Positions 1-64,000 of a stretch of 64,000 nt of DNA are shown here, in pieces (position 1 is the stretch's first letter; every line of letters starts with the position of its first letter). The stretch comes from Anthoceros angustus. Its lineage: Eukaryota > Plantae > Anthocerotophyta. The translations under genes and the position numbers were made by a program. Below the pieces are notes generated by a model. That model was given only the letters and a program-made list of their open reading frames with translations. It did not search any database and was not told the origin of the DNA. The DNA is taken from contig MU008158.1 of the NCBI GenBank assembly GCA_010909165.1, positions 3,614,809 to 3,678,808 on the forward strand. Reading direction: 5' to 3'.

Positions 1-1500
1 ATCCATGGTTGTGCTCACCATGCTGGTTAGACAGCGAGCTGAAAAACAGCAGAGCAGGCACTGACAGCTTTTGTAAGGTGACCAGCAAGCGGACATTCGA
101 AACTGCATCTAGAATGTAGCCCACCAACCGGCCGGTGAAACTGCCTCCAGAATGACCCTCCAACGTGGTGCAAAGCTTCCCACGTTCTTCTGGAAGCAGC
201 AATTGTGGCTTTTCAGTCACTAGCTGTGTCACCGCTTCTTCTCTTCCGTCGAGCGATGGGATTTCGAGCCTTGATGTGGCATACGCATATAGGAAGTCTT
301 TGCAAGCGCTCTCATTCCTGTACGGCTCTGCCATCTTCTAGCATAGCACCGTCAAGGCAAGGTTCTGTACAACATTCCCGGCTGGGAATATCCTGCTACC
401 GTGGGACACTGGCATGTCGATCAAAATTGTTCCTGAGCAGTTTCCAACGGGCTACAATTTGAATACTTGTTTACAAAACTGTTGGCTATGTACTCATTAC
501 CTTCATGTCCTCGTTCCCTCATCTGCAAAGAAAGCTTCTCTTCTTTCCTCTTCGTTCCAACACCTGGGTGCATGTACCTGCACGAGCCGCCGTCACCGAA
601 CGGGGTGCAGCCATATCATGCCTCTTCTTGCATAGTGCCGTACACAGAGGTAAGGCTTCTCTCCCCATCACCTGCTGGGCACATCCAGTCATGGCAGTTC
701 TAGTCAACTCATTTTTCTCCTCAAGTTTATCAAACACTTTCTGCGCTCTTCCAAGCTGCTACACTATTCCCTCGTTCATAAAAGTCCTGGCCACAGACAT
801 CACCTTCCATGTCCTAGCTCTTTAAATATACTTACTGGCCATGCCTCCTTCTTGCATATCATCGTAAAGAGGTAGCGCTTCCAGGCCCCCGTTACTGCTG
901 GGAATATTCTGCTATCAGGACAGTCCACGCGACCACATGCTCTTGATCCAGTCCCTCAAACACACTTCGAGCATTCTTTACTATGAATGTCTCCTTCTCA
1001 TGGCAAGCTGGCAGACACGATAGGTGTGTTTGAAGTGGTTTTTGACCAGATCCGTTCAATTCATCGGCCAGCATTTCTGACCATATTGAATAGTGACAAG
1101 GCAAGCAGGTCAGATGGACCAGACCCTCCTAGTCTGTACACCAGCTCTGCCCTGGCTGCTCCCATGCCCTGAGTAGTCTTTTTCTCCTATACATCTCCTG
1201 GGTGCCTGCTCCCACATCTGGGTTCCGGCGTATATGTTCCACATCAGTTTGGCATCTTCCTTGTCTAGCTTCACTGCTTACTTGAAAGCATATGCAATCC
1301 ACCTACACTTTCAACAAGGACCCAACATGGTGTGCCAAACTGCAGCATTAAGCCAAACCAGCATCGACCGTAGCAAAGCTAGTCGTCAACTCACTCTGGG
1401 GCGAATGCAGCTCTGTGCAAGGATAGACCAGACAATTCTGTTCTGTGGAAGGGTCAAGCAAAGACAGCAAAAAGCATGTTCACGAAATTGTGCACTAGGG
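1..1500 (-). pseudogene. Degenerate PLS-class pentatricopeptide repeat (PPR) gene fragments with an E-domain-like motif
   Basis: Minus-strand translations give broken PPR motifs: GHEGNEYIANSFVNKYSNCSPLETAQ (~440-520), KVFDKLEEKNELTRTAMTGCAQQ (~670-745), ARSVFEGLDQEHVVAWTVLIAEYSQQ (892-970). An E-domain-like LMWNIYA...WE...EQPGQSWV lies at ~1140-1250. Many stops and frameshifts; boundaries approximate. Confidence 0.6.
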
Positions 1501-2006
1501 TCAAAGTCATGCTCAACGCTAAGTAGGCAACGACTACCATGAGAATGGTCATATTGACAGGTCACAATAAACTTCTGGAGCTGAAGTACAAGAGTTGGAG
1601 GTGTACAGCAGGTTGTCCCAGCAAAGAAACACACGTACTTGATATTCAGCAAAAGGGAACAGAGGAGGAAATCGAGGTTCCAATGCGAGGGCCAGAGACT
1701 ACCCAGCAGATCCTCTGAGACGAGGAAGGTTCCCAAGTGGTGAATCCCATCCTGCAGCAAACATCTCGGAGCCTCAGCAGGCTCATTGAAAACAGCAGCT
1801 TCACTGCCTCGATTTGCTGACCTGAGCATGTGTGCCGTTTCCAGCTTTTATGGACTTGCCCCCGGATTCAATGAACATAACAACCACCTGCACCGATATC
1901 CTGGGTTGATACTTCGCTGTGGATGTGACACACTGTTGATTCGACGTGTTAAGACGAGGCACTCAAACTCCTAGTTTTCCGCGTGTTCTCCAGATTCCTC
2001 TGAAAC

Positions 2007-5000
2007 ACCCTCCGTTTTCCTCTGAAACGCCCTTCGTTTCGAAGATGACTGCTCATATAACAGTGCCTGCAGCTACTATATTGCCCTCTAAGGGCAGTCT
2101 CATGATGTGAACACACATGCAAGACACCCACAAATGTCACAGAATGAGGTCCCACGTACTCTAGGCTGCCACGCTTGTCACCCATATCTCAGTAAGCTGC
2201 AAGTAACCGTGAGTCCCTTGTCTTCAATATGTCCACGTAAGAAGGCAGACACCACAAAAGTCATGACCATGCCCTGCTGGCAGTCCACATGCCGATTGCA
2301 AAAAAGGAATGGGACCGGCGGTCCAGTGTGGTGTTCGTGTTTGTTTCTTGTGATGTTACTGGTTAGTCTCAAATGATCTTCTTCAGCTGTGACACTTTTA
2401 CCATTTGTGTCTACGTCAAACGAGTAGAGCCTTCACTCGTTGAGAAGTTGCCCTCGATCATGTCATCTTCTAGGAGTACGTTAAGGTGACCTCGACCAAC
2501 TCATTTCTGCTTGTGTGGGGAAGTAGAACGGCAAATTTTGTACCTGTTCGGTCCTGCCTTTGTCACTCCCTGCTTTTATCATTTGTGCTCAAAACCTTAA
2601 GTTTCCTGATGTTGCAGGGTGAGGCTGCTTGTAGTGAGTCAGATCTGCTAGGTTTGGAGGTGTTGCTCATAACCTGCTGTTATGCAGACACTTACCAGCC
2701 ATCATGGAGGTGCCCTCCGCGTTGAGACACAAGCGATTGCCCACATGGCACAGAATTCACTTCATGGTGAGTCTGCTATGTGTATCTTCTTGCTAACCGA
2801 AATGGAGCACCTGCTAATCAGAGCTTGTAAGCGTCGAGGGCAAATTTACGTGTCACACGCTTCTGCTTGATGAGCTGGTACTGGAATTCTCCCCATGGTG
2901 AAGGGCTTGTAGCATGGAGGGTGCTCTTGATCCACCAGCTTTGCATCAGGCTGGATCAGTGTCTCCTTGCTGGGATTGAAGAAGTAGGCCACAGAGAGGC
3001 GGTGATGAATCGGGTTCACGACAGCCCGGTGCTCTTCGCTCGTCACTCGCTTGTTCGTCCATGCCTGGGTTCAATTCAGAGACTAATGTCAGTAATCGGA
3101 CCGGAAGTCCTTCAGAAGGATCTGAATTGAGATCGACCGGAATTCGATTCATACCTGCAACGTGTCACCGATGTTCACAGTTATGGCTCCAGGGACAGGC
3201 TGGCTCGCGATCCACTGCCCCTTGTGCACCACTTGGAGTCCGGGAACGTCGTCCTGGAGCAGGAGCGTGATGGATTGTGGGTCGGAGTGGGCCCCCAGTC
3301 CCAGGCAGCGGAAAGGCTCCGGGCACGGCAGGTAGTGGTTGATCCGGAGCAACGCCATCTCTGGGTCTGTGAAGTGCTGGCTGAAATGGTTGCTGGCCAG
3401 ACCCAGCGCTCAAGGATAAGGTTCAGAATTTGGAATCCCAGCTTCTTCACCGCGTCCGAGTACGCAATCAGGATGTCGCTGCAGGCAGGCATCCTGGCAG
3501 GAAAAGAAAGCATCATCATGCATCGGTCGGCCGTCTGGCGGATGTGAGGGATTTTGATCACAAATCGGTTTCCAGAAAGCGCACCTGAAATGCTGATGCT
3601 GGTCGTCCCAAATCCGCTGAGAACTCGACGATCTTCTCCGAGATTGCTGAACCTGCACGTTCTCCACCCACGGGAGATTGGTGCCGTAGTCCGGGTTGCT
3701 GGGAGAGTACCCTCCGTTTTCCTCTGAAACGCCCTTCGTTTCGAAGATGACTGCTCATATAACAGTGCCTGCAGCTACTATATTGCCCTCTAAGGGCAGT
3801 CTCATGATGTGAACACACATGCAAGACACCACAAATGTCACAGAATGAGGTCCCACGTACTCTAGGCTGCCACGCTTGTCACCCATATCTCAGTAAGCTG
3901 CAAGTAACCGTGAGTCCCTTGTCTTCAATATGTCCACGTAAGAAGGCAGACACCACAAAAGTCATGACCATGCCCTGCTGGCAGTCCACATGCCGATTGC
4001 AAAGGAATGGGACCGGCGGTCCAGTGTGGTGTTCGTGTTTGTTTCTTGTGATGTTACTGGTTAGTCTCAAATGATCTTCTTCAGCTGTGACACTTTTACC
4101 ATTTGTGTCTACGTCAAACGAGTAGAGCCTTCACTCGTTGAGAAGTTGCCCTCGATCATGTCATCTTCTAGGAGTACGTTAAGGTGACCTCGACCAACTC
4201 ATTTCTGCTTGTGTGGGGAAGTAGAACGGCAAATTTTGTACCTGTTCGGTCCTGCCTTTGTCACTCCCTGCTTTTATCATTTGTGCTCAAAACCTTAAGT
4301 TTCCTGATGTTGCAGGGTGAGGCTGCTTGTAGTGAGTCAGATCTGCTAGGTTTGGAGGTGTTGCTCATAACCTGCTGTTATGCAGACACTTACCAGCCAT
4401 CATGGAGGTGCCCTCCGCGTTGAGACACAAGCGATTGCCCACATGGCACAGAATTCACTTCATGGTGAGTCTGCTATGTGTATCTTCTTGCTAACCGAAA
4501 TGGAGCACCTGCTAATCAGAGCTTGTAAGCGTCGAGGGCAAATTTACGTGTCACACGCTTCTGCTTGATGAGCTGGTACTGGAATTCTCCCATGGTGAAG
4601 GGCTTGTAGCATGGAGGGTGCTCTTGATCCACCAGCTTTGCATCAGGCTGGATCAGTGTCTCCTTGCTGGGATTGAAGAAGTAGGCCACAGAGAGGCGGT
4701 GATGAATCGGGTTCACGACAGCCCGGTGCTCTTCGCTCGTCACTCGCTTGTTCGTCCATGCCTGGGTTCAATTCAGAGACTAATGTCAGTAATCGGACCG
4801 GAAGTCCTTCAGAAGGATCTGAATTGAGATCGACCGGAATTCGATTCATACCTGCAACGTGTCACCGATGTTCACAGTTATGGCTCCAGGGACAGGCTGG
4901 CTCGCGATCCACTGCCCCTTGTGCACCACTTGGAGTCCGGGAACGTCGTCCTGGAGCAGGAGCGTGATGGATTGTGGGTCGGAGTGGGCCCCCAGTCCCA

Positions 5001-5409
5001 GGCAGCGGAAAGGCTCCGGGCACGGCAGGTAGTGGTTGATCCGGAGCAACGCCATCTCTGGGTCTGTGAAGTGCTGGCTGAAATGGTTGCTGGCCAGACC
5101 CAGCGCTTCGGCGATAAGGTTCAGAATTTGGAATCCCAGCTTCTTCACCGCGTCCGAGTACGCAATCAGGATGTCGCTGCAGGCAGGCATCCCGGGCAGG
5201 AAAAAGTATCATCATGCATCGGTCGGCCGTCTGGCGGATGTGAGGGATTTTGATCACAAATCGGTTTCCAGAAAAGCGCACCTGAAATGCTGATGCTGGT
5301 CGTCCCAAATCCGGGTTGAGAACTCGACGATCTTCTCCGGAGATTGCTGAACCTGCACGTTCTCCACCCACGGGAGATTGGTGCCGTAGTCCGGGTTGCT
5401 GGGAGAGTA
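2007..5409. repeat. Head-to-tail tandem duplication, unit ~1.70 kb (2007-3708 and 3709-5409)
   Basis: ACCCTCCGTTTTCCTCTGAAACG starts at both 2007 and 3709. Copy 1 ends GGGAGAGTA at 3709, matching 5401-5409. Copies are near-identical, differing mainly by small indels. The junction has 1 bp microhomology and sits in a 22 bp tandem repeat (1996-2039). Confidence 0.92.
2818..3709 (-). pseudogene. 5'-truncated duplicate of the 2OG-Fe(II) dioxygenase (lacks promoter and first ~124 codons; contains frameshifts)
   Basis: Same exon sequences as 4516-5409 (GAHSDPQSITLLLQD, EHRAVVN), cut at the duplication junction. An extra C near 2891 shifts the last exon. Confidence 0.85.
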
Positions 5410-5781
5410 GCCCAGAGGGATAACTGCCGTGCGCCGGGCTCTGTTCTTCTGCTCGAGCGGGAGCAGGAACAGGCCTCGACACTCGTCTTGGAGCCGCTTC
5501 ATCAGATCCAACGGCACGCCGTGGTCCACCACATTGAAGAAGCCCCAATCCCGTGCTGCTTCCAGCACCTGCTGCCGCAACCTGGACCTGGAATCGCACT
5601 CAGCATTGCTCTTTTGGAGCTCGGAGAAGGAGATGGTGGGTATGTCAACGGCATCGTCCTTGAAATCGTTGTATGCAAGGGAAGGCCACTCGTCGGGGCT
5701 GAAGTGGTAGTCCTTCAATTCTCGATTTCCCGAAAGAAATATGGAGAAAGGCTTTCCGTTATCACCCAATGGTGGAGCCAT
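4516..5781 (-). CDS. 2-oxoglutarate/Fe(II)-dependent dioxygenase, DOXC class (GA-oxidase-like); exons 5781-5282, 5176-4852, 4761-4516; ~356 aa
   Basis: ATG at 5781 and two GT-AG introns; the spliced length of 1071 nt is in frame. Motifs: DIOX_N (IPTIS...AARDWGFFNVVDHGV), LPWVEN, HSD and distal H (iron ligands), NIGDTLQ|AWTN, and RLS (RxS). Confidence 0.93.
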
Positions 5782-6347
5782 CTGTGAACCTCTCTCCGGA
5801 TCAGCTGCCTTGACCCTTTTATGCTTTCAGAAACATCCACTAATTAGCCGGCTGATACCAGGCTACCCTCGTAATCCACAGCACGAAGGCTATTTTAGTG
5901 CTGATGCCTTCTCTGCCACTGTACATATCTACATCAGCACACAGTTCTCTGGGATTCCTGATTCTGTCAGATCCCCGACTGGGTACCGTGCAGTGTGCAC
6001 CAAGGCTCAAGCCATCTTATTATTAGCTCCTCGGCACTTGAAAGACAGCTTTGGGGGATGCGCACAAAATCCAAATATGGTTGAAAATATCGATGCTCGT
6101 TGATCCACATTTGGTCGAAAACAAGGACGTTAATATTTCGGCAATACAATCGTTAGAGCAGCTCCATCGGTTATGGTGTAGGTGGATTCTAATGTAGGGT
6201 TTAGAGTTGCAACTGCGAAAGTGAGAGCTGTTCACCGGAGGAAGGTCAGTGGATGAAGTGTTTTATTGTTTGTGTGCATGACACAACCCAAGAGGGATTC
6301 CATCTGCCTAACAAATTTGGTACAGGCTAGGAAGCGAGTGCCTTCCT

Positions 6348-6415
6348 GGCTACATAGCTGAAAAGATGGGAGACTCATCCAGGCTACATAGCTGAAAAGA
6401 TGGGAGACTCATCCA
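6348..6415. repeat. Perfect 34 bp tandem duplication just downstream of the methyltransferase stop codon
   Basis: GGCTACATAGCTGAAAAGATGGGAGACTCATCCA occurs at 6348-6381 and 6382-6415. Confidence 0.9.
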
Positions 6416-6431
6416 GGCAGAACACCCATAC

Positions 6432-7523
6432 TTAGGCAGCAGATCGTCTTCGGAAAAGCAAGTGGGAAACCATCCACTCCTGTCCATCGTTGTAGCCGAA
6501 CAGTTCAGCAACTGCTATAAAGAATGTCCGCCAGTAGGCTATCCACTTCTTCACGTGGGCCTTTCCATATGCCTCAGCGAAGATGGACTCCACCACCCTA
6601 GAGTTTTGGTCCATTTTCTTGAGCCACTCCTCGCTTGTCCTAGCATAGTGTTTGCCATTAACCCGCCAGTGGTTCACCACCGATACATCATCCTGGAAGT
6701 AGAGCAGCAGTCCATCCGCAGGCATAGTCCCACCGGTGAAGAAGTTCCGTGCCATCCAATCATCCTCTCCCGCATCCTCAAAATGATAGGCAAACAGCTT
6801 GTGTGAGAAAATGTGCACGAAGAGCAGCCCGTCAGGCTTCATCCAGGAAGCAACGTTCCGCAGCAGCTTTTGATAGTTCTTCATGTGCTCGAACATTTCG
6901 ATGGACAGAACGCGGTCGAAAGTTTCACCTGCATCGAAGGAGTTGATGTCGCAGCACAGGATGGTCACGTTGTCCAGCCCCCGCGCCCTGCACTGGTCCT
7001 GGATGAAGGCCTGCTGGGTTTTGGAGTTGGAAACCCCCGTCACCCTGCTGTTAGGGTACCTGTCCGCGATGAAGAGCGTGAGGGATCCCCAGCCACAGCC
7101 CAGGTCCAGCACGGATTGCCCGTCCTCCAGCTGCGCCCGCTGACAGTAGATTTGCAGCATGGCCTCCTCGGCCTCGTCCAGGGTGGAGTGCCTGCTGGGG
7201 AAGAAAGCGGAGCTGTACTTCAAACGCCTGCCCAGAACAAGTTGGTAAAACTCCGTGGGCACTTCGTAATGCTGCGAGTTGGCGTCCACCGTGTGGATTG
7301 CGATGGGCATCTTCTTCAGCGACTCTACGAAGCTCATGAGCTGCTGTAGCTGCTCTTCCGCCGAGGGCTTGTAGCACACGCTGAGGCGCATGGCGAGCAG
7401 AAATCTGGAAGCTCTCCGAACCACAAAATCTGGCAGCACATTAGCTTCCAGGGCCTGCAGCCCTATCTTCATCGCCAGGTTGTAGGCCGAAGTGGAAGCC
7501 ATGGACATAATGCCTGCCGCCAT
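6432..7523 (-). CDS. SAM-dependent methyltransferase, (S)-coclaurine N-methyltransferase-like / CFA-synthase superfamily; single exon, 363 aa
   Basis: Uninterrupted ORF with QHYEVP, LKYSS, SAM motif VLDLGCGWGS, SIEMFEHMKNY, FFTGGTMP, WRTFFIAVAELFGY and EWMVSHLLF, all typical of the plant CNMT-like family. Confidence 0.93.
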   Translation of the reverse strand: MAAGIMSMASTSAYNLAMKIGLQALEANVLPDFVVRRASRFLLAMRLSVCYKPSAEEQLQQLMSFVESLKKMPIAIHTVDANSQHYEVPTEFYQLVLGRRLKYSSAFFPSRHSTLDEAEEAMLQIYCQRAQLEDGQSVLDLGCGWGSLTLFIADRYPNSRVTGVSNSKTQQAFIQDQCRARGLDNVTILCCDINSFDAGETFDRVLSIEMFEHMKNYQKLLRNVASWMKPDGLLFVHIFSHKLFAYHFEDAGEDDWMARNFFTGGTMPADGLLLYFQDDVSVVNHWRVNGKHYARTSEEWLKKMDQNSRVVESIFAEAYGKAHVKKWIAYWRTFFIAVAELFGYNDGQEWMVSHLLFRRRSAA

Positions 7524-8459
7524 AGCCCCCTTAACCCAGTGATGTAGTGAACAACAAGATTACTGCAGTCTTACAACTTTGAAGGACCCCGCCGTTCGTC
7601 GAGCATCTCTCGTTGGAAGATCTTCCGTCACCGCCACTCAAGTACCACCCGTCCCAAGAAAAACGTCGTGTTTTTTCTTTCGGTACTCATAGGTCTTCAA
7701 TCACTATTTTTCTTCGAAACACCCTGGCATCGGACTCAGCTATGGCATTTTTTCTCCACAGCCGTGGTGGGCATGTATGGCAGACCCAAGGTAGTGAGCA
7801 TTTTCCGCTCAAGGAAGGCTATCTACTTGTTCCGGTACGTTTGATTATCAGACCTTGTTCTTGATAAGTTCGATATAATATCCAGATTATATTATATTAT
7901 AAATTTCAAAATTAAATATCTATTATTTTTAAAGTTAATAATCTGTCGCTGGTTGTTTTTATCTTTCTAAGCTAGAGAGCAAGTGAGGTGCAGATTGAAT
8001 AGAGAAAAAGCACTGAAGGCGCGGAATTATTGCCTTGGAGCTGAAGAACTAGGGATTCCCTCCGGCTTGTCACCTTGTAATGCAAAGTGTGGTTTTTAAC
8101 TTAACTTAAAGAAGTTCTCATGACTCAAGGTCTCACACGAGGCCAGCCTATGCTCCCTACTCATGAACACAAGGCAGGTTTATGACCTACAGCGTTTGTT
8201 GCAGCTAGGTGTAAGGTTAAGCAATAAGCATCCATGGGGCTGGGCTCTCTTTTGTAACCCATAATCAAAAGAGAGGGTCTCTTTGTCAGGGTAAGAGGAG
8301 CCTCTTGTCTCCACTGTCGAGGCATAAGAACATACGTTTCTTGGGGGAGAATCGCTACAACAAATGGACTAGTATTGTAATAGTTTTTGTCATGGAAACC
8401 GTAACAGGGCAAAAAAACATTACAAAAGCACAGTATAGTTAAGGTGTGATTAAATTTAA

Positions 8460-8714
8460 CTTGTACTGGGGTAGGGTTAGGTGACGTTGGCTGGGGTCAA
8501 CCTGAGGGTTAGGGATCCCTCATAAAATATGACTATTTAGGGCACTATTCATTAGGGCACATATTAGTTACTTATTTAGTTAGTTGTTATATTGGTTATA
8601 TTGGTTATAACCACCTATAACCACCTCTACTTTATAAACACTTGCTTTGTTCATTTAATACAATGCTACAAACATCTTTGAGTAAGTGTGTTATTTTCAT
8701 CATGGTATTAGAGC
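8460..8714 (+). mobile_element. Probable LTR 3' end plus tRNA-iMet primer-binding site (element C; partner LTR not found)
   Basis: An AT-rich segment ends ...TTTTCATCA (8702) and is followed directly by TGGTATTAGAGC (8703-8714), 11/12 to the iMet PBS TGGTATCAGAGC. The LTR start is uncertain. Confidence 0.5.
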
Positions 8715-9706
8715 ACCTTGCTCTTGATCCTTAAGCAAACTACTTGCTGCCTATGAATTTATTAAATCCCTCATGTGTTTTCTATCCTAGATTATCTAAT
8801 CTTCACATATGCATTATGGAGATAGGGATTTCGGCAGCAATTGCAACATGCTCAAATTAGCAATTATATGATGCACAATTTGTGCATCCAATCCTTGTTC
8901 ATTTACCATGGATTCCATCACTCCTGGTAAACAAGGATATTGGAGGAAATTCTGAGCTGCAAGACAAGAGAAACAACATAAGGATCACAATCATAGACTC
9001 CAAAAGAAATTGCATTCACGCCTGAAAAAATTTAAAAGGTTTCTGAATTAATGTGCAATTTGATTGGATCTATTTTGATTAAAAAAAATTATAAGGGCAA
9101 TTAATCAAACTTACTAGGATAAATTTGCTTACCTCATTTACTCCATTGCAAGTCAATGCTATATAATTAACACTCCAGCATATTCCAAACATTAGTGCTG
9201 GCCCTATATCTCCTGGTTCTAATACATTGCGGCAAAGTATTATTTGTATCAATTTTGAAAACGTGCCAAATCACGGTTTTCCATCGTCAGACCCCAATTT
9301 TCACACCCTCAAAATTAGAGACAAGGAACCATCTCTACTTCTTAGGAGACCTTGTTTTGTCCTCTTATATAGAACATACACATATGGCCTCCCTTAGACC
9401 AGCCTCCCTCTTCCTTTATGGCTTCCAGCTACACAATCTAATATCTCTTGACCTTCCAAAAAGGCCTAATTAAGAGCCTCCTTGGGAACCCACCCCAGCC
9501 GCCAGCAAGCCTTTAAATAATCCCTATCTACCTCACCCACTTGCAACCATCATGACTACTTCTTTAAGGTTCCCAACCAACAATAGTCCTAACCACAAGC
9601 AACCCTCCAAGGCATCAATTGTGATCCTAAGAGAGCCAACTGTCAAGTTCTTCAAAACCCTAAGGGGACCTTACCCTTATCTTCCCCACATGTTTCTTGC
9701 TGCCGC

Positions 9707-12672
9707 CTATTCCAACTCAATGGGATTATGGCTGGATCCCATCCTATCCTTTTCTGCTGGTCGTTCATCCCCCAGCAAAATAGTCTTGGCCCTCTTGGCC
9801 AAAGGCATGTCCTCTACACATGCCTCTCTTACCCTAGGGGAGGAGGGTTTCACCTCCTTAGCCCCTTGTTCTCCCACCTCAGGGCTGGACTCACCCCCAT
9901 ACTTGACCAATCCGCCATGGGCGCCCTCTCCCATGGCCACATCTCCTCTAGGAGTAGAGGCGTCAACCTCCCAAACTTCCTCATCCACTCCCGTAGTGCC
10001 TTCCGCCACCTCCGACGAAACTCCCCCTATGGGTTTAGAGCTGCTCCCTACGCCAGTAGGTACCCTACCTATATCGATAGGTGAGGGTACTTCCTGTTGC
10101 CTTCCTCCGACGAAATCTTCGACTATGGGAGCACCACTTGGGGCTCCCCTATCCTGTTGCTCTCCCTCATCATCGGAAACCTCTTCCCACTCCGATTCCT
10201 CGGAGTCATCTCCACTTCCCTCTTCTTCAAAGTCTAAGGCCCTCGGCTCCACTTTCATAAGCTCCTTCCTGTCATCATCATGGGGCCCTAGCAGCCTTCT
10301 CTTAATGAGGCGTGCTACCTCGTTCTTGGCCTTGATAACCTTATTATGAAGGCTGACCCCCAACCTCTGATATTGCATCTCCAGCTCGTCTAGCTCTTTA
10401 GGCCATTCCCCTTCTTTGCACCTACCCTTGTAGGCATTTCGTTGCAATGTCAGCTCTTCCACATGGAGGTGTAGAGCTACATTCTCCATTGTGGCACTAT
10501 GAAGTTGTTGTGCCATCTTCTTTTGTAGGGCGTAATCCGCCCAGAACCTCCTCTTCCGGATGACCAGACTTCTGCACCATGCCCCGCCTTTCCTCTCTCT
10601 TCTCCTTCACCCACCCCTGTGGCCTCAGCCTCGCAGATTTGTTGGGCACGCTCCAATTCCCCTTCCTTCACTCCCAACCTACCGTGGGTTTCTCGCAAAT
10701 CATCTTGGACACCCCCTACCTCTTGTCGTATGGCATCCCTTTCCCTCTCCAACTCGCTCACTTTGAGAGTTTGGCTAGCAAGTGCCTGCTCCTGTCGCTC
10801 TCTTTGATCTTTGGCCTTACTTTCACTCTCCTTGGCTGCTGTAAGGGCTACTTCTAGTCTCCCCACTTTTGTGGTAGCCTCTTTCACTTGTTGCATCCAT
10901 TCTTCCCTCGCATCAATAGTCAGCAGTAATGTGACAGCCAATCTATCCACGTGCTCCTTGCGGTCCTCGACCTCTATTTGGATCTGGCCGACCTTTCCGA
11001 CCAAAGCCCTCATTCTTCCTTCCAACTCCAACACCTTTGCCTCAAAAGCCCTTGCGTTTTCTTGGCTCCTAGCCTCTCCTTCTCGTGTGGCTGCCTCCCG
11101 GGCCATACTTGCCCTCAACTCCCCCTGGCTTTCCACCAACGCACCAGCTATCCTTGTGGCTTCCTTCGTATCCAGCTGGCTCAAACGCTCACATAGTTGG
11201 AGTACCTCCCCTAACACTCCTAGTTCAGGCCCCATGGCCTGTGCTCCTACCATTCCATAACCCGCGGGGACCACATCCTACCATGGTCTCATCCGCACTA
11301 GCCCCTCTGGGAGCTAGCCTCCTCCTAGGCTCCCTCCGAGGCACCACCTTAGCATGTCCTCCCGCACTTGTCTCAGCAATGGGGCACTCTTGGTCCCATT
11401 GTGGCTGAACTTCCTCTAACCTAGGGAGTTCTACTGCACTCCCTTTCACTCCTCCTCCCTCAATAGGTACCTCACCTACTGGTGTAGGGACCTCTGTCCC
11501 AGTCTGCTTCTCTTGGTGCCGTGTCTGCGCATCTTCCTCCGTAGGTCCCTGACCTACATAGACCTCCCTATGGTCACTTTCCTCCTGCCCCATATCAACG
11601 TTTTGGCCCTTCTCTGGCATAGGGGCCTCTTCCTCCCTCTCAGGGACTTCTCCTTCTATCTTTATTCGCTTTGGCTGCGATGCTTTTGGCTCCTCATGAA
11701 GGTCTATGACCTTCTTCTTCCCTCTTGTGCTTCTGCGTCTTGGAAGCATCTCCACCTCCTCTTCCTCTTCTTCAACAAACACCCGGACTTGAGCCCCTTC
11801 CCTAGCCGCTTCCAGCTGCTTTATCGATCCAGAGGGCCTTCTCGTGGCAAGAGGGGTGGATACCTCCTCCTTAGGCACCAACTCCACCACATCAAAGGGC
11901 GCCCACGCGTCCGACAATTCCTCAGCACTCAATAACCCATCCACTTCTCACAAGTGGACCAAATAATTGGATAGGTAGCATAGCCTGGGAGACTCCGCAT
12001 CATGGCTGTTAGGCTTTAAAATCTTCTCCCTGTGATAGACGTAAGCATCGTACATAATATTCCCCCAGTTCGGCTTCGCACCCTGTGACACTTTCCACAC
12101 AAAAACCAGCAAGGCATCGCTAAAGTAGGTCTTCCGCTGATGATTAATAAGACCGATGACCACTTTGGCGAAGGTTCGCCACTTGAATTCCTTGATGGCC
12201 ACTGTGGGCCAGCCATTCTTCGTCTTTGCACTCTCTCCTCCATGTAACATGGCCACCGCCCCCTCCAGAAGTGAAATAGGAGCCATCTTCTTCCCATCCT
12301 TAGGCTTTTTCATTATCACAATCCCATCCCCCTCTTCCGTTGGTCTCCTATAGACTTGCCTTATACATTGAACTGTCCAGCACCTTGGGTCCGTTCTCGC
12401 GTTCCGATCTGGAAGGGTTGCCAATTGCCTTGCAGTTTGGTGGAGGCTAACATAGCACTCCTCCACAAGCTTAAGATTGTTGTAGGCCCAATTGCGGCCG
12501 TATGCCCACCGAAGTCAGATAGCCTCCTCATTCCCACGGCCGGTGCACCGATCCCGTGAGCACACCCGCCCACAAAACACTCAAATATAGGCATGTTAAT
12601 TTCAGGCGGATCCTCCGGCATGGTCTCCCATCTTCTTCTCTCCCCTTTCTTAGGGGTAGGTGTCTTTCCCAT
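9707..12672 (-). pseudogene. Frameshift-broken long ORF chain (ORF-Z1): retroelement accessory protein with globular N-terminus, acidic spacer and coiled coil
   Basis: ORFs 12466-11948, 11944-11225, 11274-10477 and 10516-9707 abut on one strand. They contain Glu/Lys-rich heptad-like stretches and share the DPRxWT...YxRPxEE motif with 23805-24300. Confidence 0.6.
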
Positions 12673-12959
12673 GGCTCTTTCCAACTTGGTTGCATGAAAG
12701 GAGATAAGAGAGGGGTACTTTATGCTTCCTTTTCTCAGTCCTTAGCCCACCTACGCCGCTTACTAGCAACCTATGACCATAGATCGGCTCCTCCCAACAC
12801 AATCTCCAAGGCCCTTTGCTTTCCTGGCCTTAGCTCATCGATAATACCTCTCACGTGACCTTCCAAGGTCACACCACCTGCCACACTTCCATTCACGAGT
12901 TACTCCCAAGATTGCGGCTTGTCTTCCTAAATTGCCATAATTCTCATAATCTTGAGCTT

Positions 12960-15430
12960 AAGTTGGAGCTTCTCCTTCTAGGAGCTTGTCGCGCAATGGC
13001 CGCATAAATGCTTGGCGTCACCTGCACTCCTCTGCGGCAAACGTCCTTGGCCTTTGGCGGAAGGACCAAGTTCTTCCTTGGCCTTTGGCCAAAAGGGCGA
13101 CAAAGTTCTGGCCTTAGCCAAGGAACAAGGCAAGGAGGCATAAATAGCCTCCGACCGCGACAACAAATGGTGAAAACCCACAGCTTTCCACATCAATCGG
13201 CCACAATCCGATGGCTGCCGAGAACCAAACCATCCCTTTGCGGGCGCTCTGCGGTGTGAGGAGGTGGAGGATGCATCACTCTCCAAATCCTCATCATCCG
13301 ATTCTTCAGGTTCGGGCTTGATTTCGGGCTTGACTCAAGAGCGGATCTCAAAATGGACTCTGCGGCCGATCCTCTGGATAATCAAAAGCGGGTTTGGGGC
13401 GGTGGATGTGCGTGTGATTACGCGCGACGAAAATGCCTTCTGTCCATTGAATCCCATTGTTTGCTCAATGTAGGGAATCTTCAACTTGCGTGACACGATA
13501 AAATTGCCTAGGCCATCCAACAATGTGGCTCTTGAGGTGATGGAAGAGCGGCCGATCTTTCGGATAGACTAACCTCTCTGGCACCTGTCTTCCCACATGA
13601 TCAATTCCTTGGGCAACCTCAAACCATCAAACGTTTGATGCATGAAAGTGGTGCTGGATTTTTGCGCCATGCTCCTTCACGATCTGTCCATGTCCAAGAC
13701 ATGGCACGGAGTCTCTCTGCGCAAACATCACGGTGATGCACGGGTGAATTCCACCGACACACGCTCATGGTGCGTCTCCACATACAAGAACTCAAGCTCC
13801 TTAAAATTCCTTTGGAGGAATACCTCTCTGATATGCCGCTGTGAATAGATCCCATTTGCGACACCCTGTTGTTGATCGCGAGCGCAGCGTTTGAGAGTCT
13901 TTGCACCAAGTTGCCACACTTGCACACTTTTGGTGGCACTACCTCAAAGACAACTACGGTGTGCACGATCTGCTCATTGCTCTTGTGTGCAGACAACCGT
14001 CCTCTGCTCCCGAGCCCCTTGTCCTAGTAATGCTCCTTCTCACGTTGTGGCGTTGCATCACGGGCCGGAGGTGCTCACAATGCTAGGTTACGAGCATCTT
14101 CCTTAGCTCGCTTTTGTGCCTCCTCCCACGCTCGAAACTTCTTTGGTGAGCCTCCATCTCCTCTTCACGGCCTTTGCTTTGGCCTCAAGGACAAGTTCTT
14201 TCCTGGCCTTGGCCAAGAAAGTTCTGGCCCAGCCAAGGAACAAGGCAAAGGAGGCATAAATAGCCTCCGACCGCGATCACGGAACTGGGGTGAAAACCCA
14301 GCTTTCCACATCAAACTCACCACAATCCGAGTCGAAACACTACTTACCGTAATCCAAACCATCCTTTCTCGCAGACGCCTGTGTGAGACGAGGTGGAGGA
14401 TCCGCATCACTCCAAATCCTCATCCGATTCTTCAAGTTCGGGCTTGATTTCTTCAGCTTGACTCCAAGAGCAAGAATCACGTCAAAATGGACGCCGCAGC
14501 CTCCTGCTCGGATAATCAAAAACCGTTGGGAGCGGTGGATGACCATGTGGTTCTCACTATGCAGAAAGAACCGAAATGCCTTCCCCGTCCACAATCCCAT
14601 TCTCGTCTTCAATGGAATTTTCAACTGTCTCGACACGATAAAATTGCCCAGCCATCCGACAACCGTGGTGGCCTGCCTTGGTGATGGAAGAACAAGGCCG
14701 CCTTCTTATAGACTAACCTCTCGCACCGCCCTCCCACATGATCAATTCGGGCAACCTCAAACCACAAACGTTTGATGCAAAAGAAGTGGTGCTGGATTTT
14801 TCGCCATGCACCCTCACGAGGGTGTCCATGTCTGTGACATGGCTCGAGTCCTCTCGTAGCTCAAACAGTCACGGTCCGTGGGTAGAATTCCACCACATGG
14901 TGCGCCTCCACATACAAGTGAACTCACCGAGCTCCTTAAAATTCACTGGAGGAATACCTCTGCCGATATGCCCACGAAGGATAGATCCCATTTGCCGACA
15001 CCCTCGTTGTTCGTAGTCGCAGCACGCTTGAGGAGGCTGCACCAAGTTGCCACACTTGCACACTTTGGTGGCACTACCTCAAGAACAAAGCAACTCGATG
15101 ACTGCACTGGCGCCGCCATGCCGCCTTGTGTGTCTCAGGAGCAAACCGTCCTCGCCTCGAGCCCCTTGTCCTAGAGGCACCGCCCTTCTCACGTGGCGCT
15201 GCGTCACTTGACCACGGAGGTGCCCTGCACTAGGTTCCAAGCATCTTCCTTAGCTGCCAGGCCTCTCACACCACGAACTTTGGTGAGCCTCCATCTCCTC
15301 TTCACTTGGCCTTTGCTGGCCTCCCTCTCGGGCGCTTGGGTGACTGACCAATTCCAAGACACCCTCGCTAATGGGCGCTAGGGCTTGTGTAGTCTGCCTC
15401 CGCCTGCGCATATGGTCTGCAACTCGATCC
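12960..15430 (-). repeat. Degenerate unknown ORF (ORF-W) containing a noisy tandem duplication of ~1.12 kb (~13060-14175 and ~14170-15320)
   Basis: TAAATAGCCTCCGACCGCGA occurs at 13141 and 14257. VCKCGNLVQ is encoded in both copies (ORFs 13619-13996 and 14869-15063). The copies differ by many indels. Confidence 0.75.
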
Positions 15431-15849
15431 ATCCAACTTGAACCAACTGCCTCGTAAGAAAGCGAACACTCTGTGATCGAGCCCACCGAGGAAGACTCCT
15501 CCAATGCGGCAAAATCAAGCGGCTGCCACCGCACTATCTTCTTCCACATCCTGGTCTACCACAAACTTTCAGAGGAATCAGCTTGTCAACTGAGTGATTC
15601 CCAGAGGAGCACTCAAAATAGCAAAGACCCTAAACCGCCTTGTTGGAACTTCCAGCCTTGGCAGAAGGAAATCACACAAGATCCGCTCCGCATTTAACTT
15701 TCCTCTCCAATTTACTCGCTCATTCCCGCCTCCCCTCTTGTACCCATTTCAACACGCCAGCCGTTGAGTGCTCCCAACTCCTCGTACAAAACGTACTTCT
15801 CCTTCATTACTCTCGGTAGATAGAGCCATGGTGCATGCAAACTTGTTGA

Positions 15850-15975
15850 ATCACGTGTCATAGCCAATTCCCTTCTGAATATCCTTTAATGCGTGTGTGA
15901 GAGAAAATATGATAGCCTCGCACTCACATAAGAGCATAAGCTCTTCATCCGTGGTGTGCCCGCATGCCTCACAGC
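15850..15975 (-). other. PHD-finger-like domain at the integrase C-terminus
   Basis: With 2-3 small indel corrections it reads CEACGHTTDEELMLLCE.C..GYHIF.....EGNWL(C)DT(C), matching the C4-H-C3 PHD pattern and the PxGxW signature. Confidence 0.7.
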
Positions 15976-18900
15976 AAATCCAGGTGGTACCCACGTTTGG
16001 GGAACAATTCTTGCATCAAGATTTGGCAAATGACATGGAGCTAAATGTTTCATGTGCTCCTTGCACCTTCTCGCCATCCGTCCTTGAGTTCCACTACTCC
16101 TTGCACCACATTTACCACCAGAATCACCGGTCTTGACATCTAATGTGCTTGCTGGTCTGTGTTGTAGGTACACATAATCTCCTGGTGCGAATTTCCTGGC
16201 CTTGGGCTTCCATGAGCCCCCCCGCGTGTGAGCATATCTCAACTGGTCTCTGTGCTGTGCAATCGCAAGATTGTCCATAGCCATGGGCAGAATCCTTCGG
16301 AACATTTCTGCTCTAGCTTGCACTTGCTGTAAGCACACCTCCATATTCCTACTCCAATCTACAGGAGTAGAATATTTGTCTTGCACCACATTGGGCAAAA
16401 CTGCATTCCTTCCGAACAACAGTAATAGAAAGCTTCCAATCGCACACTCACTCTATAACCCAACACAATATAGGAAGTAATTCATCCCAAGACTTGGGTT
16501 CCAGTGATGCAAGTACTTCACGAGGCGTCCTTGAATGTCGAACCAACCTTTCCGCCACCATCGCCTTGAGGATGATCCTACGCCTCCCGTGATCAATCGA
16601 TCCCGAACGCCCTGAATTCTCCTCTGAATTCATTGCCTTGATCTGAGCACCTCACAACTTCCAAATTGCTTAGTACACACCGCAAAGGCTCTGGTGTAAT
16701 ATGAGGTTCTTTGAGGCGAAATGCTACCTCCACCCACTTGGAGAAGTGCTCAATCATCACCATCTGACGATTTCCTTGCTTTGTCAATGGTAGTTCCGGC
16801 ATCAAGTCCACCGACCACGAAAAACAAACCCGGATTGGTAAAGAGTAACACAACATCTTGTGTGTTAAACAGCCTTCATCGCATCACACGTACTAGCCAC
16901 CACTCTTTCCACATCGCATACATGCAAAAATATGTGGTCTTGATGTGGTGTGTCCTTTTACACCAAAGTGACCTAGTGTTTCATGCACTTTAATCACAAT
17001 CCTGTTCTTTCTTGAGGACTTGGCACCTTCTTTACAACCTCTTCCTTCAGTAGCGAACTCTCCATCCGCCATGAGTATCGCCACTCGCCTCGTGCCCCAC
17101 TGCATCGACATTAGGTGTACCTTCTTTGAGCAACAACGCTTGTGAATGCCTCGATGTCACAGATCATAAGATCCGGCTCTCCTCCTGTTCACCTTCGATC
17201 GCCATGAGTGCCATGAAACTGCTGGGCACATTTTCCATGTGTCCTAGGTCTGCGTGCTCCAGGGCATCCCGATTTCGCAGTGGATTCCTACTCAAACCAT
17301 CTGCATTGTGGTGCACCTTGCCTGCTCTATGCACGATTTCCATGTCATATTCGACAGACAATGCCCACCGGCCGGTTCCGCTCAACTTCATGTGGTCATG
17401 AGCCAATGAAGTGGTTGATGATCCGTCACCTGGAAACGCCTTCCAACAGAGAATTAAATGCAACATCGCCTGCATCGCACAAGACACTCTCCTTCATATG
17501 AGGAGTTTACCTCTGTAATTGTTGGATCTGCTTGCATAAGCCACAACTCGCTCCATTCCTTCGCTCCCGATCGCCTCCTATCCTCGAATACTCCAATCCG
17601 TATACGTAACAAACGGCTTCTCAAAGTCCGTCTAACCAAGATGGGCTTCTCACCAATTGATCCCTTAGATCTTGCGGCTAGCTCTTCTTGATCCCATTTC
17701 CAAGTTACCTCCTTCTTGATCTCATACAAGGGTTTGCATGTGGGAGGTCTTTCATAAACCTCGTAGTAGTTCACCAACCCCAATGCTCTAAGCCACATCC
17801 TTGGGCCTAGGCATCGCATCACGGCTGCACCTTAGCCAATCTGCGGCATGATTCCTCCGCACAATTTCATGTCCAAGATACTCAATCCGCTTGAATGCAA
17901 ATTTGCACTTTTCGGATGAGCTTTCAAGCTGATTTGGACAATCTTTGCAGAGAGTCTGATGATCCATATGTTCCTCGATGGTGTCACTAAAAACTAGGAT
18001 GTCGTCAATGTAACAACGCACAAACGGCAGATCCTGCAACTCCAAGTCTGCAATTCTCTGGAAATATATGGAAGCATTTTTCAGCCCGAAGGGCATAGTC
18101 TCCCATTCCCAAAGTTGATCCTTTCCCCAGAAAGCCGTTTTGCTCTTGTCCTGCTCCTCAATCACTATCTGATTGAAACCTGAGCGGAAATCCAAAGTGG
18201 TAAAGTATTTCGCCTTACCAATTGCATCAAAAATCTCATCTGGAGTAGGCATGGGATACCGCTCCATCAGCGTTACCTCGTTGAGAGGTCGATAGTCCCC
18301 ACACATTCGCCTATCTTTCCACTCGCCATTTTCGTCCTTCTTGGTGGGAGACGGTGACATATTCGAGCTTGATTTCCGAATCAATCCTGCTTCAAACAGC
18401 TCCTGACAACGCTTGTCCACAATTTCCCACTCTGCTGGGCTCAACCTATGCCTTCTTCTGAAGATAGGCTCAGAGCTAGTGGTAACAATCTTGAACTTGA
18501 TCTTTTCGTACCTTCCTAGCTCATTCCAGCTGAACGCAAAAGCACCTCTGTTTTTCTCGAGCATGTCGATGATCTTTTGTTTGTCCTCTGACACGCCTTC
18601 ATCAATCTTCCACATGAACCTCCTTGGTGACACTCTTGGTTACAAACTCTTTCCACAGCAGCCATGCCAAACATGTCTTGGGTTCTTCCCTTTCATCCTC
18701 TCCGGCTTTCCATCTTAGCTGCAGTGATGGCTTTTTCCTTCACCTCCTCGCAACCCAAATGCCAATCCGACTCACTAACCACCTTGTCAGATAGATCGAA
18801 TGCCCTGTCCGAACTTGTGTTTGACGCCTCACTCACACCCATGGTCTGCGTACTTCTTGGCAAATCCCATGGCTTGTTCGCGTTCCTCAACATTGAGCTC

Positions 18901-21900
18901 TCCTAGCTCCTCTCCCTTGAGTCGGGATCATGCCATCTCCTCCTCCAATGCGTAGGATTGTGGCGTGTTTACCAAAGTCGGCCACGCCCGGCTTCACCAA
19001 CTCGCTCATTGGATAAAACGGAAGTTTGTCCATCTTCTTGACTTGCTGCGAGTACCTTTCTGGTTCCATGATTTCACTCACAGTCTTCCGTGATGGAACC
19101 ATGAGTGTTCATGTTGCCTCGGTCTCAAGTCAAGCGTTGGTCCGAGGCTGCGAATCACGGTGCGTAAGAGCCACACCGCACGCATCAATGACCAGCTCAT
19201 TGCGAACCATGATCGGACCTCCTTATACATCGCTCGTGGACGCTTGTCCAACGCTCCACACACGTTTTCCGATGTACCAAAGATCCGGGATTCACAAGTT
19301 GAACCTCTGACAACCACGCGACCTCGGAAGGGAAACACCTTCGCCTTCCTCTTCCCCGCCATCGAGAAGGTCTTACATTCCCATCTGCGATGATCATATC
19401 CTTGACAGAGCTTGCACCGCCTTCCCACAAGCTTCAGATCCGGCGCGCTCGACAACCTCTCATCGCTCTCTTAAGAGATGGAAAATTTGCACAACCCGAA
19501 ATTCGATTTCGCCACGACTCTAGCCTTCTCGTCCTTTTCCACAGTGTGTAGCGCAAACCTTGATGCCACATTGAAGCACCGCCTCAATCCGCCGATTCTC
19601 GAGCACAATTCCAACAAGTGAATTCCTTGAACTTGCTCTCCATCGCACTACCGAATCATTGATTCGCCTTCCCTCCGTCTTGGCGGGCTTCATGTTTGGT
19701 ATGGATCTCTCGGACATGTGTGAGATTCCAGGCGATTCTCCTTTCGGTGATTTTCTCGAACCCTTGCCTCCTCAAGGTGCTCGAGCGATCTTCAGACCTT
19801 TCCGCTCTGCGGGTTTGTTTCGAGAGGACAATTCCTCTGTCCTTCCCACTCTCGTCGTGCTCAATTTGAGCCCGGAAGCCATCTCAGCTCCGACCATCTC
19901 GCCGCGGCTTGGCCTCATCTCCTATCGCTCCTTCGCCACTTTTGCTCATGTTCAAGGAATAGTTGCAATTAAAAACTTTGCTTCCAGGTCGATAGAAGGC
20001 TTCTTCACGATGGATCAACTCCCATGGCAGGCCATGTGTAGCATCCGCTCCTAACACATCGTCGAGTACGTGTCACCAAACACCGAACCTCCATTGTGGT
20101 CGCATCCTCTCAGGCTGGCTTCAACTCGATCTTGATCGGTTTCTGGTCATCCCCATCACCATTTCCTTCGTTCCTCGCGAAGTAGTGATGCTTACATCGC
20201 TTGGCACCAGCTTGCTGCCATATAGCTTGAGAGCGACTGAAGCTCCCAACAATCTTGGATTCGCTCCGGTGTCCACCGACATTGACTGGTGCAAATCCGT
20301 CAAAGGTAATTTCCCGGTTTATGTTGTCAATCATGGCAACACCTCCTTTACCCGACGTTCGGGCTTTAGATGGTCTCCTCGCACATCACGAACCGGACTT
20401 CTTGCTTCTATCTCTTTCCGATCCATTCCTCATGATCTTCTTGAAATGTGAACTCTGAGTCCAAGTTCAAAGAATTGACCATGTGAACCTCCATGGCCTT
20501 CTCCAACGGCTTCTACATCCACCTCGGGTTAGAAGCCACATAATAGTACCATCATCCACTTGCCTAAAACTTTCGGGCATTTTGCTTTGCTCGTCGACGT
20601 GTCCTTGGCGAACCCCTTCTCCAGATCAAGTGCGGTCTTCTTCTTCTTGCGAATCGCCATGCCATACACTTCTTCATCCGAGTCGAGAAAAGAATGCGTG
20701 ACTGACCGCCGGCCATGTTAGCCATCCGCGCATCTCTTCAACTTGCGCAAGAAGAGCCTTGCGACTAGGGCCTTTGCCCTTCTCCTTTTCACGCCCATTA
20801 CCTTGGGCTTGAGCTGGATGAGCCTCCCAACATGCGGCTTCTATGTGGCCCCATCGACCACAAGCCTTGCAAACCTCCTTGCCCTTGGGCCTCGTCTGAA
20901 GTCACATTCAAATGACTTGTGTGCACCGGCACCTACATTTGATGGTAGCGACTGCGTTGTTCGGTCTCTCCTTAATCGGTGATTGTTGGTGACGAGGATG
21001 ACCAAATCACCGACCCTTATGCGAATCTGGATCCTCCTTGTCGAGTAAGAAGTGCCGCTCGATCAAATTGTGATCCTCCGGTATGCTTGGTGACATCCCC
21101 TTTAGCACCTTCTCCGCAATCTTGTAGGCGTCGGTCAAACCATACTTTTCTCCATGAGCACCATGAAGAGCATCCATTACCTTCCTTTTGCTGGCATCGC
21201 AGCCATGAAAATTTCAGCAGCCTCCGCATGGTCTTCACATCCGTGTCCTCCACCAAGATCTTGATCGATGTATGACGCCTCGGCTCATTGGACTTGAAGC
21301 TAAAACGAGTCCCCGATCTTCTCCAAGGACGATGTTGGAAACATGTCCTTCAATCTTTCAAACATGAGATCAACCAAATGCTCTAGCTCGTCTTCCTTGG
21401 AGAGGGAGTGGCTTGCCACGGCAACTCCTGCAAGTTACTGCTCGTTTCTCCGCCGATGCCAAGATGTCCTTCTTCTCGTCTCTGTAGTACATCAACGCCT
21501 CACCTGCCAGATATTCTGACATCTTCATGAGTGCCATTCTCTGGGTGAACTGATCCTTGTACTTCATCTTGTTTTCTGCCATTCCCCAGAGGAACTTCTC
21601 TTCAAAATCCATGATGACATGCTCCCATGTTTTCCGGTGAAAACATCATTCTTGCCGGGCGTACTCTCAGCTCCATTTGAATCGGCTCTTCGCTCCACTC
21701 AAGCGAGATCGGGCGTGTTGTCTCTTGGTGTCAGCGTCCTTTTGAAAGGTGATCCGTGGATCTTGTCCCTTTCTAGGCGATCGAGCAGTGTCCCTCGTTA
21801 CTCCGAGACCTCAAAAATACCATCGATCAATCCGCTTGACAATCGAGGAATGTTGTCAAGCGGCAATCGCCTAACCGCCCAACTAGCTAAGAAAACAGCA

Positions 21901-22230
21901 GTGTCTGTTTCTATCGAGACGCTCCACACATATGCAGGACTGTCCGGTGAGCCTAGCCAACTCGCAATGGTCGACTACTACAACGGTGAAATCGATGGTA
22001 GAATTCCTATCCATCGAAGTCATTTTATCCGGTGGAGCCTCGTTCTTGGCTCGCCATGGATGTAGTCGCTCCTGGGCCGGAAGATGATCGATTTCGCCTC
22101 CGGTCTCGGCCACAATGTCCTCCAATGCCTGCCGTCTCGTTCTAAGCAAGTAAGGGGGATTGTAGATGTGGTGAGATCAAGTTGGTTGAGGCTCCCACTT
22201 GATGCGGTTCCCAAAAGTCACAAGAGAGAA
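15850..22230 (-). mobile_element. Ty3/gypsy gag-pol (gag, CCHC knuckle, RT, RNase H, integrase, C-terminal PHD-like finger); frameshifted; LTRs not identified
   Basis: gag-like WEHVIMDFEEKF (~21600); knuckle CKLCQGYDHRRWEC (~19380-19420); RT 17788-18633 (RMCGDYRPLN, MPFGLKNA, YIDD); RNase H ~17150-17700 (HRAGKVHHNADGLSR); integrase (MIEHFSKWVE, SDQGNEF, NLAIAQHRDQLRYA, PGDYVY). RT-RH-INT order indicates gypsy. Confidence 0.92.
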
Positions 22231-22973
22231 ATGAGACAAGTTGTAGGGACAAGTATGGCGCCTTTCCATTCGGACAAACATCTACAATCCAAGAATCCAT
22301 GGTGGCGCCCACATATATAGGCAAAACCCGGAGTTCTCGATGAAGTGCCTCCTCGTTCTCGATGGTAGGCACTTTAGGTATATTATAATCCTACTTTCCT
22401 TGGCCTTGAATAAATAATAATGTTTATGAGTTCAACCATCTATTCGCCTTTTCCTTGATTTACGATTTTTATGTGTTTTCAATATAGTTCCGATGCCTAT
22501 ATATGCATGCCACCGCTACATACATAACCATGTATATAGATTGCATGTGTCATGACACATCGTCTTAACATGTCCACATACATCACATGTCATCCATCCG
22601 TCATGCATACATACCATGTGCATGCCATCCATGGGCGATGCACATGCCATCACATGCACTTCTGCATCCAAATCAAGTGGCTTATGCCAAATGGGATGCC
22701 AACCGCCTCGGAGCCGTGGTTTCACTGCCTGGCCTCCACAACATAAGATGACAAGCTCAAAAATCTCCACCGCAATTTCTCCTATATATCCCTCTTGATA
22801 CAAGCCAAGCCCTGGCTTGGAGAATTGCTGCTTCACCCAGCTCATGCAAGATCTCCCTTGCACTAGGAAATTCCCTTTGTGTCCCTAGAAATTCCTAAAC
22901 CCTTATGCCACCTTAGCTAGCCTTGCTACCTGCTTCCCTTGCTGGTGTGTGCTCATAAATCAACACCCTTCTC

Positions 22974-23134
22974 TGGAGAAAACGAGCGGAGGCAAAGGAA
23001 TAGCAGAAGCATAAAACAGAATAATAAAATGAGAATACAAAATTGTTTAAATACTTTCTACGTGACTGTTCATATAGCAACCCTAGATAGCTTAACCTGT
23101 GTGTTAGGTTTAACTAAATCACTTATTCTTAACA
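22974..23134 (-). repeat. 3' LTR of element A
   Basis: 161 bp direct repeat of 42009-42169, preceded on the minus strand by the PPT. Confidence 0.95.
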
Positions 23135-26038
23135 CCCCCTCTTAAACTAATGTGGACTACGGACTTCCCTGGGGGGTTAGAAAATAGGTAGGGTTTTGTT
23201 TTTTTTGTAGGAGTGAAGGATAAAATGAGGCGAAAAAGGGGAAATAAGATGATAGCACTCCTGACAAGACGAGCATATACTCCGGACCGGAGTGAGGAAC
23301 GCATCTGACCTACTATGGTAGGCGCCACTTAAGGGCGGGTCCGGACCCACTCACCTGTGACCGTGGATAAGTACGCCAAGGAAAGTAACTCAGAGTTGAG
23401 CCGCGGAACGCGGACCAGCGACGCCACGGGCAACCCCGAGTGGAGAATCTGCATGCACCGGCCAGATCAGAATCCTGCCGTGAGGTCAAGTATAGTATTC
23501 ACGCCACATCGCGCTGCGAAGACCGAGCACACGCCATGAAGGCCGTGAGTAAGCGGAGGCGTAAGGTCGCTTGCCATGCACTGCGCTACTTGATGGAAGA
23601 GGCGCCCCGCCCAGGTTACTCCCAAGGAGCGGCCAAGGCTCACGCAGCCTCGAGACAATTTCGCGATCTCGCGCCCGCAACCGCCTCGCGGTATCTCGTG
23701 GGACACTCGACGCCCGCGGCTCACCGCTGAGGCCTGAGCCGAACGCGAAGAAGGCGAACGCTGGTCTCCAAGCGTGCCACAAAGAACCAAGGAAGGAGAA
23801 GGCGATGGCACCCAAAAAGCCTGCGGAAGTTTGGGAGCCATGGAACCTTGTGGAGCGCAACATTGTGACTCGGCGCTATCCGGACTTTGGGCCCTGGCTC
23901 CAGGAAGCAGGAGAATTGGTGCAGGAGTGGCATTTGGATGTGTTCCAGATGGTCTGGACGTTCGATAGTGTCACTCTGGTCCGGGAGTTCGCCCGGAAAA
24001 TGCTGGCGGCGGTCAATAAGGAGGTGCGGTCCAAGAACCTCCGGGAGGACCCAAGGCGATGGACCTTGGAGGTCCTGAGGGCGGCCTACAACCGCCCAAA
24101 GGAGGAAGAGGGGGAGTGGTGCCGGAGCCCCTCAAGGCGGAAGATAGGGCCAGCCACGGCGATCGGGGCCGGCGGACCACTGCGGTTGGGCGATATCCGA
24201 CTGTTAGACGATCGAGTAAGGGCGGTGGCGGATCATTGTCCATCGGAACCTACTCACCAAGGTGGATCACCTTGGTGATAACTGCTGGTATTCCCCGCAT
24301 GCGCTGGAAGAGGGCGACTGGGAAGGATTATTTTCGCCGCTTAGCCAGAGGCTCGCAAGCTCAGACCGAGAAGCCTCGCCATCTGGCCGCCCCCATACCC
24401 GATCCATGTATGGGGGTTTCGAACTCCTCAAGGAAGGAGAGCTTGAGAGAGCACTGAAGGATTGGAGGCCCCTGCGAAGTGGAGCTGCAAGGCGCCGAGG
24501 GAGGCCGATCGTCAAAGCCATCCGGAAGAGGGCCGGTAGGAGGATTTAGGACTCCCGTCGTGCGAACGGACCCCTCACCACCTGTGAAGTATGGGAAGAA
24601 ATTCCTTCCCTCCTCCGGTGCCCCAACCCAGGCGGCCTCAGCGAGGCGGCCCCACCCCAGCCGGCCAGCCAGCCACCACTGAGGAGCCCCAGACCGGGAG
24701 GGCCGAGACGCAAGACCACGGCACCAGCGCGGCACCTCGGCCTGCGGACCCCCACACCTTGCGGGCAAGAAGCGGAGAAGCAGTGGGAGGCGAGAAGGGC
24801 CTGCTGAGGAGGCCGGAGGACAACGCCCCGAGCCGGGTCCTTCAGCCGGGAAGGGGCAAAAAGGCTTGCTCCCGGACTCCCTCACCTCCTCCGAGCCCCA
24901 GGAGAAAAAGGGCGGAGAAGGAGCTCGCGGCCAAAAGGGCCAAGGAGGGTGAAGCTCCGGAGCTCAGCACTCAGGACCTAAGGGTCCTGATTAGGTCCGG
25001 AGAACCCAGTCCGGACTTACTCCGGACAGCGGTATGGAGGTCCTTGGCGGACCGTGAGATGCCGGCTCCCGCTACGGACTTTGTGGGAGCCTCACTGGCG
25101 TGGAAGAACACTGGCCAGTCCACAGCGTCATGGACGGTATGCTCTGGGGTCTCTGTGGGATGGCCGAAGACCCGAGGAGGTAGAAGCCACCGAGGCGCAT
25201 GGTACTCCTCCGGGAGGCAGTTGGAGGGGAGGAAGAAGGAAGGCCAAGCTCTCGGCCGGATTGAGGGAAACGCCGAGGTCGAGAGGAGGTCCGTCCATCC
25301 GGGACGGACCAAATTCCTTCACCGGAGGAGCGACTAATGTAATAGATGTGTTGGAGTCATGATTAGGGTTGTATTAATTGGGTTTAGTTAAAGCTATACA
25401 TGACCGCTCATTAGGGTTACGTCGCTTGAGAAAGCGTTATGTCTTTTCACATTTAGTTTAAGTTGTCTTTTCATGCATAAGCACTTTAACCCCTTTCTTG
25501 ATATACAATGTAATTACTTAATGATGTGATTTATTTCTACATAATCTATATAATATTGTTATGGTATCGAGCTTACTTTGTAGAATGCATCTAGGAAGAT
25601 GCGCATTGAAATTCTGCACTAGAAAATGTGCACGAATTTATCTTCTTTAGTCTTCCTATTTTGAAAATGAGTTCAAAAGAAAGAAACAAGAAGATTTTCA
25701 AGAAAATAGTTTCTGATATTTTCTTTTAGAAAAATCTAACACAAAATGCTGCTGAATCAGGCAGATTTTCTAATGCATTTCCATTAAATTGTCAGTTTAG
25801 ACAATTCCATGCAGATGCACTAGAACAACTGCCTAATAGGCAGATTAGTGTATATGATTTATATAAAAGGATCTCTATAATGCAGAAATTCTGCATTTTA
25901 GATATAACAATCCTGGCTCAAGGCCATGGCAAATTATATCTCTTGCTCCCGGAAAATCCTAGGGGAACAACAATCCTAGGCGTAATCGACAGTCATGTGA
26001 TTTACCCTTGCCAATCAATTACATGTGTGTGTCCAACA

Positions 26039-26567
26039 ATGGAGCCACTGTGGACTCAACCGGCAAACAGAGACAATCAAGGAGCATTCAACACACTACT
26101 TGAATTGCCCAATAACTCGACGACATTCACGGAGAGGAGCGTTGTACAAAATCAACCACTTCTGAAATTGTACACCAACTTCCTCACGATCGGCTGCACA
26201 ATCAACCAGGTAAACACAATTGTTCGGCGTCTTGAAACTAACAATAGGAATGTTGAAAATAGATTCAACCAAATTTGGTCATGTTTCGCACTAGTATCGA
26301 TTTGCGGATTTAAAAGAAGACTTGCATATAGATTACAAACTTGTAATGCTATTAAAACCCGAGTTGCTGTCTAACCCAGCATTCAGAGGTACTGCCTGCA
26401 AGCACGTAAGTAAAACAAATCGTGAAAGGAAGTTTGACTCACCAAATTCTTGCCCTTCATGTTCAACTTACGTCTATAACAAATATGAGATGAGAAGTGC
26501 TAGGATAGCAGCACGCAGAATTGCATGGGATCAAACCTTGCAACGTCAAAACCAACATGCACTGTAA
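26039..26567 (+). CDS. ORF-Y: unknown ORF between the PBS and gag of copia B (frameshift near 26370)
   Basis: In-frame ATG at 26039 within ORF 25880-26374 (MEPLWTQPANRD...VNTIVRRLETNNRNVENRFNQI). It lies in a 1.1 kb leader ahead of gag. Confidence 0.4.
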
Positions 26568-26665
26568 GTAATAATGAATGGAACGATCAGAAAGTGATCT
26601 AGACGATTTTGGAAACGCCTTCAATAAAGCAGTCGAATCACATAGAAGAGCTCTATACCCGTAAC

Positions 26666-29600
26666 ATGGGTGATACACCTTGTCTTCTAACTTTGGTAGT
26701 AGTGAATCCTTCAAAGAAAAGGAGTTCAACAGGCAATGACTTTGATATCCGCTCATCCGGATGGAGGTGTTCTCGAGATGAGAGGCCTCCTTAAATATGC
26801 AACCGAAATGTAGAGTATCCCGCGAAGGGATATCGAAGCAGTTATTGGTTAGCTAAAGACAGCGAGCCAAGTACCTCATACGCATGGCTAACATCCAAAA
26901 TGTTGAGGCGTCTGGGTGAAGACTTCAGAAATCCTAACTCGCCTCAAGGAACTCTGAGGCGTAACATGGTCGTGCAATGAGCTTACGAAACTTCCAAAAT
27001 TTGAGAATGAAGGATGGGGACTCGTGAAAAGCACGTGAGTACCTTCAGGACCCTAGCTTCAAGGCTTGGTGCCTCCAAAGTCACCATAGGAGACGCGAAA
27101 TGGTGATGAGACTCCTTCTTTCTCTTCCAATCGTGGTCACACTTTGTGACTTCACATATCCCGATGCATAGTGCTACATTGTTAGCCAAGAAACAAGGTG
27201 TGGAAATGCCGAGATGAGCTTTTCACAGGTGAGCTCAATGCTTCAAGAGGAAGCAAGCAAGACCAACTATAGGCGTGCGAAGCAACAGCCTCATACATCC
27301 AACCAAGGACGAGGAGGTAGAAGAACCTTCTCAAAGGGTGGTAGCAGCAGTAATTTCAAGGGTGCTGGCCAACAGGGAACCAACACTCCATACAAGAAAA
27401 CCAAAAAGGCATGTACTTGTAACTGGTGCAAGTTACTTGGCCATTGGGAACGTGAGTGTCGTAAGAAGCAGGCTGGAGTTCCTCGCAAGGAGGGATCTTC
27501 AGCTGAGACACACGTTGTGGTTAAGAAGCAAAATACTCATACGCCTTCATGGAACAAGGGAGTTTGCAAGTCCACTTCTGCTACCCACATGCTTGTCTGC
27601 CAAAGCATATTTTAAACCCACTGCTGAGTGGTATCTCGACACAGGAGCCACAGCTCATATTTGCTTTGACAGAAACGCATTCTTAACATACAGGCCACTT
27701 GTTGACCAGTATGTGTATCTTGGAGACGATAGGTCTCTTGTCTCCTGGTCGAGGTACTGTAGACTTGCCAGTTCCTACTGGACTAACCCTCAAATTGCAG
27801 GATGTCTACTATGTACCTGACATGACAAGAAACCTCATCTCAGTTAGAAGATCAGCATAATAGCAGCCATGTGCTATTTACTAGAATGTGTCCGATTATA
27901 GATGCATTTGACCATAGGAAGGTACTTGCATATGGGTCTTGGACCATGACTGTTGCTCCATTTGAATAGTGGAATAGTTGAGTCCCACGACACAGGATGT
28001 CTCCAAGGCATCAGACACAGAGATAAATCTCGTTGTGGCATGCCCGCTTAGGTCATCCACACATGGCAAAGCCGCAAAGTTAGCATTAGTGACCTTTACA
28101 GGATGGACCCATTGGTCCCTTGACCTCAATTCCATTATGTGAGGCTTGTGTTCTTTCTAAGAGACATCAAGCACCTTCAAAAATCGTGCCCCTCACCGCA
28201 AGTGATCTTCTTGAACTTGTCCATACAGAGTGTGGACCTCTGTCCTGTGATTCAATTGGTGGAGGAAAATATTTCCTCACATTCACCGATGACAAGAGCA
28301 GATTTGTCACAACATACATCCTGAAACAGAAGAGCGAGTGTTTCTCCTACTTCAAGGAGTATATCAAGTTTCGATGGACGAGGAAGCGGTGAAAACCTTA
28401 AGATCGATAATGGTGGGGAATTCACATCACATGAATTCCAGGCCTATTGCAAGGATGAAGGAATAGGTAGGCGCTCACGCTTGTCTACACTCCACGCGAG
28501 CAGGGTGGCGGGCGTCTCAACCTCACATTGCGGAAAATGACCTCCTCTTTGCTCCATGACGCAAACCCTTGCCATATTGTGAGGCCCTTATGACTTCAAC
28601 TTACCTACGCAATGTTACCTACTTAATGGACAGACCCCATATGAGGTGTTCAGGAAGGAAGCCATCTCTTAAACATTTAAGGACCTTTGGTTGCCTTGCC
28701 TACGCCTTTATCCCTAAAGAGAAGCGGAAGAAGCTTTGACAAAGCTAGAAAGCTACTCATGCTGGGATATACAGAGGGCATAAAAGCATACAAACCTGTA
28801 TGATGTTCCCACCAACAAAGTTATTTATGCTGAGTGTTACCTTTAATGAGGCACGCACTTGGGCTTCGTGGGAGCAGAAGCATCCTCCAACAGATGACGA
28901 TACGGATGACATCTCGATCCTCATTTTGATCTTCCGACCATGGCACTCGGTCTAGCTCCCCTTGAGAATATTGCTCGCTGGTGGGGAATATGCAACAGAG
29001 CAAGCTCTAGATGACGCAGCCACTATGCCCGCATACCATCATACAGATCAATTTCCTCGACAACATGATACACAACTCGATGCCGCTCAACTGACCCAGT
29101 TGATCAATGATGACACGCTTGAGGACATACCGATGAACCCGATGAAGCACCTCGAGCGAACTCGTCCGATATCCTACTCGTGATGAAGACCCCGATTATT
29201 ATTGTGCCTGACTTGAACTTCTTCCCATAATGTGAGGGTCAATGCTGCAAGCTCTCTTGATCCCATAGAACCTCAAACCTATGCTGAGGCGTTGACTAGA
29301 CCTGATCACAAAGAGTGGGAGAGAGCCATACAGTTAGAATATGACTCGCTCATAGAAAATGGCACATGGGAGATAGCAAAATTACCCCCTGGAAGAATGG
29401 TGTCTTGTAAATGGGTCTTCAAATTAAAGGTGAAAGCTGATGGTACCTTTGACAGGTACAAAGCTAGGCTAGTAGCAAGAGGATTCTCACAGATTCCTGG
29501 ACTTGATTACCAAGAGACCTTTGCTCCCGTTGTAAAGCTAGCCACACTTCGTGTCCTCCTTGCAGTATCAACATACAATGATTATGAACTGCAAATGTAT

Positions 29601-30760
29601 GACGTGAAAACAGCCTTCTTGCATGGAAAGCTGGACACAGAGATATACATGCAGCAACCTCCTGGATTTGAGGTGAAAGGGAAAGAGGACCATGTATGCA
29701 GACTTATCAAGTCTCTGTATGGTCTTAAACAATCTGCTATGAAGTGGAATGTAGAGTTGGACTCAGAACTCCAAGCCCTAGATTTCACCAAAAGCCTTGC
29801 ACGTAGCCTCTACATTTCTGAAAAGAAGATGTAATCACACAGCGGTATCGTTGACGACTTGATTCTCGCTAAATGACGAGGACTTTATTAAGAAGATAAC
29901 AGACATGCTCGCTAAGAGATTCAAAATGTCCAGATCTTGGACCTTTACATAGCCTTGGTATACACATACAAAGAAATAGGCGGCTAGGATTATGACGCTT
30001 ACACAGCCTAGATATCTCCTAGAAAGTGCAGAGCAACCTGGCCTCAAGGATGCCAAACTGCGCAACACCCATGCCCAGTGGATCGAGGCTTAGCAAGCTC
30101 ATGTCCCTTCAACACAAGAAGAAAAGGAACATATGAGGGAATTCCTTACAGTGTGGTGTTAAGTTGATATATGCTTCAAACACAACAAGGTTAGAAGTTG
30201 CCTACACCACAAGCGATTTCTAATTCTTGGAGAATCCAGTCAAGAACATCGGACTAGTTTGAAACGTGTCTCCGATACCTAAAAGGCACATGAACATGGG
30301 CATCGACATACAAACATGAGAAGGAAAACCCCTAGACCTCAAGTCTGACTGACTATGCAGTGATATTGATGAAAATCATCTGCTATGTCATATCGATTCT
30401 TGGAGGACCAGTTGGTCGAGCAAAAAATCGTGGCTTTATCTCGATCAAGCAGAGTATAGAGTCCGACTTGACTAAAGAAATTGTGTGGTGCAAGTTACTC
30501 TTCCAGGACTTGGTATACCAATTCCCACCAGATGAATTAACACACAATCGTGGTTCCATGTCACTTGCTAAGAACCCGTGTTTCATGCACACGAAACATG
30601 TGGAGGTCGAATACCACTACATCGAGGTCCGGTGACAACAGGAAAATTGAGCAATATGTACCGACTCAAGACAATCCTGGACATGTTTACCAAGGCTCTC
30701 ACCGAGAGCTCCACAACAAACATGTTCGAGTTTGGGGCTTGGGGACTCAAGCGAGTTCTT
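26666..30760 (+). pseudogene. Copia B gag-pol (gag, knuckle, protease, integrase, RT, RNase H); many apparent frameshifts
   Basis: CNWCKLLGHWEREC (27418-27459), WYLDTGATAHIC (~27630), WHARLGH-like, GGKYFLTFTDDKSRF, RT 29232-29834 (YKARLVARGF, DVKTAFLHG, SLYGLKQS), HTKHVEVEYHYI (~30590). Confidence 0.92.
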
Positions 30761-32099
30761 GACCTCAACTACCAACAAGGTCTAATCCAAGCAAACCTAA
30801 AAACCAGTCAAACTAGGATCCGAGGAGTAGCAAATCAATTTCCAGATCAGAAGACTCGAGGCGATTCATCCTCATATGAATCTTTTCCAGTAAGCTAACG
30901 ATGAGAAGCTCTCATCGGACCTTGGAGAATTACGTTTCTCGCTCTTCATAGGAAATCCTCTCGCTTCAAGGTCTTCCTCTTCTTCAATCCTCAAGTTGGA
31001 ACCTTCGGAGACAGTGGGAGTAGTTAGCAAGATGGCTAAGGCTTGGTCAAGATAAATGGAAACACGCAGATGTAAACCGAAAGGGACTTACGATATATGC
31101 TTACAACGTGCCACAGGTAGGCGCGCGACAGAACGCACATCAACACGTTCATGATGATCTCGACTCTTCCATAGTCAGGTCTTGTACCAGTGCTTGAGGA
31201 CGAGCAAGAGTTGCATAACTCACCGGTTTAGTCTCTGTAGATAATCGTTGGGCCTAGGAAATTTGGAGGCGGTGAGGGCGAGCTTCATCTTGAGAATCGG
31301 TACTCACCTGAACGGATGCTTCTTCACGGACTTGTCACCGCGGCTCTTCTTTCTCTAAGATGCCATTGGTTCCCTTGGGCGTCCTCTTCCTCTCTTTGCC
31401 GGCTTTGAATGAGCTCACTTGGGCATTGTTCTTGCAAAGAATCGCCCGGGCGTCACGAGGTTGAGCTCGGCGCTTGAGAGCGAGCCGGACTCGGCGAGGC
31501 GGAGACATGGTGGCGCACGATCTTGCTCCTAGCACCTCGAGAGTAAGAGACTAAGTATGCCATTAAGAGGAAGGCGCACCTCATTTGTGCCGTCTTCTTC
31601 ACGGAACAAGGCATCTTGCTCGATACATGGCTGGGCGAATCCATAAGAGAAGCGGGCTATGGCGCTAGAAGAATCAATACACCGGTGAACTCCCACGGCA
31701 CCGCAGAGGCTCGGAGGATCACAATCTGAAATCATGATCAACAAGTGGGAGTAATGAATAGATGTGTTGGAGTCATGATTAGGGTTGTATTAATTGGGTT
31801 TAGTTAAAGCTATAGTACATGACCGCTCATTAGGGTTACGCTTGAGAAACGTTATGTCTTTTCACATTTAGTTTAAGTTGTCTTTTCATGCATAAGCACT
31901 TTAACCCCTTTCTTGATATACAATGTAATTACTTAATGATGTGATTTATTTCTACATAATCTATATAATATTGTTACAATTGGCAGCCAAGGAGGCCCAA
32001 GGCGGAGGCGGCAGGAGTTGGAGCAGGAGGCGGAGGCGGCAGGAGGCGGAGGCGCCCGCGAAGCGTAATCGGGCGCGGACCGGTGAGGCACTGACCGAC

Positions 32100-33085
32100 C
32101 AGAGCCAAGCCGAGAGGCTCGAAGGTGGCCAAGGAGGCGGAGGCCACGGCGGCCGATCGCGATCACTATGCGATCGAACCGGTGGAGGGAGGCGGCCGAG
32201 AGCCACGCCAATCAAGGCCGAGCAAGTGAGCAAGCACGAGCTGCAAACACCGAGGCCAAGACCCGGAAATGGGACCCTGCATGCAGGAGGTAGAAGGGAG
32301 GCGGCAGGAGTTGGAGGACAAGAAGGACACCTTGAGTTACAACCCAAGACGCTGGCTTGGAGCAAGGAATTCTCAATGGGAGAATCCAGACTTCGAGCAG
32401 AGATAGAGCGCCCCCTCCTCAAGATGGAGCAGGAGGTGGCGGAGCAAGCACGACCAGCCCAGGCCAAGAAGTTCGAGGATGGAGGACCTCCACTCACCCG
32501 GAGGTGGAGCAGCGGCGAGATGGAGGACCGAAGGAGACTTTGAGCCGCAGCCCAAACTATCATTGAGAGGAATGGTAGTTCCAGGACATGGTCGCGAACG
32601 CGACCGGAAATAGAGCGGCTCCGCCCGCTGGCGACTGAGCCGCAGAAGGCGATCGCGATCACTATCAGGCGTGAGGGAGGCGGCAGGAGGCGGAGGTGGA
32701 GCAACAAGGCGGGTGGCGGCCAGACAAGCAGGCCGCGGCTGCACAGAGGCCACCTGGAAATGGGACCTCGGGCCTTGTTGCAGGAGGTAGAAGGCGGCAG
32801 GAGTTGGAGGGCAAGGACACCTTGAGTTACAACCCAAGACGCTGGGCCAGCAATTCTCAATGGGAGAATCAGGACTTGACGAGATAGCGCCTCCAGCTCA
32901 CAAGATGGAGCAGGAGGTGGCGGAGCAAGCACGACCAGCCGGGGGCCAAGAAGTTCATGACGAGATGGAGGACCTCCGGACTCACTCGGGAGGTGGAAAA
33001 GCGGCCGGGAGATGGAGGACCGCAAGGAGACTTTGAGCCGGCTCAAACTATCATTGAGAGGAATGGTAGTGCAAGGACATGGTCA
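32100..33085. repeat. Noisy tandem duplication of ~0.49 kb inside ORF-Z2
   Basis: AAGGACACCTTGAGTTACAACCCAAGACGCTGG occurs at ~32323 and ~32813; AAACTATCATTGAGAGGAATGGTAGT at ~32554 and ~33045. Confidence 0.8.
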
Positions 33086-34953
33086 GGCAGCGGCAAAATC
33101 GGCGGCTCCGGCTCTGCGTGGCGGGATGGCGATGGAGCAGGAGGCGGGGCGTCGAGATGGAGAAAGAAGCCTGCAGCCTGGCGACCGTCTGGAGCGGAGA
33201 TGGCGGAGTTAAGCATAATGGACAAGAGGCGAGGGCGCCGGAAGCGTGAAGCCGTCCACCGAGGAAGTCGGAAGGAACGCCGCTATGGCGTCAAGGAACC
33301 AAGCGAGGAGTTGGAGCAGGGAGCAACCGACGGAGGTGACCGAGGCACTGGCACTCGAGAAGCAGCCCCAGCCTATCAAACTTGGCGGGAGGTGGAGCAA
33401 CAAGGCAATGTGCTCAGCCTCCCGAGCACCTATGGCGAAGGGAGTACGGTGCTCAAGACGTGGAAGAGGCAATCCAAAGAAGTGGATTCGGACTTTGCCT
33501 ATTACCACACCGAGCTCCTCAAGGCTGAGGCCTCTACCGCCACGCAGACGGACCGAAGGCCTGAGGGGAAGAAGGGCACGGGATGACAGACCCTAGGGGC
33601 CCTGCTTGGAGACGACACAAGGAGAGGAGCCCCAAGAGGAGCGGACGCAGGACCCCAAGGTAAGTTCACCACCACCCGATCCGGCCAAGGGGTGAGGGCC
33701 CGCAGGGGTGCAAGGGAGCCAACCCAACCAAGACAAGGGCTCGGGGTAAGGAGGAGGACCAAAGACGAGGTCCACGGGAAGGGGGTCCGAGTTTGGGGAT
33801 CGGACTGAATAAGTACGGACCCCGAGGTCCGAACCCCGAGACGAGGGCCCACCGGCCTGACTGGAAATAAGCCGGACCCTTGGAGTTCAGTTCGAGTCGA
33901 GACCGACTCGAGGTCCGGACCAAGAAGGAGGAGCCCCTTCGACTTACGCTAGGGAGCAGACAATGGTGGCCCCACCGGAGGGGACCCACGGAAGGCTGTG
34001 AGGATGACGCACCACCGCCGACCACGCAGAGCTAGCCCAACCCGGCTGTGATTCCGGAGAAAGGAGGTCTACCGGATCATCCGATTGCGCGCCGAATTGT
34101 CGTATGAGATTGGACCACCAATCCCAAGGCGGAACGGGACCTTCCCACACCGCGGGAGATAGGGGAAGGAAATAGGATGGTAGGCGGCCGATTAGGCATA
34201 CCGAAATGGGCCGTCACCGTAATAGGGGTGTAATAAAGACGACCGGGCGTAGTATAAGAGGGTCCGCCTCAATAAATCATCTTTTCCTTGGTGTTGATGC
34301 CGCTCTGCGCACCTTGTGTGTCTTCTTGATAACGTGAGTCCCGAGTCACCGAAAGGTGCACGATACCGGAGGGATCGATCGTGGTCCCGTGACGGACCTA
34401 ACGTGTTGTGGTGTGCAGAAGGGTGATCGGGGACCCGTGCTCGCCCGTAGCCGCGCCCACGAACGGACCGAACGTGTGAGCCGGAGGGACTTCGGAGGGG
34501 CGGCCTGGACGGAGAGGCCCGTGGAACGGAGGAGGTCCTGATGTAACCCGCCTTCCTTAAGACCGATAAGTGTAGTGTGAGTGGAGAGAGGAGGAGAGAG
34601 ACGAACGGAACGAAACGGACGCGAACGGGTCCTTAAACGCTTAGCCATACCGCGGTGTTTGTCGTGAGTAGTTAGGCGTGAACTAAGGTGTGTGTAGGAC
34701 CGAGCGGACGAAAGTAAGACGAGAATCACGAACGCAGAACGGAGTCCGCTATTCCTTTGGGAACGAACTCCTTCCTACAACGACACGGGATTGTGCGCGC
34801 CCGGCTGGCCGTCAGCAAAAGTCGCGCCACAACTAAACACAGTAAGCCTAGATGACCTTCACGTAAAAAATCATTAACGCAGAAAACCACGAGGAGGTGC
34901 TGCGCGCGAGGAGAAGGCCACCACGAGGCTCGAATGCAAGCTCAGTACACGGT

Positions 34954-36638
34954 TGTTGGGAGTCAATCATCCATCTCGAGTCCTGGATAGGAATCCCGCC
35001 AGCTCTTAAGGATGGCCACCCACGCTGTCGCCCTCTCACGCAAACCCACTTCACGCTTGCCTCGCATCCGGCTACTAAGCTTTGATCATGGTGACACGGA
35101 GAGGAATTGATTACTTGGTCAGAATCTGAATGTAAGCAGGCGGCAGGCGCAGCCCACATTAACCGCCACGAGCTCGGCATCCACGCAGGAGGAGCCAAGC
35201 ACGGAGCGGTCATGGGAGGGGCGCCACTGCACCGGCCAGCGCAGGAGGCTATCACGTGGAGCTCAACATTACACTGGTCTAGGGACGTGTGCGAGAAGGA
35301 GAAGAGATAAAGCTGCCCAAGGAGTCTTTAGGAGCAGAAGGTGAAGAAAGCCTCGTCAAGCAGCTGGAGAAAGCTGCAACCTTGCTGGAATTCCTGAAGA
35401 AGAAGCAATCAAGAGTAGGCCGTGAAGGAGGCGCCTAGGCGATTAGGTAGAAAGTTTTGCTTCATCCGGCCGGTCCTTCTAGCTCTTGTATATTCACTGT
35501 CCGATCCGACACTCATTTGTGTGTGCTTGTGTAATCGGACGCTGTGGGAGCATACATCATAAAATCTGGAAGCACGGCTTCCACCCCCCCCATACCCAGA
35601 TAAGGGCACATCACTGGTCAAAATAGGCAGAAAAATCGTGTAGTCCTAGGCCTTCCATGTGTATGTAATGCTTAGGTTTAGGCAGTCCCTTGGTCAAGAT
35701 ATCTGCTGTATTCCCGTCTATCGGGATGTAATCAACCTTGACAATCTCTCGTTCCACAACATCTCGTAGAAAATGTTGAATTTCATATGCTTTGTTGGGA
35801 GTCAATCATCCATCTCGAGTCCTGGATAGGAATCCCGCCAGCTCTTAAGGATGGCCACCCACGTTGCTGCCCTCATTGCGCAAACCCAGCTCTTCACGTT
35901 TGCCTGCATCCAGCTACTAAGCTTTCTGATCATGGTGACACGGAGAGGAATTGATTACTGCCGGTAATCAAGAATCGGCAAGGGCGCAGGCGCACCCACA
36001 CACCACGAGCCCCATCCACGCAGGAGGAGCCAAGCACTGAGCTGGCAGGGGCGCCACTGCACCGGCCAGCGCAGGAGGCTATCACGTGGAGCTCAACATT
36101 ACACCGGGTCTAGGGACGTGTAGAAGGAGAAGAGATAAAGCTGCCCAAGGAGTCTTTAGGAGCAGAAGGTGAAAGCTCCAAGTACTGGAGAAAGCTGCAA
36201 CCTTGCTGGAATTCCTGAAGAAGAAGCAGTCTGAAGAGTAGGGCTGCTGTGAAGGAGGCAGCTAGGCGATTAGGTAGAAAGTTTTGCTTCATCCGCCTGC
36301 TGGTCCTTCTAGCTCTTGTATATTCAGCCTGTCTGATCTGATTACCTGCTCATTTGTGTGTGCTTGTGCAGAACCTGGACGCCAGGGCGTGGGGAGCATA
36401 CATCATAAAATCTGGAAGCACGGCTTCCACCCCCCCCATACCCAGATAAGGGCACATCACTGGTCAAAATAGGCAGAAAAATCGTGTAGTCCTAGGCCTT
36501 CCATGTGTATGTAATGCTTAGGTTTAAAGTCGGTCAAGATATCTCACGATTCTGCCCATCGGGATGTAATCAACCTTGACAATCTCTCGTTCCACAACAT
36601 CTCGTATGTAGTGGTGTTGAATTTCAATATGCTTTGTT
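34954..36638. repeat. Tandem duplication of ~0.84 kb (LTR-like segment, PPT and RNase H tail): 34954-35792 and 35793-36634
   Basis: TGTTGGGAGTCAATCATCCATCTCGAG occurs at 34954 and 35793; GGCTTCCA plus a C-run at ~35583 and 36429. The junction has TGTT microhomology. Confidence 0.88.
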
Positions 36639-39600
36639 CGGGGATGATATTTGGGCTTGGCCACTAATTCCAGTGCACCTGTATTATCACAGAGGATAAG
36701 GGTAGGCTGGAGCTCCTTCTCGTCGAGGTCAGCGAGGAAGGTTCTCTCCCACTCAGCTTCCTTAGAGGCCTCGGCCACGATTTGTACTGATTGGTCATTG
36801 AGGGATATGGAAGCTTTGTTTGCGCCCAGTCGTTACAAGATTGGCCACAGAAACAATAGGTTGAAAGATCACGGAGTCGGAATGCGGCCCAATCTACATC
36901 CGTGAACCCTGTAAGTGTAAGCCTAGAATGTCCGCTTCGTCTGTACATAAGCCCATAACGAATTGTGCCCTTTAGGTAACGAAATATGCGTTTGACAGCT
37001 ACCCAATGGGGCCTGCCAGGATTCTTGAGAAACTGTGAGACAGTGCTCACTGAATATTGGATGTCTGGCCTGGTCCAGTTGGCCACAAAAATCAAACTAC
37101 CGACAGCATGTCGATAAGGTACATCAGCCATGTCCGTTTTGTCAGCTTGTGTTTCAGGGCACTGTTCTCGCGTGAGCTTGACTCCTGTTGCATATGGTGT
37201 AGCTGCTGGGCGTGCTTGGTCCAGGTGAAACTTGCGCAAAATCTCATTAACATACTTGAATTGGTGGATGTACATGAGGCCCTCGGAGCGGACTCGCAGC
37301 AACTGGATGCCAAGACAGAACTTGAGCTCACCGATATCCTTCATGTCGAACTTACTGGAGAGCTTGGCCTTGACATCTGATAGCAGCTTCTGATCATTTG
37401 TGGCAAAGATCACATCATCCACATAAAGGGCGAGAAGGACAAGAGAAGAGCCACGGGTAAGCTTGTAAACATTCGTGTCCGCTACACTCTGTACAAAGTC
37501 GATGCTGATTAAGTAGAGATGCATGGTTAAATACCACACTCTCCCACTCTGTTTCAAGCCATATATACACTTCAAGAGCTTGAGCACTTTGTCTGGATGT
37601 GCAGGGTCTTCATAAGCTTTAGGCTGGAGCATGTAAAGTTCCTCATCTAAAGCTCCATACAAGAACGTTGTACCGACGTCCATCTGGTGTAAGTCAAGGT
37701 CATGTTCTGTGGCATAAGCGAGGAGGATTCGAATGGATTGTGTTCTCACGATAGGTGAGAACGTTTCTTGGTAGTCCAAACCCTCTACTTGCGTGAACCC
37801 TCGTGCAACCAATCTAGCTTTGAATCTAGCCACCTCACCTTTGGCATTTAACTTGAGTTTGAAAACCCATTTGCAGGAGATGGCCTTGCGCCCTGGTGGA
37901 AGATCTGTCAGTGTCCAGGTCTTATTTTTCACAAGAGACTGGTACTCATCCTCGACAGCAGCTTTCCATTGTTCACATTCATGCCCATTGAAGGCATGCT
38001 GTAGGCTAATAGGCTCATCCGGCAGAGAGGTCTTAACTGCGAGGTTGGTCCTAAAGTCCACAGATTGGTATCTAGGCTCTGCCCATTCAGAAGGAGGTGG
38101 ACGATAGCGAGTTGAGCGTCTAGGCTCAAAAACAAGTGGTTCCTCTACTGGTTCATTGACAAACAGGTCCAGGTCATAAGCAAGGTCCGGCAGCCCCTCA
38201 TGGTCCCGGATGTAAGCCATCAACCGTAGAATCGTCCTACCCATCATCCTCGTTTCTTGAGGCTCGCTGTATACAACTTGTGCATCGATCATTCGACCGC
38301 TGGGTCACTGCAAGCTCCATCAGACGAGCTCCACAGTGCTTCGGTTGAAGGTATGATAGGTGGTATTTCAACCAGTTCCATGTCATCCAAGGGAGATTCA
38401 GCTGGATCAGCTGATGTGACATCATCGTCATCTGCTGTCATGGGTAGAAGATCTTGTGTTGTACTAGAGGCTGGTGAATTAGTGTCACACTTCGAGCAAG
38501 CAGCATACAGTCTTGTAGTGGGTTGTATAGTCTATAGGCTTTCACATGCTCACTATAACCACAAAAATCAGTCCTTGAGCACGAGGTTCCAGCTTCCTTC
38601 GTTTTTTAACGGGGATATATGCGAATGCACGTGAGCCAAATACCCTTAGATGTAACAAGCTAGGTCTCCTGTTCCAGAACACGTCACATGGTGTCTTTTG
38701 TGGGACAGAGCTCGTGAGAACCCTGTTCAAGATGTATGTGGCTGTTACAATTGCCTCAGCCCAATATCCTTGTGGTAAGCCTGCCCAAATAAGCATGCTT
38801 CTAGTCATACCGAGCAACGTCTGATTTTTCCTCTCAGATACACCGTTCTGTTGTGGTGTGTAGGGAACTGTTAGCTGGCGAAGGATGCCATGTCCCTGGA
38901 GCAGCTCATCAAAAGATGAGTTTACAAACTCCGACCCATTGTCTGTCCTTAGTATTTTAAGAAGCATGCCACATTGCCTTTGAGCTGTAAAGAGCCAGTC
39001 TCTAAAAATGCTGAAGGTATCACTTTTAAGCTGCAATGGGAACGTCCATGTGTATCTGCTGAAGTCGTCAGTTAGGGTAAAGAAATAATGAGATCCTCCC
39101 AAGGACGGCTCATGTATCCTTCCAGATATATCAGCATGAACTAATTCCAGCACTTGTGTGGCTCTGTGTGCAGGGGTACTGGGGAATGGAGATTCCTTTT
39201 GCTTTGCTAAGATGCAAGATTCACAGACAGGTAAGTCCTTGAAACATTTCGGCAAAGGTTCTCTATGACATTCAGTAACAGACATGTCAATCAGCTTAGA
39301 TCTATTGACGTGACCTAACCTAGCATGCCACAAGACTACCTCCTGCTTAGAACTAAGCAACTGTGTGGCAGTGGAATGTGTAGCGTGCTTGGAAACAGGT
39401 GGCTGGCTACATACTATGTTCAACCTGTAAAGGTCGTGATCTAGTATGCCTTTGAAGACACATTTTTCAGGATATGCCTTCCTGTAGAACGAACAGTGGT
39501 TGAAGTCAGCACGCATACAAAAGGTACGTGATTGCATCAGCCTACTCATGGACATGAGGTTCTTGGCCATGCTGGGTACATACAACACATCTTCTAACGT

Positions 39601-40793
39601 GAGATCTGTGTTGTCATGCAGTCTGAAGACACAAGTGCCTTTGCCTTCTATGTGCAAACTGGACTTACTTTGCTCATCACCTAGCAGCACCTTGTCATGG
39701 ACATGCACAAGGTCTAGGGTGGAGAACAACTCCCTGTCCTTACAGATGTGTGTTGTAGCTCCAGAGTCAAGATACCAACAGCCATCATCGTGAAGAGAAC
39801 TTGACAAGCAAACGGTAAGGATTTTTACTGGTGCCTTGTCAACATTCTCGCTTTTACAACGCTGGCACGCGCTTCAGGGCTCACCCGCCTATGCTTATGT
39901 GCACTCGTGCCTGGGCTGGGGAGTTCCACACCAATTGCGTGCTAACGCTTGTTGGAGGTGACCCATCGACCGTAAGAGCTTCCACCTTGGTTTCCCCCTC
40001 TGAATTTAGACTTGCCTTTAGGAGATCTAAAATTCACAGCCAAGGCCTTCTCGGGCCGTGCTGCTTTAGAAACAGCAGAGCCATGAAGCAGCCTTGCTTG
40101 CTCTTCCTGGTAGAGTGCTCCAATCACTTCCTAAATAGTGGGGGCGTTGGCAGCAGCTGCACCTAGTTTGATGGAGGCATTTTGGCTGGTGATGAAATTT
40201 TGGTATGAAGGAGGGAGGCTGATAAGCAACTGGGACACAGCTTCGACTTCAAGCATCTTGTGGCCAGTCAACGACGTGATCTGGGCTATCAACTGCCGAA
40301 ACTTGCTTGTGTGAGTTGCTATCTTCTCTCCTTCCTTCATTTTCAACGAGTAGAATTGCATCATGACGGCTGATAGTGACATCATATTTGTGGAGTGGTA
40401 GGTGGTCTCCAATTGATCCCATATTTCCTTGGCCAATGTCAAGAATTCAACATCAGGGACAAGGTCTGCAGTAAGAGGATTGATGAGCAAAGCCATGGCC
40501 ACACTATTGTGGTACTCCCACTTAGCGTATTCATCCGGCTTGGTTTTGGGCTCAGGCTTCTGAAAACTCCCATCAACACTTGTCCATACACCTCTAGCAA
40601 CAAGGACAGCCTTCATGCGGACTCTCCAGACCTGGTAACCAGTCCCACTGAAGCGGTCCTTGCCTTGGACATCTGATGTGTAAGATGTAGAAGAGGCAGC
40701 CATGATGGGTGGTTGAAGTGGTGGGTTTGCAGGTTGTAACGTGAGATTATTGAAGTTATCAATGAGGGCGTTCAGCTGGGCTTCAACGGACAT
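36457..40793 (-). pseudogene. Copia gag-pol with few frameshifts (ORFs of 220, 421 and 542 aa)
   Basis: gag (YQVWRVRMKAVL), WYLDSGATTHIC, LWHARLGH, integrase (LVHAD, LRTDNGSEF, PQQNGVSERKN), RT (ARLVARGFTQ, LYVDD), RNase H (RTKHIEIQHHYIR). Confidence 0.95.
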
Positions 40794-41254
40794 GAAAAAC
40801 TAAACGATTAAGAAGAACTATGGTTTCTTCTAATACAGCTAAGTTTTCATTCACGCACCACACTTAGATTTGCAGAAAACACTAACCAATACATGCAGGA
40901 ATGGGGTGCTGGGCTGCTCAGCTGGAAAGGGTGCTAGCCAAGAATGCTAGGATCAGCTCCTGCTGAGCTCCACAGCATGTCGATCGTGCATGCCTGGCGT
41001 GAAAAGTCGTGTCCATGCCTGCAAACCCTAACTTGGATAACGGTTCATAAGAAACCTTGTTGAAAAATTAGGTTAAGGGCAAGAAACTAACCGTCATGAC
41101 TGTCTACTGAAGTGACAGGTACAAGTGGACCAATGTGCGCTGAAGAATGCTGTCTAATCAAGGGGTGCAAGGGGAAGAATGCACCGATTCATATCAGGAT
41201 GTAGGAGGAGCACTCCTGCGCCTGTGTGGCCCCCGCTCAGCAGCAGCGGAAGAT

Positions 41255-41962
41255 TCACAATGCTCGAACAATCGAGCTTGATCCTAAATGAGAGCAGCCC
41301 TGTTCTCGCTCACGAAGCCTCAAGTCCATCAATTTCAGAAAATCAGATACGTTATTGATGTCTCTTGAGATTTGTTGTGTGCTCTCAGCGACTGCTTGTT
41401 CAATTTCAGGATTTCGTGTCGGAACTCTGTTCTTCAAAAATTCCTGGTTTGTAATTACGTGTGATAACAATTGTAGAACTTTGATTAGAAGAGATTCTAT
41501 CCTTATGTCGAACCCTCTTCCAAAATCAGTGCAGGGGCTAACGCTGTCTCCGGCCTGTGATGTTGCAGGCTGTTGCTTTGTGGCTGATTTATTAGGAATA
41601 TGTAGCGAAGGATGTAATGCATCAACAATAGGCGCTCTCAGAAAATCTGCTAGACTAGATGTTTCTGATCTAGGAGAGTAGTACAAATCAGGGTTTTGCC
41701 CTCTCCTATAGCAACGCTCTCTGTAGAGGCGATCAACCTCTCGATTTTTGTTTAAATAAAAATCAGATGCTCCCCTTTTGCTACGTGATTCAACAAACCT
41801 CTGCAACCAATGAATGGGGTAGTTCTGTTCATAGATGTCCAGCACCGTGTCAATATCGAGTTGTGGCGGTGCCGTTTGTCTTGGTGGGAATCTAGCTTGC
41901 TGAGAATGTCTCGAGATCCCACCACGACACGGACGTCTAGATGAACCACCCCGTCTCGGCAT
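41255..41962 (-). CDS. ORF-X: unknown 235 aa ORF 33 bp after the PBS of element A; Arg/Gly-rich N-terminus, helical C-terminus; apparently truncated by the copia core
   Basis: Clean ORF MPRRGGSSRRPCRGG...; its TGA stop (41257-41255) lies inside the first bases of the LTR-like TGTGAA at 41259. Confidence 0.65.
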   Translation of the reverse strand: MPRRGGSSRRPCRGGISRHSQQARFPPRQTAPPQLDIDTVLDIYEQNYPIHWLQRFVESRSKRGASDFYLNKNREVDRLYRERCYRRGQNPDLYYSPRSETSSLADFLRAPIVDALHPSLHIPNKSATKQQPATSQAGDSVSPCTDFGRGFDIRIESLLIKVLQLLSHVITNQEFLKNRVPTRNPEIEQAVAESTQQISRDINNVSDFLKLMDLRLREREQGCSHLGSSSIVRAL

Positions 41963-42008
41963 CTTCCAGGAATTGCATTAGGAAACAGAGCATGGCTGTG
42001 ATACCATG

Positions 42009-42169
42009 TGGAGAAAACGAGCGGAGGCAAAGGAATAGCAGAAGCATAAAACAGAATAATAAAATGAGAATACAAAATTGTTTAAATACTTTCTATGTGA
42101 CTGTTCATATAGCAACCCTAGATAGCTTAACCTGTGTGTTAGGTTTAACTAAATCACTTATTCTTAACA
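42009..42169 (-). repeat. 5' LTR of element A
   Basis: Followed on the minus strand by 2 nt and the iMet PBS; flanked by the TTCTC TSD. Confidence 0.95.
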
Positions 42170-44546
42170 TTCTCTAGCCTCTCTTTAAGCGTTGAGCTCG
42201 TCCTTGAGCTTGCCTTACACCTTCCCTTGGGCATGCTTCCCCTAAGCGAGGTAGCTCGCCCTCCTCCTCACCTTTCACTACTCACCACAGTGCCCGTCCC
42301 TATTTGGCACCCTTCAAGTTTGTTGCGCCTCCCTAGCGCCTCCTTATTCCTGCTGGCGTCGTTCTTCTAGCGCTGCCGCCTTCCCTCTCTTCTTCACAGG
42401 ATTCCAAAAGCACCACTCGCTCGCACTCGCCTTCCTAGCTCACATGGACTTGTCGCGATGTGGTCATCTGGCTGTCTTATCTTAAATAGGGAACACAAGC
42501 TTGTTAAGGAAAGAGATGGAGGGTGGCCAAGTTGGGAAGGTATGCCCCCAACTGTCACCACCGTTGATGTGTGCCGCATGGCACTATCTCCACCGTTAAA
42601 CTCTTTAAATAGCTCCCCCTGCCAAGTATACTTAGGGCTCCTACTCGACTGCTACTAGGGGTTCTAAATTAATTACTAATTCTCTAGGTATATGCACATA
42701 TATAGCCTAAAAGAATTCTATAAATGGTTCTCTACATGCGTAGGGCAGCGACCTACTTTGGTAGGTCCTCCTACCTACAATCTACGGGTCACGTACCTAC
42801 CCTACCCACTAAACCATTTATTCCTGAGAATCTTCCGAATTCCTACTCTGGTTCCTAACTTTCTTACATGGCTCAACATAAACACTCGTCACTCCTCGTT
42901 GTTCACTTTGAATCAAGATGGAACAAAAATGAACCAAACTGGATCAAATTTACAAAGGGACCCAAACTTTTCCGTTCCACATGGGATTAGCTCGCGAATA
43001 GTCTAAGTGATTTGTATGGCACATGCGAACATCAGGAATACGGGCAATTAGCTGAAGAATATAGCAATGGCAAAAAAATCAAAGGAAACTCAGACAAATA
43101 GCGACGCAAGCACGCCATGGGAACCATGTTATTTATACAATGTCTCATTTTTAGGGCCACCCTTGCTAGCTATCTCAGACTCCTTATCTTTCGTCTTTGC
43201 TGCTCTCTCCCCAATGCAAACTCATCACATCGTGCTTACATGCAGATCTGATCAAGTTTTAGTTTCTTTACCGAACAATTCTTTTGTGGGCTAGTTTATG
43301 ATGTGAATAATTTATATCCAACGCTTAATTTGCTAACATTTATTCATCTTCTATTTGTCATTGTCAGTTTAACCATGCTATTGGAGTCCTTGCAACACTA
43401 AGGCGATTCATGAGCTCTACTGAGGTGATGTACCTTGGGTTATCAAAGTTGATACTTGTTCACAAACAAAAAAGACTATCACCCAATTTGACACTAAATA
43501 CTGAGGATTGTGGCTATGTCAACTACTATAAAGCCAAATTTTGATCTGGATGTACATGTAGCATCATTCGATAAGTCATCATGCTTTGGGGCAACTTTGT
43601 ATACATCGTACAAATGTTGATTCTTTAAGACTTTTACAGTCTTCTACTCCTACAATCATCGTAAAAAATAAAAATTGTAGCTACTCATATTCGTTCTTCA
43701 GGATCATGTGATAATTTGATCTCGATAGTAACATATAAAATAAAAGAGCTTCTCTATAGATTATTTGAAGCTCAAAGATACATCGGCGAATCGTCCAACC
43801 TCACTCCACGTCCAACATTTAGTCAATGTTAGTCCAAACAAGGACATGTTAGAGAGGTTGGGGGTTGTAAGTGGATGAAGCTTACAGTTATAAGTAAACG
43901 TCACTGCCTGCGATATGTTGTGACATGGCTTGATAGGCTCTTTGTGCCCCTTACTCATTTCTTCCATGATTTTCTTCATTGCTTGGGCATGTGTCATCTT
44001 TGTCCTCTCCTTAAGAATCTGTTGTGCACGACGACCTATAGACTTGACTTGGTCATTACTCCCTAATTGTGGCATATGTTTGAACATCTTGTACATTCTC
44101 CTAATGGTGTCGACATCCACAACTATACAAAGTTGGCTTCACATATCTTGCTGTAGTGCAGCCCATATTTTGTCAGTGAAGGTCTTGTAGGGAATTCACT
44201 ACTGTTTTCAATGGACACATTGTAGTCCACGTGAGAGCTTTCTGTTTGGCGAGCTCCAGGTTGCGAGTGTTTGCACGTGTAAGCCGCAGACAAGATTCTA
44301 GAGTAGATGAAGGGCGAGAATGAAAATCAAACCTCCCAGGAAAGCAAGCTCGCATGTAGTGACAACCTCCGCCATAATGCTGTTCTTAAGGCGGTGATTG
44401 AAAAGTGGAGTTTTGCCGCCATTAGCTCTTACAGCAATAGTCGCATGCGAATCTCTTGCTTAATTGTATAGTTTTAGCGTAATCTTTCAGAAAATACATT
44501 TGTTGATCTTTTTCATAATTTCTTTAGCTTCCTAATGAGTTCAACT

Positions 44547-44714
44547 AAGTGGGAGTAATGGAAAACCATTTTGACCTTGACTTGTATATTTATTTAAGCG
44601 TAGTTTTCTTATTAGGTGAGATCTACTTAATCCAAACTAACTTTACTTTTGTATATATAGACCTTTTTTCTCTCACAATAAATAATCAGCTATTTTCTCG
44701 CTCTTTTCTGCACA
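44547..44714 (+). mobile_element. Orphan PPT plus short (~155 bp) LTR-like segment (element D)
   Basis: AAGTGGGAGTAA (44547-44558) is identical to the copia B PPT. It is followed by TGGAAAA... and ends CGCTCTTTTCTGCACA, resembling the element A LTR end CGCTCGTTTTCTCCACA. Confidence 0.55.
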
Positions 44715-46880
44715 TTCGTGCCTCTCGCTGCCTGATGTGAGGTTCGTTGCCGCCTGATCCAATACTGCGACACTTAACCTTAGAATGACCAATAGTTTCA
44801 ATTTACGACTTTGGCCGTACCGTAAACCCTTGTAAATACTGTGTAGCTCGATGTACTACCATGGCGAGATTGCATCCAGGCCATGTGAAAGGTTCATGGT
44901 TTCCTCGGATTAGCCGCATAATATGGGTAACCAAGTTGGCCATGTTGCGGGCTTGGTGGCTATGCTAAATTTTACATTAAAAAAATCATGCCCTAAATCG
45001 TTTGCTACACGCAGAAACGTGGAAAGATGCTTGCAAATCCACCTCAATCACTAGTCAAGAAGCCTTCTTCTTCCTCGGCCGTTGGTACAACGCCTGTGTC
45101 CCCCGTCTCCGAATCTACCCGTTTTTTACCCTACAAACCACTTGGTGCCAATCCCCATGATCACCGGCCAGTCATTGTGATCGGGGTCAAGTGCAGTACG
45201 TGGCTTTGGAATATAAGGCAGGTAGATGGTAGCATAGAAGCCTGCTGGCAGACATGTTTCACCACCCATGGTTGTGGGGTACATCTGGTTTTGTGTAGTG
45301 TGGTTGCCTTGGGCATCTAGACTGCGGGCTCCCAAAAAACCCCGGCTGCCCATAGGGCTGTCAAAAAAATTTTCCTACGCTGACCAAGTTTGCTCAACCA
45401 TCAGAGCAGTACAAGCTGAGAACTAGAAGAAGATGCTTCCGTGCATCAGCCATGGTAGCTTTGGGCAAAGGTGGTTAGAAATTAGTGGGGGACACACATG
45501 GTTGGTTTCTATTTTTTGAAGCACGTGACAGTGTAGATATCGGTGCGCTGGTATTTGTGGTTGCAAGAGCAGCACGCACAGATTTTTGTGGAATTAGTTA
45601 GGAAAAAAAATGCTTACTCACCTAAAATGGCCGAAAAAAGGGCTAGGTGTTCCGGGGTTAAGAACCTAGTGGGAATTAGGTCTTGCGTCTCAAGGTTGGT
45701 CCGCAAAATACTGTAAAAGGTTCCTTTCAAGCTATCCATGGATGCAAAACTTGGAGCAGTCATAACCCTAACAAGACTAACCAAATTCAAAACAAAACAA
45801 CCTATTGAAGCTAACCACAATCCCAATAACGAGTCCCGATAAATATTTCAACTCATACCATCCAATTCATTCCAAACCCATATTGAATCCTGGCTTCTTA
45901 CAAAAACCTGTCGCGCTTTCTTTATCGGCTTACACGCTTGTCCATCGTCTCTCTCCCCACACTAGAGAGACCACAAAATATCCAAGGAAGCGGGAAGAAA
46001 AATGTGCGTTCTTTATAAAGTCTCCTAAAACAAAACAACACAGTTCAAGCGATGAAAAAAATGAAAGATGCCAAGTTTGGAGAGCGTCTGACACAAAGTC
46101 CGGTAGTAGGGGAGGTATGTACATATGTACATACATATTCGGAAACGTTGGGCGGTGATGACGCCCACGTGGTACCGCAGCCCGCAACTTGCGCGAGAAG
46201 GATCGGGTTGTGACTGGCGGTTGAGGTTGAGGTATGGGCATGTGATCCGGACAGATGATGGTGCATGCGTATGGATGGCATGCTGGCCCGACAGGGGAGC
46301 GTCATCAATCTGGCACAAGGGTTCCCGTCCGCTAACTCTCGCGTCACCGGAGGACCTTCCCTTGAGCAAATGTAAATATATACATGAATAGGTACCCACG
46401 TTCCTTGACTCGGTCATTAAGTGCCCAGTTAAAACCTCCCCGTCCCCGCCTGCTCGAAAATATCTGGCATGACGAAGTCGTCGAGACGGGTTAAATAAAA
46501 AACGCCTCGAGAGGGACGACGCAGTGATCGGCATCTCCACCAGGAGCTGCAAAAACTCCTGGAAATTGGACTGTAGTTCTCGACACATGATCCGCCCACT
46601 TGAGCCTCCCACCGTTCCGTTCCGTGCTGCGCGCAGCGTTCTGTTCACAGATCGTCCGCGCCTCATTGCGTGACTGTGGTGCACGCGCCGGCGAAGATGC
46701 TCGTCCACCCGCGCAGCCCGATTGAGAATCACCGACTCCCGTCTATTCATCCTCTCGCCGGCGTCTATTGCGGACCTCGATACTGGCAGCAGCGCCCTCT
46801 CAAATATACTGCAATAGTAAAACGTGTCGTATAACGGCTGCCAGGCGCTTGGAAAGCATTTAAACGCGGCACGCGGCGCG

Positions 46881-46915
46881 GCCGGTGGCCGGTAGCCGGT
46901 AGCCGGTAGCCGGTG
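46881..46915. repeat. Five copies of the 7 bp unit GCCGGTR upstream of the transporter gene
   Basis: GCCGGTG GCCGGTA GCCGGTA GCCGGTA GCCGGTG read directly. Confidence 0.8.
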
Positions 46916-47494
46916 GTCGGCCCTTCTAACGTCCACCGCAGTCAAACGGGCAGGGTTACTGTGCGCCAACGAGCAGTCCCAGTCCCAGCCCCAGTCCGGT
47001 CCGACGCTGTTGGGTCTTGACTGTGTGCCGTGTGAGAGGCAGGAAGCTCCATGTGTCCTTCGCGCGGGGGCCTGATGAAATGCCTCCGACTGTCGCTGTG
47101 TGGTGCACATTGCGATACAAGGCCATCGCCATCGACGCCCACCCCGCCCGCGTGCCGGGTTCCCCCCTGGTTCCTGGCTTCCGCGTCGCTCTTCGTCTCG
47201 CCCCGCCCGGATCCGGATCTGGATCCGACTCCGACTCCGCCTCCGCCCCCGCCCCCGCCGGGCCTCGACCCGGGACCAGGAGGGCAGGGACAGGGACAGG
47301 GCTCGGCGCTCCCGCTCCCGCACTTTCACCCGCTCCCGCTGGCGTCGGGTACGTCTCCCCTGTCCGCGGAGCTCGCGTTAGCGCAAGCCTGTGTGGAGTA
47401 TGAGGTAGCGCTTTGCAGACCTCCTCTGCCCGGGCCTGGAGCTTCTCCTACTGTGGGATTTCTGTGGAGACTTGTGTAAGTTCCGCGGTCCGCG

Positions 47495-49424
47495 ATGGAC
47501 AAGACTCCGCTTTGGAAGGTGCACGTGGCGCAAGTCATCGTGCAGTTTGGAGGAGCGGGGTACTATATTCTGGCCAAGTCCGCGCTCAGCAACGGGGTGA
47601 ACAGCAAAGTGTTTCCCGTCTACCAGAAGCTCATTTCCACTTGTGTCCTTACCTTCTTCGCCTTCTTCACCCGGAAGTAAGCCCCTACCCGCTTCTGCCG
47701 CACGCGGGCTTCTGCATTTCCTGTGCTCTTGTGTGATGCCGAGTGGTGGACTCATGACTTGTTCTTCTCTGCTGTGCAGAATGGCGGGAGGGAAGAGGCT
47801 GACCTTGCATACGTTTTTTCTCATTTTCTTGGCGGCAGTAAGCGGGTGAGTGGCCGGGGGGGTGCGGGAATGGCCGGGTGGGATGGAATGGGGTGGCCGG
47901 GACCATCAGATTGCGCTCTTTGTCTTGCTGCTCTTCTCAGGATTCTGCTCTTTTTTTTCCGCAGGGTGTATGTGGCCCAGATTGCCTTTCTCGAGGGGCT
48001 CGCCCTCACTTCAGGATCATTTGCTGCGGCGATGCAGAATGCTGTGCCGGTTTTTGCCTTCCTGATTGCCGTAGTCTGCAGGTATGAATCCGGTCCGAGG
48101 GTGAGTGTTGTGTGGTGTTGGAGATCTGTTTCTCTTGTTTCGTGGGGGGGTTCAGCTTGTTGCGGCCCTGGACGTTTGCAGGCTTGAAGAAGTTCATTGG
48201 AGTAGGCGTGATGGACAGGCCAAATGTGTGGGTGTCATGTGTTCTGTGGCTGGTGCCATCTTCATGTCTTTCTATCAAGGCCCCGTGGTCATTGGGACTC
48301 CTAAGGTCGTCGAGATGGAGATGGCTGTGGCCAACGATGCTGTCGGATCCTACACTGGCGAGCTGCTCCGACTGGGTGCCGAAAAGTGGGGTTTGACTTC
48401 TTGGCAGATTGGTTCTGTGTGCATCCTCATCTACGATCTGTGTGCAGCCGTCTTCATAAACCTGCAGGTAGAGACACCTTTTCATGGCCCGTGTGATTCA
48501 GATTTTGTGCGCATGGGAGGGGCGGATGTCTCTCCACTTACTCACCACTACAACCTGCCTGTGCAGGCTGCTATAGTTGCTCGATATCCTTCACCTGTGT
48601 CTGTCGTGGCCATGGTTACTGGCTTGGGAGTCATGATGCTCGGCATCTCTGGACTCTTCACCGTCCACAATCCTGCCGATTGGATTGTGACTCAGCCAGG
48701 GGATCTCATTGCCCTTTTCTACTGTGTAAGTGTGGGAGCCGGACGACCAAGTTTCTCTTCGACTGGCCGACGTTTCCTTCTCATTAACTGGCTAAGCAGA
48801 GTATTGGAGTTTCTCTGATGAAGTTCTCGGGGTAATGTCTCAGGGTGCCTTGACGTCTGCACTGGGATTCGCATTGTCCACATGGTGTGTTCAACGCGGA
48901 GGCCCGTTTCTGGCGACTGCCTATATTCCTTCTCAAGCTGTGTTCTCGGGTGTATTTGGTCTCATCTTTTTAGGAGAAGTAATCTACTTGGGCAGGTTTG
49001 TTCTACAACATCGACCTCTCCCCGTTCCAGTCCATCATAATGCCCTGCTGTGGTTGTGGTTGTGTCCGCAGTACTTATCTTTTCCTGCTGCCGTTGCAGT
49101 ATTCTTGGTGCGTTTTTCATCTTGATGGGCCTGTTCGCTGTCACATGGGGGCAACACCGTCAAAGGCAACTTGCATGCCTAGCTGCCCCAGTGAGCATTG
49201 TTGCAAGCACAGATGATCCGACGATAATGCATGTGAAAGAGGAGGACCACCTACGAAAGCCACTATTAAGGTACAGTCTCCATCTCGGAGGATAAGTCCT
49301 TTTGTCTAATCCGCCTTTGATGAGCCAGCCGTACTGGGCATCTTAAATATCTGCTCTCGGTGCGCCGAGTGATTTATGTCTCTGTACTCAGCTGACACAT
49401 GGTTCTGTCCTTTCCTGCAGCTAA
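47495..49424 (+). CDS. WAT1-related / UMAMIT (EamA, nodulin MtN21) transporter; exons 47495-47676, 47780-47845, 47965-48081, 48182-48467, 48567-48725, 48844-48995, 49100-49270, 49421-49424 (or reading through to a stop at 49295)
   Basis: GT-AG splicing keeps frame and gives hydrophobic helices plus family motifs (AMQNAVPVFAFLIAV, RLEEV, AKCVGV, YPSPVS, WCVQRGGPFLATAY, GEVIYLG, ILGAFFILMGLFAVTWG). Confidence 0.92.
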
Positions 49425-51103
49425 TGAACTTCCTAACGGGTTTTCACCACCTATTATCCTGGGAGATTTGAACATCTTGTCATATTCAATCTCAGGTTAA
49501 CCCTGTATATGAAGTTTCAAGTGGCAGTTTCCAAATTTACAAGTTGGGTGTGCGAAGATCCGAGTGAGCTGGTGTGGCCTCTGCTGTAATGGCCGCCTTG
49601 CAGGACACAATTGCCCAAATGCTTCAAATTGTCACAGGCATTCTCAGTTTGCAGTTGGCTGATCCGCCGTGCTGCAAACCTTTGCGTAAGCAGAGAACGA
49701 CCTGTTTGTAATCTACCGTATCAGACCGGACCTGCAGATGTATCATTTCGTCACAATTACTTCGAGCCCTCATGTATTCTATGCACTTCTTCGTGTAGCA
49801 GCAGTCGTGACACGAACAGTTGTGCCCACGGGCAACATGGTCGCTACCCGGGCCGCTTCAGGCGAAGGACTTGTTTGACGTCAGCATCTGAAATTTTGTT
49901 CACGATTTCTCTCTCCAGCGGCGGTGGAGTCCCCTTTCCTTCAGTTTACTTTCTGATGGATCCGTCTGCCCTGGTCCAACACGAAACAGGCTACTCTAGT
50001 ATGCGGGCTGGCGTGAACCCAGCAGGCGACGACAGTCATTCTGGTGACTGGCCACCACCACTACTCCCAAGAAAAAGGGTAGAGCCTTATCTGGTGGGCC
50101 AGATGAAGTTTTCACAAAGCTTGCAAGGGCATCTGTGGCCTATACAATGATATGGCTACTAGCTTGGCAACCTGGTCCAGGTGCTTTATAGACAATATTT
50201 TGTGTGTGGAAATATCTCAAAAGATGCCGGTACACTGAAGAAGAGCAACGTATCACAGAGTGTCGTGTGCAGCTCCTGTTAGTGCGTCACGGCTCCTTTC
50301 GTTGGAAAGGTATCCGCACCAATATCTATAACAGATGTGGCTATGTTTACTTGAAAGTGGTTCAGGAAAATATCCCGGAGACTTGATGTTCTGCTTGCGT
50401 AAGTACCAGGCCGTCACTTAGATCGTCTACGCGTCTGGGTCACTGGGTGACCGGCTACTAAGTGAATAGGAACCACAGAATCGCACTACGGCGGAGGAGC
50501 GATATCTAGTATCTATACTCACTTACATTGATAAGCCACCTATAGATGGAGGAAGATGCATCTCTTGCACTTTTGGGCCATGTAGTCCATAAACAATTTT
50601 CAGAATGGAGTCCATCTAGCAAAGATGGTAATCCCAAGGACCATAATAAAAAAGAACAACTAAATTCCATCCCTAAAATCATGTGTTGTGCCAACAATAT
50701 GCAACAATGTGCCAACAATGATAAAGGCCCTACATATGAGAAAGCCTTGCTGTCTACATAGCCTATAAAAGTGTTTCTTCGCTAATACCTATTTACTTAA
50801 TGGGAATGGACCCTTAAATGTACTTTCTCTTTCCAAGATTCTTTGTAATGCTGCAGGAAGCGGTGAGTAATTTTCTTTTATGTTGGATGTGGTGGTATCT
50901 TGCTCATAGCCTAGTTCGGTTTCTCGGGGACGAAAGAACAAGACAGGCAGAACCTTTCGACTGCACATTCCATCTCCTCAATTGCAAATCCAGCTTCCTA
51001 TGCTACTGCTGGGGATTGTAATGTTCGTTGTCGACATTTTGTTTGTTGTTTAGGTTGATGTGCATCCTATACTATTTGTCTCTATTCTCCGTCGTAGGAT
51101 CTT

Positions 51104-52748
51104 ATGCCGGTTGTGGATGTGTGCGAGCGGACTTGGTATCGGAGTTATCGAGGTCAGCTTTCAGAAGACCGTCATATTTCCGATGAACCATCGGTCCGTA
51201 GCCACAACGCCGTCATGGCGGGAGTATGCGCTACTGCTGCACCAGGTGATAGCAGCGACAATGGCCACGGGATATCACGCATTGAGCTTCCCCCGACGCT
51301 GGCGGAGCTCATGACTCGGGAAAACTTAGGCACCAACGCTGCGCCGGCGGCTGGGCCAGCCATCCAGAGCCACTGGAAGAAGATTCATGAATCCCGGCCG
51401 GGGGTTGAATACGCTCAACCGCCATTCGTCGGCTTCGATGAATACAGCGAGGAAGATCTTCCCGTGATCGACTTGTCATTGCTGGTTGTGGGAGATGACG
51501 CTGCTATTGCCAAAGTTGTGGATGCTGTTGCTTCCAGCTGCAGAGACTGGGGATTCTTCCAGGTGCATAACTATTAGAATTGCTCACAGGCAAGGAAGTC
51601 TGAATGTCTGAAATGCTACTGAGTGATTGTTCTCTAGACTGCAGGTTATCAATCACGGCGTTCGGAAGAAGCTTGTAAAGGAAGCAAGATTGCAGGCACA
51701 GAGGCTCTTCAACCTTCCTCTTAGACAGAAATGCAAGGCTGAGTCGGTCGGTGGCGATTCTGGTTACACATCTAGTGTGCTTCCACAGCAATCCGGGCTT
51801 CCCTGGTCCGAAGGATTCGTCATTCATCTCAGGCCCGATCCGCAGGAAAAGAATTTGTCTTACAGGCTTGGCCTGAACGATTCCGAGCATTTCTGGTAGG
51901 CCCGCCTTCGCCTGGACGTCTGAACATCAATCTCTTAGGTTATGTCTAAGTCTAAACAAGCTGGGACATCACACTTGTAAGCAGCTGAGACCAGAATTGT
52001 GCGATGCAGTGACGTGATCCGCAACTTCAATGAAGCCATGCACAAGCTGGGGATGGGGATTCTTGACTTGATCATACGAGGCTTGCCGGGAGACAACATC
52101 CGAGCTTACTTTGACGAGGCTTCCGCCAACGGGAACTACAAGGAGGTGATGAGGATGCACTTGTACCCTACATGCCCAAACCCGGAGCTCACTCAGGGGC
52201 TGGGCCCTCACACCGATCCCAACTTTCTCACAATACTTCACCAGGGCAACGTCGGCGGCCTTCAGATGTTTAGGGACGGCAGGTGGATGGCAATTCGACC
52301 AATACACAATGCGCTCTGCGTCAATATTGGAGACATGATGCAGGTAGGGTTGCTAAGCCGAGCAAAGTCTCTCACATTCTCATGGCGTAATCCGGCTAGC
52401 TAAATGCAACTGTCTATCATCCAGGTCATCACCAACGGGAGGTACAGGAGCGTGGTGCATCGCTGCGTGGTGAACAGGCTGCACGAAAGCGTGTCTATCG
52501 CCTTCATGATGTCGCCATGGTCGGACGAGGTAGAGGTTAAACCAGCGCCAGGCCTAGACAAGGTCGGTAGAGAACGCGCTCAGCAACCAATCAAGTGGGG
52601 GCCATATCGTCACGCGGCTAGAACGAAACGCCCATCTGTCGATTTCAGTGTGCCGGCTAGCGTCCGTCTTCTGACAACCACGAGTGACTGGAATTATGCA
52701 CAGGGAGACAGCAGTCGGGGCCCAAACGCAGGAAACATACACCACTAG
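51104..52748 (+). CDS. 2OG/Fe(II)-dependent dioxygenase, DOXC class (GA-oxidase-like); exons 51104-51562, 51645-51895, 52010-52343, 52425-52748; ~455 aa
   Basis: The spliced length of 1368 nt is in frame. Motifs: LPVIDLS, SCRDWGFFQ|VINHGV, LPWSEG, GPHTDPNFLTILHQ, NIGDMMQ|VITNGRYRSVVHR. The RxS position reads SVS. The true start may be further upstream. Confidence 0.9.
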
Positions 52749-53810
52749 CAGACTCCGACGGATAACTAAGCAGCGACCTAGTCCTTATGGCAACAGTAAC
52801 AGGAATCAAAAAACATGGAAAACTTGTAAACATTGTAACCCTGGCGCCACCGAGGCTGTTAGGAATGGAAGAACGTGGTGAGGAGTGACACTTGACAGCA
52901 TGGTTGCCCCGTAATTCCCGGGTAAGGAAATTCTCTACTAACCACGGACCAGCTAGGCGACATCTTACATTACGTCTAGGACTAGAAGACCCACTGCTCC
53001 GCACAGTGGAGATGAGGACCACCCACCACAAAGAAAATGCACGTTCAGATTTTTCCTGCATCCAGTCTCGTCGGATTAAGAGTTGCGGGGGAATTTCACT
53101 GTGATGGTGACGATATCCTGCACACGAACCTGGGTCATGGCTGACAGAGACCAGGAGCTACCTAGATCGTCTTGATAGTAGTCCTCTGGCTTTCAAAAAC
53201 AAAACAATACACAACGGAGTACCACCAGCCTCAACATATCCTAGACACTGAAAGCAAGCAAGTAGCAATAAACGTAAACCACACTCGAGGAGAGCAACGA
53301 CAAGAAACGAAGAGAAAAGCAGAAACATCAGACAGCGGGCGAGTGACAGGTTAGAAGACCACAAGTTGAACTTCGCGAAACAGTAAGAGCTACATAGAGG
53401 ACTTGAATCCGCAGGGCCAGATTCCATAATGTTCAGCAATACCGGAGATATTGACAGCATATACCTTTACCTGTTCTGGACTCATCTTGCACCCAGTTCT
53501 GACTGGATAGCAGAAACTCTACCAAACCAAGATCCTGAGAGACAAACAATAACCACAGGCCACAATCTGGACAAAAGTTGGGCGTGTTGGACAGCCACAG
53601 CAAGGCACATAGGCTAACACACGCTAAGCTTAAGTAACATGCAAGCCCCTGCAAGGCCTCTACGCCCAAAAGGCCCGAGGTTGCTCCCTTGCGCAAAAGG
53701 AGGCTTGGCTTCACTTGACTTCAGAGTCCTCCCTCCCCCGGTGCTCCGCCACGGCAGGCGGAGCAGGGGAGGGAAGAAAAACTCAGCCGCCGAGGTCCAC
53801 AGCCTCAGTT

Positions 53811-54321
53811 TCACCAGTTCCTTGATCCGGCGCCTCCGCCGAAGCTGTTCCCACCGCCGTACGACCCTCCACGGCCGCCGCTGCGCTCACCGCTTCCATA
53901 GCCACCGCCGCCGCCGCCACTGGAGCCGTTGTAGCGGCTGCCGCCTCCGCTTCCTCCCCGCTGGGTAGCCCCACCGCCGCCGCCATAGCGGCTCCCGCCG
54001 CCGCCGCCACCGTAACCCCGCTCCTACCGCCGCCGCCGCCACCACCGCCCCCGCCGCCGCCTCCGCGGACTGTGCCTGGTTCACTGTAATGTTCCGGCCG
54101 TCGAGCTCCTTGCCGTTCATGGACTCGATGGCGTCCTTCATGGACTGCTCGTGCGCGAAGGTGACGAAGCCGAAGCCCCGGGACCTGTCCGTCTCCCGGT
54201 CCTTGATCACCTTCGACTCCACCACCTCCCCGAAGGGCCGGAAGGCGTCCTCCAAGCGGCCGTCGTCGGTGGCCCAGGCCAGGCCTCCGACGAAGCAGCG
54301 GAACTCAGCAACATCAGCCAT
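53811..54321 (-). CDS. Glycine-rich RNA-binding protein (RRM plus Gly-rich tail, GRP7/GRP8-like), intronless; apparent frameshift(s) in the GGC-rich tail
   Basis: RNP2 CFVGGL and RNP1 RGFGFVTF; ITVNQAQS. An alternative frame gives a G/Y/S/R-rich tail ending ...GSRNW-TGA (53813-53811). Confidence 0.9.
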
Positions 54322-54493
54322 AGCTGTGCGTCAGCTACGCCGCCCGGCTACCAGCACCAGCCAAACAGCACCGGTACCCCAGCAGCAGCGAGCGCGGCAG
54401 AGCGCAAGACGAGAGCCACCACAACCACCTCTCCTACCAGCAGCAGCACACCAGCAAGTGATCCATGCCTCCCACAAATATCAGGCTGAGTTC

Positions 54494-54545
54494 TAGGGTT
54501 TCCTCGCCCATCCTCTTTTTCGAAATTCTACCTTCTTAGGGTTTT
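54494..54545 (-). promoter_or_regulatory. Two telo-box (AAACCCTA) motifs upstream of the glycine-rich RBP gene
   Basis: TAGGGTTT at ~54494 and ~54538, about 170-225 bp upstream of the ATG. Telo-boxes are common in plant RNA-processing and translation gene promoters. Confidence 0.5.
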
Positions 54546-57500
54546 GGTACGTCCCCTTTCCCCCGCTCTACGCCCTCCTTTTTCGGGTCTCGGCCCCGGG
54601 GCGTAACGCCGGACCTAACTCAGATTCCCTCTAAAGATGCCAAGACAAATTTGCCAGCTACTTCATTACCTTAATCGACTTCCCATCCGACCGTTAATCC
54701 TGTCCCGATGTTCTACTAATCCTCGAGTTATGTGCTGATTAAGAATTTGTTTTTCTACGTAGGTATTGCTTACAACATGATGTTAAGGAAGCTTGTAGAA
54801 GTGACACTTTCCACTTATCCAGCCTAAAGTGAATATTTTTGTGAAAATCAGCCACCATCTTACCATCAACAAAGTAAATAGGTTCAAATTTATATGGTGT
54901 CGTGTCACTAATACTGTTTGAGAATATAATGGTGAGGGTTCAAACTCAAACAAATATATAGGAACAATTGTTATCATGTCTGGATACAAACTAAAACCCT
55001 ATTTGTAGATGACACTCTTGATTAGGTGCAAGTTTCAGTGTGGGAAAAGATGTTTTGGAGGTTTTTTTCTATTCTCTTCCACTTAGTTAGAAAAACTAGA
55101 TTGTAAGTAAAATTACTATTGTACAGTCTAAATATTCATATGAATGGTGTTTTAAAGGAGAAGAGATGGGATAAGCCCATCTACCTTTGAAAGGCCAACA
55201 TCGGAGACCCCAAGGGCTAGTGTAAGAGGGAGCAACCAAGCTTTAATTTTATTATTGCCTATAGCTCTTACAATGTCATAAGGCCTATAAATAATAGAGG
55301 TAGTGGGAATGGCATCACTTAATGTCATTGTCATCCTGAGCATGGCTAAATCATGAATACACATGTAAGTCACTCACCTCTGTTTTTTACATTGTTATCA
55401 TATCTTGATACAAACTGAAACCCAATCCTTGGGTGACACTATTGATTTTACTTTACTTTACTTCATTTGAATAGGTGCACGTCTCAATTTCTCGAGAGAT
55501 CTTTAGAGTTTTTTTCTAGTTTTTTCTACTCCATTGCTCTCATAGCTTCTTGCAAGTTCTACTTTTCACTCTTGGTGTCTAGCTCCTTGGCAATGTCACT
55601 ACGAGTCCTCTTGCAAATTGATCCGCTTTCCTCTCTTTAAATTGTCATAAAAGATACAACAAAATGAACTACAATAATTTATTATTATCATTCCTAAAAA
55701 TAATATATTTTAAAATATAATGAAAATTAATTTTATAGATAGATACTCCAAACTTTCATGAACTACTTAATAGAAGCCTTTATCCTTTATTTCATAAAAT
55801 AAATTAAATGAAATGAAAATAATCCCGAACAAAACAAAAAGACTTTTCTTGAGGATATTGTTCTTGAAGGATTTTGTTCCCAAACCTTTCCATCTGTCAA
55901 TGACCTTTACAGCTATTTGAACATTTTGGTGGACTATAATAGACTTCTTCTTCTTCTTCCAAATTGATAAGCATGAATAATCCAATAGATGTTCCTTCTG
56001 GTGGTCAGTCCGAATGTCCAGTTGGCTGGTTGGGGGCAGAACTTAAAGTGGTTGTCGGTCCACTTCGGTGGTCACTTGAACGAAATTTTTCTTGCTCTTT
56101 GGTAAAATTCTCCTCCTTTTACTAATCCTTGAGGAATGCATCGTGTAAAGTTAAACTAAATTCAATAAATATCTCACTAGTTAGAAAACGCAAAAAATAA
56201 CTACCGTTGTCAAACGGTTATCTAACATTGCAACTTCAACAAAGCATTATCCAACAAGACAACTTCAACACCTGTTACATAAGGAAAACAAAAGTATTGA
56301 AGAAAAGAAGCACACCCCAGCACAACCGGTCACGTGACCCAATGGATAAGGCTCACCCTCTGCAGCAACAGATTGCGGGGTTTGAGTCTCGCTATGATTA
56401 TGATTGGTAGGTACATCTTGTATATTGCTTGTCAGGGTAAGGTGGTAGGCATTGCTATCTATGTAATCTCATTATATGATACTCTGAATTCTCCCCGCGA
56501 AAAGAAACACACCACATAGAAAAGTTTGAAACACACTACATAAAGAAGTTCTAAGAAGGTGATTCTAAAGCTAAAAAGACATACGAAATGATTAACATGA
56601 AAAAGCAGCGAAAAGAAAGAAACACACCACATAGAAAAGTTCTAAGAAGGTGATTCTAAGGCTATACATTTACAAAACAACTAACTTTGGATCAACGAGC
56701 CAATATTTCAAGGGTGTAAAAGAAGGGATGTTTTTTTGCAATCTATTATCTTGTCGGAAAACACATGTTATGAAGTCAATATACAACACTACGTATGAAC
56801 TACCAGAATATTAGTTAATAACAAATAATGTAGAATAAAACTTAGGACGACTGCAAGACATTTTGTTGAAAGGGAAATGTAAAAGTCCAAATCTGCAATC
56901 ACCATAGGGATGACATTAAACTATAGTAAGACCTTAAAGAGCAAACTTTCTTTCAAGTGTTATCCCCAAATATACTAAGTAATTCAAGCCTACGCGAAGA
57001 GATTCAATTCTGTCTAAAGATTGTATGATAAGCTCCGAGTACACAAGGCTTTGAATATACAATTTAACATTGATGAAGAGAAGGTGGATGACATCACTAT
57101 GCCACTTTGTCTAGTGAGTTCGACAAATCCAAATTAGATGAACCTATGAAGCAGCAAGCCAATAGCTTGCCCACCCTCCACGATAGCATGAGCATCTGCT
57201 CAACATCCTTAAGGAATAACCTAGGAAGGTGTGAGCTTGAGCAACCACAAAACACACTTGGACAAACTCTCTCTCCAAGCCCTGGCTGACACCAAATTTT
57301 TCTTGCAAATTTATCACTAAAATAATTAAAAAAAGAGTTTATAGTGCAGTTCCTTAAACGACAAGCCTCTTTGGCCATGATCCGTACGGAGTTAACGCCT
57401 TGCAAGACTAGGGCTGGGAAAGAAGGCTCCTCGGAAACTCACTGTGATAGGAGACCCACCTCGACAAGAAACCCACCTTGATATGTAGGTGCATATGTTG

Positions 57501-57757
57501 GCTACCTATTTTGCGCTTTTGTACCTTGTTTAAACGCGCAAATGTGGAAGTGGATATTTTCTCGATTACTTGATAAAGAGGGTAGAAGTAAGCGGGCGTA
57601 ACACCCTATCTATCGACTGCGGAATATTTGGTGGATTGGTGGTATCAGTGGGAAATGATAGAGGGTGCAGTTCAGTAGTAGTGCGTGCTTCAGTGGTGCA
57701 TCTCTGTGCGCCGGGCTCTTTTTTGCATTCGGCGATCTCGCGCTCCTGAGGACGTCG

Positions 57758-58497
57758 ATGGACCCCGATTCTCTGTCCAAGGCCTTTGTCGAGCACTACT
57801 ACAGCACGTTTGATGTCAACAGGGGGGGCCTCATAGGCCTGTACCAGGACAATTCTATGCTCACCTTTGAGGGCGAGAAGATCATGGGGGCCCAGAACAT
57901 CGCGGCCAAGCTCAACAGCCTGCCCTTTCCTCAGTGCAAGCACACCATCACCACCGTGGACTGCCAGCCCTCGGGCCCCGTCAACGGCATGCTCGTCTTC
58001 GTCAGCGGCTCTTTGATGCTCCCGGGCGAGAGCCACCAGCTCAAATTCAGCCAGGTAACCAGCTCATTCCACACGCCTGCGATTCTGTTAAAATGGGGTT
58101 CCAATCTTCCTGTGCCGTTGCGTCTTGCCTGGGTTTTCTTGTCTGATCTTTATTTGGCTCTTGGCAAACCTATCGGTCCTCCGTGTTAGGGCATCCCGAA
58201 TGAGAGTGGATGTTCCGCTCGATTGCGGAGGCGGTGATTGCGTCCCTGGCCAGTTGCTTAGGGCTTGCGATAACAGCCGTGGTGTCTTGAAAGCCTTATG
58301 CTGGGGTTTTTGGTTGATTGCTGCTGGAAGGCATAGTCTTGTGCTGCTATTGCTGTCCCTTGTATCAGCACTTGACTGCTTCCGCTTTAGGGTTCGATCT
58401 TTGACTGTGCTCTGTTGTGCAGATGTTCCACTTGTTACCTTCCAGTGGAGGAAGTTTCTACGTCCTCAACGATATCTTCCGGCTGAATCTGACGTAG
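57758..58497 (+). CDS. NTF2: Nuclear transport factor 2; exons 57758-58054 and 58423-58497; 123 aa
   Basis: MDPDSLSKAFVEHYYSTFD...LYQDNSMLTFEG...TVDCQPSGP...VFVSG...LKFSQ|MFHLLP...FYVLNDIFRLN, with one GT-AG intron. Confidence 0.95.
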
Positions 58498-59636
58498 ACA
58501 AGCTGCTTCCCTGCAGCAGAACACTACATAGCGGGTTGTGCAACTTTGATGATTTTTTTTTTTTTGCAGTGGCACATCAAGTCAGTGGATTATCCAGATG
58601 AAGCTGTTTTGAAATAAGGACCTCTCAAGGCGTGCAGTTTAGAAGTGTGACCTTGGGTCTAGCTATGGGAATGGTATTGTCATGCCAATCTTCAGTCACC
58701 ACAAATTTTCCAGCTGAACTCCCTGTTTCAAATGTGGTTCAAATAAGGATCTATGTACCGGATTCCAGACTCGATGTCTGACTATTGGAAAGGAATGCAT
58801 GTTTCTACGCCAATGTCTTCACCTTGTTTACAGGCTATCAGCCTCCGCCATTGGGGTGTTCTCCGCATGACCATGAGCCATCATGTGGTACTAAAGTGCT
58901 CTTTTAAGTTGGTGGGTGTCACAAGGATGAGGATCTGGGTCTCCGTCCTTGAAAGACCAACTCTCCACCTCATTGATGTGATCCACCAATAAGCTCTCGT
59001 CCGGAGGCAACTTCTTTATGGCGTCTGCTTCCAGTTAGCTGCCACTAAAGAGCACACGAAATACACAAGATACTCAGCCCTTGGGCACACAAGTGGAATT
59101 GACGTACGTCGAGGCGCACATGGCAGACTCAGCTGGGCCCCCTTCTCCGTAGCGTTCACTCATCACGCAGGCTCTCTCTCTTTGGAAGCTTGCCCTGCAA
59201 GACACTAGGGTTATGTTCCATCACTTTCATGAAGCCTGCTGCATGGACAGTACTTCACCATCCTCATACTGTCCTTCTCGGACAGCATGGGGCGAAGCAA
59301 CTTGCAAGTGTACATCCGCAGCGGCAGAAAGGCATTTAAATTATCTGCTCCAAGTCCAGTACACAGCACGAGCACTAGTTGACAGCATCCTTTGTATCCC
59401 ATGCTTGCTTTCACACACTCCGAATCCTACAGAAAGCTTGTTTCCATAGTCTACAGAGCCTTGAATTAATGATACTCACGAGAACCCACATGTCTGATCA
59501 ACGAATGACACAAAGTACAAAGCGATGTCTTGAGAGGGACTCGGCCTATGAATCACTTACAAGGTACATTAGCAGAAAAGTGGCTTGACAGGTGATACTA
59601 GAATGGGAAAAGCTTTGAGGGTCCCCAGGATTGTGA

Positions 59637-61542
59637 TCAAAGCAAGGCTGGGTTCTGTGACTCCAGTTTAGTGGGTGACTCATTCTCAGGGATCTCAACA
59701 AGCTCGCCATCGGATGAATTGTCACTAGCTTCCCTCGAAAGATTTTGAAGCTTGTCTGTGGTATTGGATGGGTGCCCTGGATTGACTTTATCATCTTCAC
59801 CATCACTGTCAAGGGCCTGAAAGGCAGGTATCAAACTTCCAAAGTAAGGAGAAATGGCTGAGCCTCTACTCAGGTCTGTCAACTCCCAGGTTAGTAAAGG
59901 TGTATTCATTCTGATGACGACGGCTGTTAGTCTCAACTTACTTTGTCAAAGTCATCATCAAAATCGGGATCATCATCTGCATCTGTGGGCAAAACAAAAC
60001 ACACAATCATCAGAATCACTTCCATCAACAACCTGACTTCATAACACAACAGCTTTCCTCATCTGCGCGCCACTCAGAAGATTAACAAGTCCATAATGAG
60101 CTAACATACCATGTCCTTCGTCAGCACTGTCCGCACCAAGAAGATAAGCATCCAGCTCTTGGTCTGCGCTTCTTTCGCCAACAACTTTGGTGGCCACTGG
60201 CTTGTCAACCTCCACACTTATGGAAGTTTCCGGTACAGCTGTAGTGTTTGAAACTCCTTTGTTTGCGACAGCGAGAACCTTCTCTGCCTTCCTCTCTTCC
60301 TCTTCTTTGACCAGTTTTGCTGCAGCTGTGCGCTCCAGGTACTTTGCCTCATACCTTGCATAAGGCAAAAATGTCAGCAAAGCTAGCAGCCAAGGCAGAA
60401 ATCTGCGCAAGCAATAGCTCCAAGGTAACAGAAAGTCTTTAATGAGAAAATAATCTTACGGTGCCACAAGGTTCTTCACCAAAATGAAGTAAATTCTCCA
60501 GAAACGGTTCTCCTTCATTCGCCGTGGACAGAGCACATACCGAAAATCAGACATTTCCTGGCACAGCATCCCACCATCATCAGGTCCCAGCTGAACAAAG
60601 GAAACTGAAAGGAAGTAGACGATACACTGCATATGGGAGGGAGGTTATATACTGGAACACTGGCGAGAACCAGTACTGCATGCCGCTCCTGCCACTCTGG
60701 GAGATCCTGTCTTGTCGTGATTGCCACGTCCACTCCCTCACTCTGCTGCTTGGCTATCATAACAGAACCAGTGAGCCATAAGCATTGCTGTAACCTCACA
60801 AGCATGTACAGATTGCCAACAAGAAGGTCTACTTCTGCAGCCCTTTACGCAAAGTCATTTGTACTTCCTGCTGTGTACTAAAATCTGCATGCTTCTACAG
60901 AAACCATCCAATTGAGCAACGGCACACGTTAACTTTCCCTGAATATCACTGATCAAGCGTATTGACCAGTGCACTCAACTTGGTCAGTGCATTCAGGGAG
61001 CGTAACAATCCACCAGCTTTGTTTTACACTAAGTAGACCAAAAGCATGACCAACCTAGCTGTTCTGGACAACAGATGAGACCTGTCAATCCACTCTCCTA
61101 CACTACATGTACAGGCTCCATCCGAGAAAACCCGCTCCCCGTAATCAAAATAGAGAGGCAAAGCCTTGCACTCACCATCGTACTCCGCCAGAGGAAATTC
61201 CTTGAACGTGTTGATGGTAAGACCCCGTACAAACTCACGGAGATCAGAAGTTATTCCAAACTCTTCAAGCTCGGCATCCGTGGGAGGTGAGGCAGGTGAA
61301 GGTGAAGACGACAGCTCGCCTGCCATTTTGGAAGCAGCAGAGGCAAAAGAAGGGGGCAACTCGCCTGCCATCTTCTTCAGCTCGTCCGCCTTCTTGGTAG
61401 CCTCCACAGCAATTTCCTTGGATCGCTTCGCAGTCTCCAGAGCAATCTCCTGCGAGAACTTGGCTGCTTCCAACGCTATCTCCTGAGACTTTTTGGCCGT
61501 CTCCTGGGCAAAGACTTTTGCTTTCTGGAACAAGATATCCAT
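59637..61542 (-). CDS. BSD domain-containing protein (multi-exon; 3' end approximate)
   Basis: Exon 1 is 61542-61176 (...ELEEFGITSDLREFVRGLTINTFKEFP). Later exons give WQERHAVLVL, the BSD core LCPRRMKENRFWRIYF, and an acidic tail (DQELDAYLLG, DDDFDK). Confidence 0.85.
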
Positions 61543-62003
61543 GGCGCTGCAACGAATCACCTAGCTCTGCTCCTTCCGGTAATCTGATTCCAAAATGCGC
61601 TACAATTGACCCCCTTGCATGGATCTACTGCTCAGACAGCACAACACGACCATGTGCTGCCTGAGCAGCCAGCATCAAACCGCCTGCAGCGCGACCGGCA
61701 GCAGCAGCCTTCTCAGAGTCAGCACAATCTTCACGGCGCAGGACATGCATCAAATGCCCAGCAAAAACACCGTGTCCACCGTAGCTAATCCGAGCGCAAA
61801 GAGGCTACCCTGATGATGCACAGGGGCGGAATTATCCTGCTTCGAGAGCGGAACTCGGGAAACGGGGCCACCCATATGACGATTATAGGACCTAAGCACT
61901 GGCAGGACGCACTGAAGTTTATCTCACATGCAGTCGTAAATTTCCGTGCTTGCCCACTTGGAATGAAGAAATCGGAGCCCGCCTGAGTGGTCCCTGCCGA
62001 GCC

Positions 62004-64000
62004 ATGGAGGAGGATGGCGATGCAGCAGAGTTGCTGCAGCGGGTCCAGCAGGCGCTGGTGGGCGGGGGCTACTACCGCGCAGGCATCTCCTCGCTCTCCG
62101 CCTTTGACAAGCTCACGGGGGGCCTGGCCTGGTGCATCACTGCCTCCAACGTGGATGTGGACTTCGACGTCTTCTTTGACGACGACGCCACCCTTGGTGA
62201 AAAGATGTGTGTGCAATCTCTCCTGAACCCACCAGCAGCAATGTTGCGTGTGGGCTGATTTGTCCGAGGTTTGAGGGGGTTCGCCTAGACAGTGGTTGTG
62301 GATGTCCAGCTTCTGCGGCCATGAGGTTGAGTAATTTGTGGGTCAGGAAGTGTGTCCTGAGATTATGGGTGCATACTGTGGTGATTGCAACCTGAAACTG
62401 ATAATTCAAGACTTTGTCAACTCAGAAAAGTGGGAGAAGCCATCGAATCAGCCTTGCAGAGAATGGGATGCCCTTTTCCCCTACAAGCTCATCAGATCCA
62501 GGGCCTGGATTTCAAGGCAGTCTTCCCAGTTGTGCAATGGCTTGTCAAGCGTGTTCAGGCTACAAGGGAGGAACGGGGTGATCTGGTTGGTGTCCAGATG
62601 GGTCAGAATTAAGCTAGATGGATGTATTGGACCCCCTATAGATTTCAATGTCTAATTCTCTGACATTCTTTACCAGGAAGCTTCACTGACCTTTTGTATG
62701 TTGGCAGCTTCGGAGATATGCTCTTTTCTGGTTTCGTGAGCATTATGACCTGCCTGAGGAAGTATGTTCTCAGTCTTCCAGGCTGTTATTGGTGCAGAGC
62801 TTTCAAGGCTGATTGGCTTCTGGTTTATTGCCTTACGTCGTGGTGGATGTTTCACCAGCATAATTCTGGTGTTCTCATGTGAACCAGGCAAGATTTAACA
62901 CTGCACCCTCTCAGAGGACACGTCGCCTGTACCGTCGTGCCAGGTATGTTGTGTCACTCGTTTTCCAGCCAATTCTATTGTGACAGTGTAATCTTTACTG
63001 TGTTTGTTGTTTTTGAAGTTGTAGCTTATTGTTTCTGATTGCTGCTGATGGTTTACTTTCCTAGAAATACACCACCTCCAGCTAATCGCATGGACCGGGT
63101 TCGATCTACTTTGCTAGAGTATGGTCATCAGATACCTAGGTAGGTCTGCATTTTTGTTGCTCAGGTAGCAGCGGAAGCTCTCTGTCCATTTTCCCATAGG
63201 TATCGTGTAATGTGTGTTTGACAATGTGCCTGTGATTCAGAATTGACATGGCTGACGTAGAGCAGCCTGTGCTAGAAGAGTGGACAGAATCAGAAGACCT
63301 GCAGTTGTCAACACATGGAGCTCTTGGCAGTGTATGTCAACTATACTGCAGGTACATCTTTGACTGATCTGTTCCCATTATGTCCGCTTGAACTTCCGTT
63401 CTTCTTGCAGGCCGTTCATCTTGCTGATTTCCGACAGCTACTGGGAACCCTCTCGAAGGCCAATGATGGAACTTTATCTGGTCGAACAGTGTAAGCTATT
63501 CCGATTACTGTATGTGCGTTTTGGAAGGGTTCCCGAGTCTTCATATGTTGGAAGAATGTAGTTTCTTTCGCACTGAGAGCCTTTCTTCCTTCATTCTGGC
63601 AGGCGCCGCATTGTAGAACTAGGGTCAGAGGACATTCATGCTGCGTCATCAAAGTACTCTCAACCAACTGCAGGGAGCAATGCAGACCAACACCAGGCAT
63701 GTGCTCAGTGAATTGTTGCAATTTTAGTGTGGCGACTATTTGAAGAACTCAAGAATGACATTCAGTAGCATGAAAAAAAGGTACACAATTCTGATTAGTT
63801 TTGTTTTGATGGCCAGCAAATTACAACACTCAATAGACAGATAGATTTGCAGAGAGAGCGCATCGAACGTCTCGATGCTGAGCAGGAGTCATGGGGCCAG
63901 AAATTTGAGACTGCTGCACAATCATTGAGAAAGCAGGTGTGTTGCTGGCCAGGAACGTTGAGGTGAATTTTTGTACTGCTGTTTGACGATGCGGTAGCAT
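62004..64000 (+). CDS. CCDC93: Coiled-coil domain-containing protein 93 homologue (CCC/Commander complex); multi-exon, 3' end beyond the window
   Basis: GGYYRAGISSLSAFDKLTGGLAWCIT and GEAIESALQRMGCPFPLQAHQIQGLDFKAVFPVVQWLVK match the CCDC93 N-terminal domain; further short exons reach the window edge. Confidence 0.88.

Follow-up and report, generated by a model that had tools for sequence, protein, structure and literature searches.

Non-autonomous LTR elements include the LARD and TRIM types, and defective copia elements that are mobilised in trans are also known, BARE-2 being an example. Coding regions outside the polyprotein of plant LTR retrotransposons were surveyed by Neumann et al. (2019), who defined an extra ORF (eORF) as a frame of at least 250 codons that lies outside the polyprotein and tandem-repeat regions and is found in all or most copies of a family (PMC6317226). 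In this REXdb survey such frames are recorded for Ogre (eORF-5'F in 21%, antisense ORFs in 60%) and for Retand (antisense ORFs in 86%), and 5' sense extra ORFs are not appreciably represented in any Ty1/copia lineage (PMC6317226).

The window described here, that is, the whole stretch of 64,000 nucleotides from Anthoceros angustus that was analysed, contains an element, A, which is probably a single Ty1/copia LTR retrotransposon with a gag-pol of its own and with a second element, copia B, nested inside it (Table 1). Like the Ty1/copia elements with extra ORFs (the REXdb eORF classes and SIRE/Maximus), A has the copia domain order, a tRNA-Met PBS, a 5-bp TSD and one or more extra ORFs outside the polyprotein that have no conserved domains (PMC6317226). 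In SIRE/Maximus, however, the sense "env-like" ORF is 3', after pol, whereas the extra sense ORF of A, ORF-X, is upstream of gag; a counterpart of the SIRE 3' ORF is not evident in A, and the LTRs of A are just 161 bp long. ORF-X, with 235 aa (240 open codons), is just below the survey threshold of 250 codons. A copia of 12.5 kb with LTRs of 161 bp is unusual.

In layout A also resembles Ogre/Tat, Retand, Grande and RIRE2, which are Ty3/gypsy non-chromoviruses, in that an ORF precedes gag and a long stretch with internal repeats and antisense ORFs separates pol from the 3' LTR. It differs from them in superfamily (INT before RT, RVT_2), in its very short LTRs, in having no aRH domain and in its PBS, which is of the tRNA-Met type and not of the Arg/Lys type. 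The resemblance is one of convergent layout, not of membership. As in BARE-2-type elements, A combines near-identical LTRs with a gag-pol that is no longer intact, suggesting mobilisation in trans; unlike LARD and TRIM, it still has every gag-pol domain, albeit in broken form, and is not a vehicle without gag-pol.

Table 1. Features of element A and of the nested copia B, in positions of the window; an arrow gives the reading direction on the minus strand.
Feature	Position	Strand	Remarks
Element A	22974-42169	minus	12,554 bp without nested copia B (~12.55 kb)
Left TSD of A	22969-22973	none	TTCTC, read directly; same as 42170-42174
Right TSD of A	42170-42174	none	TTCTC, read directly
5' LTR of A	42009-42169	minus	pairs with 22974-23134
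PBS of A	42006->41991	minus	TGGTATCACAGCCATG, tRNA-iMet type, 2 nt after 5' LTR
ORF-X	41962->41255	minus	235 aa, sense to A, starts 28 nt after PBS
Spacer from ORF-X to gag	40794-41254	minus	461-466 nt, 8 ATGs, no PBS, no LTR remnant
gag	40134-40799	minus	222 codons; Pfam Retrotran_gag_2 (E 1.5e-30), DUF4219
Protease-like barrel and integrase, open segment	38545-39873	minus	443 codons; Pfam Pol_BBD, gag_pre-integrs, rve, SH3_retrovirus
RT-RNase H, open segment	36667-38304	minus	546 codons; Pfam RVT_2 (E 1e-71)
Tandem duplication, copy 1	36641->35800	minus	unit starts inside the coding region of the pol C-terminus
Tandem duplication, copy 2	35799->34953	minus	better-preserved pol C-terminus, then ~700 nt untranslated
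Right part of tail	31977-34953	minus	GC-rich, pyrimidine-rich on the sense strand
Antisense frame Z2, right	31977-32540	plus	188 codons, same frame as 24588-25334
Antisense frame Z2, left	24588-25334	plus	249 codons, interrupted by copia B
Antisense ORF Z1	23571-24278	plus	235 aa; residues 129-179 weakly like neighbouring gypsy ORF 12514->11951
PPT of A	23143->23135	minus	AAGAGGGGG, adjoins 3' LTR
3' LTR of A	22974-23134	minus	161 bp, TG...CA, 160/161 identical to 42009-42169
Copia B	25335-31976	plus	6642 bp (6.64 kb), nested in A
LTRs of copia B	25335-25561 and 31752-31976	plus	~227 bp
PBS of copia B	25562	plus	TGGTATCGAGC, iMet-type
Leader ORF of copia B	25730-26371	plus	214 codons, sense, between PBS and gag

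The terminal hallmarks of Ty1/copia are all present in A, namely an LTR pair, TG...CA ends, a 5-bp TSD, a PBS and a PPT. The initial annotation had described the near-identical LTRs, the perfect TSD, the iMet PBS and the PPT, and each of them was confirmed. The sole mismatch between the LTRs is a C/T difference at 23061/42096, inside a CpG. The PBS agrees at 14 of 16 positions with the pattern used for the 3' end of tRNA-iMet; it is the only match with three or fewer mismatches to the 16-nt iMet PBS in the 64 kb and, besides that of copia B, the only PBS-like site within A. On A's sense strand just two purine runs of at least 9 nt precede a TG, and the PPT is one of them. The LTRs (99.4% identical) and the perfect TSD also agree with a recent last insertion. 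The gag-pol core had been given the same orientation as A, which is correct; A itself, however, is on the minus strand, so the LTR near 42 kb is the 5' LTR.

Read 5' to 3', A consists of LTR, PBS, ORF-X, gag-pol, a GC-rich tail of 5.2 kb, PPT and LTR. A genomic transcript would lead from the 5' LTR and the iMet PBS into ORF-X as an extra first cistron, then across the 461-nt spacer, gag-PR-IN-RT-RH, the tandem duplication of ~845 bp and the tail of ~5.2 kb to the PPT and the 3' LTR. Recent integration would have occurred by the usual copia integrase reaction, with production of the 5-bp TSD.

The copia core had been reported in the orientation of A, and the Pfam domains of gag, PR/IN and RT/RH on the minus strand agree with this; Pfam together with homologue mapping gives the polyprotein order gag-PR-INT-RT-RH, with an RT of the RVT_2 type. 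Identity between this RT and the nearest proteins in the databases is only 51-56%. Among metagenome contigs it had one match (39% identity, on a 2.7-kb contig), and the integrase had no match among viral contigs. Coding capacity is not intact in this copy: one in-frame stop, at 40133-40131, follows gag, and the reading frame shifts at least four times, in the vicinity of 39.9, 38.54, 38.3 and 36.8 kb. Because the gag-pol is broken, with damage to the pol C-terminus of duplication copy 1 that seems to be old, and the LTRs are nearly identical, the last jump probably depended on intact relatives acting in trans. A is most likely a young yet already damaged copia.

The complete set of LTR pair, TSD, PBS and PPT argues for a native copia, as do the copia domains, which stand in canonical order and place and in A's own orientation. 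A further argument comes from copia B, an unrelated element with the same layout of short LTRs, iMet-type PBS and sense ORF before gag. The earlier placement of copia B inside A was confirmed. Its RT belongs to a different copia clade from that of A, its gag, IN and RT are heavily frameshifted, and no recognisable TSD was found at its ends. The length of its leader ORF was matched in 3 of 2000 shuffles, and this ORF is not similar to ORF-X.

In the initial annotation the gag-pol was taken for a captured copia core with mismatched LTR-like ends and no TSD. The core indeed has no TSD, and at its ends, 41259 and 34954, there is also no LTR pair and no PBS or PPT of its own. Its ends, however, are not LTR-like: at 34953/34954 the second copy of a tandem duplication stops, and position 41259 belongs to the final sense codon of ORF-X. 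A foreign gag-pol core, captured or nested, is therefore not supported, since LTRs, TSD, PBS and PPT belonging to the core are all missing and each junction is otherwise explained. The duplication (~845 bp, copies 87% identical) takes in the last part of pol and the first part of the 3' UTR, with microhomology CC(C/G)AACA at its junction. Homologue C-termini map to 35784->35635, within copy 2, and homology runs unbroken from pol through the duplication into the tail. The 13% divergence between the copies suggests that the damage to the pol C-terminus in copy 1 is old.

By pairwise comparison the spacer between ORF-X and gag shares no similarity with the 3' side, and the core is thus without LTR remnants. 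The 5' side of A likewise shares nothing with the tandem units, for which reason a split A...B-A-B repeat layout of the element was discarded. A half-tRNA-Met PBS upstream of gag was also rejected, the matches being at chance level only.

Since the two copies differ by 13% and the LTRs by 0.6%, the duplication predates the last insertion, and the contrast between 87% and 99.4% identity means that the gag-pol travelled with the LTRs. This older duplication, the perfect TSD and the near-identical LTRs support the conclusion that the whole sequence enclosed by the outer LTRs was mobilised together when A last inserted, with copia B as a possible exception. A chimera now moving as a unit had been proposed; movement as a unit is upheld by the TSD, the LTRs and the older duplication, but the captured foreign core, which has no hallmarks of insertion, is not.

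The presence of a sense ORF-X, also claimed at the outset, was confirmed. It is longer than chance allows, with a length matched in 0 of 2000 shuffles, and is non-random. The protein has an R-rich basic N-terminus and a predicted helical C-terminus, and its AF2 model has a pLDDT of 46. Pfam gave only a sub-threshold LXG match (E 0.004). No relatives were found by phmmer among 1.84 billion representative proteins, by word search or in the ESM Atlas (best score 0.79), and there was no match among metagenome and viral loci. ORF-X is also not a diverged gag. We infer that it encodes an accessory protein specific to this lineage, which may bind nucleic acids or have a regulatory role.

The tail (23135-25334 and 31977-34953, split by copia B) has an internal repeat with ~490-bp spacing, 32248-32593 being 82% identical to 32742-33084, and many overlapping ORFs on both strands, the long ones without a Pfam domain. 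Its only long sense ORF (33046->31961, 361 aa) is of low complexity and was matched in 22 of 1000 shuffles. The antisense frame Z2 is open, as had been described, but its left part alone does not exceed chance: for this part, which is low in complexity and rich in R, G, E and P, a frame of equal length (249 codons) arose in 121 of 1000 shuffles of the surrounding sequence, which is 61% GC. Joined across copia B by coordinates only, Z2 amounts to 437 codons, a length that 12-27 of 1000 shuffles reached. The antisense ORFs are borderline at best against chance. An RGRP motif at ~24496, in a third frame, was not accepted as an AT-hook in the antisense frames, as it occurs at about the frequency expected for translations rich in R, G and P. 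The tail may be transcribed antisense, but a protein product is only weakly supported.

GC3 falls into three blocks, with 0.37 for ORF-X, 0.47-0.55 for gag-pol and 0.63-0.71 for the ORFs of the tail, a pattern that fits modules of different origin and was counted against a single native copia. Also counted against it were the unusual combination of a 12.5-kb copia with 161-bp LTRs, the near absence of 5' sense extra ORFs from Ty1/copia lineages in the REXdb survey and the G8 tract described below. We see a small chance that a hornwort copia lineage independently evolved an Ogre-like plan, with ORF-X as first cistron and an antisense gene in the tail, or that A goes back to an LTR vehicle without gag-pol which took up a copia polyprotein and now spreads as a chimera. 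An ancient chimera is unlikely. In it a vehicle without gag-pol (LTR, PBS, ORF-X, tail, PPT, LTR) would have acquired a copia gag-pol, either through nested insertion and later LTR loss or through template switching between co-packaged RNAs, and would then have spread. The three compositional compartments speak for it, and neither ORF-X nor the tail had relatives in the searches. In both tandem copies, moreover, a G8 tract and then TG follow ~25 nt after the pol stop; these could be the vestigial PPT and LTR start of a shorter ancestor, and thus an old PPT/LTR boundary just after pol. Mixed composition is, however, equally expected if a copia gained accessory ORFs, and the leader-ORF layout is not peculiar to A, since the unrelated copia B shares it. 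The core also lacks a TSD, an LTR remnant, a PBS and a PPT, and neither proposed junction needs a capture to account for it.

Quite doubtful, too, is an origin of part of the tail as a truncated fragment of another element, inverted and gained before the last transposition, whose sense ORFs would now appear as the antisense ORFs. GC and purine skew shift sharply at the tail, as such a fragment would lead one to expect, and part of Z1 resembles an ORF of the neighbouring gypsy element that lies downstream of the integrase and is sense in that element (pairwise E 3e-7). The similarity is confined to 53 aa at 32% identity, however, and stops short of the adjacent frame; for Z1, Pfam, word search and Atlas gave no match or none better than chance, and its AF2 model has a pLDDT of 44. 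No terminal repeats, TIRs or TE domains were found to bound or fill the tail, and for want of bounding repeats the tail was also rejected as a third nested element.

That a copia inserted into a non-autonomous cargo element after the integration of A, or that the assembly is mis-joined, is very improbable: A without copia B and the core does hold no gag, RT or integrase in Pfam, as had been noted, and the repeats of the window carry many small indels, so that assembly quality is not guaranteed, but a fresh copia needs two LTRs and a TSD, which are absent, and both LTRs would have had to be lost cleanly within ~0.3% divergence. The outer LTR pair and its TSD, moreover, fit together, and homology is continuous from pol through the duplication to the tail. 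The proposal of a non-autonomous element with protein cargo was accordingly abandoned, because the gag-pol lies between the LTRs without hallmarks of insertion and the duplication is older than the LTR divergence.

If A is indeed a native copia, this is an ordinary and defective element that inserted recently and has another copia nested in it, and it does not show that a non-autonomous vehicle captured a polyprotein. Sense ORFs before gag are essentially unrecorded for plant Ty1/copia in the REXdb survey, and two unrelated copia elements in the window have one. This raises the question of how gag is translated behind a first cistron of 235 codons and a spacer with 8 ATGs. If the layout with an upstream ORF holds, hornwort copia elements would be useful for asking what 5' accessory ORFs do.

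The outer LTR element of the window (element A, 22974-42169) is a member of Ty1/copia on every structural criterion tested, and its LTRs, target site duplication (TSD), primer binding site (PBS) and polypurine tract (PPT) were all correctly described in the initial annotation and are jointly far above chance. The PBS, TGGTATCACAGCCATG, starts 2 nt past the 42-kb LTR in the minus-strand reading and is the sole match, at up to 3 mismatches, to the 16-nt initiator-Met PBS pattern in the whole 64-kb window. Because the PBS is so placed and the PPT, AAGAGGGGG, directly precedes the 23-kb LTR, A is oriented on the minus strand. The sole LTR mismatch is a C/T difference at 23061/42096, within a CpG, and an age estimate that depends on this single difference is loose.

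Coordinates of element A, the nested copia B and their component features
Feature	Position	Strand	Details
LTR pair of A	22974-23134 and 42009-42169	minus	161 bp each, identity 160/161
Target duplication TTCTC	22969-22973 and 42170-42174		flanks A on both sides
ORF-X	41962→41255	minus	235 aa, start 28 nt past PBS
Spacer, ORF-X to gag		minus	461 nt
gag	40799→40134	minus	Retrotran_gag_2, DUF4219
Protease-like barrel and integrase	39873→38545	minus	
RT-RNase H	38304→36667	minus	RVT_2, E 1e-71
Tandem copies 1 and 2 of ~845-bp unit	36641→35800, 35799→34953	minus	87% identical, numerous small indels
3' tail of A	23135-25334 + 31977-34953		~5.2 kb, 61% GC, plus strand purine-rich
Z1, antisense frame	23571-24278	plus	
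Z2, antisense frame, as it stands		plus	249 open codons; length reached in 121/1000 shuffles
Z2 in frame across copia B (by coordinates)	24588-25334 then 31977-32540	plus	437 open codons
copia B	25335-31976	plus	6642 bp
copia B leader frame	25730-26371	plus	214 codons, sense, between PBS and gag

A single in-frame stop (40133-40131) and frameshifts close to 39.9, 38.54, 38.3 and 36.8 kb break up the polyprotein of A, and some of these lesions could be post-insertion changes or assembly indels. The closest database proteins to its RT are just 51-56% identical, and metagenome and viral scans returned no near relative of the element. We consider it likely that A is a young, defective copia of unusual length that carries its own gag-pol and an orphan 5' ORF and has a second copia nested within it.

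The initial annotation instead read the gag-pol stretch, approximately 34954-41259, as a captured copia core inside a composite element. The observation was largely right, and it is the composite reading that loses its evidence, as both junctions are otherwise explained. At the 3' junction, an ~845-bp unit that starts within the pol C-terminal coding region is present in tandem, and the C-termini of database homologues map to both copies (in P0001, residues 619-705 correspond to copy 1 and 684-734 to copy 2). Pol just upstream of the unit (CCCGAACA) has a microhomology in common with the unit's own end (TCCCAACA), and the "CA" at 34953/34954 belongs to it. Since the unit starts inside pol and ends in microhomology, 34953/34954 is where a microhomology-mediated internal duplication stops, and not an LTR terminus. 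In both copies, about 25 nt past the pol stop, a G8 tract is followed by TG (~36445-36425 and ~35600-35580, minus strand), which might be a relic of the polypurine tract and LTR start in a shorter ancestor of the element, or a chance occurrence. At the 5' junction, position 41259 falls inside the final sense codon of ORF-X, the sense ORF between PBS and gag, immediately ahead of its stop. The spacer that follows (461-466 nt) has no similarity to the 3' side in a comparison taken down to word size 7, and contains neither a full nor a half tRNA-Met PBS. With nothing of the kind at either boundary or in the spacer, the core is without LTRs, TSD, PBS or PPT of its own, and capture is left as a formal alternative.

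Divergence is 13% between the tandem copies but 0.6% between the LTRs, which indicates that the last transposition already carried the duplication and, with it, gag-pol. The deletions clustered in the copy 1 pol C-terminus are probably older than the insertion, and the last jump of A would have been driven in trans by intact relatives.

The nested copia B also bears on capture. Its PBS is TGGTATCGAGC. Four small indels and one or two substitutions separate its two LTRs (~227 bp), and frameshifts have badly disrupted its gag, IN and RT. The LTR ends are TAATG...TGTTA, not TG...CA, no 5-bp TSD was recognisable at any plausible LTR boundary (25330-25340, 31972-31985), and a plus-strand frame is unbroken across the insertion. 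The leader frame of B, matched in length in just 3/2000 shuffles, has no Pfam domain and no similarity to ORF-X. The RTs of A and B are 47% identical and did not form a group in a quick, weakly supported FastTree, and the two elements have in common a short LTR, an iMet PBS, a leader ORF, a spacer and gag-pol. The same layout in two divergent copia of one window argues that it belongs to the elements themselves and is not a one-off capture.

When the 1215-nt leader was subjected to 2000 dinucleotide shuffles, none reached the 240 open codons of ORF-X (longest, 237). No relative was found by Pfam, word search, ESM Atlas or metagenome and viral scans, nor by phmmer against 1.84 billion representatives, and ORF-X is not a diverged gag. 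GC3 is 0.37, versus 0.47-0.55 in gag-pol. The N-terminus is rich in arginine, and a single-sequence AlphaFold model, although poor (pLDDT 46), is helical and has a long hairpin of helices at the C-terminus. Because A is young, the intactness of ORF-X is not by itself proof of selection.

An antisense gene in the tail of A is possible, and we suggest it tentatively. The frame of Z2 joined across B was reached in 12/1000 whole-region shuffles and 27/1000 300-nt block shuffles; its composition is low-complexity and R/G/E/P-rich. The tail ORFs overlap on both strands. Searched as separate pieces, not as joined models, they gave no Pfam domain. Between Z1 and Z2 lies an AT-hook-like RRRGRPIVKAIRKR (24496-24540, plus, third frame, antisense strand), a motif that R/G/P-rich frames are expected to contain by chance. 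Alternatively, the tail could in part be second-hand TE sequence: a 53-aa stretch of Z1 (23955-24107, plus) is 32% identical to an ORF (12514→11951) lying in sense downstream of integrase in a neighbouring minus-strand gypsy (RVT_1 at 17788-18633). The common stretch, W..D..LV.E...R.DPR.WT...Y.RP.EE, belongs to no Pfam family, and the similarity does not extend past 53 aa. No repeats bounding the tail were found, and the single internal repeat is diverged (32248-32593 / 32742-33084, identity 82%).

Just past the gypsy integrase region (15886-16419, minus) are two ~1.15-kb tandem copies, 75% identical (13041-15323). A 1.7-kb tandem duplication at 2007-5412 has copies 98.8% identical, and a long ORF in its area (4862-5599, minus) has no Pfam match. 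About 15 kb from A, a 363-aa intron-less ORF (6432-7523, minus) has a strong CMAS / SAM-methyltransferase domain (E 1e-44) and is probably a host gene. The ORF fragment at 57665-58189 (plus; NTF2 domain, E 1e-26) is probably a host-gene exon.

The REXdb survey of 80 species counted 582 Ty1/copia elements carrying extra ORFs (250 codons or more), nearly all of them 3' sense ORFs of SIRE; 5' sense ORFs had no appreciable share in any copia lineage, and copia sizes went up to about 16 kb (PMC6317226). A 5' ORF, a long tail and antisense ORFs are together typical of Ogre/Tat gypsy elements (PMC6317226). The accessory layout of A resembles theirs by convergence, whereas A itself is Ty1/copia.
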